Below, one piece after another: positions 1-64,000 of a stretch of DNA of 64,000 nt; positions within the stretch are counted from its first letter, which is position 1; every line of letters starts with the position of its first letter. Source of the DNA: Candidatus Dormiibacterota bacterium (GTDB lineage: Bacteria; Chloroflexota; Dormibacteria; Aeolococcales; Bog-877); contig DATLRN010000010.1 in NCBI GenBank assembly GCA_035534695.1, positions 21,333-85,332 of the forward strand. The letters run 5' to 3'. The translations under genes and the position numbers were made by a program. The notes under the pieces are model-generated. The model made no database searches, was not told the DNA's origin, and saw only the letters and a program-made list of their open reading frames with translations.

Positions 1-674
1 CTCCGAAAACTCAAGCCGCTTTGCTCGAGGGGATGCAGGAGCGGCAGGTCACTATCGAAGGCCACACCATGGTCTTGCCTCGGCCATTCTTGGTCATGGC
101 CACGCAGAACCCGATCGAGTATGAAGGGACCTACCCTCTGCCTGAGGCTCAGCTCGACCGTTTTCTGCTGCGGGCCAGCGTCGGGTATCCCGATCCAGCC
201 GACGAGGAGCGCATGGTGCGCGAGCGCCACCTCCGTCAGCACGATGAGGTGCGCCTCACCCCAGTTCTTGACGGGCCAACGCTGCTCGCCTGCCAAGCGG
301 CCGTCGAGGGAGTACTGGTCACGGACGACCTCTTCCATTACATCGTTCAGCTTGTGGGGGCGACACGGCAGAGCCCACGCGTGCTGGTCGGGGCCAGCCC
401 GCGGGGGACGCTTGCGCTGCTTCGTCTTTCCCGTGCCCGCGCCGCTCTGATGGGCCGAGACTTCGTCGTTCCGGACGACATTCAGGCGGTGGCGGTACCA
501 GCATTGGCGCATAGACTCACTCTCCGCCCGGAGCTGTGGGCGCAGCGCATACGAGCGGCCGACGTCGTCCTGGAGTGCCTCAAGACCGTTCCTGTGCCAC
601 CCACCCTGCCCCCAGAGATGATGAGGTCGCTGGCAATAGCGGCAGAGGGCGGAGAGTCCCCGAGGCAGGAATGA
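1..674 (+). CDS. MoxR-like AAA+ ATPase, C-terminal part (N-terminus outside window)
   Basis: The reading frame is open to the window edge. FLVMATQNPIEYEGTYPLPEAQLDRF and the following lid region are typical of MoxR/AAA_3. The stop overlaps the next start (ATGA at 671-674). Confidence 0.85.
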   Translation, partial: PKTQAALLEGMQERQVTIEGHTMVLPRPFLVMATQNPIEYEGTYPLPEAQLDRFLLRASVGYPDPADEERMVRERHLRQHDEVRLTPVLDGPTLLACQAAVEGVLVTDDLFHYIVQLVGATRQSPRVLVGASPRGTLALLRLSRARAALMGRDFVVPDDIQAVAVPALAHRLTLRPELWAQRIRAADVVLECLKTVPVPPTLPPEMMRSLAIAAEGGESPRQE

Positions 675-2035
675 GCCGGCCCGCCTCGTCAGCACGAGGC
701 CGATCTTCGAGCGGTGACTTTTCGCAGGTGGGTTGGCCAGCACCAGATGGCCGCGTGGCCTTCGTCAGCCAGCCTACCGCTCAATTGGGCGGCTTGCTCT
801 TCCTGGTCGCCTCGGGTTGTCTAGGCGCCTTGGCTCTTGGGCTGCCTGCCTTGGCAGCGGTCGTGGCGCCGATGGGGCTGTGGCTGCTCTGGGGCCTGAT
901 GGCCGCGGGCCAGACGAGCTGCCAGGTAAGCCTGGTTCTGGACCGCGATCGGGCGGTGGAAGGAGAAGTCGTAGAGCTCACCGTGGTTGTCCAACGCGCG
1001 CGATCGTTCCAGCGCGTGCTCTGCAGCGTATCCCTACCACCGGGCCTCACCGCCGATCCACCTCCTGCTCGTCTGGCAATGGCGCCGAACCGGAGTGGGA
1101 CAGCTTCCTCCACCCTCTCAATCCGCTGCGGCCAATGGGGAATCCACCGGATCGATCCCTGCTTGGTGGTCGCCCGCAATGCATTCGGCATCTCTCAAGC
1201 GTGGGGAAGGAGCCTCAACTCGGTCGAAGTTAATGTCTATCCAGCCGCGCCACGCCTTAGTGGCGGCGTAAGACCTTGGGCAACCCAAGTGTATGTGGGC
1301 GAAGAGAGGGCTCGAGAGCGAGGCCAGGGGTTTGAATTCGCCGACATACGCCAGTACCAGCCCGGGGACCAGACGCGGCGCATCAACTGGACGGTGACAG
1401 CGCGGAGGTCTGAGCCGTACGTCAACTTGCAGCACCCAGAGCGCAATGTGGACATCGTCCTCCTTGTCGACGCCTTCACCGACCTGCAGCTGGGGAGCAA
1501 CAGCACGCTGGCATGGGCTGGGAGGGCTGCAGCGGCACTGGCTGAGCTTCATCTCGCGCGCCGAGATCGGGTCGGTCTGCTCTCATATGGAGGAGTACTG
1601 CGGTCGCTGCCACCGGGCTCAGGAACCACTCATCTCTATCGGTTCCTGGACTCTCTGATCGAGACCGAGGTGGTATCGAGCTTCGAGCGTCCTACCCTGA
1701 ATCGGCTACCACCGCGGTCATTGCCGCCCCAAGCTCTGGTGATCGCGTTCACACCCCTGGTGGATCCGCGGATGATCAAGGTGCTTCTGGAGCTGCATGG
1801 CCGGGGATGCGATCTGGCCGTAGTCGAGATCGACCCGGAGCGATTTACCTCTTGGGGTACGGGCACCGGCGAAGATGCCAGCCGACGGATTTGGCGGCTG
1901 GTCCGTTCAGCCGCGCGCCGCGACATTTGGCGCTCTGGGGTGCCACTGGTTCGCTGGGACACCTCCGACCCGCTCGATGCCGCGCTTGTTCAAATCAATC
2001 AAATGAGGCATGGGCGATGGCGCGTCCGGGCCTGA
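671..2035 (+). CDS. DUF58 family protein (vWA-like partner of MoxR)
   Basis: ATG 671 overlaps the MoxR stop. FEFADIRQYQPGDQTRRINW and NVDIVLLVDAF are DUF58 hallmarks. The N-terminus is hydrophobic. The longer track start at 536 would overlap MoxR and is rejected. Confidence 0.8.
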   Translation: MSRPASSARGRSSSGDFSQVGWPAPDGRVAFVSQPTAQLGGLLFLVASGCLGALALGLPALAAVVAPMGLWLLWGLMAAGQTSCQVSLVLDRDRAVEGEVVELTVVVQRARSFQRVLCSVSLPPGLTADPPPARLAMAPNRSGTASSTLSIRCGQWGIHRIDPCLVVARNAFGISQAWGRSLNSVEVNVYPAAPRLSGGVRPWATQVYVGEERARERGQGFEFADIRQYQPGDQTRRINWTVTARRSEPYVNLQHPERNVDIVLLVDAFTDLQLGSNSTLAWAGRAAAALAELHLARRDRVGLLSYGGVLRSLPPGSGTTHLYRFLDSLIETEVVSSFERPTLNRLPPRSLPPQALVIAFTPLVDPRMIKVLLELHGRGCDLAVVEIDPERFTSWGTGTGEDASRRIWRLVRSAARRDIWRSGVPLVRWDTSDPLDAALVQINQMRHGRWRVRA

Positions 2036-3126
2036 TCCCGCAACTGACCGTCGGCAGTCTGGCCGTGGCCGTCACCGGTCTCGTCGCCGTGCAGATCCTC
2101 AACCTTGGTCCGCTCCTTCCACAGATCGCTCTGACCGGCGGAGTGGGCGCTCTCGTCGCGGCGGCCCTAGCCGTGGGCCTAAGGAGACCACGACTGGTTT
2201 CCGTGGCTGGAGTTGGGCTTGTGCTCGCGTATGCGCTTGCTGTCGTGCAAAGGCCGGACTCTTCCGTCGCAGCCGCCTCAGCACCTGTCATTGCGGGCGG
2301 AATCTTCCTCAGCACTCAGTTGGGCTGGTGGGCGACAGAGCTACGTACAACAGCTCGAGAATCCGCGGTGGACCTCACCCGCCGGGGGGCTCAGCTCGGA
2401 GCCAGCGCGGTAGCCATCGGAGTTATCGCTGAAGTCATCTGGCAGGCCGGGCGTATTCATTTAGGTCAGGGTCTGCAGTTCATGCTCCTCGGTCTCTTGG
2501 CGGCCATCGGACTTGTAGCTCTATTTTTGGGTGTAGTCACTCGTCGGCGCTATGCGAGGAATCAGCTCCTGAGTGACCAACCCGCCCTTCAACCGCGTTC
2601 TGCTGATGGGCATTCCGGCCTCGTTTCAACCCCGAAGCGATTCGGCAGGCTCGTTGCTCCAGCCGACGCCACATCATCACGAGTCGCGCACAATCGAGTC
2701 GCCTTACGGACAATGATTGCAGCGATTCTGCTCCTGACGGATGCCGCAGTCACCGCGGTGGACCTTCACTACTCGGGAGCGAAGAATGCCGCTCCCGGCA
2801 TCGCCCTTGGGCTCATCGTGGCCGGAGCAATAGTTTTGGCTTGGCTGGGACTGAGTCTGGGAGCACTCGTGCGACCTGTTGCCGATTTAGAGGAGCGCCC
2901 ACTCACCCACAAGCCACCGCCGCCCGCCGATCTTGGCAGCCTGGGTGTGATTAGATCACTGACTCGGCGCGCTTGGAGGACGGGACGGTGCGACGCCGAA
3001 TTCGGCACGTACCTGGTATCGCTTGGCGACCGACTGGCAGGCGAACATGAGATGGAGACGGTCCCACGATCAGTAGCCGACATCGGGGCTCTGCTAGCAG
3101 ACTTGGAGCGCGCGGCCGATGCTTGA
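2017..3126 (+). CDS. polytopic membrane protein, unknown function
   Basis: An in-frame ATG at 2017 sits just before the DUF58 stop. There are many hydrophobic segments (LAVAVTGLVAVQIL, VGLVLAYALAVV, LLGLLAAIGLVALFLGVV). GC3 is high. Confidence 0.55.
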   Translation: MARPGLIPQLTVGSLAVAVTGLVAVQILNLGPLLPQIALTGGVGALVAAALAVGLRRPRLVSVAGVGLVLAYALAVVQRPDSSVAAASAPVIAGGIFLSTQLGWWATELRTTARESAVDLTRRGAQLGASAVAIGVIAEVIWQAGRIHLGQGLQFMLLGLLAAIGLVALFLGVVTRRRYARNQLLSDQPALQPRSADGHSGLVSTPKRFGRLVAPADATSSRVAHNRVALRTMIAAILLLTDAAVTAVDLHYSGAKNAAPGIALGLIVAGAIVLAWLGLSLGALVRPVADLEERPLTHKPPPPADLGSLGVIRSLTRRAWRTGRCDAEFGTYLVSLGDRLAGEHEMETVPRSVADIGALLADLERAADA

Positions 3127-3799
3127 CTCACCCCGGTGGGCAGCGCGATCGATATTCTCGGTCATCGTACTGAGTCTGGTTGCGGGTTCTCTAGTTGCCC
3201 TTGTGGTGACCATGAGCACTTCGCGAGTCGGGACAATCAAGTTGCCGGAGAATAGCCTCGCCCGCTCCGTCGGCATCGGCCCAGGGCATCCAGGGGGTTT
3301 CTTGACCCCAGCGTGTCACGCGGCGAATGCGCGATGCCGGCGAGATATCGGCTCCGCCCGGGCGTCGGGCACCTCGGTACCATCGTGGGAACTCGCGATC
3401 GCCGGCTTGCTTGCTGCTGGCGCGGCCGGCGTCCTCTTGAAGACGCGGCGCACACAGCTGAGTGACCCCAGCCAAGTCAGCTCCAGTCTTGAATCATCGC
3501 CCAGGACTCGGCGAACGCCGGGCAACCCGAGGGAGATGGTGCTGGCGGCCTTCGCCGATGTCGAGGAACGCCTCACGAGCCGCGGGATTGCTAGAGAGAC
3601 ATGGGAGGCTCCGGAAAACTACCTGGCGCGGGCTGTACCGGGCAACACCCGCGCCGGATCCCCAGCTGGCAAATTGGCCCGACTTTATGCCCTGGCGCGT
3701 TATTCCCGGCATCCGATCGACAGGTCTTCGGCCACACAGGCCGAGGAGGCAGCGGCGGAGTTGAGCGACCACTTCGATCCGCCCTCCGAGGTTACATAA
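3119..3799 (+). CDS. membrane-anchored DUF4129-like protein, copy 1
   Basis: An N-terminal TM segment and a second TM (WELAIAGLLAAGAAGVLL). The C-terminal block REMVLAAFADVEERLTSRGIARETWEAPENY...LARLYALARYSRHP resembles DUF4129, which is found with MoxR/DUF58/transglutaminase loci. Confidence 0.65.
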   Translation: MLDSPRWAARSIFSVIVLSLVAGSLVALVVTMSTSRVGTIKLPENSLARSVGIGPGHPGGFLTPACHAANARCRRDIGSARASGTSVPSWELAIAGLLAAGAAGVLLKTRRTQLSDPSQVSSSLESSPRTRRTPGNPREMVLAAFADVEERLTSRGIARETWEAPENYLARAVPGNTRAGSPAGKLARLYALARYSRHPIDRSSATQAEEAAAELSDHFDPPSEVT

Positions 3800-3878
3800 A
3801 AGGTGCGCCGACTTACTGAGGCCGAGGAACCCAGCGTCGACCTAGCGCCTCTGCTGGACGCCGTCGAGCGGATCCAGG

Positions 3879-4550
3879 ATGAGTAATCCTCGCACACGTC
3901 TCGGGCAGTCGATGCCCTGGCTCATCGTGCTAAGTCTGGTCGCGACTTCTCTAGTTACCCTTGTTGTGATCATGAGCACTTCCCGAATCGGGACGATCAG
4001 GTTGCCCGAGCATAGACATACCGTCGTCCACATCCGCAAGAGGTCCCCAGGCGACGGCCACCTACCTTGTGACGCGGTCGGTGCCCAATGCCGTCGTGCT
4101 GTCACTCCATCCCGGGGCAGGAGCACTCCGGTGCCGCAGTGGGAACTCGCGCTCGCCGGCTTGCTTGCTGCAGGCGCGGTCGGCGTCCTCTGGAAGACGC
4201 GCCGCACACAGCTGAGTGACGCCAGCGACGCCGGCACCAGTCCTGAGTCATCGCCCAAGGCTCGCCGAACGCCGGCTAACCCCAGGGAGATCGTGCTGGC
4301 GGCCTTTGCCGATATCGAAGAACGCCTCACGAGCCGCGGGATTGCTAGCGAGACTTGGGAGGCACCGGAGAGCTACCCGGGTAGGGCGATACCGGACAGC
4401 GGACACTCCAGTCGCGCTGCTCACACACTGGCGCGCTTGTACGCACTGGCGCGCTACTCACATCACTCCATTGACACGGTCGCTGCGACCCAGGCTCTTG
4501 CTGCGTCGACTGAGCTGGCCTCCAGGTTGAGCACAGGCTCTAGCGTCTGA
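3879..4550 (+). CDS. membrane-anchored DUF4129-like protein, copy 2 (paralog of 3119..3799)
   Basis: It has the same architecture and long blocks identical to copy 1 (KTRRTQLSD, VLAAFAD.EERLTSRGIA.ETWEAPE, LARLYALARYS). Confidence 0.65.
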   Translation: MSNPRTRLGQSMPWLIVLSLVATSLVTLVVIMSTSRIGTIRLPEHRHTVVHIRKRSPGDGHLPCDAVGAQCRRAVTPSRGRSTPVPQWELALAGLLAAGAVGVLWKTRRTQLSDASDAGTSPESSPKARRTPANPREIVLAAFADIEERLTSRGIASETWEAPESYPGRAIPDSGHSSRAAHTLARLYALARYSHHSIDTVAATQALAASTELASRLSTGSSV

Positions 4551-4697
4551 TCCAAGCGCAAGGGCATCCGAGATTGGAAATTGAAAAAATTGGGAAAGTG
4601 GGCTGAAAATGGGGCTCCAGCCTTCGTCAGAGTGTGCCTACCCGCTGAGCCTTCAAGAAACGCGCAAGGGCTCACGACGGTCGTCACCCTGTTTGGC

Positions 4698-5132
4698 ATG
4701 ACGGCTAGGGACAAAGTAACGAACCACCCCGGCTGGGGCTTGGCAGTGCTTGCAGGGCTGATGATGGTGCTGACGGGCTGTTCCGCTGCCTCTCCGCTAC
4801 CCGGACGGGATGGCCAAGTGGTGGGCGGAATCGCCGCCTGCACTGGTGCCCGGGAACTGCATCGCCCGGGGTTCGTCGCAGGCACGGTGCGCGTGTTGCG
4901 AGGTACTGTCTCTGAGACGCCGACACAGGCCAACGGCGATACCACGGTGCTGCCCACGGATCAGGTAGCATCGGCTCACGTAGCCAAGCTCCAGAAGTAC
5001 CGTTTTACCTTGAAACCAGGGCGATATGTGCTCGTGGCCCACTACGCAAGGTCGAACATTGTGTCTTGGGTGGCAGTCCTCATCCGGACTGGCAAGGTGA
5101 CCAACCAGAGTATCCCCACCCCATGTATTTAG
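4698..5132 (+). CDS. putative lipoprotein
   Basis: From ATG 4698 the signal peptide reads MTARDKVTNHPGWGLAVLAGLMMVLTGCSAAS, which contains a lipobox (LTGC). No family was recognised. Confidence 0.5.
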   Translation: MTARDKVTNHPGWGLAVLAGLMMVLTGCSAASPLPGRDGQVVGGIAACTGARELHRPGFVAGTVRVLRGTVSETPTQANGDTTVLPTDQVASAHVAKLQKYRFTLKPGRYVLVAHYARSNIVSWVAVLIRTGKVTNQSIPTPCI

Positions 5133-5187
5133 CAGCGTTGGCATGTGCGGCGAGAAGTACTCGCGGTCAGCATTGTCGACCCTGGCC

Positions 5188-6288
5188 TCAGCTACCGGCG
5201 CCGTCTGCGGTAGCGAGCTCCAAGTAGGCTGCCCGTTCTTGCTCACTCAACGGGGAGCTTCCGGCGGCGAGAACCCTGACGCGCAGGAAGAGGTCTCCCC
5301 CTGCTGCTGCCGCCTTGAGGGCGGGGATGCCCTTGCCCGCCACGCGCAGCGTTCTTCCCGGTGGACAGTTCTCGGGAATCGTCAACTCCAGTTTTCCCGC
5401 CGGCCCGGTGGTCACGACTTTGCCCCCCAGGGCGGCGCGGTAATCACGCACCGGTAAGTCCTGATAAACATTGCGGCCCTTGACCTCAGTACCGGTCGGC
5501 AGCTTGAGCCGGACCTTGAGGTAGAGATCGCCGCGCTTGCCGTCGCCCACTCCGCTGGCGCCCTCGCCGGCCACGCGGATCCTCGAGCCCTCGGTCACCC
5601 CCTTGGGGATCGTCACCTTGAGATTCCGTCGTCGGTACTGACGGCCGGAGCCGGAGCAAGCCGGACAGGCCTTGACCCCGACCTTGGTCGCGGTTCCGCC
5701 GCCACCGCTGGCTTCAGTCACCCGGCCGCTGCCGCCACAGGCGGGGCAGCTCTCGACGATGGAGACCTGCATGGTCCGGTCCCCGCCCTGCATGGCCTCG
5801 GCGAGGCTCACCTCGAGTTGGTCTTCGCTGTCGGCCCCCTTCTTGGCGGCGAGGTTCTCCCGCCGGAGTTGCTCCATCTGGGCTTCAATCCAGGGATCGT
5901 TGGGGTCGCTACCGCGGCCGCTAAAGAAGGTCTCGAAGAAGTCGCTGAACCCGCCGAATCGGGCCCCGGCTCGATCCGCCGCCCGCTGGGCGGTCTCCCG
6001 AGCACGAGTTCCGGCGTCGGCGAAGGGCTGACCGTGCTCGCGACGGAAGGCCTCGGCCCTTTCGATCTGCTCCCAGTCCGACCCCAAGCGATCGTATTTG
6101 GAGCGTTTCTCGGGGTCCTTGAGAACCTCGTAGGCCTCGTTGACGCGCTTGAATCGCTCCGTTGCCTTGGGATCCTTGTTGACGTCGGGATGAAGCTCCC
6201 GGGCCAGCTTGCGATAGCGGGCACGGACTTCCTTGTCCGTGGCCGTCCGGGGAACGCCTAGCGTTGCGTAGTAGTCGCGGAACTCCAC
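5188..6288 (-). CDS. J-domain chaperone (DnaJ/CbpA-like)
   Basis: The N-terminus DYYATLGVPRTATDKEVRARYRKLARELHPDVNK contains the HPD motif. Only two CxxCxGxG motifs are present (CPACGGSG, CPACSGSG), followed by DnaJ C-terminal beta-domains. Confidence 0.85.
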   Translation of the reverse strand: MEFRDYYATLGVPRTATDKEVRARYRKLARELHPDVNKDPKATERFKRVNEAYEVLKDPEKRSKYDRLGSDWEQIERAEAFRREHGQPFADAGTRARETAQRAADRAGARFGGFSDFFETFFSGRGSDPNDPWIEAQMEQLRRENLAAKKGADSEDQLEVSLAEAMQGGDRTMQVSIVESCPACGGSGRVTEASGGGGTATKVGVKACPACSGSGRQYRRRNLKVTIPKGVTEGSRIRVAGEGASGVGDGKRGDLYLKVRLKLPTGTEVKGRNVYQDLPVRDYRAALGGKVVTTGPAGKLELTIPENCPPGRTLRVAGKGIPALKAAAAGGDLFLRVRVLAAGSSPLSEQERAAYLELATADGAGS

Positions 6289-6315
6289 AGCTTCAAGGTA
6301 CCGTCTCGGCCCCGC

Positions 6316-7575
6316 TCACGAAACGCTTGTTTCCGGGCCAGGCTCCTCTAGCTGGGATCGGAGCTCGACGATGGCGGCCGCGAGATGGGGCAGGAGGGAG
6401 CTATCGGGAGCGCAACACGTTCCCTCGAATAGAAGGCGGGCCAACTCCTTCCCCGGTCGGGACGTGGACTGGATGACTAGTCCAACCTCACCCGGGGATG
6501 GTCCCCCCAAACCCATCTCCCCAGTGGCGTGGAAATGCCCGTCCTGGGTCAGAGTTCCCCGAGAGGTCGCCGGAGCTGGGTCGGAGCGCCGTTCGCCCAG
6601 TTGATAGAGGATGACCTGGGACCAGCGGCACTCCAAGGTCTGGCTGCTGATCTCTCCGATTCCGAAGCTGGCCAGGTGCTCATCTAGAAGGCCCGGGCCG
6701 CCGCTGTCGCGGGCGGTGAGGCTGAAGAGAGGCACCGATGCCACCAGCCTGGGGTTGATCTCGATGCACCAGATCCTTCCCTCGGTGCCCACCACCAGGT
6801 CCAAGCCAAAGATCCCTCGGTGGCCCAGCCTCTGGAGCCAGTGCGCGGCCTTGAAAGCCAGTTCCTGCACACGTGAGGTTTGAGGCACCGGCTGGCCGTA
6901 GTCGTTGCCGCAGGAACCCAGCGGATGAGGAGTCAGGGTATCGATGCCAGTCAGTTGCAGGCACGCCGGACCGACCACCAGGCTGTCCTCTTTAACAACC
7001 CCGGTCACGGTCACCGGAACCCCCAGGACTCGCTCGGCGATCCGGCAGGTTCGCCCGGCAAACTGCCGGAGGAGAAGGGCGAGCTGGTCTTCAGTCTCGG
7101 CCAGATAGGTCTGTTCGCCGGAGAAGCCTCGCGCCAGTTGAAAGATGACGGGCAGCTTCAGATCACCGGCAGCGGACTGTAGGTCGGCACCCGCGACACC
7201 TGTCTTGGTGGCTGGGATGGGTAGCTCCGCGGCGGGGGCACTGCGGCTGAAGTAGCTCTTGTTCTCGATCCGACGCGCGATCAAGGCGGGCGAGTTGGCC
7301 ACGATGACACCGACTTCTTGGGCCACTTGCTCCACTTGAGCCGAGCTCTTCCACACCACGATGGGGTCCGGTTGCTGGCGCAGAAGGCCCTGAACTCTGG
7401 GATCGGCGAGGAGTGCCGCTGCCGAGGCAGGACCGGGTACTTGAACCCGGGCCCAACCAGGCCTCCCATCGCGGGCAAGCCCGCAATCCTCGGCACAGAT
7501 GGCTCTGAGCCCGGCTGCTAGAACGGGCAGGGGATCGGGACCTATAAAGGTGACGCCTGCATTGCTGGACTTCAT
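6316..7575 (-). CDS. ATP-grasp family ligase, unknown substrate
   Basis: The C-terminal core HRGIFGLDLVVGTEGRIWCIEINPRL is typical of an ATP-grasp fold. The start overlaps the upstream PLP gene stop (ATGA at 7572-7575). Confidence 0.7.
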   Translation of the reverse strand: MKSSNAGVTFIGPDPLPVLAAGLRAICAEDCGLARDGRPGWARVQVPGPASAAALLADPRVQGLLRQQPDPIVVWKSSAQVEQVAQEVGVIVANSPALIARRIENKSYFSRSAPAAELPIPATKTGVAGADLQSAAGDLKLPVIFQLARGFSGEQTYLAETEDQLALLLRQFAGRTCRIAERVLGVPVTVTGVVKEDSLVVGPACLQLTGIDTLTPHPLGSCGNDYGQPVPQTSRVQELAFKAAHWLQRLGHRGIFGLDLVVGTEGRIWCIEINPRLVASVPLFSLTARDSGGPGLLDEHLASFGIGEISSQTLECRWSQVILYQLGERRSDPAPATSRGTLTQDGHFHATGEMGLGGPSPGEVGLVIQSTSRPGKELARLLFEGTCCAPDSSLLPHLAAAIVELRSQLEEPGPETSVS

Positions 7576-8660
7576 GGCGAGCCCGGTTTGGTGAAGGCGG
7601 CCCCTTCGAGAAGGCGATCAAGCTCCTCCTCCGTGTTGGCCGTCGGGAGTGGAGGATCGCCGGAGTGCTGCCTCGGTTCTTGATCGAGTTGCGACTCGTC
7701 TCCAGTCAGCACCGCCACCCACCGGCCCTCCGCCACTGGCGGGGCCGAGGCGGCCGCTTGCCTCATCGCCGCCAGGGTGGCCAGACCTTCCCAGGATGTC
7801 CGCACGCCGTGGCGGGCGGCTACCTCCCGAACTTCTTCAGCTTCTCTGGCGCCGACACGCCAACCCCGCCCGCCGCTGCGGCGAACCTCCCGTCGCAGAG
7901 CCGGCGCCCGCCGCGAGCGGTGGGTGCCGAGCTCACCCGGGAGCGACTCCTCCCGCAGTTGCTGGTGACTCGAGGGGTACCAGGGCCGGGTCAGCTCTCC
8001 GCCGGGCGCGCCCTCCACCACGTGCAGCGCCGGGCGCTGCCCCGGGGCCAGCAGCTGCTCCATGCCCTGGGCGATACCCAGGGCGCAGGCCCCACTGCTG
8101 GAGAAGACGAAGACTGCCGCCAGAGGCTCTTCCTGGACCAGCTCCGCCGCTATCCCCCGGTAGGCGTTGGGGGCGAGCAGGTTGACGGAGCCACGCAGGT
8201 CGGAGAGGCCCCAGTCGCGTACGCCATGGTGCAGAAGACCGACCGGACGGTCGCTGAGTACGGTCAGTTGCTGATAGATCTCAAGCCGTTGCAGCTTGAG
8301 CCGAGGCGTCCGTGGTGAGACCAGGCTCAACATCCGGAGGCCAGCCAAGGAGGCGTATGCCGCCGCCGCGATGGCGGCGTTGCCGGAAGAGGAGATGACC
8401 GCCTGACGGCCACCTGAAGCGAGCAGGACGGAGCAGAGCAAGCTCAGAGAACGCGCCTTGTGCGAGCCCGTTGGGGAGAGGTCTTCGCGCTTGAGCATCA
8501 GGTTGGGAATGCCGAGCTCGGATCCCAGCTCGGCAGCTGCCGCCAACGGCGTCATGCCCTCTCCGAGTGAGAGCTGAGATGCGGCCGGTAGACTGACGCC
8601 GAAGAGTCGGGCGTGGATCCACTGCCCCTGGGGGCCGTCAGCCCCTTCAGCGCCAGGCAT
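7572..8660 (-). CDS. PLP-dependent fold-type II enzyme (threonine synthase / cysteine synthase-like)
   Basis: LMLKREDLSPTGSHKARS carries the PLP lysine motif, and ISSSGNAA is the glycine-rich phosphate loop region. The layout is threonine-synthase-like. Confidence 0.75.
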   Translation of the reverse strand: MPGAEGADGPQGQWIHARLFGVSLPAASQLSLGEGMTPLAAAAELGSELGIPNLMLKREDLSPTGSHKARSLSLLCSVLLASGGRQAVISSSGNAAIAAAAYASLAGLRMLSLVSPRTPRLKLQRLEIYQQLTVLSDRPVGLLHHGVRDWGLSDLRGSVNLLAPNAYRGIAAELVQEEPLAAVFVFSSSGACALGIAQGMEQLLAPGQRPALHVVEGAPGGELTRPWYPSSHQQLREESLPGELGTHRSRRAPALRREVRRSGGRGWRVGAREAEEVREVAARHGVRTSWEGLATLAAMRQAAASAPPVAEGRWVAVLTGDESQLDQEPRQHSGDPPLPTANTEEELDRLLEGAAFTKPGSP

Positions 8661-8675
8661 TAATGGAGGTCTCGC

Positions 8676-8849
8676 GTGAGCACGATCGGCGCCGTCGCCA
8701 AGAACTGCCCCGACTGCGGGACGGCCCTCGACCTCGCCGACGTGGCGGAGATCGGCGACCTCGTCGACTGTCCCAATTGCGGAGCCACCTTCGAACTGGT
8801 CGGACTCAACCCCCTCACTCTGGCCCCATTCGAGGACGAGGAGAAGTAG
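8676..8849 (+). CDS. LysW-like zinc-ribbon amino-group carrier protein paralog (57 aa, not in ORF track)
   Basis: GTG 8676 is preceded by GGAGG (8665-8669). The translation is VSTIGAVAKNCPDCGTALDLADVAEIGDLVDCPNCGATFELVGLNPLTLAPFEDEEK. The CPxC-17 aa-CxxC spacing is identical to the canonical LysW at 59690, and an acidic tail is present. 50 of 57 codons end in G/C. Confidence 0.7.
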   Translation: MSTIGAVAKNCPDCGTALDLADVAEIGDLVDCPNCGATFELVGLNPLTLAPFEDEEK

Positions 8850-10368
8850 CAGCCCTTACCGCCTGCCGGAAACCACCCTGGCGGTAATGGGCGGTGAAGA
8901 AGCCAGGGCAGGCGGGAGAGAGAAGGATCGTGTCTCCCGGCTGGGCCAGCTCGGTGGCAAGGCTGACCGCCTCTTGCAGCGTTCCCAGCCGACTCACCAG
9001 GTCCTCGTGGCCGGCAGTGCTCACCTCCTGAGCCAGCCGGTCAGAGCCTTTCCCGGGAAGCAGCAGCAGCCGCCCCACACTCGCGCCGACCATCTTTGAG
9101 AGCTCACTGAAGTCAATGCCCTTGTCCTCGCCGCCGGCGATCAGGATGCAAGGTCGCCCCAGCCCCATAACTGCCGCCACCGTGGACTGAGGTGTGGTGC
9201 TGGAGAGGTCGTCGACGTAGTCGACACCTCGGTGCTGACGCACCAGCTCAGTGCGATGGCGAAGCGGCCGAAAGCTCTCGACGGCCTGGGCCGCCTTGGC
9301 CAGCTGGTCCGGCTCCAGAGGGGCGAGCACGGCCAGCACCGTGAGCGCCGCCCGCACATTACTCAGATTGTGCCGACCCACCAAGGGGACGCTCGCGGCG
9401 GCCATGACTGCGTGCGAGGTTCCCTGCCAGCGCAGTCGGAGCAGGCCCTCCTCCTCGAAGGCGCCATCCAGACCTGCAAGCTGTTCCAGTCCCCGGGCGA
9501 AGCGCAACTGACGAACCTCTGGACGGAGATCGCCACCGGCCAGACTTTGAGGATCGTCGCCGTTGCGGATCGCCACCTCGCAACCAGGGAGTTCAAAGAT
9601 TCGCCGCTTGGCAGCGACGTAGCCGGCCAGACCCTGGTGCTCGTCGAGGTGATTGGGGGTGATGTTGGTCAGGCAGCCTACCCGGGGAGCTCGCTCCATC
9701 TGGAGCAGCTGGCGGTTGCTGATCTCCAGGACCAGACAGCCCGTGCCATCGTCGCCGGCCACCTCGACCAGGGCCTGGCGGTCGTGCCGGTCGTTGCCGG
9801 CCAGCCAAACCTTGGGGTAGAGACCGCTCTGAGCCACCAGCGCCGCGACCAGGGAGCTGGTCGTCGACTTGCCATGGGTTCCGGTCACCCCCACCACCTC
9901 GCCCCGGGCGAGGTCAAGGTACGCCTGGATCAAGGAGTAAAACGGGTGGCCCCGCTCCTTCAACTGCTGCAGTGGGGCATTGGCCGCAGCCAGGAACCAG
10001 GCCTGGGTGGGGATGATCAGGGCCGAGGTCTCTATTCCCTTGAGGTAGTCGCCCCCCAGCTGCAGTGAGCGCAGTCCGGTGAGCAGTTCCTCAAGACGCT
10101 GGTGGCGCGCATCACGGTCCATCCCAGCGTGGGCCAGGTGGTGGGAGCGGCGCAGGCTCTCCAGGTCCGGCTGCTGGTCGTGGCCGACCAGATTGGTGAA
10201 GCCGGATGCCAGGAGATACCGGGCCATCTCACCGCCCTCGACGCTGGCGACCCCCACCAGGTCGATGCGGCTTTGGCCAAGCTCGGCTAGTCGGGCGGGC
10301 ACCCGAAGTGCGGCATGACCAGACGGCCCAGGGGAGGTAGCCGCCGCGGCAGGGGCCGGGATCTCCAT
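8815..10368 (-). CDS. Mur ligase family protein, MurD-like paralog
   Basis: It has the P-loop GVTGTHGKSTT, the MurD-like GGEDKGIDF, and the C-terminal ILLSPACPGFFTAHYRQGGF. ATG 10368 is chosen because the longer track ORF would overlap the upstream NlpC/P60 gene. Confidence 0.8.
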   Translation of the reverse strand: MEIPAPAAAATSPGPSGHAALRVPARLAELGQSRIDLVGVASVEGGEMARYLLASGFTNLVGHDQQPDLESLRRSHHLAHAGMDRDARHQRLEELLTGLRSLQLGGDYLKGIETSALIIPTQAWFLAAANAPLQQLKERGHPFYSLIQAYLDLARGEVVGVTGTHGKSTTSSLVAALVAQSGLYPKVWLAGNDRHDRQALVEVAGDDGTGCLVLEISNRQLLQMERAPRVGCLTNITPNHLDEHQGLAGYVAAKRRIFELPGCEVAIRNGDDPQSLAGGDLRPEVRQLRFARGLEQLAGLDGAFEEEGLLRLRWQGTSHAVMAAASVPLVGRHNLSNVRAALTVLAVLAPLEPDQLAKAAQAVESFRPLRHRTELVRQHRGVDYVDDLSSTTPQSTVAAVMGLGRPCILIAGGEDKGIDFSELSKMVGASVGRLLLLPGKGSDRLAQEVSTAGHEDLVSRLGTLQEAVSLATELAQPGDTILLSPACPGFFTAHYRQGGFRQAVRAATSPRPRMGPE

Positions 10369-10378
10369 CCGAGCTAGG

Positions 10379-11260
10379 TTAGCGGGGGGGAGCGATTGCT
10401 CCCGGCACCCGGCGAACGGTGAGCACCTGATAGCGCTGGCGGAAGTCGTTGAGGGGTTCGCGACGCACCTCGTTGCACTCGCTGCAGGCATGAACCACAT
10501 CGTCATCGGCTAGATAGAGGGCGACGTGGCTGGTCCGTTTCGGACCGCGGTGGACGGCGCAGATCAGATCTGCCTCACGCAACCCGGCGATCTGCACCCG
10601 CTCCCCGATCTTTCGCTGGGCCCGGCTGTTGCGGGGCAGGAGCACCCCGGCCTTGAGGTAGGCGCGCCAGCTGAGGCCGGAGCAGTCGATCCCCTGGCCC
10701 CCGGTGCCGCCGAAGACGTAGGGGCGCCCAAGCAGGTCGAGCGCTGCCTGCCGCACCACCTGCGGGTCCCAACCGGAGGCGGGCACGTTGGCCGCCCCGG
10801 CCACTCCCTCCGCAATAGCTGGTCCCCAGCGGTAGGGCGAGCCGGGGCGCACCCAGCCTACCGCCTCCCCGGGGGCCCTGACCAGGTAATGGCCCTGCCG
10901 GACGGCGAGCAGCCCGGCGGCGGGGTCTCCCGGGAGCAGCTGGGTGGTGAGCTCCTGTCTCTCCGAGGTCTCATCGGGATGGCGCCGCCAGATGTCCAGC
11001 GTTCCCCCTGCGGGATAGAGGGCGACACGGGTGCGCCGGGTGGCCAGTACCAGGAGTCGGCAGTTGGCTCCCGGCCAGAGTTCGGTCACCCGTCGGCGCA
11101 ACTCCAGTGCCTGGGCCGGCAGTGCCACCGTGCCCCGGATCCCATCAACGGTCAACCGGACTTCAATCAGGGCCTCGCCATAGCGAGCCGTTGCCTGGCG
11201 GCGAAGACCATCAAGGGCGTCTTCCAGCGCCACCGAGAGCGCGCCCGGGGCAGAGTTCAA
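10379..11260 (-). CDS. NlpC/P60 (C40) cysteine peptidase, no signal peptide
   Basis: GRPYVFGGTGGQGIDCSGLSWRAY...SHVALYL provides the catalytic Cys/His core. A TTG start at 11260 overlaps the upstream stop (TTGA). An alternative GTG lies at 11290. The N-terminus is not hydrophobic. Confidence 0.8.
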   Translation of the reverse strand: MNSAPGALSVALEDALDGLRRQATARYGEALIEVRLTVDGIRGTVALPAQALELRRRVTELWPGANCRLLVLATRRTRVALYPAGGTLDIWRRHPDETSERQELTTQLLPGDPAAGLLAVRQGHYLVRAPGEAVGWVRPGSPYRWGPAIAEGVAGAANVPASGWDPQVVRQAALDLLGRPYVFGGTGGQGIDCSGLSWRAYLKAGVLLPRNSRAQRKIGERVQIAGLREADLICAVHRGPKRTSHVALYLADDDVVHACSECNEVRREPLNDFRQRYQVLTVRRVPGAIAPPR

Positions 11261-12135
11261 CGTTCGGCCTGCCCAAAGAGTCGCCACCACCCGGTACGGT
11301 GCACCTCACCTTTGAGCTGAGCTGGATGGAGTTGTAGAGATTGGCCATCAGTGCTGAGCAAAATTGGGCTCAAAGGGAAGCTCGCCAGCCGGTAAAGTCG
11401 GCGTACCAACTCGGTCATCTTGTCGTGGCTGGCGGCGTCGCCAATGCCAGCCACCACCATGGCCCGGTCCGGTGCCGCCAGGGCGGCACGGCCGTCGCCC
11501 AGCTCGGCGAGCCTCTCCAAGAAGGCGGGCACCAGCAGAAGGCTGCTTGCAAAGAGGATGTCGTCGGTGAAGAGCCAGGTTCTCTGCTCCGGTTCCTTCT
11601 TCAGGACCGTGCTCCAGCGGGTCAAGCGGAGGGCGGTGTTGCGATCGGCGAGTTCCACCAGGTTCTCCTCCGCGAGACCGCCCATCTCCGCCTCGGCGCG
11701 GGAAACTCCGCGCATGGCATCTCCGGGCAGCGCCTCGGCGACAAACGCCAGCAGGCCTCCGGGGAGCTCTCGGGTGGCGAGCTCGGCATAGCGACTGAAT
11801 CGGCGAATGCTGCGCCCAGCGCGGACGCACCAGACCAAGGCGCCCGGATCCGGAGTCGGAGTGGAGAGCTCAGGACGGTCCTCGGCAGCGCTCAGCCGGG
11901 GCGCGGCCGCGCTGACGAAATGCGAGATGCGCTCCGGCATTGACACCTCAGGCCGGCTCGCTTCCGCGAAGAGCGACTCCAAAGAGAGCGCTACCTGGGC
12001 TCGATCCTTGTGGGCCAGGACCCCAAAATCGTCGTCGCGGGCACTGAAATCCCACCCTCGGTAGCGAGCCCGAAACTGGGTTAGGAGTCGCTCCTGGAAC
12101 AGTCGGCGCTCGCTGTCCAAGCGTATTGTCGGCAT
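11257..12135 (-). CDS. hypothetical protein
   Basis: The ORF is 292 aa with high GC3, and it is tightly packed between the vWA and NlpC/P60 genes. No family was recognised. Confidence 0.6.
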   Translation of the reverse strand: MPTIRLDSERRLFQERLLTQFRARYRGWDFSARDDDFGVLAHKDRAQVALSLESLFAEASRPEVSMPERISHFVSAAAPRLSAAEDRPELSTPTPDPGALVWCVRAGRSIRRFSRYAELATRELPGGLLAFVAEALPGDAMRGVSRAEAEMGGLAEENLVELADRNTALRLTRWSTVLKKEPEQRTWLFTDDILFASSLLLVPAFLERLAELGDGRAALAAPDRAMVVAGIGDAASHDKMTELVRRLYRLASFPLSPILLSTDGQSLQLHPAQLKGEVHRTGWWRLFGQAER

Positions 12136-12139
12136 CGGT

Positions 12140-14128
12140 CTAGTTTGACCGCGAGCGCGAGGCTACGTAGTCCACTAGCACGTAGTCGCCGAGCCGGTCG
12201 GGGCTGACGAAGAAGACGCGACCTCGGTTCTGGCGAGTGAGTTGCTGGATGAACTGGACCAGGTATTGGTTGGTCTCGAGCATGAAGGTGTTAATTACAA
12301 TTCCCTCCCTGGTGCAGTGACGCACCTCCTGAAGGGTCTTGCGGAATGTCTCGGGTAAGGGCGGATACATGAAGACGGCATGGGTGCCTTCCATGTGGGC
12401 TGTGGGCTCGCCATCGCTGACGATGATTATCTGGCGATTCCCGGCCCGATGGCGATGCAGCAGACGGCGCGCCAGCATCAGTCCGTGCTGCATGTTGGTG
12501 CCGTAGACGTACTCGCTGTAGGAGAGTTGGGCCAGCATGGCCGGACTGATTTCCCGGGCGTAGTCGGAAAATCCGACGACGTACAGAGTGTCCCGGGGAT
12601 ACTGGGTGCGGATCAATGAATTCAGCGCCAATGCCATTTTCTTGGCGGCGTAGAAGTATCCCCGAAGCGGCATGCTGCGGCTCATGTCGAGCATCAGCAC
12701 GGTGTTGGTCTGCACGCTGCGCTCGGATTCCCGCACCTCGAAGTCGTCGACGTGTAGGCGAAGCGGCCGGCTTCCGTCGCTGTGGCGGACTGCGTTCATG
12801 AGGGTCTTTTCTACGTCCAGGTTGAAGGGATCCCCGAACTGGTAGGGCTTGCTGTCATCACCGACCTCGGGGCCGGTCCCCAGGCTGCCCTGGGGATGAC
12901 TGCCGAAGCCATCCGCAGAGAGGTGCTGGAAGATGTCCGCCAGCGCCTTCTGGCCGATCTTGCGCACTCCCTGCGGGGTCAGCTCCAGCCCCTCGCCATT
13001 GCGCCGGAGCTGTCCTTTCGCCTCCAGTTCTCTGACCAGGGCCTGGATCTTGAGCAGATTGGCGGCCGAGTCCGGTCCCAGACTCTCCGCCATCTGCTCC
13101 AGCAGCTCCGGGGGTACATCGGCGCCGGTGTACGCCTGGCGGAGGCCCCTCTCCAGAGAATCGAGCTGTTGCAGTTCGCCCATCACGTCGAGGGCGCCTG
13201 GGAGATCGAGTTCCTCGCCGCCGAAGAAGGGAAAACGCGAACCGGAAGATGCCTGAGGGGACATCTGGCCGAGCAGGCGTGAGAGCCGGGCCAGCTGGTC
13301 TTGGAGTTCTTCGTCGCTGAGGGCGGCGCGCATGATCTCCTGAAGCTGCTCGCGCATTTCCGGCGACGCTGATTCCAGCAGTGAGTCGAGCTCGGCCATC
13401 TGCTGGCGCAGCTGGTCTAAAAAGGAATCCAGATCCTCGGGATGGTCGGGGAAGTAGCTGCCCCACTTCTCCATGAACTCCTCGTATCGAGGTGGTTCGC
13501 CCCGCTGCTGCCGCTCCAGCATCTGGTTGAGGTCGCGGATCATTTCGCGCAGCTGTCCGATGTCCTGCGTCCCCAGGTTCTGGACCGCCCTACCGAGGTC
13601 CTGGAAGTGACGCTCGACGAGGTTGCGGCGGAGCTCGCCCAGCAGCTCCTGAAAGTCCCGACCCGCCTCCTGGTCGAGGAACTCGTACTCCTGGAGCTGG
13701 CGGATGGCGGAACCCGCCTCCGGGGGCAGGGCGTCGAGCTGCTCCAGGCGGCTCCGGGTCAGTTTCTCCAGCAAGCGCTGGTGATCGCTGCCAGCCGCCT
13801 CGCGGGCGCGCTCCTGGAGGGTGGTGCGCTCCTTTTGGAGAATCCGGTCGAGCCGCTCCTCGATGTCCTTGAAGAGGCCATCCAGGTTGTAGCGCTCAAG
13901 CTTCTCTTGGCGCTGCTCGCGGACCTGGTCGAGGAGGTCTTCCAGGCCTCGTAGCTGGTTCCCTTGGCTGTCCCTGAAGCCCTGGCTCAGGAGGCGACGG
14001 AGGGCGGACTCGAAGTCCCAGCCGTGGAAGACATCCTCCGCCAGGCGCGAGAAGAGTTCCCCCGAGTCAGGAAGGTCACCCTCCTGACTGCCGTCCCAAC
14101 GGCTGTACAGCTGACGGGCCGCGGCCAT
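12140..14128 (-). CDS. von Willebrand factor A (vWA) domain protein with long acidic/coiled N-terminal region
   Basis: The C-terminal vWA domain has a MIDAS motif, VLMLDMSRSM...VVGFSDYA...IIIVSDGEPTAH. The N-terminal 400 aa are rich in E/L/Q repeats. Confidence 0.8.
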   Translation of the reverse strand: MAAARQLYSRWDGSQEGDLPDSGELFSRLAEDVFHGWDFESALRRLLSQGFRDSQGNQLRGLEDLLDQVREQRQEKLERYNLDGLFKDIEERLDRILQKERTTLQERAREAAGSDHQRLLEKLTRSRLEQLDALPPEAGSAIRQLQEYEFLDQEAGRDFQELLGELRRNLVERHFQDLGRAVQNLGTQDIGQLREMIRDLNQMLERQQRGEPPRYEEFMEKWGSYFPDHPEDLDSFLDQLRQQMAELDSLLESASPEMREQLQEIMRAALSDEELQDQLARLSRLLGQMSPQASSGSRFPFFGGEELDLPGALDVMGELQQLDSLERGLRQAYTGADVPPELLEQMAESLGPDSAANLLKIQALVRELEAKGQLRRNGEGLELTPQGVRKIGQKALADIFQHLSADGFGSHPQGSLGTGPEVGDDSKPYQFGDPFNLDVEKTLMNAVRHSDGSRPLRLHVDDFEVRESERSVQTNTVLMLDMSRSMPLRGYFYAAKKMALALNSLIRTQYPRDTLYVVGFSDYAREISPAMLAQLSYSEYVYGTNMQHGLMLARRLLHRHRAGNRQIIIVSDGEPTAHMEGTHAVFMYPPLPETFRKTLQEVRHCTREGIVINTFMLETNQYLVQFIQQLTRQNRGRVFFVSPDRLGDYVLVDYVASRSRSN

Positions 14129-14138
14129 TGCCGCTCGC

Positions 14139-15533
14139 CTAGCTTCCGTAGACGGTGGTGCCGTCCACCACTGTCTTGTTGAGGCGCTTGGAGAGGTGCA
14201 ATCCCTCCAGCACCAGTTCCAAGGCAGCTGCCACCGACCCAGGCTGCTGGGGCTCGTCGAGGTCGCTCAGGATCCGCTTCATCTCGGGGATGCCATCGGC
14301 CACCTGGAGGTAACGCTCGAGCGGCACCATCTCGCCGACTTCGATGGTTAGCCCTTCCTCGAAGCGGGCCAGCACCGGGGCGAACTCTTGCACCGCGAAG
14401 TGGCGGCGGAAGACGTTGGTGCAGGCGCTCCGCAGCAGCTTCTGGAGCAGGGCCTGATCCTCACCCTCCTCCCAGGTCTCCAGTTCCAGCTTGCCCAGGG
14501 TCGAGGCGGTGAGCGCGCCGAGGTCGCTCAGCCGGGGCACGGCCTCGGGCTCGGAGAGACTTATCGCCCGGCGAACCGCGTTGGCGCAGAGGCTCTCGAA
14601 ATTGGCGATCGAGAGCCTGACCGAGACTCCGGAACGTTGGTTGATCTGGGTAGTACGCCGGGCCAGTTGGGAAATCTCGGCGACCAGCTCCAGCATGTAT
14701 TGGGGCACGTGGAGGGGAATGCCCAGGCCCGAGAACTGATCACGTTCCTGTTCAACGATTTCGGCCTCCGCCTCCGGGGAACGCGGATAGTGGGTCCGGA
14801 TCTGGGCTCCGAAGCGGTCCTTGAGCGGGGTGATGATCCGACCCCGGTTGGTGTAGTCCTCCGGGTTGGCCGTGGCCACCACCAGCACGTCGAGCGGCAG
14901 ACGAACCTGGAAGCCGCGAATCTGGACGTCGCGCTCTTCCATGATGTTGAGTAATCCCACCTGAATCCGCTCGGCCAGGTCGGGAAGTTCGTTGATGGCA
15001 AAGATGCCCCGGTTGACCCGGGGCAGCAGGCCGTAGTGGATGGTCAGCTCGTCGGCCAGATAACGTCCTTCGGCCACCCGAATCGGGTCCACCTCGCCGA
15101 TCAGGTCGGCGATGGACGTGTCGGGGGTGGCCAGCTTTTCGCCGAAGCGCTCCTCCCGGCCGATCCAAGTTATCGGCGTTTGGTCTCCCAGCTCGGCGAC
15201 CAGGTCGCGACCGAGGCGGCTGATCGGCGCATAGGGATGGTCGTGCACCTCACTCCCACTAATCATCGGCACCGCTTCGTCCAGGAGTTGGGCCATGGCC
15301 CGGATCAGCCGCGACTTGGCCTGGCCCCGTTCCCCGAGGAAGACCATGTCCTGCCCAGCCAGCAGAGCATTCTCGATCTGGGGCAGCACCGTGTCCTGGT
15401 ACCCGACCAGACCCTGGAACCGCTCCCGGCCGTGGCGCAATGCCTCGATCAGGTTGTCCCGCAGCTCCTCCCGGACCGAGCGCATCCGGTACTCGCTGCC
15501 CCGAAGCTCACCAAGGGTGCTGGGGAGTGCCAT
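14139..15533 (-). CDS. AAA+ ATPase, Mg-chelatase ChlI/BchI-like
   Basis: It has the Walker A-like VFLGERGQAKSRL, the Walker B/sensor region GIFAINELPDL, and LLNIMEERDVQIRG...VLVVATANPEDY. It lies 10 bp upstream of its vWA partner. Confidence 0.8.
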   Translation of the reverse strand: MALPSTLGELRGSEYRMRSVREELRDNLIEALRHGRERFQGLVGYQDTVLPQIENALLAGQDMVFLGERGQAKSRLIRAMAQLLDEAVPMISGSEVHDHPYAPISRLGRDLVAELGDQTPITWIGREERFGEKLATPDTSIADLIGEVDPIRVAEGRYLADELTIHYGLLPRVNRGIFAINELPDLAERIQVGLLNIMEERDVQIRGFQVRLPLDVLVVATANPEDYTNRGRIITPLKDRFGAQIRTHYPRSPEAEAEIVEQERDQFSGLGIPLHVPQYMLELVAEISQLARRTTQINQRSGVSVRLSIANFESLCANAVRRAISLSEPEAVPRLSDLGALTASTLGKLELETWEEGEDQALLQKLLRSACTNVFRRHFAVQEFAPVLARFEEGLTIEVGEMVPLERYLQVADGIPEMKRILSDLDEPQQPGSVAAALELVLEGLHLSKRLNKTVVDGTTVYGS

Positions 15534-15677
15534 TCAGTCCCTAGCACCCCGACCACCAGGGCGCACCATTTGCCCACTATAGTCAGGGCCTCCAGAGCGA
15601 GCCGGAAGTGAGAGCGAGCTCCGGCCCGGGTCCCTGCCCCCTCTCCCCGGAGCCCCGATCCTCCAAGCTAGGAAGCT

Positions 15678-16478
15678 ATGGACAGCAACCCTTCCGAGCC
15701 GGCTGCGAGCGGTGCCAGCGGCTATGGCCAGCACCGCCAGTCCGCCGCCGGCCAGGCGGGCTACACGGTCCGATTCGGCTGGGGCCTGCCTGGAGTCGCG
15801 GCTCTGGCCCCGCATTCGGATGTGCTGGTGGTGGTCGATGTGATCACCTTCTCCACCGCGGTGGCGGTGGCGATGGAGCGTGGTTGCCGTATATACCCTC
15901 ACCCCTGGGACCCCGAGACCGCCCGGGCCCGGGGTCTTGAGCTGGGGATCCCGGTGGCGGTGAGTCGCTCAGCGGTATCCCCCGAGCATCCCTATTCCCT
16001 CTCCCCGGCGACTCTCAGCCGAGCCCCTACCGGAACCTCGATCGTGCTGCCCTCGCCCAACGGGTCGGCTCTCTCGGCAGCCGCCGGTCAGTACCCGGCT
16101 CAGGTTCTCGTCGGCTCTTTGCGCAATGCATTCGCGGTTGCCCGCTTCGCCCGCCAGCAGGGCAAGGTGATCTCGGTCATTGCCGCCGGTGAGCGCTGGG
16201 CCGACGGATCCCTGGACCTGGCACTGGAGGACATGATCGGGGCCGGAGCGATCATCGACGGCCTGCGTCGACGGCGGCGTTCGCCCGAGGCGACGGCCGC
16301 CGCGGTGGTCTACCGGCAGGCGCGAAAACAGGGCTTGCGGGCAACTCTGCGAGAGTGCGTTTCGGGGCGCGAGATGCGCCGCCGAGAATATGGTGATGAG
16401 CTGGAGTGGGCGGCTGCGCTCAACGTAACAACGTTCGTCCCGGTACTCCACAATGGTGCCTTCCAGGGAGTCGGCTGA
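15678..16478 (+). CDS. 2-phosphosulfolactate phosphatase (ComB) family protein
   Basis: VLVVVDVITFSTAVAVAMERG, together with the length and overall layout, resembles the ComB family. The call is weak because it rests on recognition only. Confidence 0.5.
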   Translation: MDSNPSEPAASGASGYGQHRQSAAGQAGYTVRFGWGLPGVAALAPHSDVLVVVDVITFSTAVAVAMERGCRIYPHPWDPETARARGLELGIPVAVSRSAVSPEHPYSLSPATLSRAPTGTSIVLPSPNGSALSAAAGQYPAQVLVGSLRNAFAVARFARQQGKVISVIAAGERWADGSLDLALEDMIGAGAIIDGLRRRRRSPEATAAAVVYRQARKQGLRATLRECVSGREMRRREYGDELEWAAALNVTTFVPVLHNGAFQGVG

Positions 16479-16610
16479 TCAGCAGTGTCACCACCTGCTT
16501 AGCCAACCACGCGCCTTGCGGAAGACGGTCCGAGGCGCCCAGCTAGCGTCACCGGACAAGAGGATGATTCCGTCACCGCACGGTGCCACGGCACCGATAG
16601 AGGAGGAGCC

Positions 16611-16991
16611 ATGACCGATCACTCCCAGGTCCTCAAGGATTTGAGCGCACCGATCTCCGAACTGCGGCAGGCGATTCCTGACGTTTGGGCGGCCTACAGC
16701 CAGACCCAGCGCGCGGCGACGGCGGAAGGGGCGGTGTCCGCCAAACACAAGGAACTGATCGCACTGGCGATCTCCATCGTGAAAAGATGCGATGGCTGCG
16801 TCGCCGCCCACGCCCGTGGTGCGGCGCGTCGGGGCGCCACGCCGCAAGAGGTTGCCGAGACGATCGGCGTCACGCTCTCACTCGAAGGTGGTCCGGCCAC
16901 GGTGTGGGGCCCGCGGGCCTGGGAGGCCTACCAGCAGTTCGCCGCCGAGTACCCCCAGACCAACGAGGGCGCTCTGCATCGGGGACAATGA
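16611..16991 (+). CDS. carboxymuconolactone decarboxylase / AhpD-like family protein
   Basis: KHKELIALAISIVKRCDGCVAAHARGAARRGATPQEVAE contains the CxxC of the AhpD/CMD family. A strong SD (GAGGAGGAG) precedes the ATG. Confidence 0.75.
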   Translation: MTDHSQVLKDLSAPISELRQAIPDVWAAYSQTQRAATAEGAVSAKHKELIALAISIVKRCDGCVAAHARGAARRGATPQEVAETIGVTLSLEGGPATVWGPRAWEAYQQFAAEYPQTNEGALHRGQ

Positions 16992-17049
16992 CGATCGCTG
17001 ACGCGACGCTCAGGGTGGCGGCTTTGGCGTATGTGAAGGGGGATCAAAC

Positions 17050-17451
17050 GTGACTGGCTTCAAGGCGTTCCTGATGAAAGGGAACCTGGTTCAACTCGCG
17101 GTGGCCTTCGTCATGGGCCTCACCTTTGCCACCCTGATCCAGTCCGTGGTGGGCGCCTTGTTCAGTCCGCTGATCCTGGCAATCGTCGGCAAGCCCACGT
17201 TGAACACACTGTATTTCACCATCAACCATGCCCACTTTCAGTACGGGCAAGTCATCAACGCCGCCATCATCTTCGTCCTCACCGCGGCGGTTCTCTACTT
17301 CGTAATCGTCGTGCCGTACCAAGCCCTGGTGACGCGTACTCAGCGCCTGCCCGATCCCACCACCAAGCAGTGCCCGGAGTGCCTCAGCGAGATTCCCCTC
17401 GGTGCCTCGAGGTGTGCCTTCTGCACGGCCGCGCAACCAGCGCTCAACTGA
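17050..17451 (+). CDS. mscL: large-conductance mechanosensitive channel MscL with C-terminal CxxC...CxxC tail
   Basis: FKAFLMKGNLVQLAVAFVMGLTFATLIQSVV is the TM1 signature, and a second TM follows. The tail reads CPECLSEIPLGASRCAFC. Confidence 0.8.
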   Translation: MTGFKAFLMKGNLVQLAVAFVMGLTFATLIQSVVGALFSPLILAIVGKPTLNTLYFTINHAHFQYGQVINAAIIFVLTAAVLYFVIVVPYQALVTRTQRLPDPTTKQCPECLSEIPLGASRCAFCTAAQPALN

Positions 17452-17509
17452 CCCCCCAAGCCAGCTGCCTTAGAGAGCGCCATGGTCGCCGTCGGCTAGT
17501 TTGGTAGCG

Positions 17510-18301
17510 ATGAGCGATAGGCAAGATGTGGAGCCCAACCAGTCGGTCCTCCTGCCGGTGGGCTCCTCGCCGCTGCCGCCGCCGCAGTCCATGTCGCTGA
17601 CCGTTGTCGAGGTGGTCGACCTGGGACCGAGCCTGCGCCAGATCCGACTGGGTGGTGAAGACCTCATCGACTTCACCTTCGCGCCGGGGCAGGATTTGAT
17701 GCTGCGCCTGCCCCGGCCCAACGGCGAGCTGATCAGTCGGCGCTACACGATCCGGGGCACCAATCCCAGGGCTGGCCAAGCCGACCTCAACGTGGTCATG
17801 CATGGCGACGGTCCGGCCGCCCGTTGGGCCCGAGCTGCCCAACCTGGCCAGCAGCTGGCCGAGGTGGTTGGTCCACGCGGCAAGATAACCATCGATCCCG
17901 ACGCCGACTGGCACCTATTCCTGGGTGACGAGACCTACATTGCCGGGACGCTGGCCATGCTCGAGGCTCTTCCCACGTCCGCTTCGGCGCAGGCCCTGCT
18001 CGAGGTCTCGACGGGCGCCGACGAACAGCCCTTTGCCTCCCGCGCGGGAATTCACCTCGACTGGCTACGAAGAGTAGACGAGCCTCCCGGGGATGCGGAC
18101 CGTCTGCTTCATGAGCTGCGCCGTTGGCAGGCCCCGCCCGGTCGGGGCCACGTCTACATCGCAGCCGAGCTGAGAGTCGCTCTGACCCTGCGCGACGAAG
18201 TTCTGGGCGGGGGCCTGCCCCGGGACCAGATATCCGCCAAGGGCTACTGGAGCAGGGGTAGGGCCAACGCCAGCCGCGGGGAGCCAGACGATCCCGCCTA
18301 G
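17510..18301 (+). CDS. siderophore-interacting (SIP) FAD-binding reductase family protein
   Basis: ISRRYTIRG is the FAD-binding RxYT motif. This, together with the C-terminal NAD-binding-like half, is typical of the SIP/ViuB family. ATG 17510 is preferred over the track TTG at 17501. Confidence 0.7.
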   Translation: MSDRQDVEPNQSVLLPVGSSPLPPPQSMSLTVVEVVDLGPSLRQIRLGGEDLIDFTFAPGQDLMLRLPRPNGELISRRYTIRGTNPRAGQADLNVVMHGDGPAARWARAAQPGQQLAEVVGPRGKITIDPDADWHLFLGDETYIAGTLAMLEALPTSASAQALLEVSTGADEQPFASRAGIHLDWLRRVDEPPGDADRLLHELRRWQAPPGRGHVYIAAELRVALTLRDEVLGGGLPRDQISAKGYWSRGRANASRGEPDDPA

Positions 18302-18605
18302 ACGTCACTCGGCGTTGCTACGGGACCGAGGGGTTCCAGCTCACCGGAGCCCGTTTGCCGCTGCCCTCGGATCCCAGTCGGAGTCGGGTGGAGAGGCACT
18401 TCGTCGGTCCCGGCTGACCTGCGGCCGAGGTCGGCGCTGAACGATTACTCACTTCCCGGACGACGTCTTCGGTGCGGGACGCGAGATCATGTTGACGACG
18501 GGACCACGTGGGGTGGCTTCCCGTCCTTGGTCGGGGATGGACGTGGCCGAGAGCGGGACCGGTCTACGATTCCGGTAGCTTGGTGGCTAGGAGGCACTAG
18601 AGACT

Positions 18606-19001
18606 GTGATCTGGCTCTTTCTGGCGTTCGTTCTGGTGGCCCACGAGGGCTCACACGCTCTGGCGCTTTGGGCCTTTCGAGTGCCCTTCGCGGCTCGCGT
18701 CTGGTACAGCAGGGACTTTCCCTGGCTTGGCTTTGGCTGGAAGTACTACGTGGACAAAGTCAACCCCCGACAGCGACGGACCATCTTGGTGGTGGGGCCG
18801 ATCGTCGAGGCGATTCTCTGGTGTGTGGGAGCGCTGCTCTTTCCCGCCTTTTGCTTGGGATTGATCGTGATGGCCGGAGCGACCCTCCTGCTCAACCGGC
18901 TGGTGCCCGGCGGCGACCTCTGGAAGGCGCAGCGCTTGCCCGGGTCGGCCTCCCCGATCCGGACTGGTCGGGAAGTCCCTCCCCTCTGGGCGAGCCGGTA
19001 A
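18606..19001 (+). CDS. small membrane protein with HExxH motif (putative metallopeptidase-like)
   Basis: GTG 18606 follows AGGAGG. It has an HEGSH motif in the first hydrophobic segment and about 3 TM segments. No firm family was recognised. Confidence 0.45.
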   Translation: MIWLFLAFVLVAHEGSHALALWAFRVPFAARVWYSRDFPWLGFGWKYYVDKVNPRQRRTILVVGPIVEAILWCVGALLFPAFCLGLIVMAGATLLLNRLVPGGDLWKAQRLPGSASPIRTGREVPPLWASR

Positions 19002-19080
19002 CGGGGTTCGGTTCCCGGGCCCCCAAAGTCAACTCAAGATCGCCGGGTGCCTTCTGAGACCCAGCCCGTAGACTGACCCC

Positions 19081-20364
19081 GTGGCGCCTGACACCCCGGC
19101 TGCCCCGAAGCCCGCAGCGAGCGCCGCGCCTGCACCCGAGCACAAGGCGGAGGCTTTTCGGGAGACCTCACCGGGGAGCGTTCCGCCCGGTACCTGGGGC
19201 TGGATCCGGGCCGCCGCCATCGCAGTCACCATCTTTGTTGTCTATCAACTGCTGTTGGTGGTGGCCGGCTGGCTGACCACCATCCTGACGGTGATCCTGG
19301 CCTTGGTTCTGGCCGTCGCTATCACCTTCATCGCCGATCCCGTTGTCGGCCTGCTCCGGCGTCGAGCCCACTTCCCCGCCACCCTGGCGGTGCTGACCAC
19401 TCTGATCGTGGGGTTGGTCGTGGTCTCGGGAGTGCTCTACATCGTAGGGGGACCGCTCATCGGGGAGGCCCGCGGACTGGCGGCTCAGATTCCCCATCTG
19501 CTGACCCGGGCCAACACAGAAATCAATCATGTCCGCACCCAGCTCAGCCAGCACGGCATTCAGGTTGGCGGCGGTGGCGTGGTGCCCACCAATCTGACCT
19601 CGTACATCCCCGGCGCCACCGGCATCCTGCTCCACGGCCTCTCCAGCACGGTCACGGTTCTGGTGGATGTCTTCGTGGGCTTGGTGATCTCCTTCTGGCT
19701 CCTCAAGGACGGTCGGGTGCTTCGGCAGCAGTTTCAGGAACTGCTGCCCGGCCGCGTGCGCAGCGAGGTCAACTTCGGATTCGACGCCTTTGCGGTGGTG
19801 GTCGGCGGTTACGTCCGGGCCCAACTCTTGATGGCGCTGCTGGTCGCCATCCTGGCCGGTGCCGGGACGGCGATTCTGGGGGTGCCCTTTCCCCTGGTGA
19901 TCGCCGTGGCCACCTTCATCTTCGAACTGATCCCGCTGGTCGGCCCGTTCGCCGGGGGAGCCGTGGCTCTCCTCCTGGCCCTCACCAAGAGCCCTGCCCT
20001 GGCTCTCTTCACCCTCATTCTCTTCCTGGCGATCCACATCATCGAGGGGTATCTTCTGGCGCCCCGCATCCAGGCCAAGTTCGTCCGCTTACATCCCTTA
20101 GTGGCTCTGCTGGCCCTCTTCGCCGGGATCGAGGCGGCCGGATTCTTGGGCGCCCTGTTCGCCGTCCCCGTTGCCAGCTTGCTCGCCGTCTTTCTCCGTG
20201 CCGGAGTGCTCGACTGGCGCCACAACCGCCCCGATCTGTTCGGGGCCCGGGCCGCCCAGGCGGCGGCGGTGGGTGGTGCGCCGGGGCGCCGTGTCCTGCG
20301 AGAGTTCACTCCCATCCACAAGGATCTCTGGAACTGGATCAAACGCCGGGGGCGCGCTTCCTGA
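19081..20364 (+). CDS. AI-2E (PerM/YhhT) family transporter
   Basis: It has multiple TM segments, and FIFELIPLVGPFAGGAVALLLAL is typical of the AI-2E family. Confidence 0.8.
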   Translation: MAPDTPAAPKPAASAAPAPEHKAEAFRETSPGSVPPGTWGWIRAAAIAVTIFVVYQLLLVVAGWLTTILTVILALVLAVAITFIADPVVGLLRRRAHFPATLAVLTTLIVGLVVVSGVLYIVGGPLIGEARGLAAQIPHLLTRANTEINHVRTQLSQHGIQVGGGGVVPTNLTSYIPGATGILLHGLSSTVTVLVDVFVGLVISFWLLKDGRVLRQQFQELLPGRVRSEVNFGFDAFAVVVGGYVRAQLLMALLVAILAGAGTAILGVPFPLVIAVATFIFELIPLVGPFAGGAVALLLALTKSPALALFTLILFLAIHIIEGYLLAPRIQAKFVRLHPLVALLALFAGIEAAGFLGALFAVPVASLLAVFLRAGVLDWRHNRPDLFGARAAQAAAVGGAPGRRVLREFTPIHKDLWNWIKRRGRAS

Positions 20365-20393
20365 GGCCTGTCCGGCCGCCCTGGCACTTCCCT

Positions 20394-21860
20394 TTAGGTA
20401 GCTGTTTTCCCGCCTGTCTCGATGAACGGCGCCAGCAGCCCGGGCCGAGCTTGCTCCGCCACCCGGACCGCTTCCGTCCAGGTCAGGTCCTGCATTCGGT
20501 AGGCCTGCCGCCCGGCCGCGGTGGTGGCGATCAGGTTGACCACCCGGGAGCGGCGCTGGAAGAAGGACTGATGCAAATTCCAGCCGATGATTCCCTCGGA
20601 GGAGAGCATGCAGCGCCGCCGCACCAACGATCCGGAGCGGACCACCAGGCGCCCTTGCACCACGGCGTGGCCGAGGCTGCGGTAGCGGTCCGCCGCTAGC
20701 GGTAGGCCGAGCAGCAGCAGCGCCAGGACGGCCAGCCAGGTCCAGGCGGGGATCCCTCCCAGCCACCATCCGATCAGGAGCACGACCAAGACCGGGACCG
20801 TCACCAGAAGGACGCGGTTAAAGCGGCGCCGGCGGGCGATGCGACCGTGTTCCAGCAACTCGCACTCGACCGGTGTCGCCGCGTGCAAGATCATGGCGGA
20901 AACCGACTGGGCCAAGGCCCTGGGAGCTGGCGGTAGCAGCATTGAACCACCTCGTTCGGCACCGCGGCCGACCCGTAGCTCGGTAGCGATGGCGATGCAG
21001 CGGCCACCATGGACCCAGCGCAGGAGCAGGGGTTCGCTGAACTCGACGCCCCGCAAGCGACGCTCGTCGATGCTGACTATCCGGCTGGTGAGGAGACCGC
21101 GGGTCACTTGGAGCGTGCCTGTCTGCCGAGTCAGGCGAAAGTTCCAGAAGGTGAGGATGTACCCCAAAGTCGAAGCCGAGGAGATCACGATTGCGGCCGC
21201 CAGGATGAGGGCGATAGCCAGCACTGGTGTCGAGCCCAAGCCGCGCTGCTCCAGGACCGCATGCACCGGGCCGATGCGACTCGGATTGAGATGGTCCTCG
21301 TTGACGATCTGGAGACTGAAGCCGACCACCGCCAGGACGGTCACCGCCCCCGAGAGGGTCAAAGGCCCGTAGCCGATCCATCGGGGCTGCCAGCGGGCGA
21401 GCTCGGTAGGTTGGGTGGCGTCTCCAGCGGAGGTGCTAGCGGTCGCGCTCAGGGCGGACTGATGCAGCAGCTGCTCCCGGAGCCAGGCGGCGTCCTGGGC
21501 ACTGAGCCCATCCAGCTTGAGCCCCCGGTCATCCTTGCGATCGGTTCGTCCGGTGCCGATGGTGATGCTGGCGAGCCCCAGCATCCGGTGCAGGAGGTTG
21601 GCGGTGAGATCCACCGTCCGGATCCGATCTCGCGGAACGGTGAGCGTGCGTCGCCGGAAGAGGCCGCGGCGGAGCTGGACTTGCACCGTCCCGACCTGGT
21701 AGCCGGTGGTGAACCAGCGCAGGGTGCCGGCACACAGCGCGAGCACCAGACCCGCCAGGCCCCAGAGCGGACCCTTGCCGCTGCCACTTCCTGCCAGAAC
21801 CAGCACCACCAGCCAGGGAATGTTCTTGAGGATCTCCTGGACCGGTAGAAGAACGAGCAT
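20394..21860 (-). CDS. YdbT-like membrane protein with repeated bacterial PH (bPH2) domains
   Basis: It has repeated TM-pair plus PH-like modules, and it sits downstream of a YdbS-like gene. ATG 21860 is the first canonical start. A CTG at 21938 overlaps the ydbS-like stop (CTGA) and would add the conserved WRRL segment. Confidence 0.65.
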   Translation of the reverse strand: MLVLLPVQEILKNIPWLVVLVLAGSGSGKGPLWGLAGLVLALCAGTLRWFTTGYQVGTVQVQLRRGLFRRRTLTVPRDRIRTVDLTANLLHRMLGLASITIGTGRTDRKDDRGLKLDGLSAQDAAWLREQLLHQSALSATASTSAGDATQPTELARWQPRWIGYGPLTLSGAVTVLAVVGFSLQIVNEDHLNPSRIGPVHAVLEQRGLGSTPVLAIALILAAAIVISSASTLGYILTFWNFRLTRQTGTLQVTRGLLTSRIVSIDERRLRGVEFSEPLLLRWVHGGRCIAIATELRVGRGAERGGSMLLPPAPRALAQSVSAMILHAATPVECELLEHGRIARRRRFNRVLLVTVPVLVVLLIGWWLGGIPAWTWLAVLALLLLGLPLAADRYRSLGHAVVQGRLVVRSGSLVRRRCMLSSEGIIGWNLHQSFFQRRSRVVNLIATTAAGRQAYRMQDLTWTEAVRVAEQARPGLLAPFIETGGKTAT

Positions 21861-21934
21861 GCGCTTGTCCAGCCTTCGCCAGCCGCCATCGGGACTGGTG
21901 GGAGCCGCCGCATCACCGCTCCCGGTGTGGTCGA

Positions 21935-22444
21935 TCAGGTTGCGTCTCCGGGAGTCTGCTGAGCGATGGCGGTCAGTTCTTCGACCAACCCCTGGGCCGT
22001 CGCGCGGTCCAGGCCGGTGATCCGCAGCGGGCCTGCCGCCGAGGCCGTGTTGGCCGTCACCTTGACTAGCCCAAAGAGCTGCTCGATGGGTCCGCGCTCG
22101 CTGTCCACTGTCTGCAACCGGGACAGAGGAGCGATCCGGCGCTCCTGGTGAAACCATCCGGCCTGGGTGTAGAACGCGACCGGAGTGACCTCCCAGCGGT
22201 GAACGCGGTAGCGCCATCTGGGCATGACGATCAGGTGCGCCCCGGCCAGGGCGACGGTGATCGCCAGCAAGGTCCAATGCCAGCTCGAGGAGCCAGGAGC
22301 GGCGACCATCCAAATGACTTCCAAAACCAGGAGCACGACCCAGCCAATGGCGGCTCTGGCGGTCCAGTACCAGACCGCCAGGGGACTGACCAAGTGCCGA
22401 GGCGGGCGCAACCAGGGCGCGTCTGTCTCGGGCTCCCGTTCCAC
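21935..22444 (-). CDS. YdbS-like PH-domain membrane protein
   Basis: Two N-terminal TM segments are followed by a bPH2-like domain (RWRYRVHRWEVT...IAPLSRLQTVD). Confidence 0.7.
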   Translation of the reverse strand: MEREPETDAPWLRPPRHLVSPLAVWYWTARAAIGWVVLLVLEVIWMVAAPGSSSWHWTLLAITVALAGAHLIVMPRWRYRVHRWEVTPVAFYTQAGWFHQERRIAPLSRLQTVDSERGPIEQLFGLVKVTANTASAAGPLRITGLDRATAQGLVEELTAIAQQTPGDAT

Positions 22445-22448
22445 TCGG

Positions 22449-23189
22449 CTACTGAGTTGCCAGCTTGAGCCGGGAACGCAGCAGGGTGAGTACTGACGGG
22501 TCGCCCCCCTGGCTTAGTCCGGCCTCCGAGCGTCGTCCCCACAACCAGAGCAGCACACTCTCCGGATCACCACTGACCTGGGCGTCGGGGGCCCCGTGCG
22601 GGGTTGATACCTGAACGGACTCTCGGTCCAGCGCCACCTCCCAGGCGCGACCCCCGGTAGTGATCACGATCCGTTGCCCCGCACAGCCATCGCCGGAGAC
22701 CTCCGACCAGTCCCCGGCGAGGAAGATGACGAGTACCTCGTCGACCCCGTCCGTGGCCAGCTCGGCGTCGATCGGGCTAGGTTCCCCCACGCTGAGTTCG
22801 GCATCGACCCGGTGGATGACCGTTTCCTGGGCCATGCGCCTGGCCCAGAAGCCCACCGTCTGATCGGGCGGCCACCAGGTCGCCGAGTGCGCCTCCGGAC
22901 CCCGCTCGCGGAGGATCGACAAGAGGCGCCCCTGGGCGTCTGCCAACCACTCGAGCGGGTCCCGCTCAGCCGGCCAGGCGGGGGGCCACGGGTCAGGGAT
23001 TTGCCCGGTCAGCGTGCAGGCGATCTTGTGCTCGTAGACCTCGGCAACGTGGTTGACCACATCGGCGACCGTCCAGCCCGGACAGGGTGGCACATCGGCT
23101 TCCAGATGGCCACGGGCTACCGCCGCCAGGCGATCGCCATCCAATCGGACGTGCTCGAGGAAGGTCGTGAAGTCGATGGGAGACAGCAT
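22449..23189 (-). CDS. DinB/MDMPI-like (mycothiol maleylpyruvate isomerase N-terminal domain) family protein
   Basis: CPGWTVADVVNHVAEVYEHK and WWPPDQTVGFWARRMAQETVIHRVD match the actinobacterial MDMPI_N/DinB_2 pattern. Confidence 0.7.
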   Translation of the reverse strand: MLSPIDFTTFLEHVRLDGDRLAAVARGHLEADVPPCPGWTVADVVNHVAEVYEHKIACTLTGQIPDPWPPAWPAERDPLEWLADAQGRLLSILRERGPEAHSATWWPPDQTVGFWARRMAQETVIHRVDAELSVGEPSPIDAELATDGVDEVLVIFLAGDWSEVSGDGCAGQRIVITTGGRAWEVALDRESVQVSTPHGAPDAQVSGDPESVLLWLWGRRSEAGLSQGGDPSVLTLLRSRLKLATQ

Positions 23190-23233
23190 AGGGACGGCGC
23201 TAGCCGTGGTACCGCCCGGGCCCCGGAACCTCG

Positions 23234-23593
23234 CTAGTGACGCACCAGGAGGCGGCCGCCCTCGGTGGCCGGTGGTTGGTAGGCGATCCCGTAGTGCTTG
23301 AACACCCGGGCCTCGTCATCCAAGGAGAGCTCGCCACCCTTCTCGATGTTGGGAGCGTGGTGGATCTCCGCCTTGAGCCTACCCACCTTGAGATAGTCCT
23401 GCCCCAGGGTCGCTCCCGCCAGTGGAACGAAGGTCAGGTGGCGACCGAACAGCCCGGTGTGCACGGTGACGAAGAGAGGCTCGTCGGTGCTGGCGTCGAA
23501 GTAGACGTCCTCCAGTTGCCCGACCGGCTCGCCTTCCGCGTCGACAACGTCCTTCCCTTCCCACTCACGGATGTTCTCAAGCTCGTTCACCAA
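23234..23593 (-). CDS. PRC-barrel domain protein
   Basis: KDVVDAEGEPVGQLEDVYFDASTDEPLFVTVHTGLFGRHLTFVPL is PRC-barrel-like. Confidence 0.65.
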   Translation of the reverse strand: MVNELENIREWEGKDVVDAEGEPVGQLEDVYFDASTDEPLFVTVHTGLFGRHLTFVPLAGATLGQDYLKVGRLKAEIHHAPNIEKGGELSLDDEARVFKHYGIAYQPPATEGGRLLVRH

Positions 23594-23650
23594 GTTCCTC
23601 CATCCTCCCGACTCCGCCAGCTGGGCGCGGCTCCGCCCCTCTGGGCCAGA

Positions 23651-24802
23651 TTACTCTGCCGGCTTGGGCGAGGCGAGCGCGCGCTGAGCGTGTTCGAAGG
23701 CGGAGTTGGCCGCCGGCACGCCGCAGTAGATGGCGGTCTGGAGGAGTACCTCGGCTATCTGCCCCGGAGTGAGGTCGTCGGCCGCGGCCCGTATGTGCAT
23801 TTCGAACTCGTCCCAGCGACCTCCGGAGACAAGCAGGGCCAGGGTGACGCACCGGCGGGTGAACTGGTCCAGGCCGGGACGCGCCCAGACCTCCCCCCAG
23901 GCATATCTGGTGATCAGCTCCTGGAAGTCGCTGGTGAATGCGGTGGCGGCGGCCACCGCGTGATCGACGTACTCGTCTCCCAGCACGCGCCGCCGCGCCG
24001 CCATGCCCCGAGCAAACTGGCCGCCCGTGAGCTGGCCCAAGACCGCGCCGACGAAAGCCTCCGGCTGCTCCACGTTGGCCAGATGGGCGGCGCCAGCGAG
24101 AACTCGCAAGGCGGAATTCGGGATCGCCACCTGCAGCTCCAGCCCCCGCAGCGGGAGGGCGGCCTGGTCCATGGCTCCGGCCAGGATCAGGGTCGGTGCC
24201 GCGATGGCGGCGAGCTGGCCGGTGAGGTCGGCCGTGGCCAGGGCCTCGCAACCAGCCGCGTAGGATTCGGGATCGACCGCGACCAGCTGCTGCCCGAAGC
24301 GCTCCACAACCGCCGGCTGGGAGATCATGAACTCGGGACAGAACCAGCGCTCCAGGATCTGCTCGCGGAGGGGCTCCAGGCCGTCTGCCCGGACCAGGGC
24401 CGCCCGGTCGAGCCAGTACTGGCCGGGCGCCATCTGGGCGCTGCTGCAGGCCACCACCAGCTGCTCCACTCGCTTCGGGTGACGAGCCGCGATCGACAGG
24501 CTGATCATTCCTCCCCAGGAGAGACCGCAGAAGGAGGCCTGGTCGATACCGAGACGATCGAGCAGGAAGAGGAGCTGATCAGCCAGGCCCTCCACCGAGT
24601 AAGGTCCCGGTCGAGGGGCGGACCCTCCGTGCCCGGGGTGGTCGTAGCGGAGGACCCGGAAGTAGCGGACCAGCGCCGGGACCTGCGCTTCCCAGAGGTC
24701 CAGGGTGGTCCCCAGTGAATTCACCAGAACCAGCACCGGGGCCTGGGCCGGCCCATCGAGCTGGTAGTGAGTGTCGCCACCGGTCATGTCGAGCTGGCTC
24801 AT
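23651..24802 (-). CDS. pcaL: fused 3-oxoadipate enol-lactonase / 4-carboxymuconolactone decarboxylase (PcaL)
   Basis: The N-terminal alpha/beta hydrolase half reads VLVLVNSLGTTLDLWE...CGLSWGGM. The C-terminal CMD half reads RYAWGEVWARPGLD...IYCGVPAA. The ATG overlaps the pcaB stop (ATGA at 24799-24802). Confidence 0.85.
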   Translation of the reverse strand: MSQLDMTGGDTHYQLDGPAQAPVLVLVNSLGTTLDLWEAQVPALVRYFRVLRYDHPGHGGSAPRPGPYSVEGLADQLLFLLDRLGIDQASFCGLSWGGMISLSIAARHPKRVEQLVVACSSAQMAPGQYWLDRAALVRADGLEPLREQILERWFCPEFMISQPAVVERFGQQLVAVDPESYAAGCEALATADLTGQLAAIAAPTLILAGAMDQAALPLRGLELQVAIPNSALRVLAGAAHLANVEQPEAFVGAVLGQLTGGQFARGMAARRRVLGDEYVDHAVAAATAFTSDFQELITRYAWGEVWARPGLDQFTRRCVTLALLVSGGRWDEFEMHIRAAADDLTPGQIAEVLLQTAIYCGVPAANSAFEHAQRALASPKPAE

Positions 24803-26199
24803 GCGTCCTCCTGGGGCTGGCCTGGCCGCAGTGCCAGGGCGCGGTCGATCAACTCTTGGGTGGCTCCCAGATAGGTAGCCGGCTCGAAAAGCTCGTCGAG
24901 GCCGGCCGACCCCAACAGCCGGGATGCCTGGGGATCGTTGGCGAGCTCGTCCCGGAGGCCGGTTGAGTTCGCAGCACTGCGCCGAGAGGCCTCTTCGACA
25001 GTTCTTCGAGCCGGCCCCCGGCCCTGGCGACGGCTGAGCTCGAGAGCGACGCGCTCGGCCATGACTGCGCCTCGGGTCAGGGAGAGATTGGCGGACATGC
25101 TCGCCTTGTCTACCTGAAGTCCGTCCAGCAGGTAGCAGAGCCGGTTGGTCACCCCACCGGAGAGGCGGAGCATTGCGGTCAGGGTGGTCCACTCAGCTTG
25201 CCAGTCCCCGGTGGCGCGCTCCAGCTCCTGCGCCATCCCTCCCAGGATCACGCTGGCCAGCCCGGCGATCCGCCGGTAGCTGGCGACGATCGCCACCGAG
25301 CCTGCGGCATTCCGCTTCTGGGGCATCGCCGATGAGCCACCAGCACCATCGGACTCGGGCTCGCTCAACTCACCGACCTCGGTCTGGCTGAGCAGCACCA
25401 CATCCTGGGCGATCTTGGCGGCGACCCCGGCTACCAGGCAGAGGGCGCTCGCCAGCTGGGCGGGGCGCACCCGGTCCGTGTGCCAGGGGAGAGTGGGCTC
25501 CGCCAGCTGAAGGTGCCGCGCCAAAAGACCCACAACCTGGGGCCCACTGCCCTCTAGCGAAGCCAGCGTGCCGGCCGCTCCGCCGAGCTGAACCGCAAGA
25601 CCGTTCTCCTCCAGGCTGGTCAGGATTCCCCGCACTTCCAGGATTGATATCAGCCACTCGGCCGCCTTCAGGCCGAACGTTCTGGGCACCGCGTGCTGGA
25701 GCAGGGTCCGGCCCACCTGCAGTGTTCCCCGGTGGCGCTCGGCGAGTTCTGCGGCAGCTCGCCCGGCGCCATCCAGGTCCGATCTCAGCAACTTCGAGCT
25801 GCGCTTGGCCACCAGCATCATCGCCGTGTCCATGGCGTCCTGGCTGGTGGCGCCCCAGTGCACCCAGGTGGCGGCTTCATCAGGTAGCTGATCCATCAGC
25901 GCGCGAACCATGGGCAAGACCGGATTGCCGGTTTTTGGAGCCCCGCGGCCGAGGCGCTCCAGGTCGAAGTTCTCGGCGTGGCAACGCCCTTCGATGGCCA
26001 AGGCCGCTGGAGCGGGAATGAGTCCTGCCTCCGCTTGGGCCCGGGCCAGACCGGCCTCGAAGTCCAAGAGCGCTTGCAGCCAGGCGTGATCTGAGGTGGC
26101 CCGATCCAGGGCGGGGGTCGTGTCGAGGGCACCGAAGAGACCGAGCTCGGAATTGTCCCCGGCGGCGTCGGCCTTCCTTCGCTTCTCGTCAGCGCTCAA
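24799..26199 (-). CDS. pcaB: 3-carboxy-cis,cis-muconate cycloisomerase
   Basis: It carries the fumarate-lyase superfamily signature GSSAMPQKRN and sits between pcaG and pcaL. The TTG start at 26199 is inferred because there is no ATG downstream of the pcaG stop region. Confidence 0.8.
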   Translation of the reverse strand: MSADEKRRKADAAGDNSELGLFGALDTTPALDRATSDHAWLQALLDFEAGLARAQAEAGLIPAPAALAIEGRCHAENFDLERLGRGAPKTGNPVLPMVRALMDQLPDEAATWVHWGATSQDAMDTAMMLVAKRSSKLLRSDLDGAGRAAAELAERHRGTLQVGRTLLQHAVPRTFGLKAAEWLISILEVRGILTSLEENGLAVQLGGAAGTLASLEGSGPQVVGLLARHLQLAEPTLPWHTDRVRPAQLASALCLVAGVAAKIAQDVVLLSQTEVGELSEPESDGAGGSSAMPQKRNAAGSVAIVASYRRIAGLASVILGGMAQELERATGDWQAEWTTLTAMLRLSGGVTNRLCYLLDGLQVDKASMSANLSLTRGAVMAERVALELSRRQGRGPARRTVEEASRRSAANSTGLRDELANDPQASRLLGSAGLDELFEPATYLGATQELIDRALALRPGQPQEDA

Positions 26200-26734
26200 A
26201 GAAGACCGTCTCACCCTCGCCCTGCAGGACGATGTCGAAGCGAAAGCCGGAGGCCGTCGGCTGCGCGACCAGGGTCTGGCGGGCCTCCCCATCCGGGATC
26301 GCGGCCAGCACGGGATCGCTGAGGTTGGCCTCCTCCTCGTCGGGAAAATAGATCCGCGTGAAGAGCTGGCGGAGTAGGCCGCGAGCAAAGACCTGGACCT
26401 CGACATGGGGCGCTTGCAGGCTGCCCTCGGGTCCTTGGATTCGTCCGGGCTTGACCGTGAAGAATCTAAAGGCCCCCTCTTCGTCGCTCAGGCTCCGACC
26501 GAAACCGCTCCAGCCGGGGCGAGCGTCCGGCGGAAATCTTCCATCCTCGTCGGCTTGCCAGATCTCCACCGCAGCGTCAGGGACGGGCTCGCCGGCCCCG
26601 TCCAGCACCAGCCCTTCGAGCAGGAGGGCAGTCGGATCGTCCGGGCGGACCAGGTCCTCGGACCCTTCCCAGGCGAGGCCTAGGCTGAAGAAGGGCCCTG
26701 CGGTCTGGGAGGGGGTATTCGGCAGCCGGGTCAT
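26189..26734 (-). CDS. pcaG: protocatechuate 3,4-dioxygenase alpha subunit
   Basis: It contains TPSQTAGPFF and HVEVQVFARGLLRQLFTRIYFPDE. The ATG overlaps the pcaH stop (ATGA). Confidence 0.85.
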   Translation of the reverse strand: MTRLPNTPSQTAGPFFSLGLAWEGSEDLVRPDDPTALLLEGLVLDGAGEPVPDAAVEIWQADEDGRFPPDARPGWSGFGRSLSDEEGAFRFFTVKPGRIQGPEGSLQAPHVEVQVFARGLLRQLFTRIYFPDEEEANLSDPVLAAIPDGEARQTLVAQPTASGFRFDIVLQGEGETVFFER

Positions 26735-27525
26735 GCCCCGTCCGAGGACTCGAAGGGGGTGCTGTTGGAGCCATCCAGGACAATGTTGAACTGGTAGCCC
26801 AGAGCCCACTGCTCCACTGTCAGGTCCATGGCGAAATTGCAAATCAACCGATGGCGGGCACGGGCCGGAAGTGACATCGAGATCGGATCCTGGTTCATCA
26901 AGGGATCGCCTGGGAAATACATCTGCGTCACCAACCGCTCGCTGAAGGCGTTGCCGAAAAGAGAGAAGTGGATGTGGGCGGGACGCCAAGCGTTGGGGTG
27001 GTTACGCCACGGGTAGCAGCCGGGCTTGATGGTGACGAAGCGGTAGCCTCCCTGGTCATCGGTCAGGAAGCGACCGCCGCCGGTGAAGTTAGGATCCAGT
27101 GGAGCCGGATGCACGTCGTTGGGGTGCGCATAGCGCCCCGCGGCATTTGCCTGCCAGACCTCCACCAACTGGTTGCGCAGCGGTCTTCCGGCGGAGTCCG
27201 TGACCGTTCCCGCCACAATGATCCGCTCTCCTAGCGGCTCGCCATCATGTTGGCGGGTGAGGTCGGCGTCGAGCAGAGTCGGGGCCAGGTGTCCATAGAG
27301 GGGCCCGTGACGGTCGGCCAGCGCCGCGGGCAGTGCGACCAGGGGCTGCGTAGGGGCGCGAAGAACGGTCGAGCCATAGTCGGGGTACAGATAAGGTGGA
27401 AGGACGCGATCGCCCTGACCTGGGCCGTCGACTTCAATCGGAGCCATGGCAGGCTCTGTGGCGTTGGCTCGTTCACTTTCGGACCTTAGTTCGCTGCCGT
27501 CATGACTGGTAGCCCCTGTCATCAT
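26731..27525 (-). CDS. pcaH: protocatechuate 3,4-dioxygenase beta subunit
   Basis: It contains VEVWQANAAGRYAHPND and RPAHIHFSLFG (iron ligands). The ATG overlaps the pcaJ stop (ATGA). Confidence 0.85.
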   Translation of the reverse strand: MMTGATSHDGSELRSESERANATEPAMAPIEVDGPGQGDRVLPPYLYPDYGSTVLRAPTQPLVALPAALADRHGPLYGHLAPTLLDADLTRQHDGEPLGERIIVAGTVTDSAGRPLRNQLVEVWQANAAGRYAHPNDVHPAPLDPNFTGGGRFLTDDQGGYRFVTIKPGCYPWRNHPNAWRPAHIHFSLFGNAFSERLVTQMYFPGDPLMNQDPISMSLPARARHRLICNFAMDLTVEQWALGYQFNIVLDGSNSTPFESSDGA

Positions 27526-28346
27526 GGCGCGCCGGGTGCGGAGTGAAAAGCGCGCAACGTCATCAGCTCCAAGTCCGAGGGCGGTGACGTTCTCTTCAGG
27601 TCCTGCGCAACCTTTAGCTGCCAGCCGGTGGCGCTGATCGCCTCCTTCGCCTCGACACCCGGGTGGAGATGGGTTAGGACAAGCTGGCAAGAGTCCGCGT
27701 CCGGTCGGAGCACGCCGAGGTCGGTGATCACCATGCTGGGACCGCCGCCGGTGAGGCCCAGACCCTGGCGGTCCCCGGGGCCTGCGCCGAAGCCGACTGA
27801 GGTGACGAAGTCCAGCTTCTCGACGAAGGTCCTTGGTGTCTGCCGGATCACGACTATGACCTCCCGGCAGCACGCCGCGATCTCCGGAGCGCCGCCGGCG
27901 CCAGGCAGACGCACGTCTGGGGACTCATAGGAACCGACCACTGTGGTGTTGAGGTTGGCGAAGCGATCGATCTGGGCCGCACCCAGGAACCCCACATCAA
28001 CTCTTCCTGCTTGGAGCCAGTAGTTGAAGATCTCGGGCACCGAGACGACGGCGTCGGCAGTATCTGCCAGCTCGCCGTCTCCGATGGAAAGCGGCGGGCG
28101 GACGGGCTTAGCTCCTATCGTCCCTGACTCGTAGATCAGAACCAGGTTGGGCGCTGACACCCTTCTAGCCAGGTTTGCCGCGACCGACGGTACCCCGATG
28201 CCCACAAAGCAGACCGCTCGGTCGCGAAGGACGCGCGCTGCGGCGACCGTCATCATCTCCTCAGCGCTGTAGCCGCGCTGAGGTCTCCTCGCCTCAGGCG
28301 AAGCCAGATCGGGGCTGGGAAGCGCTGTTCCCCTACGAATCGCCAC
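27522..28346 (-). CDS. pcaJ: 3-oxoadipate CoA-transferase subunit B
   Basis: YSAEEMMTVAAARVLRD...VLIYESGTIG matches the CoA-transferase B subunit pattern. The start is uncertain: a GTG at 28346 or the ATGs near 28260. Confidence 0.75.
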   Translation of the reverse strand: MAIRRGTALPSPDLASPEARRPQRGYSAEEMMTVAAARVLRDRAVCFVGIGVPSVAANLARRVSAPNLVLIYESGTIGAKPVRPPLSIGDGELADTADAVVSVPEIFNYWLQAGRVDVGFLGAAQIDRFANLNTTVVGSYESPDVRLPGAGGAPEIAACCREVIVVIRQTPRTFVEKLDFVTSVGFGAGPGDRQGLGLTGGGPSMVITDLGVLRPDADSCQLVLTHLHPGVEAKEAISATGWQLKVAQDLKRTSPPSDLELMTLRAFHSAPGAP

Positions 28347-29196
28347 GCTCGCCTTCTTTGTTCCAGCCCACCGGCCCCGACGTCGGCGCATTACTCATCA
28401 CGTTCTTGTCCATCCAGTCAACGAAGCGGCCCCGGTCGCGGCTGATCTCGTCCCAGGCTTGGTAGAAGTCGTTGTCCCGCGATGAGTAGCCGGCAGCATA
28501 GGAGGGGTGGGCACCGCCCGGCGCCAACGCCACCGCGTTTATCACCCAGTTTGGCAAAAGCGTAGCTCCGGGTCCAGTTGGGACGAGCTGGTCGACGACC
28601 TCCTCCACTGTCACAAGAGATCGCGTGGCCGACAGCACGGCCTCCTTCTGAACTCCTTGGATACCCCAAAACAGCACATTGCCACTACGGTCTGCCTGTT
28701 GCGCGTGAACGATGGCCACGTCGGGGTGAAGTGCCGCCACGGCCGCCAGGCGCTCACCTGTAAAGGGGCAGGAGATCTCTGCTACGGTCCTGGAGTAGCG
28801 TCCCAAGTCAGTTCCGGCGTAACCCCTCAGAACCGCGAATGGGAGCCCGGACGCGCCTGCCACATAGCGATTGGCAAGTCCGGCGTGACTGTGCTCGTCA
28901 GTCTCCAGCCGCTGGGGCCATCCATGCTCCACGGCGTCTCTGAACCGGTGCAGGGACCCGACGCCCGGGTTGCCCCCCCAGGAGAAGACCAGCCGGTCAG
29001 CGCAACCCATCCCAATCATTTGATCGTATAGAAGATCTGGGGTCAGCCTAATCAGGGTCAGGTGACGCCGTCGCTGTCTGATTATCTCGTGGCCCGCCGC
29101 ATAGGGAATGAGGTGTGTGAAGCCCTCCATTGCCACGCTGTCACCATCGCTCACCAGGTTTGCCACGGCATCTCGGAGGGTCATCAGTTCGGCCAT
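28333..29196 (-). CDS. pcaI: 3-oxoadipate CoA-transferase subunit A
   Basis: MAELMTLRDAVANLVSDGDSVAMEGFTHLIP is a CoA-transferase A subunit N-terminus. It is the first gene of the pca operon. Confidence 0.8.
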   Translation of the reverse strand: MAELMTLRDAVANLVSDGDSVAMEGFTHLIPYAAGHEIIRQRRRHLTLIRLTPDLLYDQMIGMGCADRLVFSWGGNPGVGSLHRFRDAVEHGWPQRLETDEHSHAGLANRYVAGASGLPFAVLRGYAGTDLGRYSRTVAEISCPFTGERLAAVAALHPDVAIVHAQQADRSGNVLFWGIQGVQKEAVLSATRSLVTVEEVVDQLVPTGPGATLLPNWVINAVALAPGGAHPSYAAGYSSRDNDFYQAWDEISRDRGRFVDWMDKNVMSNAPTSGPVGWNKEGERGDS

Positions 29197-29201
29197 ACCC
29201 G

Positions 29202-29211
29202 CCCCCCCCCC
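29202..29211 (-). repeat. G10 homopolymer (C10 on + strand) at positions -15 to -6 of the pcaI start codon
   Basis: Read directly from the sequence: ...gcaagc GGGGGGGGGG c ggg t ATG on the minus strand. Confidence 0.9.
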
Positions 29212-29615
29212 GCTTGCAGACTGGAAGGTGTCACAGCGGTTCGACCTTTGTTCTTGGGGGCGTCTTCACCGCGAGCTGGCCGATCGTCTCTGAGTGGTCT
29301 GCGGCAGTGCTGTCGCCGCTAGCCGCGGACATTGACACTGCGGAGCCAAAGCTCTTGATCGCGCATCGCTAGCCCCCGACTGTCGCCCGGCCATGAGTCA
29401 GACTCGAGAACACGGCCTCGGTGCCAGCCGGTAGCCCCTGTCACTCGCGGGGTAAGTTTCTCCGGAGTTCCCAGCCGTCTGCCTCGCCGGCATGGCTTAC
29501 GTGTCGATGCGGACCCAGGACACCTCCAGCTAGCTTCCGTGCTTCCGCCCGGCGAATCTGGTGGCATGAACGGCTCCTCCGGGGCGGCGGCGAGGGCCAT
29601 GGGCCTCGGATTGTC

Positions 29616-29632
29616 CTGTGCGCATGACGTAC
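29616..29632 (+). promoter_or_regulatory. candidate operator-like motif CTGTGCGCATnnCGTAC (copy 1)
   Basis: 15 of 17 positions are identical to a site at 38845-38861 (minus strand) upstream of the ABC binding-protein gene. Both copies lie in the intergenic regions of the IclR-linked aromatic island. Confidence 0.3.
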
Positions 29633-29992
29633 ACATGGACAAACTACGAACACCTCATGCTAAGTGCTATCGCTTCTCCTGTCAACGAATTCGGCTGCAG
29701 GTGTGGAAGTTGAGGACCAACCATCCGGTCAGATCTCTGCCCCCATGCTTCCGCTTGACGAATCCCGCGGCGGAGCGAGGGCTGAGATATGCCCCGCAGG
29801 GGGCCATCGGAGCCAGGGCTGGCGTGACGTCGGCGACGGCTACTCCCGGCACGGTCGGACGCAGATCATCCCTGACGGAAATGTCAGCCTGGGCACGGTC
29901 ATCCATTCCAGCACTGGGTTCGCGCTCTGTCGCAAGAGGCGGCACAATCTCGGTGCTATACTCGGCCGACCCATCTTAGGGAGGTGCGGATA

Positions 29993-30256
29993 GTGCTCTC
30001 TCCGACGCATTTGGTGCTGTTTCTCTTCTTGGTCCTACTCGCGCTAGTTGTCTTCGGTCCCAAGCGGCTACCTGAACTCGGTAGCAGCGTAGGCAAGGCC
30101 ATCCAAGAATTTAGGAAGGCATCTGAGTCATCGCTCCGAGAGGTGAGAACGGTCACCACTACAGTGACCGACGCCGTGCATCAGCCGGTGGCCCCTAGCA
30201 GCGCTGATGTCAGCACACCGGTAGAAGCAGTTGGGGACGCAGAGCCGCACGTCTGA
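29993..30256 (+). CDS. tatA: twin-arginine translocase subunit TatA/E
   Basis: LVLFLFLVLLALVVFGPKRLPELGSSVGKAIQEFRKA is the TatA signature. GTG 29993 is placed 9 nt after GGAGG. Confidence 0.8.
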   Translation: MLSPTHLVLFLFLVLLALVVFGPKRLPELGSSVGKAIQEFRKASESSLREVRTVTTTVTDAVHQPVAPSSADVSTPVEAVGDAEPHV

Positions 30257-30409
30257 TCTAAAGGTGGTCACAGGCCCAGCGCTGGATCTTTGCCCGTTCA
30301 GTTGGTGAACGGTCGACGGGCTCAAGCCACGTCCGGTGCGCCCGCGAGTTAACCGGCACGCGACGGCCGCGGTCACCTGGGGCGAAGCGGAAGCGTCAGA
30401 GGGCCGGAG

Positions 30410-31204
30410 ATGACCAGCGGCCCGCTGGAGGCAGTCGATCCAGCGATTCCGCCCGGGGATTCGCCGCCTGAGGCTGACGAGCGCCAGATGCCGCTCCTGG
30501 AACATCTAGAAGAACTGCGGCGCGTTGTCCTCATCAGCATGGTCGCTTGGGCGGTTGCTACCGGAGCGGCCTTCGTATTCAGCCGACAACTGATCTCCAT
30601 CTTGGAGCAGCCTCTACTCTTGGCACTGCACCACACCCACTCCCCGTTTGGACGTGACATCGTCTTCGGCAGTCCGATTGAGGGGCTCTCGATTCCGTTC
30701 AAGGTGGCGGCGGCCGCGGGCGTCGTGCTGTCATTGCCGATCACGGTCTGGCAGATCTGGACCTTCGTCAGGCCGGGACTGCTTCGGGCCGAGCGCAACC
30801 TCGCTTTCCCCTTCATTTTTGGCACGCTCTTCTTCTTCGCACTAGGTGGACTGTTCGCCTACTTTGTCCTCCCCGTAGGACTCACGTTTCTGGCGACATT
30901 CCTGGGGACAAATGCGGTCTACCTTCCCGACCTCAACTCCTATCTGACCTTCCTCGCGCTCGTCGTTCTGATCTTCGGGGTTACCTTCGAGATGCCGGTA
31001 GTTCTCTGCACCCTTGGAGCGGTGAAGATTCTCAGTAGCGCCAAGCTGCGGCGGTGGCGCAAGGCGTCGTACTTCGTCATCGTAGGGGTATCTCTTATCG
31101 TCACCCCCGGAGCTGACCCCTTCACGCCCACGTTCCTTTCGCTCGCGCTACTCGTGCTCTATGAAGGCAGCATCCTGGTCATCGCCCATGCCCTGCACAA
31201 CTGA
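30410..31204 (+). CDS. tatC: twin-arginine translocase subunit TatC
   Basis: MPLLEHLEELRRVVLISM is followed by six TM segments. The exact start is uncertain (30410 or the internal ATG before PLLEHL). Confidence 0.8.
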   Translation: MTSGPLEAVDPAIPPGDSPPEADERQMPLLEHLEELRRVVLISMVAWAVATGAAFVFSRQLISILEQPLLLALHHTHSPFGRDIVFGSPIEGLSIPFKVAAAAGVVLSLPITVWQIWTFVRPGLLRAERNLAFPFIFGTLFFFALGGLFAYFVLPVGLTFLATFLGTNAVYLPDLNSYLTFLALVVLIFGVTFEMPVVLCTLGAVKILSSAKLRRWRKASYFVIVGVSLIVTPGADPFTPTFLSLALLVLYEGSILVIAHALHN

Positions 31205-31233
31205 TCGGCGCCCACGTCACTGCTTTGCCCCTC

Positions 31234-32421
31234 CTAGCGAATCAGCGGCAAGCCCACATAGTTCTCGGCGAGCGAGGCTGCGGCCGCAAGGCTGTTGACC
31301 GTGTAGTCTTGACGAGCTCGCTGAAGTCGGCGGGCAAACGAGTCGTCCGTACGATTCAGGTGCATCAGATTCGTCAAAGTGATCGAGAAACTCTGGGCCT
31401 TCCACACCCTTGCGAGACAGCGCTGGTTGTACGCTTCCAGGCCAGCTGTATCGCCCCGTTTGAAGTAGCGCGTGAAGGCGTCGGCGAGAAAACTGACATC
31501 CGTCATCGCCAAATTCAATCCCTTAGCACCTGTTGGGGGGACGATGTGGGCGGCGTCGCCAGCCAGAAATAGCTTGCCGTAGCGCATCGGCTCTACCACA
31601 AGACTGCGCATCGGGGTAATGCTCTTATCAAGGATCGGCCCTTGATTCAGTTTCCAGCCGGGAGCGCCGAGGCGTGTCTGCAACTCTTGCCAGATCCTGT
31701 CGTCGGACCAGTTAGCGATGTCTTCGGTCGGCTCGACCTGGAGATACAGACGGGAGATCTCGGGTGATCGCAGACTATGAAGCGCAAAGCCGCGTTCATG
31801 GAAGGAGTAGATCAGCTCATCGGTAGAAGGGGGCACCTGGGCCAATACCCCCAGCCATGCGAAGGGGAATTGACGCTGATGTAAGGACATCACAGTTTTG
31901 GGAATGCTCTTCGGCGACTCTCCATGTGAGCCGTCGCAGCCAGCGACGAAGTCGCACTCCAGCCGTTCGACGCTGCCGTGGTACTCGTATCGAATGACGG
32001 GACCGCCAGATGTGTAGGGGCTGATTCCATCGACGGCGATCACCTTTGCGTTGAACAGTAGCTTCCGCCCTGCGGCTAACCGTGCCTCCGTCAGATCCTT
32101 GACCACCTCCTGCTGCCCGTACACCGTGATCGTGCGCCCATTTGTCAAATTGGCGAGATCGATTCGGTGCCGCTCTCCATTGAACTGCAGGTAGATTCCG
32201 CGGTGAACCAAACCCTCTGTGTGGAGCCGCCGGGCCAATTGCAACGAGTCCAATATGTCAACCGTGCCTTGCTCCAGCACCCCGGCGCGGATCCGGGCTT
32301 CGGCATAGGCCCGGTCCCGATCCTCGAGCACGATGGTATCGATATCCTGTGCCGCCAGCAGTTCCCCTAGCAGCAGTCCAGCTGGCCCACCGCCGACGAT
32401 GCCGACCTGGGTCCTGTTCAC
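31234..32421 (-). CDS. pobA: 4-hydroxybenzoate 3-monooxygenase
   Basis: It has the FAD-binding motif VGIVGGGPAGLLLG, DGSHG, and LFLAGDAAHIVPPTGAKGLNLA. Confidence 0.85.
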   Translation of the reverse strand: MNRTQVGIVGGGPAGLLLGELLAAQDIDTIVLEDRDRAYAEARIRAGVLEQGTVDILDSLQLARRLHTEGLVHRGIYLQFNGERHRIDLANLTNGRTITVYGQQEVVKDLTEARLAAGRKLLFNAKVIAVDGISPYTSGGPVIRYEYHGSVERLECDFVAGCDGSHGESPKSIPKTVMSLHQRQFPFAWLGVLAQVPPSTDELIYSFHERGFALHSLRSPEISRLYLQVEPTEDIANWSDDRIWQELQTRLGAPGWKLNQGPILDKSITPMRSLVVEPMRYGKLFLAGDAAHIVPPTGAKGLNLAMTDVSFLADAFTRYFKRGDTAGLEAYNQRCLARVWKAQSFSITLTNLMHLNRTDDSFARRLQRARQDYTVNSLAAAASLAENYVGLPLIR

Positions 32422-32466
32422 GGGAGGATGCCCTCCATCTGAAGCGACCGCAAACGCGTTCCTAAC

Positions 32467-33927
32467 TCAGATGGGAAACGGGCGGTGACCCATCTGCAGG
32501 GTGATCCAGCGCAGGGACGTGAATGCTTCGATCCCTGCTTGACCGCCGAAGCGGCCGTATCCGGAGTCACCAATCCCGCCGAATGGTGCTTGCGCCTCAT
32601 CGTCCACCGACTGGTCGTTGATATGAACGATGCCAGTGTGCAGCCTTCGGGCGATGACATAGCCGCGGCGAACATCCTCGGTCAGAATGCCCGCAGTCAG
32701 ACCGTACGCGGTGCTGTTGGCTGAATCGACCGCTTCGTCCTCATTGTCGAAGATCCCAACGGCACAGACCGGACCGAAAATCTCTTCTCTGGCGAGACGC
32801 GAGCCGCTGCTCACTCCAGTCAACACCGTAGCCGCGAACAGTGCCCCTTCGGCTGGACCGCCGCCCACTTCGACCTTGGACCCGGCCGCCACCGCTTCTT
32901 CGACCAGCTCGGCGACGCGCTGTGCGGCATCAGCATGGATCAATGGCCCAATGACGGTTTTGGGATCGCGAGGATCTCCACTCGCTAAGGAGCCAGCCTT
33001 GGTCCTGAGCAGGTCGACGAATTCATCAGCGGCTCGACGTTGAACAAGAACCCGGTCCGCCGACATACAGATCTGCCCCGAGTTCATGTACGCTGCGAAG
33101 GCAACTGCGTTGGCGGCGTAGTTGAGGTCGGCATCGTCCAGCACGATCAAGGAGTTCTTTCCACCCAACTCTAGGACGGCCGGCTTAAGGTGTTTGGCTG
33201 CCAGACCTCCGATAATCCGACCAACACGGGTCGAGCCGGTAAAGCTCACCCTGGTCACCCGTGGGTCCGATATCAGGGCCTCTGCGATCTGCGCTGCTTC
33301 GCTCGGGTCGTTGGTCACGACGTTGCAAACCCCGGCTGGAAGGCCGGCCTCTCGCAGAAGGTCGGCCAGGCTGAGCCCGGAGGTCAGCGGCGCCTGTTCA
33401 CTTGGTTTCATCACAACTGTGTTGCCTGTGGCGATGGCAATCGCCACCGAGCGAATGCCCAGGATGAGGGGAGCGTTCCAAGGGGCGAAGGCAGCTACCA
33501 CGCCGCTCGGTTGGCGGATCGCCAGAGAGAGAGCACCCGGAGTGTCGGTGGCGAGCACCTGACCCAGGGGATGGGTGGTTGCCGCCGCAGCCTCGCGCAG
33601 GATTGAGGCCGCAAAACCAGCGTTGAACATGCCCCAGCCGAAGGTGGAGCCGGTCTCCGCCGTCATCGCCGCAGTCAGCTCCGGAGCTTTGGCTTCCATC
33701 AGGTCAGCGGCCTTGAGGAAGATACTCCGGCGCTCGCTCGGTGAGCTCTGGGACCAACTCGGGAAGGCCTTGGCAGCGCTTTCGACAGCACGGCCCACGT
33801 CAATCGGCTTGGCGGCGGCCACAGTCGCGACCAAGTCGCCCGTGTAGGGGTCCGTATCGGAGAAGCTAGCGCCATCCTGCGCCTGGACTTCCTCGTCCCC
33901 AATCAAAAGACCGCGGCTGGTGCTCAT
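32467..33927 (-). CDS. NAD(P)-dependent aldehyde dehydrogenase (aromatic aldehyde type plausible)
   Basis: VLELGGKN and GQICMSADR (catalytic Cys region) are present, and the layout is ALDH-like. ATG 33927 is preceded by AGGAG. Confidence 0.8.
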   Translation of the reverse strand: MSTSRGLLIGDEEVQAQDGASFSDTDPYTGDLVATVAAAKPIDVGRAVESAAKAFPSWSQSSPSERRSIFLKAADLMEAKAPELTAAMTAETGSTFGWGMFNAGFAASILREAAAATTHPLGQVLATDTPGALSLAIRQPSGVVAAFAPWNAPLILGIRSVAIAIATGNTVVMKPSEQAPLTSGLSLADLLREAGLPAGVCNVVTNDPSEAAQIAEALISDPRVTRVSFTGSTRVGRIIGGLAAKHLKPAVLELGGKNSLIVLDDADLNYAANAVAFAAYMNSGQICMSADRVLVQRRAADEFVDLLRTKAGSLASGDPRDPKTVIGPLIHADAAQRVAELVEEAVAAGSKVEVGGGPAEGALFAATVLTGVSSGSRLAREEIFGPVCAVGIFDNEDEAVDSANSTAYGLTAGILTEDVRRGYVIARRLHTGIVHINDQSVDDEAQAPFGGIGDSGYGRFGGQAGIEAFTSLRWITLQMGHRPFPI

Positions 33928-33973
33928 AGTATGGCTCCTAGTGAGATTCCCGGGGTGCACGTGATCCCAGTCA

Positions 33974-35053
33974 TCAATTCCGACGTGGCACCGGACCATG
34001 TATCCGGCGGGTTCGGCGAGGCCCCTCCTGTACGTCAGGGCTGGGCGGACCGCTGCTCGGCTCGGGAGGCTCGCCGTTGAGGTAATAGCCCACTGAGAAG
34101 AGCCGGAAACTGCTCCTGGAGGTCCAGAAACCCCATAGTCCGCCTCTCACCCAGATCGCCACGGCCATGGCTAGCGCGCCGACCAGCACGAGATACCAGC
34201 CGTTGTACTGAGAGAGTGTCTGCTGTAGCACGATAAAGACGATCGAACCGATGATAGGTCCCTCCACAGTGCCCATGCCGCCAATCAGGACCGCGAAGAT
34301 CATGTAGGCGGTCCACTGGATGTCGAAGACGTTGGCTGCTTGAACGTCGAGTTGGCTGATCGCGATAATCGCGCCGACCGCAGCGCAGCCCGCTGCGGAA
34401 AGCAGGTAGACAAGTAGCTTGGCGCGGCGAACTTTACCTCCCACGCTGCGTGCAGCCAAGTCGTTGTCGCGCATGGCTGTCAGTAACAAGCCCAGCCTGC
34501 TCCGCATCAATAGGAAGATCGAAAGTACGGAGACCACGGCCACTGCCAGGGCCGCCCAGTAGGTGTCGTTGATCAGGGCGGCAGCGTTGAAGTTGATTAG
34601 CCCTGGTACCGACGCACCTGTGCCAGCGCCGAGAGACGGGATGGCTGTGATGACGAGAGAGGCCACCACCGCCAGAACCCAAGTGGCGATCGCAAAGTAG
34701 CCTCCCGAGAGACGGAAAAGGAGAAACGAGGCAGGTACGGCGAGGACGGTGCCTACGAGGACGGCCGCAGGAATCCCTAAGAAAGCATTGATGCCATGTT
34801 GGGCCACCACCAGAACGGTATAGGCGCCGATCCCGATATAGGCCTGCTGACCCACGGAGACAAGCCCTCCGTAACCAGCGAGCACGTTCCACATACTCGC
34901 TAAGGCTAGGAGAATAAAGAGGTTGGTGAGGACATCAGTGTTGCCCTGCCCCACCAGAAAGGGGGCGACGGCCAAAAGTAGCAGGACTACGATTCCGGCG
35001 CCCCCGGCGAACAGACCCGAGTGTGGGGAGCGGGTAACCCTCGCTCGTGCCAT
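33974..35053 (-). CDS. HAAT-family ABC transporter permease (LivM-like)
   Basis: It is polytopic. The ATG shares one base with the upstream stop (TGATG). Confidence 0.75.
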   Translation of the reverse strand: MARARVTRSPHSGLFAGGAGIVVLLLLAVAPFLVGQGNTDVLTNLFILLALASMWNVLAGYGGLVSVGQQAYIGIGAYTVLVVAQHGINAFLGIPAAVLVGTVLAVPASFLLFRLSGGYFAIATWVLAVVASLVITAIPSLGAGTGASVPGLINFNAAALINDTYWAALAVAVVSVLSIFLLMRSRLGLLLTAMRDNDLAARSVGGKVRRAKLLVYLLSAAGCAAVGAIIAISQLDVQAANVFDIQWTAYMIFAVLIGGMGTVEGPIIGSIVFIVLQQTLSQYNGWYLVLVGALAMAVAIWVRGGLWGFWTSRSSFRLFSVGYYLNGEPPEPSSGPPSPDVQEGPRRTRRIHGPVPRRN

Positions 35054-35922
35054 CAGGCAGTTACCCGGCGAGGAAAGAAACCCTGTGGTCGGACTGCGAG
35101 TACCGCGAGGAACACTAAATGGGGCGCGAGGGCGCCGTAGTTCGGACTCAGCGTCAGACCAACGGTCACCGCGACTCCCAAGACGATGCCCCCAACCAGG
35201 GTGCCCCAAAGCGAACCAAGCCCGCCGATTACCACCGCCTCGAATCCGTAGATCAGGTAGTTGGGTCCGGCAGTAGGCGAGATCTGCGAGTACATGGTCA
35301 AGGAGAGGCCGGCCAAAGCCACCGTTCCGAAGGCGACCGCTGCGGCAACTCCAAAAATGTGGCGATAGTTCACTCCGATTAGCTGGGCGGCCTCACGGTC
35401 GTCGGCGACCGCCCGGATGATCCTGCCCATCCGAGTCTTGGACAGGCCCAACTGAATCAGCACCAAAGCCAGTACGGCAACTCCGAGGATGGTCATAGAG
35501 AGATAACCCAGGGAGATCTGGCTACTGACGACGACGGAGCCCACGCTGAATGCGCCCAAGGCGAGGGAGTGGCCATTGGCGGAGAACAATTCCAAGAGTA
35601 GATTCTCGATCACAACCGACATGCCCAGCGTTACTAGGAGGGGGGTGAGATGGCTCGACTCCAAGCTCGGCTGAAATATCAGTCGCTGTACCAAATACCC
35701 GCCCACCATCATCGCCGCAACTACGATGAGGAAGACCACGAGGGGGGGTAGGTGCAGGGCGGGAATCAACGCTACCGCCAGGTAGCCGGCGACAACCGCG
35801 ATGTCGCCGTGTGCCAGGTTGAGGACCCCCATCACGCCGTAGAGCAAAGAGAGCCCCGCGGCAAACAGGGCTAGAAGTCCGCCCAAAAAGATGCCCTGGA
35901 TGACCGAGTCGGCCCAGATCAC
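35053..35922 (-). CDS. HAAT-family ABC transporter permease (LivH-like)
   Basis: It is polytopic, and VMGVLNLAHGD is typical of LivH. Confidence 0.75.
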   Translation of the reverse strand: MIWADSVIQGIFLGGLLALFAAGLSLLYGVMGVLNLAHGDIAVVAGYLAVALIPALHLPPLVVFLIVVAAMMVGGYLVQRLIFQPSLESSHLTPLLVTLGMSVVIENLLLELFSANGHSLALGAFSVGSVVVSSQISLGYLSMTILGVAVLALVLIQLGLSKTRMGRIIRAVADDREAAQLIGVNYRHIFGVAAAVAFGTVALAGLSLTMYSQISPTAGPNYLIYGFEAVVIGGLGSLWGTLVGGIVLGVAVTVGLTLSPNYGALAPHLVFLAVLAVRPQGFFPRRVTA

Positions 35923-36665
35923 GCGACGACGCCTGCAGTGGCCGTTTTCACACCGAAGTAGGCGCTTTCGATCTCCCCCGGGCTGAACTGCTGGGGTTCA
36001 CCTAGCAGGGTGACCCGACCCTCAAGCAGACACTGGATACGGGAAGCGACAGAGCAGGCTTGAGCCACATCCTGTTCGACCAACACGATGGTCAGCCCGC
36101 TCACCAAGAGTTGCTTCAAAGAAGAGTAGATCTCTCGGACGACGATGGGCGCCAGACCCAGGGAGAGTTCGTCAATAAGTAGAACTTGGGGATTGGCCAT
36201 CAATGCCCTGGCGATCGCGACTGCATGCTGCTCGCCTCCGGAGAGCTGTCTCGCGCTCTGGCGCCGCCGCCCGGGCATCCAGGGGAACATGTCGTAGATA
36301 CGAGGAAGGTCCCAAGGACCTTTACGCCCTGGGTAGCCTCCCGCGAGGATATTCTCCTCGACCGTCAGCGAAGAGAAAAGGCGACGTCCCTCTGGGACCA
36401 AAGAAATACCCCGCTGGACTCGCTTGGGGCAGGGCAGCCGCGTTATATCCTCGTCGTCCAGGAGGATTCGGCCCTGACTGGACGGAAGCAGTCCCGCGAT
36501 GGCCCCGAGAAGCGAAGATTTTCCAGCCCCATTGGCACCGATCACGGCCAGGATGGTGCCTCGGGTCACTTCGAGACTGACCTCCGATACGGCCGTCAGC
36601 TGGCCGTGCTTTACGGTCAGGGCGTCGACCTGAAGCGCCATCCTGCCGCCGCCAGCCGTCATCAT
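35919..36665 (-). CDS. ABC transporter ATP-binding protein (LivF-like)
   Basis: It has Walker A (GANGAGKSS), the signature LSGGEQ, and Walker B (LLIDELSLGL). Confidence 0.8.
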   Translation of the reverse strand: MMTAGGGRMALQVDALTVKHGQLTAVSEVSLEVTRGTILAVIGANGAGKSSLLGAIAGLLPSSQGRILLDDEDITRLPCPKRVQRGISLVPEGRRLFSSLTVEENILAGGYPGRKGPWDLPRIYDMFPWMPGRRRQSARQLSGGEQHAVAIARALMANPQVLLIDELSLGLAPIVVREIYSSLKQLLVSGLTIVLVEQDVAQACSVASRIQCLLEGRVTLLGEPQQFSPGEIESAYFGVKTATAGVVA

Positions 36666-37468
36666 CGTCCCCCGTCGAACGAATGGATGTCTGGGTCCGA
36701 GTTCGGAGGTGTCCCTGCGCTGGAGGCGACCGACACCTCGCCCGGGACGGCACCCAAGAATAGTTCCCTGACCTCGGTCATGCCGAGGACTTCGGTGGGC
36801 GCGCCCTCACCCACGATTCTGCCGCCGGCGAGACAGATCAGGCGGTCGACGGTATCGATGATCGCGCGCAGCACGTGCTCGATCCAGATGATCGAGATCC
36901 CGCGGCCTTGTGCCCTCCGTACCACTCCCACCAGCTCATCCACCTCGGGGTCGGTGAGCCCTCCGGCCACTTCGTCCAAGAGCAGGAGCTTGGGGCGGGT
37001 GGCCAGCGCTCTGGCTAATTCCAACCGCTTGCGCTGGAGAAGGCCCAGGGAGCCAGCCAGCCGGTTGGCGGACCCCAGGAGGCCCGTCTCCTCGAGGACT
37101 TCGGTAGCGAAGTCGGTGGCCTGCTGACTTCTCAGCCGGCCACCCTGATGGGCCGCCACCAAGACGTTCTCGAGTACCGTCATCCCCTGAAACTCGCGCG
37201 GCACCTGAAAGGTTCTTCCGATACCTAGGCGACAGCGAGCCGCGGCATCGAGCCGCTTGACGGACACGCTTTCGAGAAGGATATCCCCCGCGTCGGCGGG
37301 GAGCTCGCCACTGATAACTCCGAACAGGCTAGTTTTGCCGGCCCCATTGGGGCCGACAATACCCAGTGCCTCGCCCTCTTCGACGCTGAACCCGATCCCG
37401 TCGGCGACAGTGATCTGGCCGAATCGTTTGACGACTCCAACCAGTTCGAGGACCGGCGGTGCCGTCAT
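36662..37468 (-). CDS. ABC transporter ATP-binding protein (LivG-like)
   Basis: It has Walker A (GPNGAGKTS) and Walker B (LLLLDEVAGGL). The start at 37468 shares a base with the binding-protein stop. Confidence 0.8.
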   Translation of the reverse strand: MTAPPVLELVGVVKRFGQITVADGIGFSVEEGEALGIVGPNGAGKTSLFGVISGELPADAGDILLESVSVKRLDAAARCRLGIGRTFQVPREFQGMTVLENVLVAAHQGGRLRSQQATDFATEVLEETGLLGSANRLAGSLGLLQRKRLELARALATRPKLLLLDEVAGGLTDPEVDELVGVVRRAQGRGISIIWIEHVLRAIIDTVDRLICLAGGRIVGEGAPTEVLGMTEVRELFLGAVPGEVSVASSAGTPPNSDPDIHSFDGGR

Positions 37469-38808
37469 CAGGCGCGGGTCGGTTCGAGCTTCCCGTTGAT
37501 CGGTACGTCCTTGTTGGCGGAGTTGTCGACCACATACATGCTGAAGGGGTACTTGGTGCCCTTCTTCCACTGGACTCCGACCGGTTCGATGATGGCAACA
37601 CCCGGTGCGGGACCGCTGGTGAAGTCCAAATGGCCGCAGATGCTCTGCATCTTCAGGGAATGCAGCTGTGCCGCCACTTCCCGCTTGTCGTGAGGATCAC
37701 TGGCTCGAGCCAAGGCTTGGTGCGCTATTTCAAAGAGAGTGTAGGTAGACCCGATCGACTGGGTCCACTGTTGGCCGGACGCGGACTCGAAGGCCGCAGC
37801 GAGCTGCTTGGCGCTCTCCCCGGTGAGGGAGGAGCGGTAGGGGCTGTACGGTGTCCACCAGGCGTCAGTGGCGATGTTCTCGACTAACGAGCCGAGCGCA
37901 GTCGTGTCGGACGGAAACAGCAACACCTTGGCGACCGTCGCTAGTTTGGGTTTGAAGCCCTGCTCGTGGGCCTGCTTCCACATTGTGTTGAAGTCAGGAG
38001 GGAGGGGGCAATTGAGGTAGAAGTCGGCGTTGCCATCCTTGAACTGAGAGATCATCGAGGTGTAGCCGGTCTGGCCGTCTGGGTAGGCACCGCCGTCGAT
38101 CTCTGTGTATCCGGCGGCGCTGATGACGGGGGGGAAGCCCATGCGAAAGGCATTGCCGTCAGCGTCATTAGGAAACATGCAGGCGATGACCTTGTCGGTG
38201 CTGTACTTCTTATGGATCCGATTCCACATCGGTACGAAGCATTTACCAAACTCACGGATTCCGAAGAAGAAGAGCGTGTTGTAGGCAAACTTCTGGGACG
38301 TGCCGGGGGGCGTCGCACCGAGACCCGCGTAATACCACGACTCCCATGGGCAGACCGTGGACACGCAGGGCACATGCTCTGACTCACAGACTCCGGCGAC
38401 CGGGTTCACGGTTTCCGGTGCCGAACTAGTCACAATCAGGTCGACCTTATCCTGAAGTATCAGATTTTTCGTTACTTGTGAGGCTCGGGTGGGATCAGAC
38501 TGGCTGTCGACCTCGATGATCTTGATCGAGTACTTCTTCTTACCCTTAGTGAGTCCTTTAGAGAAGGCAGACGTTTCACGAATTCGCTTGAGGACAAAGT
38601 CGTCCGGAGTGGCGAATGATGCCAGGCTTCCAGTCTCTGGGCTGACATAGCCGATTACGATCTCTGAGCTGTGGCTGCTACTGGCGGCTCGCGCGAGCAT
38701 CGGTCCGAGTCCACCTACTAGTTCGCTCGTTGCGAGGGCGGCCGTACCCCCGGCGAGTCCTTTTAAGACCGTACGGCGCGAGACCGGCCGGTCGATCTTG
38801 TTGGCCAT
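37468..38808 (-). CDS. ABC transporter substrate-binding protein (type I PBP, LivK-like) with twin-arginine signal
   Basis: From ATG 38808 the sequence reads MANKIDRPVSRRTVLKGLAGGTAALA, which contains the Tat motif SRRxxLK. GGGGAGGG precedes the ATG. Confidence 0.8.
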   Translation of the reverse strand: MANKIDRPVSRRTVLKGLAGGTAALATSELVGGLGPMLARAASSSHSSEIVIGYVSPETGSLASFATPDDFVLKRIRETSAFSKGLTKGKKKYSIKIIEVDSQSDPTRASQVTKNLILQDKVDLIVTSSAPETVNPVAGVCESEHVPCVSTVCPWESWYYAGLGATPPGTSQKFAYNTLFFFGIREFGKCFVPMWNRIHKKYSTDKVIACMFPNDADGNAFRMGFPPVISAAGYTEIDGGAYPDGQTGYTSMISQFKDGNADFYLNCPLPPDFNTMWKQAHEQGFKPKLATVAKVLLFPSDTTALGSLVENIATDAWWTPYSPYRSSLTGESAKQLAAAFESASGQQWTQSIGSTYTLFEIAHQALARASDPHDKREVAAQLHSLKMQSICGHLDFTSGPAPGVAIIEPVGVQWKKGTKYPFSMYVVDNSANKDVPINGKLEPTRA

Positions 38809-38844
38809 GACGCCCTCCCCGGAGTGTTTGCCTGCTGAACGCAC

Positions 38845-38861
38845 GTACGCAATGCGCACAG
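38845..38861 (-). promoter_or_regulatory. candidate operator-like motif CTGTGCGCATnnCGTAC (copy 2)
   Basis: The minus strand reads gaatactGTGCGCATTGCGTACgtgcg, 37-53 nt upstream of the binding-protein ATG and immediately after an AATACT -10-like hexamer. Confidence 0.3.
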
Positions 38862-39059
38862 TATTCTGCAGAGATAGTATCGTGATCGAGCCGGGGTGAT
38901 GTCAAGCGTTTCCCGGGCTGCGATACGAGCTTCGCCACTTCGGTTGCCACTCACGTCAGGCGTAATGTGCTTGCACGCCGTGAGCCAACCACGGACAGCT
39001 AACAAGGGGTGAGGCGACCGTCGGGGAGACCAGAGTGCCGACCGTGATGAGAAGTGGGT

Positions 39060-39938
39060 TCAGCGCGCCCCGGCAGTGCGGGAACTCGGCGCGACCAGAT
39101 CGGCCTCGATCTCGCGTGCCGCCTTCAGAAGGTGCGGAAGAAAATCGGACAGTAGGCCATCGAGGCTGACTCTGGTGGCGTGTGCCGAGACGTTCACCGC
39201 CGCGATCACCGTTCCGTCCCAGTCGTGAATCGGTGTGGCCACCGAGCGAAGGCCGCGTTCCAACTCTTGGTCCACCATGGCGTAGCCATCCCGGCGCACA
39301 GACTGCAGCACATCCCTTAGCAGGGCAGGATCCACCAGTGTCTGAGGCGTCAGCGGGCTGAGCTTGACCTCACCCAGATACTCCTCGAGCTGACTGGGCT
39401 CCAGTCCGGCCAGCAAGACCCTTCCCATTGATGTGGCGTAGGCTGGAAAGCGCGTGCCTAGTGCGATTGTCACACTCATGATCCGGCGGCTGGGCACCCG
39501 AACCACGTACACGATCTCCTCCCCGTCGAGGACCGAGATCGATACCGACTCGTGCAGTTCGGCTGCCAACTCCTCGAGATGAGGCTGGGCTACTTCTGGT
39601 AGCCCGAGGGACGAGAGATAGGCGTATCCGAGCTCCAAGAGCCGAGGACGTAGTTCGAAGTAACGGCCCACGTTGCGGGCGTAGCCGAGCTGGACCAGAG
39701 TGAGCAGGAAGCGCCGCGCTGCGGCTCTGGTCAATCCCGTGGTCTTGGCGACCTCGCTCAGTGTGAGCCGGGGGCGCTCCGCCCCGAAGGTCCGAATCAC
39801 CGCCAAGCCGCGCTCCAGAGATTGGACGAAGTCGGGGTTGCGCACCTCCGCGACGAGGCTCGGAGCCATAGCCTCGCGCAAGTCACTCTTGAGCCCATCA
39901 TCCGTGGCCGGGTGGGAACCGTCGACCATCGCCGCCAC
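39060..39938 (-). CDS. IclR-family transcriptional regulator (PcaR/PobR-like by context)
   Basis: The N-terminal wHTH reads FVQSLERGLAVIRTFGAERPRLTLSEVAKTTGLTRAAARRFLLTL, followed by an IclR effector domain. It is adjacent to the pca/pob genes. Confidence 0.75.
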   Translation of the reverse strand: MAAMVDGSHPATDDGLKSDLREAMAPSLVAEVRNPDFVQSLERGLAVIRTFGAERPRLTLSEVAKTTGLTRAAARRFLLTLVQLGYARNVGRYFELRPRLLELGYAYLSSLGLPEVAQPHLEELAAELHESVSISVLDGEEIVYVVRVPSRRIMSVTIALGTRFPAYATSMGRVLLAGLEPSQLEEYLGEVKLSPLTPQTLVDPALLRDVLQSVRRDGYAMVDQELERGLRSVATPIHDWDGTVIAAVNVSAHATRVSLDGLLSDFLPHLLKAAREIEADLVAPSSRTAGAR

Positions 39939-40131
39939 CTGAATGTCAACCTCCTGACGTCCGTCTAGGACTAGCCTCTCCTTTTAGTATGCCGTCTAGC
40001 TGTACTGCCTATGGGTTGGGGGGCAGGACTTGGATGAGGATGGAGGCAGATCTGCGTCGGGGCCAATGGAGGAGCACTTCTCTCCTGGGTCGCAGTATCA
40101 TCCGGCCTCTCGGCACCCAACTGGAGGCAGT

Positions 40132-40581
40132 ATGGCGAACGACATCGACGGCTATGGATTTGCCGAGCAGGGACGGACCATCGGCCGCCTCAGCGCTGAC
40201 ATTCGAGAGCTCGGCCGGGCGGGAGTCGAGAGAGTGGCTCAGGGGTGGGACCGCCACGTCGGGGAGGCCCAGTTGGACGACTTCCGCGCCGCCGAGCAGG
40301 AAGCGTCGGAGGTTCTGGAGGCGACTGATCGGGTCGACCAATGGCACCAGGTGCGAGACGCCCTCCTCGGCCTGACCGCAGGCACTTCGGCCCTGGTGAG
40401 TTGGAAGGCCGAGCACGGTGAGGTAGGCGAGAAGGCCGAGCGGGCGGCGCTGGCTGCCGCCCTGGGCCTGCTCGCGGGTGCGGACGGCGACCACCCTGAT
40501 CTGCAGGTCCTCCTCCGCCCCATGGCTGAGGCACTGCCCTGGCTGCTCTTGGATGAGGGCCCCAGTCTCGGACCGCAGTGA
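40132..40581 (+). CDS. hypothetical protein
   Basis: ATG 40132 is preceded by GGAGG. The 149-aa protein is acidic and helical. No family was recognised. Confidence 0.5.
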   Translation: MANDIDGYGFAEQGRTIGRLSADIRELGRAGVERVAQGWDRHVGEAQLDDFRAAEQEASEVLEATDRVDQWHQVRDALLGLTAGTSALVSWKAEHGEVGEKAERAALAAALGLLAGADGDHPDLQVLLRPMAEALPWLLLDEGPSLGPQ

Positions 40582-40734
40582 TCGGGCCGGTCGCAGTCGC
40601 CCGTCCGGCCCACGAAGCGCTCATCGAACAAATTCCGAAGCTACTCGGGACCTAAGATCGCGAAGGCAAGCTACGATGAAGCTGCTGCCCCTTAAAGGTC
40701 GCGAATCAGCTCCAAAGAAGCGAGGTGAGCACGG

Positions 40735-42126
40735 ATGTCGATGACCGGCACTCTCGACTCGAGGGCGGAGAAGTTCCACCACGAAGCCTTGATGTATGCC
40801 GGGGACGATGGATTTCTGGCGGGTACCCTGCCCTTCATCCGTGAGGGGATCGCAGCCCAGGAGCCGGTGATGGTGGCGGTCGCCGCCGAGCGCATTCGCG
40901 AACTGACCCAAGCGCTGGGCTCAGACGCCCAGGCGGTGCGCTTCGTAGACATGCGCCAGATCGGGCACAATCCTGCTCGGATCATTCCCGCCTGGGTCGA
41001 TTGGGTGGAAGGAGTCAGCCCAGACGGTCGGCCCGTGCGAGGCATCGGAGAACCGGTCTGGGCGGGGCGGTCATCCGACGAACTGGTGGAGTGCGAACGC
41101 CACGAGGCGCTACTCAATCTGGTATTGGAGAAGCATTCCCAGCTGCGCTTGCTGTGCCCTTATGACGTCGATCACCTGGACCCCCCCGCGCTCGAGGTGG
41201 GCCAGCGCACCCACCGGCTGGTGCTCAACGGTGGTGAGTCACTGATGAGTGATCTGTACCAAGGGACAGCGCGCAGCTCGCTGCCCTACCAGGCGCCGCT
41301 GCCACCCGCCCCTGGAGACCGGATAGAGCTTGACTTCGGAGCGGGACAAGGCCTGGAGATGCGCGAGGTGGTGGCCCGCTGCGCTGTCGCGGCCGGACTG
41401 CCGACCCTGCGGCAGGCCGACCTGGAGTGGGCGGTAACTGAGCTGCTGACCAACAGCATTCGCCACGGGGGCGGACGGGGCACGGTCCGGGTCTGGGAGG
41501 ACAGCGCCGGAATCGTCTGCGAAGTCCAAGACCGGGGTCACCTCGATGATCCCCTGGTCGGGCGCTATCGTCCGGCCCTTCCCGGGGCGGACGCACGAGG
41601 CCTGTGGCTGGTCAACCAAATCTGCAATCTGGTCCAGGTCCGCTCTTCCGAGCTGGGCACGGTCGTCCGCATCCACGTCAGTCGCGCTGAAGGTCCGCGC
41701 GAGGTGGGTGGAGTCCCGCTCCTTTCGGATCAGCTACTGACGGCCCTCGACAGATTCGCCAGGGAGGTGGAACGGCGCCTGAGCCAGCGGGATCGTTCCC
41801 TGCTCTGGAGGCTCTCTCCGGGAGCCGAGTCACTCCTTATGAGGCTGCCCGACGAGGGCGTCAGATGGGTCGATCTGCCCCGGCTCCTGGCCACCAACTC
41901 GAGCGGAGTTCAGGCACTGGAAATGGAGTTGGAGTCGTTGGGCCTGCTGAATCGCCCGGTCGCGGCGGACGCGGTTGTCCGCCTTCTCCCGAGCGTCAAG
42001 GGTCGCCGCCTGCGAGACGCGGTGACGGTGGCGCGTCGAACGGTTCTCGAGGGCATGGTTACCCGCCTACCTGCGGCCGCGCTGGCTGAGGTTGGGGCTG
42101 TCCTCGGCGACTGGGCAGCTCGATAG
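40735..42126 (+). CDS. MEDS domain / anti-sigma-factor-type HATPase kinase fusion with C-terminal wHTH-like region
   Basis: The N-terminal FHHEALMYAGDDGFLAGTLPFIREG is MEDS-like. The central TELLTNSIRHGGGRGTVRV...ARGLWLVNQICNLV is an RsbW/SpoIIAB-type HATPase. The C-terminal 130 aa resemble a MarR-like winged helix (weak). Confidence 0.65.
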   Translation: MSMTGTLDSRAEKFHHEALMYAGDDGFLAGTLPFIREGIAAQEPVMVAVAAERIRELTQALGSDAQAVRFVDMRQIGHNPARIIPAWVDWVEGVSPDGRPVRGIGEPVWAGRSSDELVECERHEALLNLVLEKHSQLRLLCPYDVDHLDPPALEVGQRTHRLVLNGGESLMSDLYQGTARSSLPYQAPLPPAPGDRIELDFGAGQGLEMREVVARCAVAAGLPTLRQADLEWAVTELLTNSIRHGGGRGTVRVWEDSAGIVCEVQDRGHLDDPLVGRYRPALPGADARGLWLVNQICNLVQVRSSELGTVVRIHVSRAEGPREVGGVPLLSDQLLTALDRFAREVERRLSQRDRSLLWRLSPGAESLLMRLPDEGVRWVDLPRLLATNSSGVQALEMELESLGLLNRPVAADAVVRLLPSVKGRRLRDAVTVARRTVLEGMVTRLPAAALAEVGAVLGDWAAR

Positions 42127-42212
42127 CCAGAGCGACCGCCAAGGCACCAGCCACGCCGCCGGGCCGCCCGGCCTGGTCTCCCAGCAACGCGTTTCTTGAC
42201 GAGCTGGACAAC

Positions 42213-42485
42213 ATGGCCAAGCGGTGCGGCGAGTCCCCCTGGTGCCTGATCGCCATCTACGCCGCCCCCCGGTCCATCGTCCTGGTCTTCGACGACGATG
42301 TCTGCGGCGGCGCCGTGCGTGACAACCACATTGAGATCCGCACCCAGAAGTGGGATCCGCTGTTCAAGGCGCTCCGTTCGGCAGGGCACACCAGCCGGAC
42401 CAGACAGCTCCAGTTGGGGCCCCGCCGTCACCAGACATATGACTGCCCCGAGTGCGAGCTCATCTGGGACAACGAGTCGGCTTAG
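42213..42485 (+). CDS. small Cys-containing hypothetical protein (90 aa)
   Basis: GC3 is high throughout, and the C-terminus carries CPEC. No family was recognised. Confidence 0.45.
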   Translation: MAKRCGESPWCLIAIYAAPRSIVLVFDDDVCGGAVRDNHIEIRTQKWDPLFKALRSAGHTSRTRQLQLGPRRHQTYDCPECELIWDNESA

Positions 42486-42571
42486 GCAAGTCGCTGCTGC
42501 ACCGAACCGGACGCGTTGTCCGGGTCGGAGCGGACTCCCAGCAGATCCGGCCCCGACGTAGGCTTGAAGAG

Positions 42572-43222
42572 ATGGCAGTCTGGGACGACCTCGCTGCGGC
42601 ACTGCTTGAGCTGCGGGATGCTCCAGGGCGACCTCTCACCGGGTATCCGGATCCCCGAGTAAACCCCACTGGTGAGACTCGGTTTCACATCAGCTTGCGC
42701 GGCTGGGCGACGCTAGAAGCAGAGACATTGCAGCAACGATTCGCGGACTCCGTGGACCTCACGGTCGGCTTTCTCCGCTACCCGCAGTGTCGGCTCGAAC
42801 GTCCGATCCCGGACGACCATGTGACTCGCTCCGAAATTCATCCCAGCGAGTTGAAAATCTCCCTGGAGAGTCCTCTCCAGGTGAGCTCCGGTCAGTACCT
42901 ACATCACCCGCTTCTACTGCACAACGTAAGTGACCAAGACATGACTGTCAGAACCAATGGAAACTTGACGGCGATGGTCTTCGCCCCGGAGTCGGGCATG
43001 CTCGTGGGCGGGTTCAGCGGCGCCCAACATTTCCGAGGCGTCGACGTCGCGATCGGTGCTGGTGGCTCCGCCACCATCCCGCTGCTGGTCGGCACCGATA
43101 GCCTCTCACCGAGCCTCGGCTACGCCATCCCGCCCGGCGCGTGGATGGCCCGGGCACCTCTCGACTTGGCGGACGGAAGGCGCCTTTGGACTGGACCGAT
43201 CGCGATCACAGTCACGATGTGA
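42572..43222 (+). CDS. hypothetical protein
   Basis: It starts at ATG 42572 and encodes 216 aa with high GC3. No family was recognised. Confidence 0.5.
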   Translation: MAVWDDLAAALLELRDAPGRPLTGYPDPRVNPTGETRFHISLRGWATLEAETLQQRFADSVDLTVGFLRYPQCRLERPIPDDHVTRSEIHPSELKISLESPLQVSSGQYLHHPLLLHNVSDQDMTVRTNGNLTAMVFAPESGMLVGGFSGAQHFRGVDVAIGAGGSATIPLLVGTDSLSPSLGYAIPPGAWMARAPLDLADGRRLWTGPIAITVTM

Positions 43223-43282
43223 CTGTCGGCGCCAACAGTCTTCAACCCTCAGGCGATTTGCCGGATCCGAGCAGGATTCGTC

Positions 43283-46200
43283 TTATTTCACCCCTGCCGG
43301 TTGGAAGCTCTCCCACATTGACGAGTAGGCACCGGCATCCGCCAGGAGTTCGTCGTGGCTGCCATCCTCGACGACCTTGCCGTCGGCGAGGATGACGATC
43401 CGGTCCGCCTTGCGGGCCGTCTGCAGACGGTGGGCGATGACGATGGTGGTACGGCCGCTGGCGAGGCGGGTCATCGCCGCGCCCACCCTGGCCTCAGTGG
43501 CCAGATCGAGATTGGAGGTAGCCTCGTCGAGGACCAGGATCTTGGGGTCGATGAGCTGGGCTCGAGCCAGAGCGAGCAATTGTCGCTGGCCGGTTGAGAG
43601 CGAGCGCCCTCGTTCCATCAGTTGGTGGTGATAGCCCCCCTCCAACTCGCCGATGAAGTAGTCGGCTCCCACTGCCCGGGCGGCTGCCTCAACCGCGGCG
43701 TCGGTCGCTCCGGGTCGTCCGTAGGCGATGTTGTCCCGGACCGAGCCCGAGAAGAGGAAGGGCTCCTGAGGCACGTAGCCGAGGCGGCGCCGGTACTCGC
43801 CCAGCTCGAAGGAGCGAAGGTCCTGGCCGTCGACTAGGACCCGGCCCTGTTGGGGGTCGTAGAAGCGAACGATCAGCTTGGCCAAAGTCGACTTGCCCGC
43901 CCCGGTCTCGCCCACCAGTGCCACCGTCTGCCCAGCGGGAATCTCCAGGTCGACACCTTTGAGCGCTTCCTGGGCGTCGTCCCTCGCCGACTCCCGAGGA
44001 GTGCCAGGCGACCCTGACTCAGCGCGGCTGGGATAGCGGAAGTGGACTCCCTGCAAGCGCACCGCCCCCTGGGAGATCTCGACCCGGGTGGGGCGTTCCG
44101 GTGAGGGCGTCAGGCTTCGCTGTGCCATCAGTTCGCGAATTCGGCGCATGGAGGCTCCCGCCTGCTGCCAGGAGTCGAACACCTGGGAGAGCTGCTGGAT
44201 CGGCGAGAAGAACATGTCGATGTAGAGCAGGAACGCGATCAGCGCCCCGCTGGTGAGCTGACCCTGCGCGATCAGGTAACCGCCGAATCCAAGAATCGCG
44301 GCGTCGGCCGCGTCGGAGAGGAACTGCACGAAAGGGAAGTAGACCGACACCAGCCGCTGGGCGGAGAGGCGGGCGTCGAGATAGCGCTGCCCGAGGCGAT
44401 GGAACTCTTGCTGACTGAGCTGCTCGTGACGGAAGGCTTGCGCCTCTCGGACTCCCGCCAGGCTCTCCTGGAAGTCTGCGTTGACCACGGCGATGCGCTC
44501 CCGGGCGCGGTCGTAGATCTTCGCCGAGCGCCGGCGGAAGATGGCGGTCGCCAGGCCCAAGGGGATGATCACCACCAAGCAGGCGGCAGCCAGTCGCCAG
44601 TTGATGAAGAAGAGCGCGACTCCTACCCCGACGAAGGTACAAACGCTCACGACCGCGGTGATAAGGCCGCTCTCCAGGAGCGACTCCAGGGAGTCCACGT
44701 CGGTCGTCATCCGGGTCATGATCCGACCGGCCATCTCGCGCTCGTAGTAGTCGATGGAGAGTCGCTGCAACTGAGCGAAGATCTTCACCCGCAGCGCCAC
44801 CATGAGACGCTCTGCCGTCCTCCCAGTGACGAAGGTCTCGGCGATGGAATCGGCCAGGTCGGCCAGCGTGATCACCAGGAAGACGGCGGTGGCGATGACG
44901 ATCACCGCCAAGGATCCGGCCACCACCCCCTGATCGATGCCGCGCTGGATCAGCAGCGGCCCGGCCAGGCTCGCCACGGCGTCGAGGACCACCAGCAGCA
45001 GGCCCAGGCCGAGGGGGCGGCGGTAGTCCTTGATGAAGGCCCAAAGCGAGAAGCCCTCGTCGGGACGTGACTCGGCATCGACATCGATCCGGGCCTCGTC
45101 CCGGATCGGACGCAGGGCGGCTACCTTGGCCAGAAGCTCCGGGGTAGGTGCGAGGCCGCTGCGCCAACCTCTACCTCCACCGCTACCGCCCAGTCCGGCA
45201 CCCAGGGTGGGAGCTGAGGCGGCGGTCCCCAGGGGCGCCGCCGGGTGCGAGGTCCCCACTCGTCCCACCCGGCCGGACCGTCGCCAGGTGGATGCATCGG
45301 CCGGTGCATCCACCACTCCCGCGGTCAGAGTGCCCTCCTCACCTTCTGGCCCCGCCAGGAGCAGGCGGTAGAGAGCGCAGCGTGCCATCAACTCGCCGTG
45401 GCTTCCCTGGTCCACGACGACTCCCTGATCCACCACCACGATGCGATCTGCGAGACCCAGGGTCGACTCCCGGTGGGCCACCAGAATCGTGGTCCGTCCC
45501 CGCATCACGTCGCGCAGGCCCCGGTGGATCGCCTCCTCAACCACCGAGTCGACGGCGCTGGTGGCGTCATCGAGGATGAGTACCCGGGGGTCGGTGAGCA
45601 GGGCTCTGGCCAAGGCCACCCGCTGCCGCTGTCCGCCGGAGAGGCTGAGTCCCCGCTCACCGACCACCGTCCCGTAGCCGGCTGGCAGCCTCTGGATGAA
45701 GTCGTGTGCCTGGGCCACCCGGGCGACCGCCTCGACCTCCTCCTGGCTGGCGCCGGGCCGCCCATAGGCGATGTTGTCGTAGATGCTGGCGGAGAAGAGA
45801 AAGCTCTCCTCGAAGGCGACTCCGATCTGACCTCGCAACGAGCGAAGGCTGACCTGGCGCACATCGTGGCCATCGACCAGGACAGCCCCTTCGTGGACAT
45901 CGTAGAAGCGGGGGAGGAGGGCCGCCACGGTGGACTTGCCCGCGCCCGACGGCCCGACCAGAGCGATGGTCTCGCCGGCGGCGACTTCGAGATCGAAGCC
46001 ACGGAGAACAGGGGACGAGTCCTGGTAACCGAAGGCGACCTGGCGGAACTGGATATTGCCCTGGATGCGGGGTAGCTCGACTGCTGAAGCTGAGTCCTCG
46101 ATCTCGGGGTGCGAGTCGAGGAGGTCGAAGATCCGTTCCAGGCCAGCTCGTGCCTGTTGGGCGATGGTGAGCATCCCGGCCAGCATTCGGGCCGGCGACA

Positions 46201-47080
46201 TCATCGAGGTGAGATAGGTCGAGAAGGCGAGGAAGGTGCCCAGAGTGATCTGGTGGTTGAGGGCCATCCACCCGCCCAGGCCGAGCACCGCCACCTGCCC
46301 CAAGGTGGGCAGGGCCTGCAGCACCGGCTGGTAGCGAGCCTGCAGGCGCACCGCCCGCATCCGCGCACCGTAGAGGCGCTGAGCCGAGGCGGTGAGCCGC
46401 AGCAGCTCGCGCCTTTCCTGGCCAAAGGCCTTGACGATGCGCACCCCGTTGACGTCCTCGTCGACGATCTGGGCGACCTCCCCCTCTCTCTGTTGGCCGT
46501 CCCAGGTGGCGGGAAAGATCTGCGAGCGCATCCGGTAGGACACGATCAGCAGGGCGGGAGCCACGATGAGGCTGATCACGGCCAGCAGCGGTGAGAGCAC
46601 GACCATGATGACCAGCGAGCTGACCAGCAGAAGCAGGTTGCCGCTGACGTTGGGGAAGAAGGCCAGCAAGCCCTGGACCAAAGTGGAGTCGGAGTTGGCG
46701 CGCGAGACCAGTTGGCCGGTGGGCATCCGGTCATGGCTGGCGAAGTCGAGCTCCATGAGTCGGTCGTACATCGCGTTGCGGAGGTCGTACTGCACATCGA
46801 GAGCCACCCGACCTCCCTGGTAGCGGCGCAGGTGCGCGGCCAGGAAGGTGAGGACTCCAATCCCAATCAGGGCCCCCAGCCAGGGGGCCATGGGGGAGCG
46901 GTGGTGCAGGATCACGTTGTCGAGAATCTGGCGAGCCACCAGGGGGGCGGCCGCCTGGCAGGCGCTGGCGACAACAGCTGCGGCCAGGGATATGAAGATG
47001 GCCCGCCGGTGAGGTCGCAGGTAGGGGATTAGCCGGCGGACCCATCCGGCCTGCCGTCCCGTCCGGAGCGTTGGGCTCAC
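43283..47080 (-). CDS. fused full-length ABC exporter (TMD-NBD-TMD-NBD, 1265 aa)
   Basis: It has two type-I exporter TMDs and two NBDs (GPSGAGKST/LSGGQRQR/ILDDATSAVD and GETGAGKST/LSTGQRQL/VLDEATSNLD), joined by a Gly/Ala/Ser-rich linker. Confidence 0.85.
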   Translation of the reverse strand: MSPTLRTGRQAGWVRRLIPYLRPHRRAIFISLAAAVVASACQAAAPLVARQILDNVILHHRSPMAPWLGALIGIGVLTFLAAHLRRYQGGRVALDVQYDLRNAMYDRLMELDFASHDRMPTGQLVSRANSDSTLVQGLLAFFPNVSGNLLLLVSSLVIMVVLSPLLAVISLIVAPALLIVSYRMRSQIFPATWDGQQREGEVAQIVDEDVNGVRIVKAFGQERRELLRLTASAQRLYGARMRAVRLQARYQPVLQALPTLGQVAVLGLGGWMALNHQITLGTFLAFSTYLTSMMSPARMLAGMLTIAQQARAGLERIFDLLDSHPEIEDSASAVELPRIQGNIQFRQVAFGYQDSSPVLRGFDLEVAAGETIALVGPSGAGKSTVAALLPRFYDVHEGAVLVDGHDVRQVSLRSLRGQIGVAFEESFLFSASIYDNIAYGRPGASQEEVEAVARVAQAHDFIQRLPAGYGTVVGERGLSLSGGQRQRVALARALLTDPRVLILDDATSAVDSVVEEAIHRGLRDVMRGRTTILVAHRESTLGLADRIVVVDQGVVVDQGSHGELMARCALYRLLLAGPEGEEGTLTAGVVDAPADASTWRRSGRVGRVGTSHPAAPLGTAASAPTLGAGLGGSGGGRGWRSGLAPTPELLAKVAALRPIRDEARIDVDAESRPDEGFSLWAFIKDYRRPLGLGLLLVVLDAVASLAGPLLIQRGIDQGVVAGSLAVIVIATAVFLVITLADLADSIAETFVTGRTAERLMVALRVKIFAQLQRLSIDYYEREMAGRIMTRMTTDVDSLESLLESGLITAVVSVCTFVGVGVALFFINWRLAAACLVVIIPLGLATAIFRRRSAKIYDRARERIAVVNADFQESLAGVREAQAFRHEQLSQQEFHRLGQRYLDARLSAQRLVSVYFPFVQFLSDAADAAILGFGGYLIAQGQLTSGALIAFLLYIDMFFSPIQQLSQVFDSWQQAGASMRRIRELMAQRSLTPSPERPTRVEISQGAVRLQGVHFRYPSRAESGSPGTPRESARDDAQEALKGVDLEIPAGQTVALVGETGAGKSTLAKLIVRFYDPQQGRVLVDGQDLRSFELGEYRRRLGYVPQEPFLFSGSVRDNIAYGRPGATDAAVEAAARAVGADYFIGELEGGYHHQLMERGRSLSTGQRQLLALARAQLIDPKILVLDEATSNLDLATEARVGAAMTRLASGRTTIVIAHRLQTARKADRIVILADGKVVEDGSHDELLADAGAYSSMWESFQPAGVK

Positions 47081-47568
47081 CCGACGGACTCCGGCGGGCT
47101 GGCCGGAGTGGACGTGTCACCGTGATGTGCTGCTTGGCGCCCGGCCATGGCAACCGAGAGGTTCTCCAGCCCCGCCAGTGTTCTCGCTCTGTCCGGCGCG
47201 TGTGCGAGGACGTGCGCGAGTTCCTTCGACATGGCCAGCTCGGCGTCCGCCAGCGCCGAGTAGCCCTTGGGGGTGATCTCCAAGTGGACCACCCGTCGGT
47301 CGGGCTCCAGGTTCGAGCGGGCGATTAGTCCTCTTGCCACCAGGGACTCCACCGTCGCGCTGATGGCCGGCTTGCCCAGCGCGAGTCGTTGAGCCAAGCG
47401 GGAAGCTCTCCCGTCCCCAGCCGAGATCATGGTCAGCACCCGGTAGTGCGCGAGGCTCAGCTCAGGAGAGGCTCTTTCCAAGATCCGTGCCACCCGGGTG
47501 AGCGCCTCCACCGCTGGCCCCAGTTCAGGTCGCACGAACCCTGCCCCAGGGACGGGTTCACCTGCCAA
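47077..47568 (-). CDS. MarR-family transcriptional regulator
   Basis: HYRVLTMISAGDGRASRLAQRLALGKPAISATVESLVARGLI...DRRVVHLEITPKG is a MarR wHTH. The stop overlaps the ABC exporter start. Confidence 0.8.
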   Translation of the reverse strand: MAGEPVPGAGFVRPELGPAVEALTRVARILERASPELSLAHYRVLTMISAGDGRASRLAQRLALGKPAISATVESLVARGLIARSNLEPDRRVVHLEITPKGYSALADAELAMSKELAHVLAHAPDRARTLAGLENLSVAMAGRQAAHHGDTSTPASPPESVG

Positions 47569-47580
47569 GGACCTATTTTA

Positions 47581-47611
47581 CAAAATTGGTTCTAGCATCG
47601 AACCAATTTTG
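47581..47611. promoter_or_regulatory. perfect 12-bp inverted repeat, candidate MarR operator
   Basis: CAAAATTGGTTC-tagcatc-GAACCAATTTTG lies 13-43 nt upstream of the marR start codon, in an AT-richer patch. Confidence 0.5.
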
Positions 47612-47761
47612 GGTTGGCTGCGAATCGACCCGTCAGGGCAGCTCCCAAGGCCCACTAGGAGCCGCAGCCAGCAGCGCTCCTAGGTCGTCGTGTCGGGTAA
47701 CGGCAGGCGGCTAGCTCAGCATGCCGATTCGCCGCTCAGCCACCTCCGGAGGGCGCAGTTC

Positions 47762-48184
47762 TCAGGCCCTCGACTTGGGGGTGAGCGCAACCACCGGAAT
47801 TGTTCGCTTGGTCTTGGCCTGGTATTCGGCGAAGCCTGGGTAGAGCGTTGACTGGCGTTGATAGAGCTCGTCACGCTCCTTGCCCGTCAAGGGCACGGCT
47901 CTCACTTCTAGGGTGTCCCTACCAACCTCAATCGTGGCCTCCGGGTGCGCCATCAGGTTGTGATACCAAGCGGGGTTGCTCGGGGATCCGCCCTTAGAGG
48001 CAAACACCAAGTAGCGATCCCCGTCGGCCAGGTACATGACCGGGTTGATTCGCGCTTCGCCGCTCCGCGCTCCGGTGCTGTGGAGGAGCAGGAGTGGAGC
48101 ACCCTCAAAGTTGCCGCCCACCTTGCCGCCGTTGGCGCGGAAGTCGGCGATGGTGCGGGAGTCGAAGTCGTCTGCTGGGCTCAT
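47762..48184 (-). CDS. deazaflavin (F420)-dependent nitroreductase family protein (Ddn-like)
   Basis: NGGKVGGNFEGAPLLLLHSTGARSGEARINPVMY...GGSPSNPAWYHNL is the Ddn/PNPOx-like signature. Confidence 0.75.
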   Translation of the reverse strand: MSPADDFDSRTIADFRANGGKVGGNFEGAPLLLLHSTGARSGEARINPVMYLADGDRYLVFASKGGSPSNPAWYHNLMAHPEATIEVGRDTLEVRAVPLTGKERDELYQRQSTLYPGFAEYQAKTKRTIPVVALTPKSRA

Positions 48185-48385
48185 GAGGTCGCCGCCTCCA
48201 GTGATGATCGCAGAGCACGTCTACTGTTCCAGCCTACTCCCGACCCGCGCGCCTTCGCCTTGTGTGCCGGGGGGACAGAACTTCAGACTCAGGGCATTCT
48301 AAAGAAGCCAAAGGGGAGGCCCGCGGGGCCGGTAGATGAGCCGCCGATGCCAACGGGCGGAGTCGACCGAGCGCGGAGCTGAGTC

Positions 48386-48820
48386 ATGACCAGAGTCGGA
48401 GATCCCTTTGATTTAGAGCGGTTTGTTACCGCTCAAGAGGCGGCAGGAACCTACCGCCGTGCCGTCTCCGAGCTGCGCCGCGGGTGTAAGACGGGACACT
48501 GGATGTGGTTCGTCTTTCCCCAGCTGGGCGGACTGGGAAAGAGCGCCATCTCTCGAGAGTTCGCCATTTCCTCCTTGGCCGAGGCAGCGGCCTATCTGGG
48601 TCACCCTCTCTTGGGCCCACGCCTGATTGAGTGCGCCGGGATCTTGGCAGAGACACCCGGCCGGGGCGCCGCGGAGATCTTCGGCCTCGTCGACGCGATG
48701 AAACTCCGCTCCTCGATGACGCTGTTCCTGCGGGCGGCGCCCCAAGAGAAGGCATTCAGTCAAGTTCTCGACCGCTACTTCGACGGTCTTGCCGACCCGG
48801 AGACCGACCGGCGCATCTGA
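48386..48820 (+). CDS. DUF1810 family protein
   Basis: DPFDLERFVTAQ...GCKTGHWMWFVFPQLGGLGKS is the DUF1810 pattern. Confidence 0.7.
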   Translation: MTRVGDPFDLERFVTAQEAAGTYRRAVSELRRGCKTGHWMWFVFPQLGGLGKSAISREFAISSLAEAAAYLGHPLLGPRLIECAGILAETPGRGAAEIFGLVDAMKLRSSMTLFLRAAPQEKAFSQVLDRYFDGLADPETDRRI

Positions 48821-48857
48821 TCCTCTGGGGGAACCCGAGCGGCGGCTGAAGACCTCC

Positions 48858-49505
48858 ATGTCCATCGCTCATAGCTCTGACCTGAGCCGACTTCGTGATC
48901 TCGGGAGATATTGGCAACTCCTTTCGAAGGAGCGCCTTCGGCGGGCCGGAGCGAGAAGGGCGCAGTTCTCGGCGAAGCGGCATATGATCGGGCACGAAGT
49001 GCTGAATGGGACCGCGCTCACGACGGGCGCATTTACGCTCGGTGGGGCCGCCATGGGGCTGGCCGGGGGATCGGCCGGCCGCTTTCTTCGCGACCGCCAG
49101 GACGTCGCTTGGAAACGTGAGGAGAAGCTGGACCGGCAGGTGGAGCGCCGCCGGCAGATCGTGATCGACTTCCAGGCGGCCCTGGATCTGTACATGCGGG
49201 CGGTATGGGACGTTCATCACTGGGAGATCAAGACCGCCAAGGCCACTGGCTCCTGGGCGGCATCGCCGCGCCCGGCCGGCATTGACCACGAACTTTGGGA
49301 GTCGACCAGGCGAGTGCGTCAGCTAGCGGAGTGGGTCGAGGACGATGAACTGCGCCAGAGATTCCTGGCCCTGGATCGCCGCGTCTCCAACGGGCTGCCC
49401 CGGCTCACCTCGGAAGCCGCCGCCGGCAAGTTCCTCCGCCAGGTAACCCAGTTGCTCAGGACGACCCAAACTCGCCTGGGGGAGGTTGCCCGGCCTCTTC
49501 TCTGA
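48858..49505 (+). CDS. hypothetical protein with one central hydrophobic segment
   Basis: It starts at ATG 48858 and contains GTALTTGAFTLGGAAMGLAGG. No family was recognised. Confidence 0.45.
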   Translation: MSIAHSSDLSRLRDLGRYWQLLSKERLRRAGARRAQFSAKRHMIGHEVLNGTALTTGAFTLGGAAMGLAGGSAGRFLRDRQDVAWKREEKLDRQVERRRQIVIDFQAALDLYMRAVWDVHHWEIKTAKATGSWAASPRPAGIDHELWESTRRVRQLAEWVEDDELRQRFLALDRRVSNGLPRLTSEAAAGKFLRQVTQLLRTTQTRLGEVARPLL

Positions 49506-49914
49506 ACCTTTGCTTGACGCGCCGGTCGATAGCGTCTCGGTCAGCGAGCTCCTAGATCGTTTCGATCCAGAGTCTTAGTGCCTAGCCGAGTCCGGTCAGG
49601 GCAACCAGGATCCGCAGCCGACCCTCGGGCAAGTGTCGGACCCCAACTGGCATGACGTGCTGCCGACGAACACCCACCGGATAGGGGAAGGGCGGCTGTC
49701 CACTTGACCGGTCCGAAGAAGAAAAACGCAGCTGCGGCGATGACGCTCCTATACCAACGACCATGTTCTTGTATCGACCGCTCAGTGAGCCTTCCGCAGC
49801 GGGAGGAGTTGGTGCCGGCAAGGGCCGCCAGTCGCAGCACCGGCTATCATGACCCCGACTTGAAGTCCAGTTGAGATCGTCGCAGGGATCCCATCGACCA
49901 ACAGGAGAGCCAGT

Positions 49915-50925
49915 ACGAAGACCGCTCTGATCACCGGAGTAACCGGGCAAGACGGCTCCTACTTGGCGGAACTTCTCTTGGCCAAAGGCTATGCGGTCCA
50001 TGGCGTCGTCCGTCGCACGTCCAGCCTCAACCGGGGCCGGATTGAGCACCTCCGACAAGGAGGAGGTCAGGCCGCTGATGGGGCACGCTTTTCACTGCAC
50101 TACGGCGACCTCACCGACTCCGGAAATCTGAACCGACTGATTCGTTTGGTGAGGCCCGACGAGGTGTACAACCTCGCTGCTCAGAGTCACGTTCAGGTCT
50201 CATTTGAGCAGCCCGAGTACACCAGCGACGTTGATGCCCTGGGCACCACCCGCCTGCTGGAGGCGATCCGGACCTACGGCCTACCATCGCGCTTCTATCA
50301 GGCGAGCAGTTCCGAGATGTTCGGAACCTCGCCACCACCGCAGAACGAGAAGACCCGCTTCCATCCACGCAGTCCTTACGCAGTTGCCAAGGTGTACTCG
50401 TATTGGATGACCACGAACTACCGTGAAGCTCACGGACTGTACGCCTGCAATGGGATTCTCTTCAACCACGAGTCCCCGCGACGGGGCGAGAACTTCGTGT
50501 CGAGAAAGGTGACTAGAGGGGTCGCCGCTGTGCTGGCCAGAAAGGAGCGGCTCCGCCTGGGTAATCTGGAGGCTCGCCGCGACTGGGGCCACGCCCGCGA
50601 CTTTGTTCAGGCGATGTGGCTGATGATGCAGCAGGACGCGCCCTCCGACTTCGTCATCGGGACTGGGGTAAGCCGCTCGGTTCGGGAGCTGCTCGACACG
50701 GCGTTCGGAATGGTAGGACTGGACTGGACCGCCTGGGTGGACACCGATCCTGCCTACCTGCGGCTGGCAGAAGTTCCCGATCTGGTGGCTGACTCGACCA
50801 AGGCCCGTCAGTCGCTGGGCTGGGAGCCGTCAACGTCTTTTCCAGACATGATTCGCGAGATGCTTGAGGTCGACCTCGCCGCCGCCGGTCTCGAGCCAGA
50901 GACCGTGCTAACCGACCTGGACTGA
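49915..50925 (+). CDS. gmd: GDP-mannose 4,6-dehydratase (start codon non-canonical or mutated)
   Basis: (T)[29 protein letters not shown] is the Gmd N-terminal Rossmann motif, and YAVAKVY is the catalytic YxxxK. The only canonical start (TTG 49963) lies after the GxxGxxG. AGGAG at 49903-49907 is 7 nt before ACG 49915. Confidence 0.8.
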
Positions 50926-50936
50926 TCAGCGCTCGG

Positions 50937-51992
50937 TCAACTCTTTTGGCGTTCCAGCTCCGACCGGCGGGACAGGTAAGCGTCCTCGGATCCATAGTCG
51001 AAGAGGTTGGTCGGATACGCCGCTAGTCCGGGAAATACGTCGCGCCAGTCGCGCCCGGCGGTGGCTTCGACAGCCCACGAGATGGTGTCGGCGAGGGCAT
51101 CCGCGTAGCTCAGCGGTTGCTGGTAGCCGATCTCCAACTTCGCGCGAGCCATATCGACCACAACTGGTCTCGGTGTCGCCCAGGGATGACCCCCCACCGT
51201 CGGTTCCGGCTCTGGGCCTGACACCAGCACCCGTTCGGTCGAATGATTCATCACTTGGTCCACGATTTCGCTGATCCGGGCGACGGAAGGAGGCTCGAAG
51301 TCGCCGCAATTGAGAGTTCGGTTTCCAGGTTGTTCCGCCGCTCGGAGCACCAGCTCGGCCAAATTGGCGGATGCGGTTGGTTGGAAGATGCTCTGGCCCG
51401 CAAAAGGGAGGACCACCTGCCGGCGCCGATCAAGGACTCTCTTGATGAAGTACCACTCCCGGAGGTGGTGGCTGTGACGGCCGTGGATGGCGCCGGGACG
51501 AATGATCGTCAGCGGCCACCGGGCGCTGTCGCGCAACGTGTTCTCTAGGGCTGCTTTGCGGGTCGAGTAGGTTTGATCGCCGGGAGGCAACCGTACCCAG
51601 TCTTCGGGGATGGGGACCGGCCAGGCGGGGAAGCTAGCCTCGTCGGATGCCTCGTCCAGCGACCGCCCGGCGGCATCCGAGTAGACGGATATGGTCGAAA
51701 TTACGATCGCAGCACCAATCCGCTCCTTGAGCGCCAACAGCTGTTGCCCGTGCTCTGGCGTGAAAGCCGTCACGTCCACAACGACGTCGGTGCCGGAGGG
51801 GATGACCTCGCTGAGTTCACTCTTCTCATCCCTGACGAACTGGACCCAGCGGACCTCGTCCCTCGCGGCCGGACCAGGCTGGGCGGCGCTGGATGTGGCG
51901 GTAACTGTCCATCCCGCCTCGACCAGGCGTCGACCGATGGCCCAGCCTGTCTGGCCCCGCCCGCCAATGATTACCGCTGTAGGCATCGTCAT
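50937..51992 (-). CDS. NAD-dependent epimerase/dehydratase (extended SDR) family protein
   Basis: MTMPTAVIIGGRGQTGWAIGRRLVEAGW is Rossmann-type. ATG 51992 was chosen. Confidence 0.65.
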   Translation of the reverse strand: MTMPTAVIIGGRGQTGWAIGRRLVEAGWTVTATSSAAQPGPAARDEVRWVQFVRDEKSELSEVIPSGTDVVVDVTAFTPEHGQQLLALKERIGAAIVISTISVYSDAAGRSLDEASDEASFPAWPVPIPEDWVRLPPGDQTYSTRKAALENTLRDSARWPLTIIRPGAIHGRHSHHLREWYFIKRVLDRRRQVVLPFAGQSIFQPTASANLAELVLRAAEQPGNRTLNCGDFEPPSVARISEIVDQVMNHSTERVLVSGPEPEPTVGGHPWATPRPVVVDMARAKLEIGYQQPLSYADALADTISWAVEATAGRDWRDVFPGLAAYPTNLFDYGSEDAYLSRRSELERQKS

Positions 51993-52379
51993 GGCATCAC
52001 TGATCCGGCTGGCGATGGGCTGGCAGAATTCCATCCAGCCCGGCCGCCTGCGTTACGAACCACTTGCTGGAGGCCTATTGGTCGGCGAGGACGGGTCCAG
52101 CTCCCCAGGTCGGAGCCAATCTGGGTCGGCGATCTCGAGATCTCTCCCTGCGCGACTGTGAACCTCATCGCGTTCCGGGGACGGCCCTCTGAGGTGACGA
52201 CCAGTCCAGTGGCTCCGTTCACAGTGCCGGGCGCAGTAGGACGGCCGCGGTTGAAGAGTGCTGGCCAACCAGCGCTAGGCCCACCTGGCAACGGCCCCGG
52301 CGCCGTGGACCACCATGGAGGCGGCGGTCGCCAGATGCCGGCGTCGAGTCGCGGGACGACTTCGGGATCGCCGACGCGA

Positions 52380-53504
52380 TCAGCCCCAAACTTCCTCGGC
52401 CGTCTCCACGACCAAACTTAGCTTGGCGAGTTCCTCGTCCAGGGTCAGCTGGTTCCCTTCGAACGTGGAGGAGAAGCCGCACTGGGGGGACAGACAGAGC
52501 TGCTCGAGGGGCACGTAGCGACTCGCCTCCTCGATCCGGCGCTTTAGGTTTTCCTTGGTCTCCAGCGCGCCGTGTTTGGTGGTCACCAGTCCCAGCACCA
52601 CCATCTTTCCCGGAGGCACGAATCGCAGCGGGGCGAAGCTACCCGACCGCTCGTCATCGAACTCGAGGAAGAAACCGTCGACCTGGAGCTCGCCGAACAG
52701 GGCCTCGGCCACGAAGTCGTAGCCTCCCTCCGCTGCCCAGTACGAGCGAAAATTCCCCCGGCAGGAGTGAGTGGTGACCACCATGCCCTCCGGCCGGTCG
52801 GCGATCGCTGCGTTGATCTGCCTGATGTTGATCAGATGCTGGTGTTCGGCATCGGCCCCCTGGCTCCGGAGGAGCTCCCGCTGGTGTGGGTCATTGAGGT
52901 AGGCGAGGCTCGTGTCGTCAAGCTGCAGGTAGGTGCAACCCACGTCACCAAGGGCGCGAATCTCTTGGGCATAGGCGGCGCTAAGATCGGCCCAGAATTC
53001 GTCCATCTCCGGATACACCGTGGGGTCGATGGCGGCGCGCCCACCGCGGTAATGCACCATGCTGGGGGAGGGGATGGTCAGCTTCGGCACCGCGCTGGTC
53101 ACGCAGCCTCGGAGGAACTCGAAGGCCTCGGTGAAGATGGGGCGCTCCAAACGGATTCGGTCATGTACCTGGAGTGCGGCAGAGGTGAACTCAGTGGTGC
53201 CATCGCGGTTACGGAAAGCGACGCGGAGATTCTGGTCAGCTTTGGAGATGCCCCCCAGTTGGTAGATGAAGTCCATGTGCCACGACGCCCGACGAAACTC
53301 TCCGTCGGTAGCCGACCGGAGCCCGACGCTCTCCTGCAATTGCACCGCGGTCCGGATGGCGTCGTCCTCGATGGACTTCAACTCGGCTGGAGTAATGCGG
53401 CCGGAGGCGAGGTCAGTTCGCGCCTGCAGGACCGCCTCTGGGCGCAACAGACTGCCCACGTGATCAGCTCGAAATGGCGGCGCGCTGCGTCGTCCCACAG
53501 CCAA
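52380..53504 (-). CDS. cobalamin-independent methionine synthase (MetE C-terminal-like) family protein
   Basis: PFRADHVGSLLRP, ATDGEFRR, and the C-terminal LSPQCGF (zinc Cys) are typical of the MetE-like/YxjG family. Confidence 0.75.
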   Translation of the reverse strand: MAVGRRSAPPFRADHVGSLLRPEAVLQARTDLASGRITPAELKSIEDDAIRTAVQLQESVGLRSATDGEFRRASWHMDFIYQLGGISKADQNLRVAFRNRDGTTEFTSAALQVHDRIRLERPIFTEAFEFLRGCVTSAVPKLTIPSPSMVHYRGGRAAIDPTVYPEMDEFWADLSAAYAQEIRALGDVGCTYLQLDDTSLAYLNDPHQRELLRSQGADAEHQHLINIRQINAAIADRPEGMVVTTHSCRGNFRSYWAAEGGYDFVAEALFGELQVDGFFLEFDDERSGSFAPLRFVPPGKMVVLGLVTTKHGALETKENLKRRIEEASRYVPLEQLCLSPQCGFSSTFEGNQLTLDEELAKLSLVVETAEEVWG

Positions 53505-53695
53505 CGATCCTAGCGGATCCGACCGATTCGTAGCCGCGGCTGCAGGGGACTGCTACTCCCTGTGCCGTGCCACTGAAATCGGTTGGTTCCTGCGATCCAG
53601 CGATTACCGCGAGCACGGGGTCTTTTGATCGAGGGGAACCTGGCTAGGGTAGTATGTAGTATATTTAGCTACGTCACTAGATAAATGGAGTTGCA

Positions 53696-54088
53696 ATGAT
53701 CGAGTTTCACCTGAACTCGCGCTCGGGCGTCTCTCCCTACCTTCAGATCGTCCACCAAGTCCGACAAGCGCTCCGGCTGGGCCTCCTGCGCGAAGGAGAC
53801 CAGCTTCCGACCGTCAAGGAAGCGGTAGCGCGGCTGGCGATAAATCCCAACACTGTCCTCAAGGCGTACCGGGAACTCGAACATGAGGAGTTGGTTGCAG
53901 CCCGTCCGGGAATTGGGACGTTCGTGACCAAGACGTTGAGCGATGGCCCCCTGGCCGAGCTTGGTCCCCTGCGCCAAGACCTCCGGCGCTGGCTGGCCCA
54001 GGCGCGTCTATCTGGTCTCGACGAGGAGAGCATCGAGGCGCTGTTCCTGGACACCCTTCGTTCCGCCACCGAGGAGGATGTAGCTTGA
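53696..54088 (+). CDS. GntR-family (YtrA-like, short) transcriptional regulator
   Basis: PYLQIVHQVRQALRLGLLREGDQLPTVKEAVARLAINPNTVLKAYRELE is a GntR wHTH. The short C-terminus is typical of the YtrA subfamily. Confidence 0.8.
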   Translation: MIEFHLNSRSGVSPYLQIVHQVRQALRLGLLREGDQLPTVKEAVARLAINPNTVLKAYRELEHEELVAARPGIGTFVTKTLSDGPLAELGPLRQDLRRWLAQARLSGLDEESIEALFLDTLRSATEEDVA

Positions 54089-54790
54089 CCGCGGCCATAG
54101 AGACCACCCGATTGGGAAAGCGCTACGGGAGTCGGTGGGTGCTGTCCGACTGCACTCTGGCAATCCCACGGGTCGGGTCGTCGGGCTGGTTGGACCAAAC
54201 GGGGCCGGCAAAACAACCCTGCACTCTTTGGCCGCGGGCCTGCTGTCTCCGACGTCGGGCTCGGTCACAGTCCTTGGTGCTGCACCAGCCACCACTGGCC
54301 CGCAGATCGCCCGGATCGGTTTCGTCGCCCAGCACACTTCCCTCTATTCCAGGTTGAGGGTTGTTGACCATCTCCGGCTCGGGGCGCACATGAACCCGAC
54401 CTGGGACAGCGACCTCGCACAAGGTCGGCTCGAACAACTCGACCTGGATCCCGGTCAGCGGGCTGGCTCCCTCTCGGGAGGGCAGCGGGCTCAGTTGGCG
54501 CTGACGCTGGCCATTGCCAAGCGCCCCGAGCTGTTGATTCTCGCTCGCGTCGCACCGCCGTCTGATTGGACCACGGCGCGACCCGAGCACCCTGCCGGCC
54601 CATCAACAGGTCATAGAAGAAAGTCATACCGACCACCAGAGCACGTTGTTGGTGCGTACTGAGGATCCCATCCTGGATCCGACCTGGACTGTCGAGCAAG
54701 TCGGGATGGAAGACCTGGTGCTGGCCTACATGCGCCAAGCACCAGCAGCGAAAAGGGATCGTCTAGGCCACTTTGAGGATTCAGCAGTGA
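54085..54790 (+). pseudogene. ABC transporter ATP-binding gene, disrupted (frameshift near 54166-54172; Walker B/H-loop region corrupted near 54540-54650)
   Basis: The N-terminus IETTRLGKRYGSRWVLSDCTLAIP is in one frame, and GRVVGLVGPNGAGKTT...LSGGQRAQLALTLAIAKRPELLIL is in another. After LLIL the expected DEP... is replaced by ARVAPPSDW. The conserved tail LLVRTEDP...MEDLVLAYM is found in the third frame. Confidence 0.65.
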
Positions 54791-55347
54791 TTTGGTTGAC
54801 GTGGCGTCAATACCGAACCCAGATCCTGGTCGCGTCCGGTGCCTTAGTAGCTCTCGCCATCATCTTGCTGGTCACCGGTGTGGGTCTAGCCCACCTTCAC
54901 GACACGTCCGTCGCGACCTGCAAGGCGCACCACGACTGCACGAGCGCCAAAGCTGCCTTCCTCCAGCACTACTCAACCTTGCAAACTACGCTCGGCGTCC
55001 CTGAGGTAGTCGTCCCCGGCTTGGTCGGGGTCTACTGGGCGGCGCCTCTGGTCGCCCGCGAGTTGGAGACCGGCACCTACCGCCTGGCCTGGACCCAGAG
55101 CGTCACCCGCACGCGATGGCTGGCCATCAAGGTCGGCGTCATGGGCCTGGCCAGTATTGCCGTGGCCGGGCTGCTCACTCTGATGGTGACTTGGTGGTCT
55201 GCCCCGTTCGACCGGATCGCCATGAATTCCCTCGGTGTGTTTGACGAACGCGACATCGTACCGGTCGCTTACGCAGCGTTCGCCTTTGCCATGAGAACAG
55301 CTGTCGGGAGAGGAACGGAGAAACTTCAGCCATGTCGTGGGCCCTGA
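54787..55347 (+). pseudogene. ABC-2 type permease, probably 3'-truncated
   Basis: VIWLTWRQYRTQILVASGALVALAIILLV starts at a GTG that overlaps a TGA (GTGA). After about 185 aa the ORF ends in the non-hydrophobic sequence RTAVGRGTEKLQPCRGP, and decayed sequence follows. Confidence 0.5.
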
Positions 55348-55522
55348 CCCCGGAGGCCGACAGCCCGATGATCGGCAGCGAATAGTAGCAAGCAGACGCG
55401 CTCAAGATCGTCTGCGCGATTCTGATCGCGGGGCCGTCTCTAACGGACTTAGCACGGACCAATCGAAATGCCCGAGGGATCGGAGCGGGGGCAGGTGATC
55501 AACCCGCCGCCGCTCATCAGCT

Positions 55523-55810
55523 CTACGCCCTAACTGGAGCGAGAGCCTCCTCGTAGAACTCGATGCGCGGCTGTCCGACGACGCCGGCCTCGCTCATGGC
55601 CTCGCGCAGCTTGTGGCTTTCCATGCACTTCTCGGCATCAGACATTGATGCGAAGCGGTGAAGTACCAACACGTTGTTCGAGTCGCCCTTGGCCTGGAAA
55701 ACGCTCTCCTCGATGACGCCGAGCTCCTTCTGAACTCCCTCGAAGGACTCGTAGGCCGTCCGCCAGGTCGAGTAGTCAGCAACGCGGTGTAGAACTAGAA
55801 CGGTTGTCAC
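55523..55810 (-). CDS. small hypothetical protein (alpha+beta, ABM/Dabb-like guess)
   Basis: GTG 55810 lies 5 nt after AAGGAGG. It encodes 95 aa. The family assignment is only a guess. Confidence 0.45.
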   Translation of the reverse strand: MTTVLVLHRVADYSTWRTAYESFEGVQKELGVIEESVFQAKGDSNNVLVLHRFASMSDAEKCMESHKLREAMSEAGVVGQPRIEFYEEALAPVRA

Positions 55811-56233
55811 AACAACCTCCTTGCGCCAGAACAATCCCCCGAATTACAGAAGTGATTGCAGACCGGCTGAACTGACCATAGACCGTGCAGGCTTACGGCA
55901 CCGCTAATGATCTTGACGCCTGAGCTACGCCAAGTCATCCAGCCGACTCCACGCACGTAATGGCCACCCGTCAGACTGCAACGTCAACTGTTGCTACGGA
56001 ACGAAATGGGCGCCGCTGGAGAGAGATTTTCATTCCACGTAGGCCTCCACGTGGCATGCCCAGACACACGCGACGACGTTTTTCATCAATGATCCCAATC
56101 TCACCTACGAACCACGCACCGAACGTGTGCAACCGCTTCTCCGATAACCCCCTTCATGGAGCAGGCAGGATAGAGGTTGCCCCGGACGCTGACACGATGG
56201 GAGTGATGCGACGGATGGCTACGGCGCACACGG

Positions 56234-57238
56234 CTAGTTGCGATTCTTTTGGGCGGTGAGCCACGCTACGATCGCCGCGATGGTGATGGGGTCCAGTGAG
56301 GCGTTTGGCGCGTTGTACCTAGACATCGCCTCTGCCTGCATGAGTTCCTCGCGTGGTCGGGGCTCATGCTTCAGCACGTGATTGGCATCCTCGGGGAAGA
56401 GGAAGCTGACGTCCGTGCGACCCGCCGCGGCGCGATGAAGAGGCTCCGCGTCGGCTTGCCAGTCGACCTGTAGGCCCTTCTTGCCGATGATGATGAGCAC
56501 CGGGATGCGCACCTCCCGGAGAGGTGCTGCGGCGTCCGCTGTCCACAGCTCACGGGCGAAGGGAAGGTTAGCGGGGCTCTCCAGGGCCGCTATCAGGGTG
56601 CGCACGCCCTCCGGCAGGGACGGATCGGGCGATGCAGGCTCACCTGCCAGGAACCGGGCGACGGCGGCGTCATACAGTCCGAGCAGATGCTCGCCATTCG
56701 GAAAACTCCTAGACTGGGCGGCAAGCTGGGACCGGGTGACAGCACCCACGGTGCGCCCGGGAGGCCCGGACAGCACTAGGCCGGCGAGAGGGATGCCGGG
56801 GTCGTGGACCTGGTAGTTGAGGGCGTGGAGAGTCCCCTCGCTGTTGCCGAGAACGAAGATCCGGTCACGGCTAGTGCCCGGTTGCTCGGCAAGGGCGCGG
56901 ACCGCCCCCGCGAGCTCATCGACGTGGCTCTGCATGGTGATGGCCCCGATCAGGTGAGGCATCGTCTTGCGGACGTGGGGGCCGGAGGCGCGCTTGTCGT
57001 ACCGTAGCGAGGCAAACCCTGCTCGCCCCAACGCCTCCGCGAGCAGGCGACCGCTGCCATTCTGCCCAGGTAGGAGTGGGGAGTTCCAGTCGCGGTCCGT
57101 CGGGCCACTGCCACCCACCAGCACGACGCCCGGGAAGGGACTGGGTCTCTCCGGCGTCACCACAGTTCCGGAGATCGTCGTGGAGCCAAACGGCCAGCCT
57201 ACCTCCAGGCTCTGCCCGTACCGCTCAGATTCATTCAT
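56234..57238 (-). CDS. alpha/beta-fold hydrolase
   Basis: It has the nucleophile elbow VLGNSEGT, an HG-type oxyanion region VVLVGGSGP, and a C-terminal His region DANHVL. ATG 57238 lies 8 nt after GGGGAGGA. Confidence 0.75.
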   Translation of the reverse strand: MNESERYGQSLEVGWPFGSTTISGTVVTPERPSPFPGVVLVGGSGPTDRDWNSPLLPGQNGSGRLLAEALGRAGFASLRYDKRASGPHVRKTMPHLIGAITMQSHVDELAGAVRALAEQPGTSRDRIFVLGNSEGTLHALNYQVHDPGIPLAGLVLSGPPGRTVGAVTRSQLAAQSRSFPNGEHLLGLYDAAVARFLAGEPASPDPSLPEGVRTLIAALESPANLPFARELWTADAAAPLREVRIPVLIIIGKKGLQVDWQADAEPLHRAAAGRTDVSFLFPEDANHVLKHEPRPREELMQAEAMSRYNAPNASLDPITIAAIVAWLTAQKNRN

Positions 57239-57379
57239 CGTCCAGGTCCTCCCCGTGTGGGCCAGCCGCAATCGGCTGCTCTCAGGGCTCGTCGTTGCAT
57301 TCGAGCCCTGGCCGGTGCCCGAGCTGCACGTTCCCCGCCATCCTCCGCTACGTCATACCATGCGGTGGACCAGGCCTGC

Positions 57380-57640
57380 GGCCTGAAAAGTGCCCCCTGG
57401 TCGGTGCAGTCTCAGCGCTGACGAATCGCAAATTTCTCGGCGATGCCGTTCGGCTCTAAGTCGTGGCAAGAGCTCTATGACGGACGATCCGCCAGGGAGC
57501 GAGGATTCAACATATTCAAGAACTCGGACATGATCGGATTGCCGAAGGAACGCATCCGGTGGCGTGGTACCGCTCGCGTCGGCCTGCTCTCGGTCTGGCC
57601 GCGGCTACCCACAGCGTCGGGCTGACCAACCTGCCCCCAG
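57380..57640 (+). mobile_element. degenerate remnant of a DDE transposase C-terminus (IS4/IS5/IS1182-type)
   Basis: ORF 57443..57625 reads ...ELYDGRSARERGFNIFKNSDMIGLPKERIRWRGTARVGLL, which resembles the conserved Y..R..iE..F..lK......r.r.rG...v tail. There is no intact catalytic domain or terminal repeats, and the neighbouring frames are broken. Confidence 0.4.
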
Positions 57641-57959
57641 CGGCGGCGTGCGTGCGCCGCCGCTGGGGCGGCTCCTCGAAATCTGTCGCAACCGAGTGCA
57701 GCAAAACGGTGAGACGCGTTGGACTCTCTCCTCAAGCGGGGGTCGGCGGGCCGGCCCCCTCCCGAACTCAAGCGTCGTGTGCGGTTCGGTGTCCCATGGG
57801 GTCATGGCGGAATGGAGCACTATCGGGTCGGTCCAGACGTATGGTCGTTGGTAAGGTCTGAGGTGTGAACCAAGACGCAGGAGACAGTTGTGCCTACGAA
57901 TCAAAGCGCGCGACGGCGCCTGCCGCTCTGTTGAGCGGGCAGGCCGAGGCGGCATCCCT

Positions 57960-59162
57960 GTGAGCGAGTTGCAGGCAAGGTCGAGCGAGGTGCTGTGTGA
58001 CACTTACCACAGAGCACCTCTGACCATTGAGAGTGGTGAGGGTGCTTGGCTGATCAGCGACTCAGGTGCGCGTCTGTTGGACTGCGTCGGTGGCATTGCG
58101 GTCAACGTCCTCGGACATGGACATCCCGGTTTGACGTCCGCCATCTCGGTGCAAGCGCAAAAGCAGATTCATCTCAGCAATCTGTACTTCAGCGAGCCAC
58201 AGGTGGCCCTGGCGGAGCGACTAGTTGCGAGTGCGTTCCCATCCCGCGTCTTCTTCAGCAACAGCGGCGCAGAGGCCAATGAGGCAGCGATCAAGATGGT
58301 GAGGAAGTGGGGAAGCCAGCAAGAGCGTGGGCCGCACGTTGTGGTAACCCTGAGTGGCGCCTTTCACGGACGGACCCTTGGTACCCTGGCGGCCACTGGC
58401 CGGGCAAAGTACAGCAATCCCTTTCAGCCACTGCCAGAGGGCTTCCGCCAAGTTCGGCGTGGCGACGTCGAGGCTCTCGAGTCGGCGCTGACCCCGGATG
58501 TGGTGGCGGTTCTGGTCGAGCCCATCCAGGGGGAAAGCGGAATCTTTGCCCTCTCGGATTCTCAGCTTCAGGAGATCCGTCGGCTCTGCGACCGATACGA
58601 CTGCCTTCTGGTGGTAGACGAGATCCAGTCAGGGATGGGCCGAACCGGCCGCATGTGGGCTCACCAGTGGTCCGGCATCGTCCCCGATCTAATGACGGTG
58701 GCCAAGGGACTCGCAGGAGGGGTTCCCATCGGGGCCACCTTGGCCGGGCCCCGCGCCGACGTCTTCGAACCTGGTGACCATGGGAGCACCTTCGGCGGCA
58801 ACCCGCTGGCCTCGGCGGCTGGATTGGCCGTCCTCGATGCCATCGAGAGCGAGCACCTGCTGGAGAATGCGACTCGGGTCGGCGCACGTCTGCGCGACGG
58901 GATCCTTGGCCTTCGGTCGGACGGGTTGCCGGTTCTTGAGGTGCGGGGGCGCGGATTAATGCTGGCGGTCGGCCTGCGGACCCCGATCGCGGCTGCTGTG
59001 GCCGATGCCGCTATCGACGCCGGCCTGTTGGTCAACGCCATCGGGCAGCGCACCATCCGTCTGCTCCCGCCGCTCACGATTAGTACGGCGGAGGCGGATC
59101 TGGCGGTAGAGCGGCTTGGAGTCGCGCTCACCGCCGTTAGCCGACCCAGCGTCTCAGCCTGA
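57960..59162 (+). CDS. lysJ: acetylornithine / [LysW]-aminoadipate-semialdehyde aminotransferase (ArgD/LysJ type)
   Basis: It is a class-III aminotransferase: GIAVNVLGHGHP, FFSNSGAEANEAAIK, VDEIQSGMGRTG, and TVAKGL (PLP Lys). GTG 57960 was chosen as the start. Confidence 0.8.
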   Translation: MSELQARSSEVLCDTYHRAPLTIESGEGAWLISDSGARLLDCVGGIAVNVLGHGHPGLTSAISVQAQKQIHLSNLYFSEPQVALAERLVASAFPSRVFFSNSGAEANEAAIKMVRKWGSQQERGPHVVVTLSGAFHGRTLGTLAATGRAKYSNPFQPLPEGFRQVRRGDVEALESALTPDVVAVLVEPIQGESGIFALSDSQLQEIRRLCDRYDCLLVVDEIQSGMGRTGRMWAHQWSGIVPDLMTVAKGLAGGVPIGATLAGPRADVFEPGDHGSTFGGNPLASAAGLAVLDAIESEHLLENATRVGARLRDGILGLRSDGLPVLEVRGRGLMLAVGLRTPIAAAVADAAIDAGLLVNAIGQRTIRLLPPLTISTAEADLAVERLGVALTAVSRPSVSA

Positions 59163-59262
59163 TCGGGAGGCCGTAGCCGTTTACCCGACGCGAGGCAGCT
59201 TGCGCCGTGCTTGCGTGCCCTGGTAAGGTCCGTGCCGACAACCGAATAGCAAAGGCGTAGAC

Positions 59263-59556
59263 GAGGACGAGTACGGAGGACGGATTCCTTCTAGAGAGTG
59301 GCCGGTAGCTGCAAAGGCCACAGGGATCACCTTCGGGAAAAAGACCTCCGAGCCGCGGGAAGAACCCGATAGTCGGTCGGAAGTAGAACCCGCCGGAAGC
59401 CCCACCGTCATCCGGGGCAAGGTGTGATGGCACCCGACGAGGCCAGCGCTGCGAGGCGCTGGCGAAGTGAGGTGGTACCGCGTGGCCGACGACCCCATGG
59501 GTCTGGCACCGCCCTCACGGTCGACTGATTTTCGGTCGACCGGACGGGGCGTGGCC
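59263..59556 (+). promoter_or_regulatory. T-box leader RNA, specifier AAG (Lys)
   Basis: The elements were read directly.
- Stem I lower helix GAGG (59263-66) / CCUC (59345-48).
- AGUA (59270-73).
- Upper helix CGGAGG / CCUUCG.
- AG box AGAGAG (59293-98).
- Distal hairpin GUGGCC...GGCCAC.
- Specifier loop GGAA-AAG-A, with the codon at 59341-43.
- Stem III GCCAGCGC-ugcgag-GCGCUGGC (59442-63).
- T-box motif GAAGUGAGGUGGUACCGCG (59465-82), with UGGU at 59473-76.
- Competing hairpin at 59505-56. Confidence 0.8.
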
Positions 59557-59689
59557 AACGGGTCGGGAGGCGACGATGCGAAAGACGACCACCGGTGGGA
59601 CTCGGCGACCCAGAACTAGCAGTTTTGGTGCCGATATGGGATCGACGTCGAATCAGCCCGCGCTCATGTGCTCAATGGGGAGTGGCTGA

Positions 59690-59878
59690 ATGCCAGGTGA
59701 ATCGATGGCGTTGCAGGCTCAGTGCCCGGAGTGCGACGAGGCCATCGAGCTGCCTACCGGCACTTTGCAAGGCGAGATCGTGGCGTGTGGCGCGTGCCTG
59801 GCCGAGCTGGAAGTCATCGGGGTGGATCCGCTGGCGCTGGCGCTTGCCCCTGAAATCGAGGAGGACTGGGGCGAGTGA
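59690..59878 (+). CDS. lysW: amino-group carrier protein LysW
   Basis: The translation is MPGESMALQAQCPECDEAIELPTGTLQGEIVACGACLAELEVIGVDPLALALAPEIEEDWGE. It has the zinc ribbon and the canonical EDWGE C-terminus, and it is followed by lysX. An alternative start lies at ATG 59705. Confidence 0.9.
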   Translation: MPGESMALQAQCPECDEAIELPTGTLQGEIVACGACLAELEVIGVDPLALALAPEIEEDWGE

Positions 59879-60753
59879 GGGAGGTGCGCGTTGGTCTCGT
59901 CTATTCCCGGATCCGCGTTGAGGAGAAGCTCATCGTAGCGGAGCTTGCCCGGCACCGCAGCGTCCGCGTCGTCACCGTCGCCGATGACCTGATCCAAGCT
60001 TCGCTTGCTGGGCCCCAATTGGATTCTGCAGAGATCACAGCTCTGCGCGGGTGCCAAGTGGTGCTCGGCCGCTCGCTGAGCCATGTGCGGCAGCTGACTG
60101 TGGCCCGGCTACTTGAGGCTTGGAGAGTACCGTCGATCAACTCCGCAACGGTCCTCGAGGTGTGTGGCGACAAGATGCGAACCACCCTCGCGCTCGCCGG
60201 CGCGAACGTTCCCACTCCGCCGACGCGAGTCGCCTTCACGGTCGCGGCGGGCTTGGCAGCCGTCGAAGATCTCGGGTACCCGTGGGTGGTGAAGCCGAAC
60301 ACTGGCTCCTGGGGACGGCTCCTGGCGCGGGTTAACGATCGAGACGCAGCGGAGGCCGTCCTGGAGCACAAGGCACTGTTAGGTGGCTCGTTGCACCGGG
60401 TGCTCTACCTGCAGCAGTACGTGGACAAACCGGGCCGTGACATCCGAGCCTTCGTGATCGGGGGCAGCACTGTGGCCGCCATCGGGCGGCGCTCCGAGCA
60501 CTGGGTCACCAACACCGCTCGTGGCGCGGTGGCCGAGGCCGTCCCCGTCTCGGCTGAGCTGGACCAACTCTGTCGCCGAGCGGCGGTCGCTGTGGGGGGC
60601 GGGAACTTGGCGATCGACCTGCTCGAAGCCCCGGACGGACTCTTAGTCAATGAGGTGAACGCGACCATGGAGTTCCGCAACAGCGTGGCTCCCACCGGGA
60701 TCGACATCCCGGGCCTCTTGGTCGCCGACGCCCTCCGCTGGGCGGCTTCGTGA
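59875..60753 (+). CDS. lysX: LysX ([LysW]-alpha-aminoadipate/glutamate ligase, RimK-type ATP-grasp)
   Basis: VGLVYSRIRVEEKLIVAEL and the RimK/LysX ATP-grasp core (YPWVVKPNTGSWGRL, AIDLLE...LVNEVN) are present. The GTG overlaps the lysW stop (GTGA). Confidence 0.85.
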   Translation: MREVRVGLVYSRIRVEEKLIVAELARHRSVRVVTVADDLIQASLAGPQLDSAEITALRGCQVVLGRSLSHVRQLTVARLLEAWRVPSINSATVLEVCGDKMRTTLALAGANVPTPPTRVAFTVAAGLAAVEDLGYPWVVKPNTGSWGRLLARVNDRDAAEAVLEHKALLGGSLHRVLYLQQYVDKPGRDIRAFVIGGSTVAAIGRRSEHWVTNTARGAVAEAVPVSAELDQLCRRAAVAVGGGNLAIDLLEAPDGLLVNEVNATMEFRNSVAPTGIDIPGLLVADALRWAAS

Positions 60754-61790
60754 CTCTCCGAGTAAGCGTGGTGGCTGGCGCTGGCTACGTTGGGGGGGAG
60801 TTGGTGCGACTCCTGCTCGGGCACCCGGAAGTCGTCCTTGGGCAGATTACTTCTGACTCGCACCCGGGTCGGGTCATCGCCACAGTGCACCCCAATCTGC
60901 GCCACTTTCCCGCGCTCCGCTTTGCCAAGCCTGCCGACCTGGACATCTGCGACGTGCTCATCGTGGCTGACCGGGAGCCAAGCCTTGGCCGGACTCTGGC
61001 GGAGCTGCGGCAACTGGCCCCTTTAGTCATCGACTGCGGCCCCCGTCTGCGGTTTCGCGACGCCGACACTTTCCGCACTTGGTATGGAGGCGCCCCAGAG
61101 TCGGCCGACGCGCTGGCAACGGCCGTGTACGGATTACCAGAACTCCATCGGTCGCAGCTGCGTGGAGCCACCTTGGTGAGCGGTGCTGGGTGCTCCGCGG
61201 TAGCGTCCATTCTGTCCCTGCTGCCGCTAGTCCGCGCGGGCTGGCCGGTCCTCGGTCCTGCCGTCATCGAGGCTCGGTTCGGTTCGTCGGCGGCAGGATC
61301 GCGCCCCGAGGCCGCCTCGCACCATCCCGAGCGGTCGGGCGCGGTCCGGGTGTTTGCTCCTGCGGAGCACCGCCATTCGGCCGAGGTCGTCCAGGCGCTG
61401 GGGTGGCCCGCCGAAGCTGTCAGCTATTCAGCGGTTGCGATCGAGATGGTGCGGGGCATCTCGGTTTCGACCCATTGCTTGCTCGAGCGCCCCCTTTCAG
61501 ATCGTGACCTCTGGGCCGCGTTTCGGGATGTCTATCGCCGCGAGCCGTTCCTACGGATCGCTTCCCAGCGTTCCGGCTTGCACCGGTTTCCCGACCCGCG
61601 CTGGACGCTGGGCACCAACTTCTGCGACGTCGGCTTCGCCCTCGACCGATCCGGGCGACGGCTCACCCTCATGGCCGCCCTGGACAACTTGGGCAAGGGC
61701 GCCGCGGGCAACGTGATTCAGGCAATGAACTGTGCACTCGGCATGGACGAGAGCCTTGGACTTGGGTTCCCAGGACTGCACCCGATATGA
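60750..61790 (+). CDS. lysY: LysY / ArgC-type [LysW]-aminoadipyl-phosphate reductase
   Basis: It has the NAD(P)-binding motif VSVVAGAGYVGGELVRLLLGHPEV and the catalytic Cys in SGAGCSAVA. The start forms a GTGA overlap. Confidence 0.85.
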   Translation: MTLRVSVVAGAGYVGGELVRLLLGHPEVVLGQITSDSHPGRVIATVHPNLRHFPALRFAKPADLDICDVLIVADREPSLGRTLAELRQLAPLVIDCGPRLRFRDADTFRTWYGGAPESADALATAVYGLPELHRSQLRGATLVSGAGCSAVASILSLLPLVRAGWPVLGPAVIEARFGSSAAGSRPEAASHHPERSGAVRVFAPAEHRHSAEVVQALGWPAEAVSYSAVAIEMVRGISVSTHCLLERPLSDRDLWAAFRDVYRREPFLRIASQRSGLHRFPDPRWTLGTNFCDVGFALDRSGRRLTLMAALDNLGKGAAGNVIQAMNCALGMDESLGLGFPGLHPI

Positions 61791-62662
61791 GCGCTCGCGC
61801 CATCGCAGCCCGCGCAAGGGCGGGGCCCCCGGTGCTGGTCGTGAAGGTTGGGGGTGGCACTGCCATCGACATGGACGCTGTTTGCACCGACCTGGCCACC
61901 CGGACGGGCCAGGAACCGATCGTAGTTCTCCATGGCGCGTCCAAGGAACTGGATCGAGTCTCCATCGCGATGGGCCATCCACCTGTGAGGCTGCAGTCGG
62001 CCTCCGGGATCGAGAGCCGTTTCACCGACGACGCCACCATGGAGATCTTCAGCATGGTCTACGCCGGCCGCGCCAACCCGAAACTCGTGGAGCGTCTCCA
62101 GCGACTGGGTGTCAACGCGGTGGGCTTGTGCGGAATTGATGGAGGTCTGCTCCGTGGACCCGAGAAAGGAACACTCCGAGCTCGGCTTCCAGATGGCCGC
62201 GAGCAGGTGATTAGAGGGGACCGCTCCGGCACGGTGGCGGCCGTAAATGGGAACCTGCTCCATCTGCTTCTGGACGGTGGGTATGTGCCGGTGCTTAGTC
62301 CGCCGGCGCTGTCGGATCACGGGCGGGCAATGAACGTGGACGGGGACCGGGCCGCCGCCCAGGTTGCGATGGCTCTCGGCGCGGAGACGCTGGTCATCCT
62401 GAGCGACGTTCCGGGGCTTTTGCTGGATCCGGCGAATCCCGACTCAATCGTGAGCGACGTCCGTCCTCATGAGATCGGTCGGGCGATGGAGGTGGCTCGG
62501 GGAAGGATGCGGGTGAAGGTGATGGCGGCCCGGGAAGCACTCAAGGGCGGCGTATCCCGGGTGGTGGTCGGGGACGGGCGTGTTGCCCGTCCTGTCGAGC
62601 TGGCTCTGCGCGGTGGCGGGACGGTATTCCGGCGTCGGGGTGTGGCCCGAGCAGGTCGGTGA
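61787..62662 (+). CDS. lysZ: LysZ / ArgB-type [LysW]-aminoadipate kinase
   Basis: It has the amino-acid kinase fold: VLVVKVGGG, VVLHGASK, and NVDGDRAAAQVAMAL. The start forms an ATGA overlap. Confidence 0.85.
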   Translation: MSARAIAARARAGPPVLVVKVGGGTAIDMDAVCTDLATRTGQEPIVVLHGASKELDRVSIAMGHPPVRLQSASGIESRFTDDATMEIFSMVYAGRANPKLVERLQRLGVNAVGLCGIDGGLLRGPEKGTLRARLPDGREQVIRGDRSGTVAAVNGNLLHLLLDGGYVPVLSPPALSDHGRAMNVDGDRAAAQVAMALGAETLVILSDVPGLLLDPANPDSIVSDVRPHEIGRAMEVARGRMRVKVMAAREALKGGVSRVVVGDGRVARPVELALRGGGTVFRRRGVARAGR

Positions 62663-63786
62663 CAGTCCCCCCCGCCAGCGACTCGGCTGCCCGGGGCAGC
62701 TCGTGCACTCGAGCGGCGGCACCCGATGCCGCCAGCCCGGAGGAACTGGACTTGCTGATGCAACTGGTCGCCATCCCGAGCTTCTCCGGGGAGGAGCAGC
62801 GGGCTGCGGCCTGGCTGGTGAGCCGCCTGGAAGCCCTGGGGGTTGAATCCACAGTTGACGAGGTTGGCAATGTCGTGGCAGTCATCGCACCCAGTGCTTC
62901 CGAGTCGGTCGACGGCGACATCTACCTGCTGGGCCACCTGGACACCGTCGACGGATTCTGGCCCCCCACACTCGTCGAAGGCCGGCTGTCGGGTCGTGGC
63001 AGTTCGGATGCCAAGGGTCCGCTCGCTGCCTTCATCGCTGCCGCCGTACGGGCTCGAGTTGACGGCCGGCTCCGCCGGCGCGTTCACATCTTGGCCGCAG
63101 TGGAGGAGGAAACGTCGTCCCGCGGTGCGGCGCACCTGGCGCGGACCCTTCTGGCTCCGGTCTTCCTCGTAGTCGGTGAGCCCTCCGGGTGGGACCATCT
63201 GGTGCTTGGCTACCGAGGCTCAGCTCACGTCTCGATACGAGTCGAGTGCGCCGCTGGCCACAGCTCTCGTCCCGACGCCACGGCCGCCGAGCTCGCAGTG
63301 GGCGCCTGGGCAGCGGTTGAACAGCTGTCTGACAAGCTGAATGGCGGGGCCGTGGGATTCAACGCTCTGAACGCCCACCTGCTTGGCATCGAGTCCGGCA
63401 GTGACGGCCTGGTCGACTTTGCCACCCTGCACATAGGCTTCCGGCTGCCGGCGCGGATTCCGGGGTCCGTACTCATGGAGACACTCGGTCAACTGGACCA
63501 CGTCACCATGCAGATGAGCCGACTGGGTGATGCGGTGCTGGTGCCCCGTACCGGTCCTCTGCCCACCGCCTTCGCGACCGCGATTCGTCAGCACAGGATG
63601 CTACCCGTTTGGCAACGGCGGCTCGGTACTTCAGACCTAAACGTCGTCCTTCCCAAATGGCGGTGCCCGGCCGTGGTATATGGGCCGGGGAGCGCCGAGC
63701 TGGACCACACTCCATACGAATCATTGGAGATCAACGACTACGGTCGAGCGATCCACGTACTGACATCGGTCCTCATCGGGCTCTGA
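62659..63786 (+). CDS. lysK: LysK / ArgE-type M20 metallopeptidase ([LysW]-lysine hydrolase)
   Basis: It belongs to the M20 family: LVAIPSFSGEE, GHLDTV, GRGSSDAKG, and EEETSS. The start forms a GTGA overlap. It is the last gene of the cluster. Confidence 0.8.
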   Translation: MTVPPASDSAARGSSCTRAAAPDAASPEELDLLMQLVAIPSFSGEEQRAAAWLVSRLEALGVESTVDEVGNVVAVIAPSASESVDGDIYLLGHLDTVDGFWPPTLVEGRLSGRGSSDAKGPLAAFIAAAVRARVDGRLRRRVHILAAVEEETSSRGAAHLARTLLAPVFLVVGEPSGWDHLVLGYRGSAHVSIRVECAAGHSSRPDATAAELAVGAWAAVEQLSDKLNGGAVGFNALNAHLLGIESGSDGLVDFATLHIGFRLPARIPGSVLMETLGQLDHVTMQMSRLGDAVLVPRTGPLPTAFATAIRQHRMLPVWQRRLGTSDLNVVLPKWRCPAVVYGPGSAELDHTPYESLEINDYGRAIHVLTSVLIGL

Positions 63787-64000
63787 GCGGCTGCGATCCA
63801 TCGCCGGGGTTGATCGGATAGCCGCCTGCATGTTCTTTACCCACAATCTTCATTTACGCATGTTGGATTAACACCGTCAGGCAAAGGGCTGGCCTCGTCT
63901 TCGACGCACCTCTTCTAATCGGCGGAGGCGTTCGCTATCGCGGCCAGGACTTGCGACACAGCTGGCCTCTCACCTGCCGGCTCAGGCTTCCTGAGCGCCG

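Follow-up and report, generated by a model that had tools for sequence, protein, structure and literature searches.

Introduction

Some of the systems closest to the one reported here are built around small carrier proteins. In the LysW/ArgW pathways (LysW-LysX-LysZ-LysY-LysJ-LysK) and their AmCP relatives, an ATP-dependent ligase loads the C-terminal tail of a small acidic zinc-ribbon carrier, the load is modified, and a hydrolase releases it. CysO-CysM-Mec (cysteine, Mycobacterium tuberculosis) and MetO-MetM-Mec (homocysteine, Streptomyces) likewise join a small carrier to a fold-type II PLP enzyme, which acts at the C-terminus of the carrier, and to a hydrolase by which the amino acid is set free. 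As cited in the GapMind 2026 preprint, MetM is threonine-synthase-like and has MetO as its carrier and Mec as its hydrolase.

A different set of precedents comes from peptidoglycan synthesis. Racemase-type enzymes and ATP-grasp ligases together feed D-amino acids into peptidoglycan in Alr/Ddl and in Aslfm/Racfm, the D-aspartate ligase and aspartate racemase of Enterococcus faecium. In Xanthomonas and Micromonospora, MurD2/MurL supply the D-Glu of peptidoglycan by another ATP-dependent path, in which D-Glu is made after ATP-dependent attachment and not by a free racemase (PMC8788868).

Here we describe a five-part module for which our literature search found no descriptive paper and which appears to be an undescribed pathway. 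It shares with LysW a carrier of the same Pfam family and the overall logic of loading, modification and release, whereas genes for a LysX/RimK-type ligase, LysZ kinase, LysY reductase, LysJ transaminase and LysK M20 hydrolase are absent; for ligation it has a Mur ligase together with an ATP-grasp enzyme of biotin-carboxylase-like type, its hydrolase is an NlpC/P60 protein, and a fold-II PLP enzyme is additional. An earlier note on this DNA had likened the locus to CysO/CysM/Mec, and the analogy is apt, MetM with its carrier and hydrolase having since been described. However, CysO and MetO have a ubiquitin fold with a Gly-Gly thiocarboxylate end, an E1-like activating adenylase and a JAMM metalloprotease, where the module has a zinc ribbon ending in Lys, acyl-phosphate-forming ligases and a cysteine peptidase, and it contains no sulfur-transfer genes. 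Compared with MurD2/MurL, no MurL homologue is apparent among the annotated neighbours, and a protein carrier, PLP enzyme, ATP-grasp ligase and peptidase are added. As to Aslfm/Racfm, the ATP-grasp enzyme here is without a close characterised relative and its acceptor would be a protein tail.

Results and discussion

Organization of the locus

The window, meaning the whole stretch of DNA that was analysed, spans 64,000 nt of Candidatus Dormibacterota (GCA_035534695.1, contig DATLRN010000010.1, positions 21,333-85,332, forward strand). The genes considered are as follows:

5188-6288, minus strand: DnaJ-like protein, 366 aa, with J domain, partial zinc finger and C-terminal domain (DnaJ and DnaJ_C)
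6316-7575, minus strand: ATP-grasp ligase, 419 aa (ATP-grasp_3, weak, E=1.5e-6); core part
7572-8660, minus strand: PLP fold-type II enzyme, threonine-synthase-like, 362 aa (PALP, E=3.5e-35); core part
8676-8849, plus strand: LysW-like zinc-ribbon carrier, 57 aa (Pfam Zn_ribbon_LysW PF21344, E=5e-13); core part
8815-10368, minus strand: MurD paralogue, 517 aa (Mur_ligase_M/C); core part
10379-11233, minus strand: NlpC/P60 cysteine peptidase, 284 aa (NLPC_P60, E=5.7e-19); core part
11257-12135, minus strand: orphan protein, 292 aa; possible lineage-specific accessory
12140-14128, minus strand: vWA protein, 662 aa, Rv0959-like (VWA_2); neighbour in Dormibacterota only, not core
14139-15533, minus strand: AAA+ ATPase, 464 aa, ChlI/MoxR-like, partner of the vWA protein (AAA_5); not core

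The earlier note had placed these nine genes correctly, as judged by gene coordinates, and its domain assignments all agree with Pfam and NCBIfam profile scores. The length of the MurD-like protein follows the gene caller; the longest open reading frame extends to 10506. The minus-strand genes form two groups with intergenic gaps of -4 to 27 nt, the ATP-grasp and PLP genes overlapping by 4 nt (ORF coordinates). The carrier gene lies between the groups, 15 nt separating its start codon from that of the PLP gene, and its last 35 nt are shared, in a tail-to-tail arrangement, with the 3′ end of the Mur ligase gene. It has a GTG start codon with a ribosome-binding site (GGAGG) 6 nt upstream.

A five-part core is conserved across phyla

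The core, comprising the LysW-like protein, NlpC/P60 peptidase, MurD paralogue, threonine-synthase-like PLP enzyme and a new family of ATP-grasp ligase, was found in at least eight phylum-level lineages, all hosts being uncultured bacteria. It is syntenic in Dormibacterota, Chloroflexota, Thermoleophilia/Gaiellales, proteobacterial-labelled MAGs, Planctomycetota, CSSED10-310 and Patescibacteria. Among 48 species-level genome loci that contain an ATP-grasp relative and enough upstream sequence, a LysW-like gene and a Mur ligase gene each lie within 7 kb of that relative in 42, a PLP gene in 41 and an NlpC/P60 gene in 38, several of the apparent misses being ORF-assignment artefacts or fused or split forms. 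This co-occurrence is far above chance. Moreover, every MurD-like relative without PF21799 whose context was looked up, and every new LysW-EEK gene recovered by a DNA pattern search, falls within the module.

Gene order varies, with at least four arrangements across phyla, and in type C loci the NlpC/P60 and Mur ligase parts are fused into a single 929-aa protein. The deepest core consists of LysW, PLP and ATP-grasp. In Gaiellales/Thermoleophilia, unrelated genes split the ATP-grasp gene from LysW-PLP. Synteny kept in relatives, at 38 to 42 of 48 loci per partner, argues against the chance juxtaposition that the earlier note had raised, and together with the fusion it supports the note's central proposal of a carrier-centred set of amide-bond ligases, PLP enzyme and peptidase. 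Because the module is conserved vertically across a whole phylum and is also retained in tiny CPR genomes, a housekeeping role fits better than secondary metabolism.

By contrast, the inclusion of the AAA+/vWA pair and the J-domain protein as partners in the system was not borne out. These genes and the 292-aa orphan accompany the core in Dormibacterota only, and the AAA+ gene is missing from type B, C, D and CPR loci. Cooperation of all nine genes, for example with the ATPase and chaperone assembling or remodelling an enzyme-carrier complex, would account for the same gene order in ~25 Dormibacterota species (to 44% ATP-grasp identity) and for the very short gaps in the window. We nevertheless consider it quite improbable, since the extra genes are missing in every other lineage with the five-part core, and even inside Dormibacterota insertions split the vWA to 292-aa gene junction in 4 of ~27 loci (0.2-4.2 kb) and the ATP-grasp to DnaJ junction in ~12 of 37 (a PP2C gene or other inserts). 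The vWA protein, moreover, falls in the Rv0959 family (precomputed Pfam matches Mb0984_helical and Rv0959_3rd). These genes are lineage-specific neighbours outside the mechanism. The AAA+ protein matches BchI-ChlI weakly (43.7 bits), and the DnaJ paralogue scores 250 bits against TIGR02349 (cut-off 377). The 292-aa orphan, with no relative in Pfam, NCBIfam, PDB or PADLOC, is always directly upstream of NlpC/P60 with rigid spacing in all Dormibacterota loci and is not found in other lineages. The Rv0959 family takes its name from a Mycobacterium tuberculosis protein.

The carrier ends in an invariant lysine

The LysW-like protein scores 47 bits against TIGR01206, under the cut-off of 53, and its tail in the window reads ...PFEDEEK. 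All four Cys are kept in 60 distinct orthologues, and the C-terminal EEK in all but one, which has DEK (DEEK 32, EEEK 25, LEEK 2, EDEK 1). The EEK type accounts for 27 of 88 short LysW-like cluster representatives. Whereas the canonical LysW tail terminates in Glu (EDWGE), this carrier terminates in Lys. The earlier note had overlooked this invariant residue, which separates the carrier from LysW.

With its acidic EE-X tail, ATP-grasp ligase and papain-fold peptidase, the module formally resembles the machinery of the tubulin EEY tail, whose end residue is added by tubulin tyrosine ligase (ATP-grasp) and removed by vasohibin (papain-like peptidase). By this likeness the carrier could be a small regulatory protein whose tail is modified reversibly, with the end residue trimmed by the peptidase and restored by a ligase, and no metabolite produced. 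We regard this as highly improbable: the PLP enzyme, part of the deepest core, would be left without a role, as would a second ligase with a Glu pocket.

Four enzymes accompany the carrier

The MurD paralogue aligns full-length with canonical MurD (hhalign probability 100, 33% identity) but scores 205.8 bits against the TIGR01087 murD model, under its cut-off of 211.95; no orthologue matches PF21799, and NCBI labels the orthologues ‘Mur ligase family protein’. In the alignment, equivalents of E. coli MurD T321, K348, S415 and F422 are kept across the family; from the MurD structural literature, we take these residues to form the D-Glu pocket. Other motifs have changed (GLGxSG to G-a-S-v-E-G, GNIGxP to GNDRHxxQ, SSFQ to SNRQ), and N192, R194, S217-N218-R219, K416 and S484 are invariant. 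The predicted D-Glu pocket is thus conserved and the predicted UDP-MurNAc-Ala site remodelled with invariant Arg residues, so that UDP-MurNAc-L-Ala may not be the acyl donor.

The ATP-grasp ligase finds nothing better than E=0.05 among PDB sequences. Its AF2 model (pLDDT 93.6) is nearest in fold to PurD, PurK and biotin carboxylase (TM ~0.6), enzymes that activate small carboxylates and hand them to the amine of a larger substrate; K106, E272-x-N274-x-R276, C222-G-N and H300 are invariant. The AF2 model of the PLP enzyme (pLDDT 92) has threonine synthases as its best PDB folds (TM 0.75-0.78, 20-22% identity; profile match to 6cgq, 3e-35). The enzyme is nearest to these and not to known racemases, yet falls under every NCBIfam thrC cut-off; Lys68 of SHK and the SSSGN loop are invariant.

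The NlpC/P60 family typically cleaves gamma-D-glutamyl bonds, and the member here carries both the Cys of DCSG and the His residues. Its N-terminal ~160 aa form a family-specific domain that types B and C share with it (hhalign probability 98-99.9). No hydrophobic N-terminal segment is present in the sequence, which makes a cytoplasmic location plausible. In type D the peptidase is fused to a D-glutamate-cyclase-like PF14336 domain; such fusions are seen in L079, L081, L087 and L104.

These enzymes might instead build an unrelated small molecule, such as a non-proteinogenic amino acid, dipeptide or cofactor, on an amino-group carrier, along the lines of LysW/AmCP, CysO-CysM-Mec or MetO-MetM-Mec. 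The MurD paralogue would then put Glu on the alpha-carboxylate of the terminal Lys or, alternatively, the Lys epsilon-amine would attack aminoacrylate or vinylglycine bound to PLP; extending or activating the intermediate would fall to the ATP-grasp ligase, and NlpC/P60 would free the product. The invariant basic residues gained in the acceptor site of the MurD paralogue would suit an acidic tail, the PLP enzyme is threonine-synthase-like, as is MetM, and dcw (cell-wall and division) genes are lacking in Dormibacterota, L013, L101 and L106 contexts. We find this rather unlikely, as the reductase, kinase, transaminase, oxygenase and export genes usual in AmCP clusters are missing, the conservation pattern favours housekeeping, and the genomic contexts described next, with dcw, NagZ and D-Glu-cyclase genes, would go unexplained.

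Genomic contexts suggest a link to the cell wall

In one Candidatus Shapirobacteria locus (L075), the genes run ftsI-murE-(204 aa)-murC-murA-mraY-[NlpC-like, LysW-EEK, PLP, ATP-grasp]-ftsW-murG-..-ftsA, the module standing at the murD position of this CPR dcw cluster. The ATP-grasp gene is also directly upstream of ftsW in four other CPR loci (L015, L016, L059, L084). In Dormibacterota, no dcw genes lie near the module. Each of the 8 type B loci carries a NagZ equivalog (291 bits, cut-off 207) immediately upstream and co-directional. At L100, where no ATP-grasp gene lies within 10 kb, the operon includes PF07286 and PF14336 genes, both halves of D-glutamate cyclase, and has genes for an oligopeptide ABC transporter and for PBP/FtsW-RodA on its flanks. 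The gamma-carboxyl of Glu is open to both D-glutamate cyclase and ATP-grasp enzymes. The dcw placement had gone unremarked in the earlier note.

For that note, MurD-like and NlpC/P60 proteins shown to act solely on peptidoglycan precursors or recycling products would have refuted the carrier system. The evidence does point to peptidoglycan, but via the carrier and not instead of it.

Both NagZ and the peptide transporter speak for recycling and not for synthesis. In a scheme of peptidoglycan-peptide recycling or D-glutamate salvage, NlpC/P60 would cut imported or turned-over stem peptides at the gamma-D-Glu bond, and the MurD paralogue would capture D-Glu on the carrier for conversion to L-Glu or 5-oxoproline or for re-use. 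Besides the type B and L100 contexts, the SH3 domain of YkfC-type dipeptidyl-peptidases on the L039 NlpC/P60 and the retained D-Glu pocket agree with such a scheme. We consider it unlikely, however: the murD slot is biosynthetic and the ATP-grasp gene is paired with ftsW, degrading a residue with two ATP-consuming ligases is costly, and a Mur ligase, by N-acylating D-Glu, makes it unusable as a PLP substrate.

A tentative pathway for carrier-bound glutamate

Our preferred, still tentative reading, built on the conserved module, its invariant EEK tail, the split conservation of the MurD paralogue and the cell-wall contexts, is that the module processes glutamate bound covalently to the C-terminal tail of the carrier and meant for the D-Glu at position 2 of the stem peptide in peptidoglycan; we infer the substrate, attachment point, step order and direction (synthesis or salvage). 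The ATP-grasp ligase would attach L-Glu, through its gamma-carboxyl, to the epsilon-amine of the Lys that ends the tail, so that the carrier, in mirror image to LysW, would hold a carboxyl group. The PLP enzyme requires a free alpha-amino acid head and would invert or otherwise convert the tethered residue, and the MurD paralogue, using its D-Glu pocket, would join that residue, through its alpha-amine, to a carboxylate. NlpC/P60 would finally release the product and restore the carrier.

By established enzymology, Mur ligases acylate the amino group of the amino acid that they add, and this would block PLP chemistry; the PLP step must therefore precede ligation or have a free or gamma-tethered residue as its substrate. 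The acidic tail of the carrier could itself be the acceptor of the MurD paralogue, giving another step order, and a beta- or gamma-replacement by the PLP enzyme with the carrier as nucleophile, by analogy with CysM and MetM, would be equally compatible. Aslfm ligates onto the epsilon-amine of the Lys that follows gamma-D-Glu, and the EEK tail resembles this acceptor, a likeness that we offer as a lead only.

Gene content of the locus

The eight co-directional minus-strand genes that the earlier note had described around a small LysW-like gene are present at the following coordinates of the window (GC ~65%), and every one of its domain calls was confirmed with Pfam and NCBIfam. The window matches metagenome contigs, and among named genomes the nearest to these are Candidatus Dormibacterota MAGs.

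5188-6288, minus strand: DnaJ paralogue
6316-7575, minus strand: ATP-grasp protein
7572-8660, minus strand: fold-type II PLP enzyme
8676-8849, plus strand: LysW-like gene (57 aa), with a GTG start and a GGAGG site
8815-10368, minus strand: MurD-like ligase
10379-11233, minus strand: NlpC/P60 protein
11257-12135, minus strand: orphan protein of 292 aa
12140-14128, minus strand: vWA protein
14139-15533, minus strand: AAA+ protein

The start codons of the LysW-like and PLP genes lie 15 nt apart, and the LysW-like and MurD-like genes overlap tail to tail by 35 nt, both in the window (8815-8849) and in other Dormibacterota loci, including the related locus L011 (8803-8837). Because the C-terminal ...TSPRPR... 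of the ligase in Dormibacterota is the antisense reading of the FEDEEK codons of the LysW-like gene, the conservation of the ligase C-terminus in this group may merely reflect the overlap. The whole window gave no match to Rfam, and hence no riboswitch clue; a promoter and terminator scan of 4800-16200 stayed at chance level; and none of the eight proteins matched a PADLOC defence-system model. Long antisense ORFs (264-278 aa; 9232-10068 (+), 10526-11320 (+) and similar) inside the Mur ligase and NlpC/P60 genes are absent from the gene caller output and were rejected as high-GC artefacts.

A five-part core with lineage-specific neighbours

Down to 44% identity, nearly every homologue of the ATP-grasp protein comes from Dormibacterota; a gap to 39% and less then follows. 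L011, at 44% identity, carries the nine genes of the window in identical order. The recurring module consists of the LysW-like carrier, the MurD-like ligase, the NlpC/P60 protein, the threonine-synthase-like PLP enzyme and the ATP-grasp protein, and several arrangements of it occur outside Dormibacterota.

Core gene arrangements outside Dormibacterota (L numbers denote related loci in other genomes and metagenomes)
Type B (L013, L020-L027, L105): LysW - NlpC/P60 - Mur ligase - PLP - ATP-grasp, a single co-directional operon
Type C (Anaerolineae, Caldilineae, Thermoleophilia): 929-aa protein (an NlpC/P60 and Mur ligase fusion) - LysW - PLP - ATP-grasp
Type D (L079, L081, L082, L087, L104): LysW - NlpC/P60 - Mur ligase - PLP - ATP-grasp; in all but L082 (four of five loci) NlpC/P60 has a PF14336 domain as fusion partner
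Other (L101, L106, L107): the same five genes in further orders

Co-occurrence across genomes, which the earlier note had proposed as a check, is borne out: in the 48 species-level genome loci whose upstream sequence was long enough, LysW and a Mur ligase each occur as neighbours in 42; the PLP gene does so in 41, NlpC/P60 in 38. Chance juxtaposition of the core genes was rejected.

The AAA+/vWA pair and the DnaJ-like protein had also been put forward as partners in the system, a proposal that was not supported. The AAA+, vWA, 292-aa and DnaJ genes were found in none of the non-Dormibacterota loci examined. Within Dormibacterota, the vWA/292-aa junction is interrupted in 4 of ~27 loci and the ATP-grasp/DnaJ junction in ~12 of 37, often by an opposite-strand PP2C gene. 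Because the extra genes are absent outside Dormibacterota and their junctions are broken in some loci within it, the core has five parts, with the AAA+/vWA pair and DnaJ as neighbours peculiar to this lineage. From the 292-aa gene to ATP-grasp, by way of NlpC/P60, Mur ligase and PLP, spacing is rigid in Dormibacterota. The 292-aa protein, which lacks a Pfam match and is confined to Dormibacterota, has no relative in Pfam, NCBIfam or the PDB even with a 12-sequence profile, and in hhalign comparisons it was related neither to the D-glutamate-cyclase-like domain nor to the N-terminal domain of NlpC/P60.

In Dormibacterota, L100, L101 and Shapirobacteria, the carrier gene is read from the other strand and lies between those for the Mur ligase and the PLP enzyme; in types B, C and D and in L106 it is co-directional with the core. 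In Gaiellales/Thermoleophilia MAGs (L076 211-1381, 9752-11170; L072), ATP-grasp and LysW-PLP lie ~8 kb apart, with genes unrelated to the module (citrate synthase, SNF2 helicase, BNR-repeat protein) in between, and in L033, L050 and L065 the ATP-grasp gene stands without other core parts nearby. A metagenome scan with the carrier tail pattern returned four confirmed loci only, all of which have the module. All module hosts are uncultured, and the evidence throughout is comparative.

A LysW-like carrier ending in lysine

The zinc ribbon of the carrier matches Pfam PF21344 (E=5e-13, residues 10-51), and its four Cys residues are invariant in a 20-sequence alignment and kept in all 60 distinct orthologues. 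Every one of these 60 also ends in Lys, within the tail pattern [F/W/Y/L]-x-[D/E]-E-E-K (FEDEEK in the window); the last four residues are DEEK in 32, EEEK in 25, LEEK in two and EDEK in one. Against TIGR01206 the carrier scores 47.1 bits, under the cut-off of 53.2. In a search of 1.84 billion representative proteins, we sorted the tails of the short proteins among the best 150 matches: 27 are of the EEK type, 16 end in Glu (including canonical EDWGE) and 45 have other tails, many of them acidic. Canonical EDWGE-type proteins form a group apart among these representatives. Neither the window nor the related loci have lysX, lysZ, lysY, lysJ or lysK within 10 kb. The carrier is thus LysW-like in fold but lacks the tail that defines LysW, and because the terminal Lys is invariant, it points to a covalent role for that residue's epsilon-amine or alpha-carboxylate.

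Many short LysW-like proteins end in a long poly-acidic stretch of neither the EEK nor the EDWGE kind, and large proteins with 4-10 tandem LysW-like zinc ribbons were also seen (protein handles P0329, 807 aa; P0334, 1287 aa; P0331, P0338, P0381 and P0440). The LysW fold family is far more varied than its two characterised uses.

A MurD paralogue with a remodelled acceptor site

The MurD-like ligase has the Mur_ligase_M (2.4e-24) and Mur_ligase_C (2.5e-10) domains and the P-loop GTHGKST, and aligns with canonical MurD over its full length (hhalign probability 100, 33% identity). It falls short of the murD equivalog TIGR01087 (205.8 versus 211.95 bits), with a match that begins at model position 76, and the MurD N-domain PF21799 was detected in none of its orthologues, whereas the same search did detect it in canonical MurDs.

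We aligned the family to E. coli MurD and listed its invariants. The positions that bind D-Glu in E. coli MurD structures (Thr321, Lys348, Ser415, Phe422) are kept, in S-T-T-P, G-G-x-D-K (with K416 invariant) and S484-P-A-C-P-G-F-F, of which the final loop is two residues shorter. The UDP-MurNAc-L-Ala site, which in E. coli MurD comprises the Gly-rich loop, Asp35-Thr36-Arg37, Ser71-Gly73, the Asn138 region and Ser159-Gln162, is changed throughout: GLGxSG reads G-a-S-v-E-G, SPG reads t-Q-a-W-F, SSFQ reads SNRQ, GNIGxP reads GNDRHxxQ with a two-residue insert, and H-D-x-x-P stands at the Asp35-Thr36-Arg37 position. R194, N218 and R219 are invariant in the family, which also has a 16-aa insert relative to E. 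coli MurD. Every member of the subfamily with examined context sits inside the module.

We rejected the reading of this gene as a housekeeping murD, since the acceptor site is remodelled, dcw context is lacking and, in the contexts examined, the gene is always in the module. Most likely the paralogue still adds Glu, and its acceptor would be something other than plain UDP-MurNAc-L-Ala, or it would act together with the acidic carrier tail. The module would offer a natural case of a Mur ligase whose target has shifted away from a nucleotide-sugar. The remodelled acceptor site equally allows a different reading, in which the paralogue would load Glu onto the carrier's own alpha-carboxylate.

ATP-grasp, PLP and NlpC/P60 enzymes

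The AF2 model of the ATP-grasp protein (pLDDT 93.6) is nearest to PurD, PurK and biotin carboxylase (TM ~0.6, Foldseek probability 1.0) and has no close structural relative. Its Mg/ATP residues K106, E272 and N274 are invariant, as are a C-G-N motif and a His particular to the family. A role as a LysX/RimK-type loader was rejected, neither fold nor sequence (23 bits against rimK_fam, cut-off 143) being RimK-type.

For the PLP enzyme, threonine synthases are the nearest known proteins, both by the model (pLDDT 92; TM 0.75-0.78) and by profile (E=3e-35). Fold and Schiff-base Lys (Lys68, invariant) are common to both, whereas the equivalog score and the phosphate-loop motif fail: the protein reaches 36 bits against TIGR00260 (cut-off 167), far under the thrC cut-offs, and the threonine-synthase loop N-S-x-N-P-x-R aligns as R-x-S-x-N-x-x-A, with loss of the motif Arg. 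A different Arg, R156, is nearly invariant (at least 90% of sequences). Two new enzyme families are defined by the module, one of ATP-grasp and one of threonine-synthase-like proteins.

In the NlpC/P60 protein (NLPC_P60, 5.7e-19), the motifs GIDCSGL, SHVALYL and VVHA supply the catalytic Cys (DCSG) and two His residues, and the N-terminal domain is conserved across the Dormibacterota type (type A), type B and type C.

Cell-wall and D-glutamate contexts

In L075 (Candidatus Shapirobacteria), the module occupies exactly the usual murD position of a cell-wall and division (dcw) cluster: ftsI - murE - (204 aa) - murC - murA - mraY - [module] - ftsW - murG - .. - ftsA. This copy comprises a weak NlpC/P60, LysW-EEK on the other strand, PLP and ATP-grasp, with no MurD-like gene. 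Elsewhere in Patescibacteria (CPR; Parcubacteria, Moranbacteria, GCA_041643395.1/GCA_041643235.1), a solitary gene of the same ATP-grasp family immediately precedes ftsW(-murG-murC-murB) (L015 201-1616, L016 214-1629, L059 52-1533, L084 5584-7047), with no LysW or PLP gene near it in these four loci. The encoded proteins (470-490 aa) score 137-152 bits against NCBIfam PRK06524 'biotin carboxylase', far below its cut-off. No dcw genes were found near the module in the window or the Dormibacterota loci.

All eight type B loci carry two co-directional genes directly upstream (L013 4972-6467; same position in L020, L021, L023, L024, L026, L027 and L105), one a NagZ beta-N-acetylhexosaminidase equivalog (291 bits, cut-off 207) and the other encoding a methylmalonyl-CoA-epimerase-like VOC protein (146 bits, cut-off 115).

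The PF14336 domain fused to NlpC/P60 in type D is the DUF4392 half of mammalian D-glutamate cyclase (PMC5339696). It recurs in L100 (JGI 3300025094, Ga0209478_1000051; L103 is the same organism), where the operon at 7319-12857 reads D-Glu_cyclase (PF07286) - GLUCM-like_C (PF14336) - NlpC/P60 - MurD-like - [LysW-EEK on the other strand] - PLP. A divergent oligopeptide ABC transporter lies upstream and PBP/FtsW-RodA/FHA genes downstream. L100 has no ATP-grasp gene within 10 kb, so that a D-glutamate cyclase apparently takes its place.

A possible carrier-bound route for glutamate

Established enzymology sets three limits on the mechanism. ATP-grasp enzymes like PurD, PurK and biotin carboxylase activate small carboxylates for transfer to an amine; gamma-D-glutamyl bonds are the typical target of NlpC/P60 enzymes; and an amino acid that a Mur ligase has coupled is acylated on its alpha-amine and so is no longer open to a PLP enzyme. 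Because every part would then keep its family-typical chemistry, we infer the following order. The ATP-grasp enzyme would tether Glu, via its gamma-carboxyl, to the epsilon-amine of the carrier's terminal Lys; the PLP enzyme would convert the free amino-acid head of the tethered Glu, most simply by epimerisation; the MurD paralogue would couple the alpha-amine of the tethered residue; and NlpC/P60 would release the product. The apparent enzyme swap in L100 would fit this scheme because the cyclase and the ATP-grasp enzyme would both act on the Glu gamma-carboxyl. By analogy with CysM and MetM, which use a carrier protein as nucleophile, the threonine-synthase-like enzyme could instead do the same with the LysW-like carrier. 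The pathway may supply D-Glu or may salvage it.

In its fullest form, which we regard as speculative and rather unlikely, the tethering scheme would make LysW-EEK a carboxyl-group carrier and the mirror image of LysW: L-Glu gamma-tethered to the terminal Lys epsilon-amine would be epimerised on the carrier by the PLP enzyme and passed on stereospecifically by the MurD paralogue and a gamma-D-glutamyl-specific NlpC/P60, giving a third route, driven by ATP, to peptidoglycan D-Glu that would replace MurI and, in some CPR, MurD. This replacement would extend over Dormibacterota, many Chloroflexota, Patescibacteria and further lineages without cultured members.

Relation to known carrier-protein pathways

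The module is a variant of carrier-protein pathways. It shares carrier fold and logic with the LysW/AmCP pathways but differs from them in tail chemistry and in every enzyme: LysW and ArgW end in Glu (EDWGE), whose gamma-carboxyl holds the substrate amine, whereas the module carrier ends in Lys, which implies a new attachment chemistry. With CysO-CysM-Mec and MetO-MetM-Mec (the latter as cited in the GapMind 2026 preprint) it has in common the logic of carrier, PLP enzyme and hydrolase, while carrier fold and activation differ; those pathways use a ubiquitin-fold Gly-Gly carrier, an E1-like adenylase and a JAMM hydrolase, in contrast to a zinc ribbon ending in Lys, and no ThiF/MoeZ or JAB domains occur among the module's neighbours. 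With MurD2/MurL (PMC8788868), which has no carrier, it would share an alternative ATP-dependent route to wall D-Glu. In our literature search, which covered the names of the components and LysW/amino-group carrier proteins, no published description of this combination came up.

There is a fair chance that the module is a new route in peptidoglycan precursor metabolism. If the peptidoglycan link holds, a step in a bacterial pathway that ranks among the best studied, D-glutamate supply or ligation into the stem peptide, would differ in large, mostly uncultured bacterial groups, reduced CPR genomes among them. Even if the product is not cell-wall related, this is a widespread pathway now mislabelled as MurD, threonine synthase and 'hypothetical'. 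The five module proteins are small and look soluble, and for complementation there is an E. coli D-Glu auxotroph.

Flanking genes

A second AAA+ system, unrelated to the core, adjoins the locus on the plus strand (window ~1-4550; L001 986-5875), a cluster of MoxR-type AAA+, DUF58, 369-aa and two DUF4129 genes. Farther along, 24799-33999 holds an aromatic-catabolism-like cluster (protocatechuate 3,4-dioxygenase beta subunit, a Lyase_1/ADSL_C cycloisomerase-like enzyme, FAD monooxygenase, aldehyde dehydrogenase) followed by branched-chain-type ABC transporter genes, likewise unrelated to the module; a Pfam sample of ten large window ORFs pointed to aromatic catabolism and transporters and included neither dcw nor lysine genes. 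The opposite-strand PP2C-type phosphatase gene between ATP-grasp and DnaJ (L011 11139-11852 (-)) marks one Dormibacterota subclade, recurring in L012, L043, L049, L053, L055, L058, L060, L066 and L070. Divergent beside the AAA+ gene lies a gene of the 2-phosphosulfolactate phosphatase (ComB-like) family (window 15678-16478 (+)), a position kept in ~20 Dormibacterota loci.

Follow-up and report, generated by a model that had tools for sequence, protein, structure and literature searches.

A putative LysW-fold carrier protein with a lysine-ending tail belongs to a conserved, apparently undescribed five-gene cassette of uncultured bacteria

In the amino-group carrier protein (AmCP) systems of the LysW type, the substrate is attached at the gamma-carboxylate of the terminal glutamate of an EDWGE-type tail. 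To our knowledge, all AmCPs have a Glu-ending tail and work with LysX/Z/Y/J/K-type enzymes, and the pathways that use them lead to lysine, arginine and a few antibiotics. In the DADH and vazabitide-type clusters of Streptomyces, a LysW homologue has reportedly been recruited from lysine synthesis into another gene cluster, and these clusters are said to retain LysX/Z/Y/J-type enzymes and the Glu-ending tail. Here we describe a predicted carrier gene in a 64,000-nucleotide stretch of DNA (hereafter the window), which lies in a gene cassette that has kept neither. Its product has the fold and the CxxC-17-CxxC ribbon in common with the LysW/ArgW proteins of Thermus, Sulfolobus and Thermococcus (3wwl, 5k2m and 3vpb), and it is likewise strongly acidic, with a flexible acidic C-terminal tail; the cassette also pairs ATP-dependent amide ligase with amide hydrolase, as the AmCP systems do. 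However, the tail ends in EEK rather than EDWGE, and the gamma-carboxylate of the attachment Glu is missing. The AmCP partners LysX (RimK-type), LysZ (kinase), LysY (reductase), LysJ (aminotransferase) and LysK (M20 hydrolase) are all unmatched in the cassette, which holds instead a MurD-type ligase, a generic ATP-grasp enzyme, a threonine synthase (ThrC)-like PLP enzyme and an NlpC/P60 peptidase. A search of the literature on LysW/AmCP in combination with the partner enzyme families, peptidoglycan or Dormibacterota found no description of this cassette, which therefore appears to be undescribed and is present in many uncultured bacterial phyla. With a probability of roughly 55%, we read the protein as a LysW-style carrier that uses its terminal Lys as a handle during ligase, PLP and peptidase steps, with a peptidoglycan-related building block as the probable product; this reading is by analogy, and the chemistry is inferred, not shown.

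The carrier gene lies at 8676..8849 on the + strand. Direct translation of that strand gives 57 codons from a GTG start to a TAG stop, encoding a predicted 57-aa LysW-fold zinc ribbon with cysteines C11, C14, C32 and C35 and the acidic tail ...PFEDEEK. A Shine-Dalgarno sequence, GGAGG (8665..8669, + strand), can be read directly from the sequence 6 nt 5' of the GTG, and a GGAGG-like motif with the same spacing is found at five orthologous loci whose carrier genes begin with GTG or TTG. The four cysteines are arranged as CPDC, 17 residues and CPNC, the same layout as in the canonical LysW of the window (59690..59878); among the 989 stop-to-stop ORFs of at least 40 aa in the window, only the carrier ORF and canonical lysW contain CxxC-17-CxxC. 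Codons end in G or C in 50 of 57 cases. The carrier start codon is 15 bp from the start of the divergent PLP-enzyme gene (8660, minus strand), and the last 35 bp (8815..8849) overlap the 3' end of the convergent Mur-ligase gene, whose stop codon is at 8815..8817. The carrier is the sole + strand gene in a minus-strand block spanning 5188..15533. The reading frame, the cysteine layout shared with canonical LysW, the GGAGG, the count of codons ending in G or C and the gene geometry had been put forward in a first-pass annotation made from the sequence alone, and our translation and recounts reproduced them. That annotation also called the gene unannotated, which holds for the ORF track it was given and not for public gene callers: the exact protein has already been predicted on 14 contigs, and its homologues are labelled "lysine biosynthesis protein LysW" by NCBI and JGI. 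We regard this label as over-annotation. The EEK-ending representatives that we looked up are of metagenome origin only, and all evidence on the carrier and its cassette is MAG or metagenome sequence, with no covalent adduct, transcript or protein seen.

It might be argued that such a frame is open by chance in GC-rich DNA, or that its conservation merely reflects the Mur-ligase overlap and the PLP-gene promoter region. The ORF is short, begins with GTG, shares its last 35 nt with another gene and comes from a genome of 65% GC, in which long chance ORFs are frequent. Yet the substitutions among 26 orthologous carrier genes are biased to codon position 3 (5098, compared with 1890 at position 1 and 1660 at position 2), and within the overlap, too, the greatest variation is at carrier codon position 3. 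Of 26 Dormibacterota loci, 25 have an overlap of 35 nt and one has 44 nt, and the overlap pairs the last 11 carrier codons with a non-conserved C-terminal extension of the Mur ligase (TSPRPR...), in which "TSPRPR" is the antisense reading of the carrier's "EDEEK*" and stands just beyond the last conserved Mur residues. The same protein and the same tail are also encoded in operons without any overlap, the matches to LysW profiles and folds are significant (see below), and no Rfam family matches at the locus; Rfam and tRNA scans of the whole 64-kb window gave no matches. The four cysteines and the DEEK tail end are kept in all 26 carrier homologues (63-98% identity), and neither cysteine loss nor frame disruption, which the first-pass annotation had offered as grounds for refutation, was found at any orthologous locus. 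Given the profile and fold matches, the codon-position-3 bias and the conserved cysteines and tail, the carrier ORF is, as far as sequence can tell, a genuine gene under purifying selection and conserved across Candidatus Dormibacterota, and we give virtually no credence to a spurious frame, which sequence analysis has already refuted to the extent that it can. Scans for sigma-70 promoters and intrinsic terminators around the carrier gene found none and are uninformative for this phylum, and RNA folding 3' of the carrier stop codon is not significant (z=-1.4).

The carrier matches the Pfam model PF21344 (Zn_ribbon_LysW) at 48.9 bits, against a gathering cutoff of 27, and a profile of the carrier family matches Thermus LysW 3wwl (E=1.5e-14) and 5k2m (E=3.6e-13). 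The six best Foldseek PDB matches of its AlphaFold model (pLDDT 78) are all LysW chains, with probabilities of 0.99-1.00, TM of 0.62-0.67 and 30-49% identity. The proposed zinc ribbon thus holds up both by profile and by predicted structure. The protein also contains 11 Asp/Glu and 2 Lys/Arg residues and, like LysW, is acidic. It scores 47.1 bits with the lysW equivalog model TIGR01206, under the cutoff of 53.2, and 37.7 bits with NF041070 (archaeal LysW/ArgW), under the cutoff of 75, whereas the canonical LysW of the window passes TIGR01206 at 56.5 bits. This LysW is encoded within the canonical lysJ-W-X-Y-Z-K cluster at 57888..63786, about 50 kb away, where the first-pass annotation had placed the real lysW genes. 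Because the carrier scores below the TIGR01206 cutoff and the window has a LysW accompanied by lysX/Y/Z/J/K, these comparisons indicate that the carrier is not a LysW orthologue and that it represents a separate, widespread LysW-fold subfamily with a Lys-ending, predicted flexible tail.

The departure of the tail from EDWGE, recognized from the single sequence at first, extends to the whole family. Terminal Lys is encoded in all 50 locus-derived carriers from at least seven phylum-level lineages, 49 of which end in EEK, and the tail consensus is ...F/Y/W/L-E-D/E-E-E-K. Among the best 150 clusters at 50% identity, 27 end in EEK and 12 in WGE. Since the EEK end is also present in carriers of co-directional operons without antisense overlap, the tail is not an overlap artefact, and the Lys-ending tail is, at the level of the encoded proteins, the hallmark of the family. 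These results bear on whether the carrier could be an ordinary second LysW/ArgW at work with the canonical LysX/Z/Y/J/K enzymes encoded at 57.9-63.8 kb, perhaps in arginine/ornithine synthesis as in Sulfolobus. Its PF21344 match, its LysW fold and its name in public databases would agree with such a role. The invariant Lys in place of the EDWGE glutamate (50/50), the score under the lysW equivalog cutoff, and the presence of a dedicated LysW in the canonical cluster do not, and neither does the company that the carrier keeps. Kinase, reductase, aminotransferase and M20 hydrolase genes of the LysZ/Y/J/K types are absent from all carrier loci examined, and lysX/Y/Z/J/K are never neighbors of the Lys-ending carrier at loci from at least seven phylum-level lineages, which have a different enzyme set; the lack of adjacent lys genes first seen in the window is therefore general. 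We consider a second LysW highly improbable.

That different enzyme set is a conserved cassette, of which the carrier is, by comparative genomic evidence, the fifth member, together with a MurD-derived ligase, an NlpC/P60 peptidase, a ThrC-like PLP enzyme and a non-LysX ATP-grasp enzyme. Counting only loci with at least 5 kb of flank, all five genes are found together in 35 of 43 loci, which span Dormibacterota, Anaerolineae/Caldilineae, Thermoleophilia/Gaiellales, putative proteobacterial MAGs, CSSED10-310 and CPR. One Dormibacterota locus (L065) lies on the chromosome OY969577.1. Synteny around the carrier in Dormibacterota is kept down to 63% carrier identity, and conservation beside the same PLP, ATP-grasp and MurD-like genes, which the first-pass annotation had suggested looking for in relatives, is thus evident. 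Its description of the gene as wedged between two operons has to be abandoned, because the flanking PLP, ATP-grasp, Mur and NlpC/P60 genes are not unrelated operons and are the conserved partners themselves. In other phyla, the five genes form one co-directional operon, and the antisense geometry is an inversion of the carrier gene inside the cassette in Dormibacterota and some CPR bacteria. Gene fusions point to the same association: NlpC/P60 is joined to the Mur ligase at five loci and to the ATP-grasp enzyme at two, and the PLP enzyme (PALP) is joined to the ATP-grasp enzyme at two, so that natural fusions link all four enzymes; the NlpC/P60 fusion with the Mur ligase is seen in Anaerolineae and that with the ATP-grasp enzyme in Peribacteria.

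The first partner, encoded divergently from the carrier (7572..8660, minus strand), is a threonine-synthase-like PLP enzyme of fold type II (362 aa; PF00291, 122 bits), and its gene adjoins the carrier gene in all lineages. ThrC structures are the best PDB matches to its family profile over the full length (E=4.7e-30), and by this comparison the enzyme is nearer to threonine synthase than to racemases. Against the NCBIfam ThrC equivalog models, it reaches at best 79.4 bits, with a cutoff of 303. The phosphate-binding Arg of the ThrC NPYR motif is replaced, a different Arg is invariant in NLRPS, and the PLP-lysine motif GSHKDR is invariant in the family. The second partner is an ATP-grasp ligase of the PurK/PurD/biotin-carboxylase/CPS structural class (419 aa; 6316..7575, minus strand; PF02655 match), whose start overlaps the PLP-enzyme stop by 4 nt. 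It has no similarity to the window's own LysX, the best PDB matches to its profile are CPSase and BesA, and those to RimK and tubulin tyrosine ligase (TTL) are marginal (E of 0.4 or worse); this ligase is not of the LysX or RimK type. Its AlphaFold model is confident (pLDDT 94), and Foldseek returned PurK, PurD and BC at TM of about 0.6. These matches are merely generic, and we rejected a structure-based assignment of the substrate.

The third partner is a MurD-derived ATP-dependent amide ligase (517 aa; 8815..10368, minus strand) with matches to Mur_ligase_M (PF08245) and Mur_ligase_C (PF02875). It scores 205.8 bits with the MurD equivalog model TIGR01087, short of the cutoff of 211.95, and is aligned only from model position 76; the ligase of the Peribacteria module passes the model at 255.8 bits, but only from model position 95. 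PF21799, the MurD N-terminal domain, is not in the module-type ligases listed and is found in most canonical MurD matches. The N-domain is diverged, not replaced, and in Anaerolineae it can still be aligned to MurD. Alignment with E. coli MurD shows equivalents of K115, E157, H183, K198, N268, N271, R302, D317, T321 and K348, of which T321 and K348 are the Glu-binding residues of MurD. In a neighbor-joining tree, the module ligases fall in one clade apart from MurD with moderate support (113/200 bootstraps). The module ligase could also be no more than the housekeeping MurD, its N-domain having diverged: neither a second Mur ligase nor dcw genes are found within the 64-kb window, and none of the canonical MurDs among the matches listed in the homologue search can be assigned to Dormibacterota. 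At E. coli MurD positions 182, 348, 414 and 416, the window ligase has N, K, P and F, with S at position 319. A motif scan of the residues related to Glu chirality was patchy in module ligases, and canonical MurDs vary at the same sites too; the P and F residues do not control chirality in published MurD and MurD2 mutants (PMC8788868).

The fourth partner is a cytoplasmic NlpC/P60 cysteine peptidase (284 aa; 10379..11233, minus strand; PF00877, 68.5 bits against a cutoff of 23). Its Cys-His-His triad is intact (DCSG, SHVALY and VVHA), and its nearest solved relatives are murein-peptide endopeptidases (3h41, 3npf and 2hbw), which we take to be cytoplasmic enzymes of the YkfC/dipeptidyl-peptidase VI type. 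YkfC-type endopeptidases are the most similar group to the module peptidase, except that its N-terminal domain of about 170 aa matches no family. Since the Mur invariants with T321 and K348, the NlpC/P60 triad and the GSHKDR motif are all kept, the partner enzymes look active, although activity is only inferred.

Taken together, these features would be compatible with a cycle modeled on LysW and other AmCPs. By this analogy, the acidic ribbon would dock on each enzyme in turn, with the tail threaded into the active site, and the handle would be the invariant Lys at the tail end, whose alpha-carboxylate and epsilon-amine are both free, rather than a Glu gamma-carboxylate as in LysW. One ligase would load an amino acid onto the carrier through an amide bond, and glutamate is our best guess because the Mur ligase keeps the Glu-binding residues of MurD. 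The PLP enzyme and the second ligase would then convert or lengthen what has been loaded, after which hydrolysis of the amide by the NlpC/P60 peptidase would free the product and restore the carrier. Fold-type-II PLP enzymes require an unblocked alpha-amino group. N-linked loading in the manner of LysW is thus a poor fit, and this need would imply either a carboxylate tether to the Lys epsilon-amine or a free co-substrate. Parts of such a scheme have precedents. ATP-grasp enzymes acting on an acidic C-terminal tail, as proposed here for the carrier, include RimK, which modifies ribosomal protein S6, and TTL; they differ in belonging to other ATP-grasp subfamilies, in making regulatory modifications, and in having no PLP enzyme or Mur ligase alongside. 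Likewise, a ligase and a papain-like amidase are already joined in one protein in the bifunctional glutathionylspermidine synthetase/amidase.

Evidence for a link with the cell wall comes in part from gene order. In Shapirobacteria, the gene order is ftsI, murE, murC-like, murA, mraY, [NlpC-like, carrier, PALP, ATP-grasp], ftsW and murG, and the module, which has no Mur ligase here, occupies the usual murD position of the division and cell-wall cluster. In Parcubacteria and Moraniibacteriota, ftsW comes right after the ATP-grasp gene, and on contigs that reach far enough murG and murC come next. At the locus L019, a GH3 (NagZ-like) gene is immediately upstream. Among the neighbors examined outside CPR, cell-wall genes do not adjoin the cassette in most phyla. 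Because the enzyme families are of cell-wall types and the CPR module stands at the murD position, we infer, with less assurance than for the carrier cycle, that the product is a peptidoglycan stem-peptide building block at or near the MurD step (position 2, D-Glu). A more explicit form of this inference is tentative and, as it stands, unlikely: Glu or another position-2 residue would be ligated to the carrier Lys by an ATP-dependent ligase and converted by the PLP enzyme, for example from L to D, and the MurD-derived ligase and NlpC/P60 would hand it on and release it. Driven by ATP and running in one direction only, such a step would be an alternative to glutamate racemase; it would be a housekeeping step in Dormibacterota and some CPR bacteria and would replace the canonical MurD/MurI step partly or wholly. 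In Xanthomonas, a diverged MurD paralogue, MurD2, lies beside the ATP-consuming helper MurL and incorporates D-Glu by a non-canonical route, in which MurL makes the L-to-D conversion unidirectional (PMC8788868). MurD2/MurL is thus a precedent for a MurD paralogue with an ATP-using helper that supplies D-Glu; unlike the cassette, it does without a carrier protein, a PLP enzyme and a peptidase, and MurL does not belong to the ATP-grasp enzymes. The MurD2/MurL pair was assayed by complementation of the D-Glu auxotroph E. coli WM335 (PMC8788868). Besides the sequence-only evidence, the poor fit of N-linked loading and the lack of cell-wall neighbors in most phyla, further points weigh against the carrier and cell-wall reading: the PLP enzyme is closest to threonine synthase and not to racemases, the Mur ligase might be a housekeeping MurD, the separation of module ligases from MurD is only moderately supported, and ATP-grasp genes occur without a nearby carrier at Parcubacteria-type loci.

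The invariant terminal Lys also allows a pathway unrelated to the cell wall, in which the substrate is the encoded Lys: while it is still on the carrier, the PLP enzyme and a ligase would modify it, NlpC/P60 would then cut it off as a small molecule, and a ligase would re-charge the carrier with a new amino acid, as in a pearlin-type or secondary-metabolite AmCP pathway. A pre-charged carrier would explain why the Lys is genetically encoded, a load-and-release cycle would suit two ligases and one peptidase, and the cassette resembles mobile biosynthetic clusters in being self-contained, patchily distributed and set among unrelated neighbors. Scaffold peptides that are C-terminally extended and then processed are known, and pearlin-type scaffold peptides (e.g., in the ammosamide pathway) use the C-terminus of a ribosomal peptide as a platform for attachment, modification and release, like the proposed carrier; they are unstructured and rely on tRNA-dependent PEARL enzymes, whereas the cassette combines a folded zinc ribbon with Mur and ATP-grasp ligases (10.1101/2024.03.12.584671). 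However, the alpha-amine of the encoded Lys is locked in a peptide bond, so a fold-type-II PLP enzyme could not act on this residue directly, and the cassette lacks any oxidoreductase, methyltransferase, transporter or resistance gene. Its seemingly universal presence in Dormibacterota and its position in the dcw cluster of CPR bacteria suit a housekeeping role better, and we find a scaffold pathway unlikely, though not to be dismissed.

At Parcubacteria-type loci, the ATP-grasp gene is present with no carrier nearby, which suggests that this enzyme family can work without the carrier. Nothing need then be attached to the protein at all: the ribbon could bind the enzymes as a non-covalent accessory or regulator, for example with the ...EEK tail mimicking the -Glu-Lys end of a stem peptide and gating the Mur ligase or NlpC/P60. 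In favor of this, adducts have not been demonstrated, the terminal Glu that LysW uses is missing from the tail, and ...Glu-Lys-COOH resembles, by our inference, the end of UDP-MurNAc-tripeptide. Set against this, the flexible tail is more strictly conserved across phyla than most of the ribbon, as is typical of a residue that enters an active site, and two ATP-dependent amide ligases with an amidase are what a covalent load-and-unload cycle requires. We also know of no role for the LysW fold other than that of a carrier. We therefore consider a purely non-covalent function decidedly unlikely, and retain the LysW-style carrier with a Lys handle as the preferred reading.

If a Lys-ending sister family with different enzymes is upheld, the AmCP principle has been reused for a second, unknown chemistry. 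Since the partners come from peptidoglycan families and the CPR module occupies the murD position, the cassette may point to a form of an early and essential step in cell-wall synthesis that has not been described, in phyla without cultured members. As long as these proteins are named LysW, metabolic reconstructions for Dormibacterota, Chloroflexota and CPR genomes will be led astray.

The genes around the cassette vary among lineages. No flanking family is common to three or more lineage groups, the immediate neighbors being unrelated genes, and there is thus no sign of a sixth conserved component. A 292-aa protein without any Pfam or NCBIfam match, encoded just upstream of the NlpC/P60 gene (11257..12135, minus strand), is found at Dormibacterota loci only and is possibly a lineage-specific accessory, its membership being uncertain. 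The same uncertainty applies to a DnaJ-type co-chaperone gene (5188..6288, minus strand; DnaJ and DnaJ_C matches), which lies 27 nt downstream of the ATP-grasp gene and follows it in Dormibacterota loci and not in other phyla.

The carrier ORF at 8676..8849 on the plus strand has 57 codons with a GTG start and translates as VSTIGAVAKNCPDCGTALDLADVAEIGDLVDCPNCGATFELVGLNPLTLAPFEDEEK. A GGAGG motif lies 6 nt 5′ of the GTG, 15 bp separate this start from that of the divergent PLP-enzyme gene, its final 35 bp lie over the 3′ end of the Mur-ligase gene, which converges on it, and 50 of the 57 codons end in G or C, all as the first-pass annotation had described; the facts given there hold throughout. 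That annotation had also likened the ORF to the bona fide LysW at 59690..59878. Indeed, only these two among the 989 window ORFs of at least 40 aa contain CxxC-17-CxxC, and the canonical lysJ, W, X, Y, Z, K cluster (57888..63786) is confirmed by Pfam. The Pfam model Zn_ribbon_LysW matches the carrier at 48.9 bits (gathering cutoff 27), and a profile of the carrier family finds the solved LysW structures of Thermus (3wwl, E = 1.5e-14) and Thermococcus (5k2m, E = 3.6e-13). The six best PDB matches of its AlphaFold model (pLDDT 78) are all LysW chains (probability 0.99-1.00, TM 0.62-0.67). The four cysteines and the last four residues, DEEK, are kept without exception in 26 homologues (63-98% identity; Candidatus Dormibacterota where named), and differences among the 26 orthologous genes are about three times as frequent at codon position 3 (5098) as at positions 1 and 2 (1890 and 1660). 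Profile, related structures, predicted fold, conservation and selection are thus five lines of evidence that the carrier ORF is a genuine gene. The lys cluster is tightly packed except for a gap of ~530 bp (59163..59689) that separates the lysJ-like aminotransferase ORF, ending at 59162, from the start of lysW (59690).

Despite the common fold and equal acidity (11 Asp/Glu against 2 Lys/Arg in the carrier), we ruled out that the carrier is an orthologue of LysW, since it scores 47.1 with the NCBI lysW equivalog model (cutoff 53.2), which the real LysW of the window passes, and its tail ends in Lys. Lys is the last residue of every one of the 50 carriers taken from genome loci, 49 of which end in EEK. 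Among 1.84 billion representative proteins, searched exhaustively, the best 150 clusters (50% identity) include 27 with EEK tails and 12 with WGE tails. The tail counts and the sub-cutoff score indicate, at the level of sequence, that EEK-tailed proteins are a large sister family of LysW. The exact carrier protein is already among the predictions of public gene callers, so the gene is unannotated only in the ORF track of the first-pass annotation, and NCBI and JGI name EEK-tailed homologues (P0002-P0024, P0265, P0275 and P0278) "lysine biosynthesis protein LysW" or "alpha-aminoadipate carrier protein LysW". Judging from the tail, the sub-threshold score and the gene context, this naming is probably over-annotation. 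Two to nine LysW-like zinc-ribbon stretches per chain, in chains of up to 626 aa, occur among the representative proteins P0233-P0238, P0241, P0251, P0279 and P0344; P0234 has two ribbons and a C-terminal IEEEK. Such tandem or multi-ribbon LysW-like proteins seem undescribed. The cysteine spacing of LysW-type ribbons is also seen, in an unrelated context, in the "CxxC-x17-CxxC" domain (TIGR04272) of a TraD/VirD4-like coupling protein (L030:2695-4551).

The finding is real and more interesting than originally proposed: the carrier belongs to an undescribed, widespread five-gene module and is not a stray LysW copy. In Dormibacterota, the minus-strand genes for DnaJ (window coordinates 5188..6288), ATP-grasp (6316..7575) and the threonine-synthase-like PLP enzyme (PALP, 7572..8660) are followed by the plus-strand carrier and then by minus-strand Mur-ligase (8815..10368) and NlpC/P60 (10379..11233) genes, a layout kept down to 63% carrier identity. 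More distant loci were reached via remote homologues of the ATP-grasp. One of them (L019) is a co-directional operon of carrier, NlpC/P60, Mur ligase, PALP and ATP-grasp, and another (L020) has an NlpC/P60::Mur-ligase fusion followed by carrier, PALP and ATP-grasp, again co-directional. With the ATP-grasp alignment as query, GTDB species genomes yielded 80 loci, which were examined with local HMMs for the five components. Of the 43 loci whose upstream flank is 5 kb or longer, 35 have all five genes together; they come from Dormibacterota, Anaerolineae, Caldilineae, Thermoleophilia, Gaiellales, CSSED10-310 and CPR Peribacteria, and from MAGs labelled Rickettsiales, Deltaproteobacteria and proteobacterium. 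Fusions of NlpC::Mur (five Chloroflexota loci), PALP::ATP-grasp (L026 and L072) and ATP-grasp::NlpC (L060 and L074) were also found. From this gene context we infer that the flanking PALP, ATP-grasp, Mur-ligase and NlpC/P60 genes are partners of the carrier rather than bystanders. The geometry that had seemed odd is real, but it is explained by inversion of the carrier gene within the conserved module, found only in Dormibacterota and CPR. No further gene family was found to recur in the flanks of the scanned loci, where the immediate neighbours of the cassette are unrelated genes. The module hits are MAGs without exception, the sequences as a whole derive from MAGs or metagenomes, and none of the hosts found is in culture. 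We found no description of the module in the literature, though one relevant 2009 survey falls outside our coverage. Four loci (L036, L047, L050 and L053) in MAGs labelled Verrucomicrobiia, Micrarchaeia archaeon, Micrarchaeaceae archaeon and Acidiferrales have the Dormibacterota-specific layout, with inverted carrier, DnaJ and a 292-aa protein; these labels are probably wrong.

The Mur ligase keeps all invariant Mur residues and the MurD residues T321 and K348. It falls below the cutoff of the MurD equivalog model, aligning only from model position 76 onward, and lacks the MurD N-domain PF21799 that is present in most canonical MurD hits; the N-domain, of MurD Rossmann type, has diverged: its glycine loop is degenerate, and it carries ~50 inserted aa. 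NCBI gives the ligase no more specific name than "Mur ligase family protein". The Mur ligases of the module group in a single clade inside the diversity of MurD (113/200 bootstraps, moderate support). The ATP-grasp is unrelated to LysX; its profile matches CPSase and the gamma-glutamyl ligase BesA best, and its confident model (pLDDT 94) shows only generic likeness to PurK, PurD and biotin carboxylase. The PLP enzyme is threonine-synthase-like over its full length (E = 4.7e-30) but lacks the phosphate-binding Arg of ThrC and carries invariant motifs of its own, GSHKDR, ISSSGN and NLRPS. The NlpC/P60 peptidase has an intact Cys-His-His triad, and some of its closest solved relatives are gamma-D-Glu-diamino-acid endopeptidases acting on murein peptides. 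Inspection by eye, without a predictor, revealed no N-terminal signal sequence, so the peptidase is probably cytoplasmic.

The comparisons show that a predicted LysW-fold carrier whose tail invariably ends in Lys is genetically locked to a pair of putative ATP-dependent amide ligases, a PLP enzyme and a papain-like amidase. In the absence of expression or adduct data, we infer that the carrier tail would thread into each enzyme as that of LysW does, with the terminal Lys as the handle via its alpha-carboxylate or epsilon-amine. Glutamate is the best guess for the amino acid that one of the ligases would load, because the MurD Glu pocket is kept and the acyl-substrate-binding domain has diverged. 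Action of the PLP enzyme and the other ligase would follow, and NlpC/P60 would release the product. PLP enzymes of this kind require a free alpha-amine, so the loaded residue would hang from the Lys epsilon-amine by a carboxylate, or the PLP enzyme would use a free co-substrate, which sequence does not settle. A specific version, in which L-Glu would be turned into D-Glu on the carrier at the expense of ATP to feed the MurD step, is conceivable but unlikely, and whether the host genomes also carry a canonical MurD is undetermined. A diverged MurD beside an ATP-using enzyme has a precedent in MurD2/MurL, a known alternative route installing D-Glu with an ATP-using helper (PMC8788868). Gene context also suggests a link between the module and the cell wall. 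In a Shapirobacteria locus (L032), the module occupies the usual place of murD, in the order ftsI, murE, murC-like, murA, mraY, a weak NlpC/P60-like ORF, carrier, PALP, ATP-grasp, ftsW and murG. A GH3 (NagZ-like) gene lies just 5′ of the L019 module. In CPR of Parcubacteria and Moraniibacteriota type, a 471-487-aa member of the ATP-grasp family lies immediately 5′ of ftsW, where murD is normally found (L021:201-1616, L030:5584-7047 and L031:46-1533), and ftsW is followed by murG and murC in L021 and L031, where the contig extends. No carrier, PALP or Mur ligase was found near the ATP-grasp in these three loci, where it might be a non-homologous replacement or a helper at the MurD step.

Read on the opposite strand, the carrier's "EDEEK*" gives the Mur-ligase tail "TSPRPR", so that either tail could constrain the other. 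Where the genes are co-directional, the carrier tails are YEEEEK, YEDEEK, FEEEEK or WEEEEK. In every lineage, conservation of the Mur ligase stops at ...GFRxxxRxxT, and in Dormibacterota the antisense overlap (35 nt at 25 of 26 loci) covers only the extension beyond it. Within the overlap, carrier codon position 3 is the most variable (745 against 273 and 302), so carrier-silent changes altering the Mur tail are tolerated. The non-overlapping tails, the conserved Mur end and this substitution pattern point to the carrier as the constrained partner.

Just 5′ of the NlpC/P60 gene, the 292-aa protein (11257..12135, minus strand) has no Pfam or NCBIfam match and is conserved only in Dormibacterota, where it may be a lineage-specific sixth component. 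Immediately 5′ on the same strand (12140..15533) are an AAA/MoxR-like ATPase (464 aa) and a 662-aa VWA protein with Mb0984/Rv0959-type domains, a pair that resembles mycobacterial Rv0958/Rv0959 and, in Dormibacterota, is conserved alongside the cassette. A second MoxR-type cluster (~1..4550, plus strand, from the annotation of L001) lies upstream of the DnaJ gene and comprises a MoxR AAA protein, DUF58, a 369-aa unknown protein and two DUF4129 proteins.

Follow-up and report, generated by a model that had tools for sequence, protein, structure and literature searches.

The locus raises the question of how a lysW-lysX-lysY-lysZ-lysK operon in an uncultured soil bacterium of the Dormibacterota is controlled, and whether the element in front of it is a T-box that senses lysine supply, as the initial annotation proposed. 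The genes lie on the + strand of the window, the whole 64-kb stretch of DNA that was analysed. The carrier gene lysW (59690..59878; alternative start ATG 59705) encodes a protein ending in EDWGE that scores 56.5 bits with TIGR01206 (cut-off 53.2) and matches Pfam Zn_ribbon_LysW. It is followed by lysX (59875..60753), an ATP-grasp ligase (TIGR02144, 293 bits, cut-off 275.6); lysY (60750..61790), an ArgC-type reductase (TIGR01850, 286 bits); lysZ (61787..62662), a [LysW]-aminoadipate kinase (NF010659, 333.7 bits, cut-off 223); and lysK (62659..63786), an M20 peptidase of the [LysW]-lysine hydrolase type, which is below the equivalog cut-off (NF003367, 329.9 bits against 363) and above the subfamily cut-off (TIGR01902, 243 bits against 163). 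These NCBIfam matches, together with Pfam on the source contig, bear out the five gene names first given. Directly upstream of the leader is a class III aminotransferase of the lysJ/argD type (57960..59162, + strand; the longest ORF starts at 57888), which is at the cut-off of NCBIfam NF002874 (acetylornithine transaminase, 457 bits), matches Pfam Aminotran_3 and also matches LysJ models below their cut-offs. The genes 3' of lysK are on the opposite strand and unrelated.

The Rfam T-box model RF00230 matches the + strand at 59249..59499 with 77.8 bits, end to end over model positions 1-219 of 219 (E 4.1e-17 when 651 nt are scanned and 4.1e-15 for the window as a whole). It is the sole Rfam match with E <= 0.01 across the 64 kb, and neither an L-box nor any other Rfam family was found in that scan. 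The gathering score of RF00230, an operational cut-off, is 93 bits; a default Rfam scan therefore returns nothing here. The same score misses the whole Dormibacterota clade (62.5-75 bits) and most of the homologous Chloroflexota leaders (55-95 bits), one of which, in Ktedonobacter racemifer (L080:2014-2289), passes it. The score is probably lowered by the high GC content and by the long insertions that Stem II and helix A2 carry. Counts of T-box regulons in poorly sampled phyla of high GC content are probably too low. The leader is a genuine T-box of the lysine type and a fairly ordinary addition to a known class, though its output end is unusual. The interval originally assigned to it (59263-59556) lies within the element but is too short: Stem I starts at 59254, a promoter-like pair precedes it, and the output end reaches the Shine-Dalgarno (SD) sequence and AUG (59565-59578). 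The putative promoter (59200..59229, + strand) consists of TTGCGC (59200-59205) and TAAGGT (59224-59229) separated by 18 nt. It falls outside the criteria of a consensus promoter scan, aligns by position with GCTTGC and TTAGAA, 17 nt apart, in loci L153, L109 and L118, and is followed by a conserved ACAACCGAAUA just 5' of Stem I.

The sensor half of the leader is complete. Stem I (59254..59354, + strand) is recovered by our own covariance model R1 with 87.7 bits (E 5e-21) and, in the Rfam alignment and the helix analysis, has its whole length, AG bulge and distal loop included; RNAalifold finds compensatory changes in 10 of its 17 pairs. Read in the sequence, it contains AGUA (59270-59273), the AG bulge AGAGAG (59293-59298) and the distal hairpin and loop (59299-59322). 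The 3' side of the specifier loop, GAA-A-AAG-A, spans 59337..59344, and the consensus codon columns of RF00230 fall on the lysine codon AAG at 59341-59343, with the usual purine next to it. Stem II with its S-turn spans 59355-59393, and the Stem IIA/B pseudoknot comes next at 59394-59418. In the analysis of 13 leaders, their helices (5-8) have 97-100% of cells paired, and the pseudoknot pairs 154:171 and 155:170 show changes from C:G to U:A. Stem III is a perfect 8-bp hairpin, GCCAGCGC-UGCGAG-GCGCUGGC (59442..59463), and compensatory changes occur in 5 of the 9 pairs of the Stem III helix. The T-box sequence GGUGGUACCGCG follows at 59471-59482, also read in the sequence. All the motifs that the initial annotation had listed, from AGUA, AGAGAG and the distal hairpin through the specifier loop and Stem III to this signature, are present on the + strand where it had placed them.

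Homologous T-boxes precede lysW-lysX in 75 leaders of Chloroflexota and Dormibacterota. Across 13 closely related leaders of Dormibacterota, the complete T-box fold, IIA/B pseudoknot included, has 97.0% of cells paired, against 39-47% for slid controls; 20 of 73 pairs show compensatory changes, and none of 500 shuffles was as good. The same leader stands upstream of lysW in relatives, and Ktedonobacteria, Thermomicrobia and one clade of Dormibacterota commonly have this arrangement; to call a T-box on a LysW operon unusual, as was done at first, holds relative to the searchable literature only. An apparent lack of the T-box in most Dormibacterota proved to be an artefact of the 3-kb flank: hcs-lysT-lysU lies directly upstream of lysW in these loci, and the start of hcs had been cut off. 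Once the hcs starts were fetched, the leader was present in 14 of 14, including L205, which is on the same contig as L002. The window leader is about 85% identical to these hcs leaders, promoter-like region included.

These relatives have hcs-lysT-lysU-lysW-lysX-lysY-lysZ-lysK behind the same promoter and leader, and the intact loci (L153 and L216 carry such operons) show the synteny lysJ-[T-box]-hcs. By tblastn, hcs, lysT and lysU are absent from the 64-kb window. What directly follows the leader here is a vestigial ORF of 37 codons (59576..59689, + strand), which has no family match and whose UGA stop directly abuts the lysW AUG at 59690. The leader does stand in front of the lysW operon, as first described, but this ORF in between had been overlooked. 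The alignment with the hcs leaders runs on into its first codons, and its frame-2 translation 'VESARAHVLNGE' resembles, by eye, the LysU C-terminus 'LELVRAHGSLNG'. In a second genome (L001), the leader likewise stands before lysW with its T-box intact, the deletion there having other end points, and the remnant matches hcs at its 5' side and lysU at its 3' side (blastn E 1e-5). To judge from these matches, the ORF joins the start of hcs, across a deletion, to an out-of-frame remnant of the 3' end of lysU. A conserved small protein at 59576-59689 was considered and rejected; the L001 counterpart has 102 aa and an unrelated sequence, and both can be explained as hcs'/'lysU remnants. The relic ORF has one Lys codon only and is thus not a lysine-rich attenuator peptide.

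The discriminator (antiterminator or antisequestrator; 59467..59518, + strand) has 96.9% of cells paired, as compared to 34-59% in slid controls. It is composed of helix A1 (59467-59472 with 59513-59518), a 7-nt bulge UGGUACC (59473-59479) and an extended helix A2 (59480-59512). The UGGU of the bulge is predicted to pair with the 3' ACCA of tRNA; bacterial tRNA-Lys has A73, which matches UGGU. The window and the close loci hold no tRNA gene, and hence no tRNA-Lys gene from which to read the anticodon and discriminator base; the tRNA genes near the Ktedonobacteria leaders are tRNA-Ala and unrelated. The sequence of helix A1 is GUGAGG/CCUCAC in the window, as against AAGAGG/CCUCUU in relatives, two pairs being changed on both sides. 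These double substitutions preserve pairing, which suggests that the leader is still under selection in the window.

An alternative (OFF) hairpin (59500..59564, + strand) consists of a core at 59505-59556 and a weak outer extension (59500-59504 with 59560-59564). It takes up the 3' strands of A2 and A1 and is mutually exclusive with the discriminator. RNAalifold recovers it from the 13 leaders, and 94.5% of its cells are paired, against 21-48% when slid. The free fold is 12-22 kcal/mol more stable than the fold with the discriminator forced; the values for the window are -68.5 and -58.9 kcal/mol, about 10 kcal/mol apart. The homologous Chloroflexota leaders end in classic terminators, a hairpin plus a U-tract. 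An intrinsic terminator after the T-box was also looked for on the + strand here and is absent: the scan found no terminator-like site at 58900-59900, and no U-run follows the OFF hairpin in any of the 13 leaders. The first reading of the locus had overlooked the missing U-tract.

Beyond the hairpin lies the SD sequence GGGAGG (59565..59570, + strand), 5 nt before the AUG at 59576. GGAGG and the start codon occupy the same alignment columns in all 13 leaders, 8-9 nt past the hairpin core, and in the 11 hcs-type leaders this start codon is the real start of homocitrate synthase. SD masking was judged from per-sequence ensembles because a gap in the C-run makes the columns of the SD and the A2 apical strand ambiguous. 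In the free ensemble, the predicted probability that the SD is unpaired is 0.01-0.23 in 10 of 12 relatives, where the apical 5' strand of helix A2 is its predicted partner. Forcing the discriminator raises the predicted value to 0.46-0.67 in nine of these ten (from 0.01 to 0.60 in L001, and from 0.20 to 0.46-0.67 in most relatives); L153 stays at 0.24. For the SD of the window, the prediction is that it stays unpaired in either state (0.91 free, 0.79 forced). The 13 leaders, at 85% identity, are so alike that covariation is almost absent from both the OFF hairpin and the SD pairing. A basal helix between CCGCG of the T-box and codons 3-5 was rejected; it has a C:G to U:A change in 5 sequences, is not conserved among 13 and is broken in the window. 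The absence of a U-tract and the strong SD and start at a fixed distance throughout the clade suggest that the ancestral output would have been ribosome access to the first cistron, and that the Dormibacterota copies may be under translational control.

We favour, with some confidence, a working tRNA-Lys T-box that would derive by deletion from an ancestral hcs operon and whose ancestral output would be ribosome access. The ancestral operon would have been lysJ-[T-box]-hcs-lysT-lysU-lysW-lysX-lysY-lysZ-lysK(-hicdh), with the leader carrying its own promoter, and a deletion that began just within hcs and reached nearly to the end of lysU would have brought the leader directly before lysW. In the specifier loop of Stem I, AAG 59341-59343 would pair with the anticodon of tRNA-Lys (CUU, or modified UUU). 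Uncharged tRNA alone would in addition pair its 3' ACCA with UGGU 59473-59476 and so stabilise A1/A2 (59467-59518); with charged tRNA-Lys, the 3' strands of A2 and A1 would refold into the more stable hairpin 59505-59556. The sensing steps are supported by sequence and comparison, and their function is extrapolated from the T-box family. Ancestrally, the switch would have set ribosome access to the first cistron, the downstream genes following through translational coupling, polarity or both. In the window, the stop of the relic abutting the lysW AUG would allow coupling, and the predicted SD masking is largely eroded. Since lysW has SD-like sequences of its own (GGGGAG, 59676-59681; AGGUGA, 59694-59699), a switch acting on the relic ORF need not govern lysW. 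A more specific proposal, which we regard as tentative, is that this long-Stem I lysine T-box exchanged its U-tract terminator in the Dormibacterota clade for SD masking by the A2 apical 5' strand, and that translation of the relic ORF, gated by tRNA-Lys charging, couples the switch to lysW in the window. If true, it would be a translational T-box outside Actinobacteria that acts via a vestigial upstream ORF.

The strongest competitor retains the lysine T-box and gives it a transcriptional output: RNA polymerase would stop or stall at the hairpin 59505-59556 in spite of the missing U-tract, or the untranslated leader would be exposed to Rho, and uncharged tRNA-Lys would allow read-through into lysW. 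Hairpin-only intrinsic termination is contested, and the U-tract is missing in all 13 leaders. The hairpin is nevertheless the positional homologue of the Chloroflexota lysine T-box terminators, and no other part of the output end of the window is as stable or as well conserved. Terminator-like sites with a U-tract are not enriched in this genome (28 found, about 29 expected, in 60 kb), so the organism may terminate differently. A transcriptional output would also regulate lysW despite the unmasked SD of the relic ORF, and the long Stem I is usual for transcriptional T-boxes (PMC7583486). Set against these points are the strong SD and start codon just past the hairpin core in every leader and the masking predicted in most relatives. 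We regard this output as less probable than not, while giving it appreciable weight.

Far less probable is that the leader became an inert relic after the loss of hcs-lysTU, with lysW-K expressed from the leader promoter or by lysJ read-through regardless of lysine. Such decay would fit the vestigial first cistron, the predicted loss of SD masking and the weakened outer helices of the OFF fold in the window. The sensor motifs, however, are all intact; where helix A1 and Stem I differ from those of the hcs leaders, the substitutions are compensatory, not disruptive; and L001 retains the leader-lysW arrangement with an intact T-box despite its different deletion end points.

The specificity for lysine is supported by comparison. 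The specifier is AAG or AAA, both lysine codons, in 75 of 75 leaders upstream of lysX; our own model search gave AAG in 49 and AAA in 26 of 77 matches. All 14 hcs leaders have AAG, and GAA-N-AAG is invariant in 14 leaders, with N varying. With the Rfam alignment, these counts uphold the lysine (AAG) specifier of the initial annotation, and its view that the cluster serves lysine rather than arginine synthesis is strengthened because the same leader drives homocitrate synthase in sister genomes. Homocitrate synthase is specific to the aminoadipate route, and LysW systems as such can serve arginine synthesis. That the specifier is read one base later (AGA), the switch sensing tRNA-Arg and the LysW cluster making ornithine or arginine as in some archaea, is extremely improbable: in the +1 frame, AGA does occur in GAAAAAGACC and AGG in the GAAGAAGGCC of the Thermomicrobia copies, but an arginine (AGA/AGG) specifier is ruled out by the Rfam placement of the codon on AAG before the usual purine, by the AAA-type leaders (GAA-U-AAA-A), which read AAA, AAG or AAC in the +1 frame and never arginine, and by the linkage to hcs, and LysZ is above the cut-off of the [LysW]-aminoadipate kinase model. 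The leader is thereby an independent functional label: LysW clusters can be ambiguous between lysine and arginine, and these are marked as lysine.

The aminoadipate lysine cluster of Thermus thermophilus is controlled by leader-peptide attenuation, with ribosomes stalling at lysine codons, and the L-box riboswitch binds lysine directly. All of these, like the present leader, exert feedback via a structured 5' leader; the sensor here would be the charging of tRNA-Lys. The distribution of the L-box is described in PMC5584792; the 'lysW/lysX' that appear there and in the supplement of PMC3766115 are unrelated transporters. A paper on a lysine T-box for the LysW pathway, or on one in this candidate phylum, was not found in the searchable literature, though earlier T-box surveys outside it may mention one, and the RegPrecise supplement lists no lysine T-box for its five Chloroflexi genomes. 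Lysine T-boxes are rare, as stressed by PMC2916919 and by the TBDB paper (PMC7778990). The T-box of Bacillus cereus lysK (class I LysRS) responds experimentally to uncharged tRNA-Lys (PMC2916919). It belongs to the same family and has a lysine-codon specifier, but it controls a tRNA synthetase in the Firmicutes and ends in a terminator, whereas the window leader is in Dormibacterota/Chloroflexota, stands before LysW/aminoadipate genes and has no U-tract. The leader adds the LysW/aminoadipate pathway to the targets of lysine T-boxes, which are among the rarest specificities, and extends them to a candidate phylum known from metagenomes alone.

The lysine T-boxes of Ktedonobacteria and Thermomicrobia share a homologous Stem I, the AAG/AAA specifier and the pathway with the window; they differ in ending in U-tract terminators and in occurring as two T-boxes in tandem at 31 loci, the window having a single copy. 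Homologous sensors with a terminator in Chloroflexota and none in Dormibacterota make a good setting for studying swaps of riboswitch output ends. On the translational side, the nearest likeness is to the ileS T-boxes of Mycobacterium and Nocardia (PMC7583486), with which the window shares the absence of a terminator, an SD beside the discriminator, an extended A2 and a high-GC host; the proposed logic, an antisequestrator competing with an SD-hiding fold, is also the same. Translational T-boxes often have helix A2 insertions, and the actinobacterial ileS members mostly have a short Stem I without the elbow-binding distal motifs that, with a long Stem I, are typical of transcriptional T-boxes; a few translational ones do have a long Stem I (PMC7583486). 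Apart from being isoleucine-specific, they thus differ from the window in its full-length Stem I, and in the SD masking, which here would be by the A2 apical 5' strand; the predictions give such masking for relatives and none for the window. The TBDB survey finds an A-ending codon preferred in over 85% of two-codon families (PMC7778990), in contrast to the AAG of the window. Within the operon itself, AAG is also the more frequent Lys codon (17, versus 4 AAA).

The leader lies on the + strand in front of lysW-lysX-lysY-lysZ-lysK. The T-box elements listed in the initial annotation are each present within 59249-59600: AGUA (59270-59273), AGAGAG (59293-59298), a distal hairpin (59299-59322), GAA-A-AAG-A (59337-59344), a perfect 8-bp Stem III (59442-59463) and GGUGGUACCGCG (59471-59482). 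At the default Rfam gathering threshold, no family is reported in the window. When matches are reported by E-value, RF00230 (T-box) aligns over its full length (model 1-219) to 59249-59499 with 77.8 bits, a match that is sub-threshold by Rfam's operational cut-off (gathering score 93). Scanned within 651 nt it has an E-value of 4.1e-17; across the full 64 kb the value is 4.1e-15, and no other Rfam family there reaches E ≤ 0.01. The consensus GAA-a-uuc-a-CC is aligned over GAA-A-AAG-A-CC of the window; because this sets the codon columns at 59341-59343, the specifier is AAG, followed by the usual purine, in agreement with the lysine codon assigned earlier. UCACCU in Stem I (59328-59333) is the exact complement of AGGUGA (59694-59699), a Shine-Dalgarno (SD)-like motif 5 nt 5' of an alternative lysW start at 59705; with a separation of ~365 nt, this is probably coincidence.

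Relatives of LysX, taken as one genome per species, come from Candidatus Dormibacterota MAGs (at most 73% identity), then from Ktedonobacteria, Thermomicrobia and others. Twelve of these loci were scanned with Rfam by E-value and gave 13 T-box matches (55-95 bits), all just 5' of lysW-lysX. Only Ktedonobacter racemifer (L080:2014-2289) reaches the gathering score; the other 12, in Dormibacterota and Chloroflexota loci, have E-values of 1e-9 to 1e-19 and are missed at 93, and the whole Dormibacterota clade (L153, L109, L216, L118, L001) falls below it at 62.5-75 bits. In 14 aligned Stem I regions GAA-N-AAG is invariant, with A, G or U as N, and 10 of 17 pairs show compensatory changes (RNAalifold). 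R1, a covariance model of these 14 aligned regions, was searched against the window and 80 loci and gave 77 matches. The same leader, sought in relatives as had been proposed, was found upstream of lysX in 44 loci (75 matches, lysX strand, distance 496-1170 nt). Matches are single in 13 loci, including Thermomicrobia, Nitrolancea and the Dormibacterota locus L001, and form tandem pairs in 31, nearly all Ktedonobacteria. The specifier codon is AAG in 49 of the 77 and AAA in 26; R1, being built from AAG leaders, is AAR-biased, and nevertheless recovered the AAA class unprompted. The swap of synonymous lysine codons and the free preceding base are the signature that would be expected of a lysine specifier. 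A +1 arginine reading (AGA/AGG) was excluded because AAA-type leaders give AAA, AAG or AAC in that frame. The Ktedonobacteria tandem T-boxes (e.g. L080:2014-2289 and 2358-2632, likewise L010, L011, L013, L014 and L065) have a U-tract terminator on each copy and often differ in lysine codon, the first being AAA and the second AAG. At L027:1505-1607 (- strand), flanked on either side by a tRNA-Ala gene (1313-1388 and 1681-1756, - strand), there is a weak Stem I-like match (30 bits) whose specifier position reads TCA; it may be due to chance or a different T-box.

Pairing was counted on an alignment of 13 Dormibacterota leaders (85% mean identity) for Stem I, Stem II, the IIA/B pseudoknot, a small hairpin, Stem III and the discriminator helices A1 and A2. 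The fold, somewhat favoured in this count as it derives partly from the same alignment, has standard pairs in 97.0% of cells (39-47% in slid controls) and both-side changes in 20 of 73 pairs, values matched by none of 500 column shuffles. Two compensatory pairs support the pseudoknot. Downstream, the ORFs are lysW, lysX, lysY (ArgC type), lysZ and lysK, as first annotated, and an ArgD/LysJ-type aminotransferase is encoded upstream of the leader on the same strand (NCBIfam; Pfam, source contig). As judged from sequence, a complete and conserved T-box whose specifier is a lysine codon stands before genes of the lysine pathway; the earlier observation is confirmed and its interpretation supported. 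The AAG specifier fits the GC content of the window (64.8%) and the codon use of the operon genes (AAG 17, AAA 4). Lysine codons are few in the six pathway proteins (57960-63786), at 21 of 1772 (1.2%).

Pattern scanning of metagenome contigs followed by R1 filtering gave leaders ~80% identical to that of the window in L153, L109 and L118. In all three, the GGAGG and ATG after the T-box are the true start of the homocitrate synthase gene (hcs), and L153 has the order T-box-hcs-lysT-lysU-lysW-lysX-lysY-lysZ-lysK. With the L153 protein as query, 14 contigs were obtained for eight Dormibacterota homologues (64-74% identity), and every contig has a Stem I match (R1, 77-88 bits) ~322 nt upstream of the hcs ATG. 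L216 contains the full cluster, PHP-lysJ-[T-box]-hcs-lysT-lysU-lysW-lysX-lysY-lysZ-lysK-hicdh. Other Dormibacterota LysX loci have hcs-lysT-lysU immediately 5' of lysW, with the hcs start just outside the 3-kb flank; the idea that they lack a T-box was rejected as an artefact of that flank. L205, which shares a contig with L002, bears the leader. The exceptions are the window and L001, in which lysW directly follows the leader. No hcs, lysT or lysU was found anywhere in the 64-kb window; hcs, lysT, lysU and hicdh, which make up the first half of the aminoadipate pathway, are missing from its LysW cluster (window 1-64000; see also L213/L214) and are contiguous with the cluster in relatives such as L216. 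Within the intervening 300 nt of L001, CGCGGAAC (offset 8-15) and CGAGCAGTTC (63-72) match the 5' end of hcs in colinear order, and there is also a match to the lysU 3' end (blastn E 1e-5). In the window, likeness to hcs leaders extends past the SD and AUG into the first few codons, and another frame of 59640-59699 reads VESARAHVLNGE, resembling the LysU C-terminus LELVRAHGSLNG in a match made by eye, without a statistic. An upstream promoter-like pair and motif ACAACCGAAUA are conserved in position with hcs leaders. The arrangement is most simply explained by a deletion running from shortly past the hcs start to close to the 3' end of lysU, its end points being different in the window and in L001. 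The 37-codon frame (59576-59689) is the relic of a fusion rather than a gene: a family search gave no match, and it is not conserved with its 102-codon counterpart in L001. In neither genome does the relic stop short of lysW: its UGA (59687-59689) directly precedes the lysW AUG (59690) in the window, and in L001 the two overlap by 10 nt. An open frame of 37 codons is not unusual by chance in 65% GC DNA (~0.37 by our estimate). L118 also contains a group II intron ~2 kb upstream of the hcs leader (3322-4044; D1-D4 and domain V/VI models), and L153 a large SRP RNA gene (146-410).

Homologous Chloroflexota leaders have textbook terminators, with a hairpin from the antiterminator 3' strand and a U run. 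None of the 13 Dormibacterota leaders has a U run at its end. Their A2 is enlarged (~27-33 nt from GCG to CGC), and the 3' strands of A2 and A1 build a conserved alternative hairpin (window 59505-59556; 94.5% of cells paired, 21-48% when slid, almost no covariation). GGAGG and a start codon lie 8-9 nt past it, in the window as GGGAGG (59565-59570) and the AUG of the relic (59576). Free and discriminator-forced ensembles were compared by per-sequence partition functions. The folding comparison suggested earlier gives -68.5 (free) and -58.9 kcal/mol (forced) for the window, the free fold being ~10 kcal/mol more stable; the gap is 12-22 kcal/mol in relatives. Free-ensemble predictions have the SD largely base-paired in 10 of 12 relatives (unpaired probability 0.01-0.23), with the C/U-rich 5' apical strand of A2 as partner. 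When the discriminator is forced, the value increases to 0.46-0.67 in nine of these ten and stays at 0.24 in L153; it changes little or not at all in L205 and L209. The window SD is predicted to be unpaired in both states (0.91 free, 0.79 forced).

By analogy with the T-box family, uncharged tRNA-Lys would pair with AAG and with UGGU in the bulge (59473-59479), holding the discriminator together; with charged tRNA the alternative hairpin could form. The U of UGGU would match tRNA discriminator A73. From the anatomy, the output in the Dormibacterota clade probably lies in how ribosomes reach the first cistron, and the remaining genes would follow by coupling or polarity. We consider it very probable that a functional lysine T-box governs the lysW operon of the window and, given this, rather likely that its output is mainly translational or via coupling. 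A transcriptional output is a serious alternative that we hold to be less likely. Over window 1-60000, 28 terminator-like sites with a U-tract were found and ~29 would be expected from shuffled sequence. This lack of enrichment suggests that canonical intrinsic terminators are little used by the organism; it may terminate without U-tracts, so the hairpin at 59505-59556 could still act on transcription. Against a transcriptional output stand the missing U run and the spacing of GGAGG and start codon throughout the clade. An inert relic is very improbable: where most relatives have AAGAGG/CCUCUU as A1, the window has GUGAGG/CCUCAC, with two pairs changed on both sides, and the discriminator has therefore stayed under selection in the window's lineage. 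The strength and level of regulation in the window are uncertain, as its first cistron is the relic with a stop that abuts lysW, masking of the SD is predicted to have eroded, and SD-like sequences also belong to lysW itself.

Compared with known T-boxes, the sensor is standard and the output end is non-canonical, with a predicted mechanism; the system as a whole is of a known kind. Translational T-boxes are mostly actinobacterial, with a long Stem I in a few of them and frequent A2 insertions (PMC7583486). Lysine is among the least common specifiers in TBDB, and the A-ending codon is preferred in >85% of two-codon families (PMC7778990). The B. cereus lysK T-box responds to tRNA-Lys experimentally, and the rarity of lysine T-boxes is documented (PMC2916919). 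RegPrecise lists no lysine T-box for its five Chloroflexi genomes (PMC3766115 supplement). The full-text literature, two classic T-box surveys being outside its scope, gave nothing relevant linking a T-box to lysW, lysX, aminoadipate, homocitrate synthase or Ktedonobacter; the K. racemifer copy may already be within TBDB entries or Rfam full hits. Within this literature, the target pathway and phylum are new for lysine T-boxes. The leader, with its neat deletion scar, points to a lysine T-box regulon, widespread and so far undescribed, that takes in hcs, the lysW operon and, elsewhere, dapA; it is a family overlooked at Rfam's threshold that offers a natural comparison between phyla with and without a terminator. 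Homocitrate synthase occurs with either output type, since in another lineage (L136:1131-1500 and L121) the lysine T-box directly before it ends in a canonical U-tract terminator. On high-GC metagenome contigs (L106:3392-4400, L123 (-), L134, L146 (-) and L131), a lysine T-box and terminator precede a dapA-like gene of the diaminopimelate route, assigned by eye from the N-terminal TALITPF motif only. The gap between them contains a conserved ORF of ~22 codons (M-Y-R-...-T-R-S-K-R-stop), which has a separate ribosome site, GGAGGUGAC.
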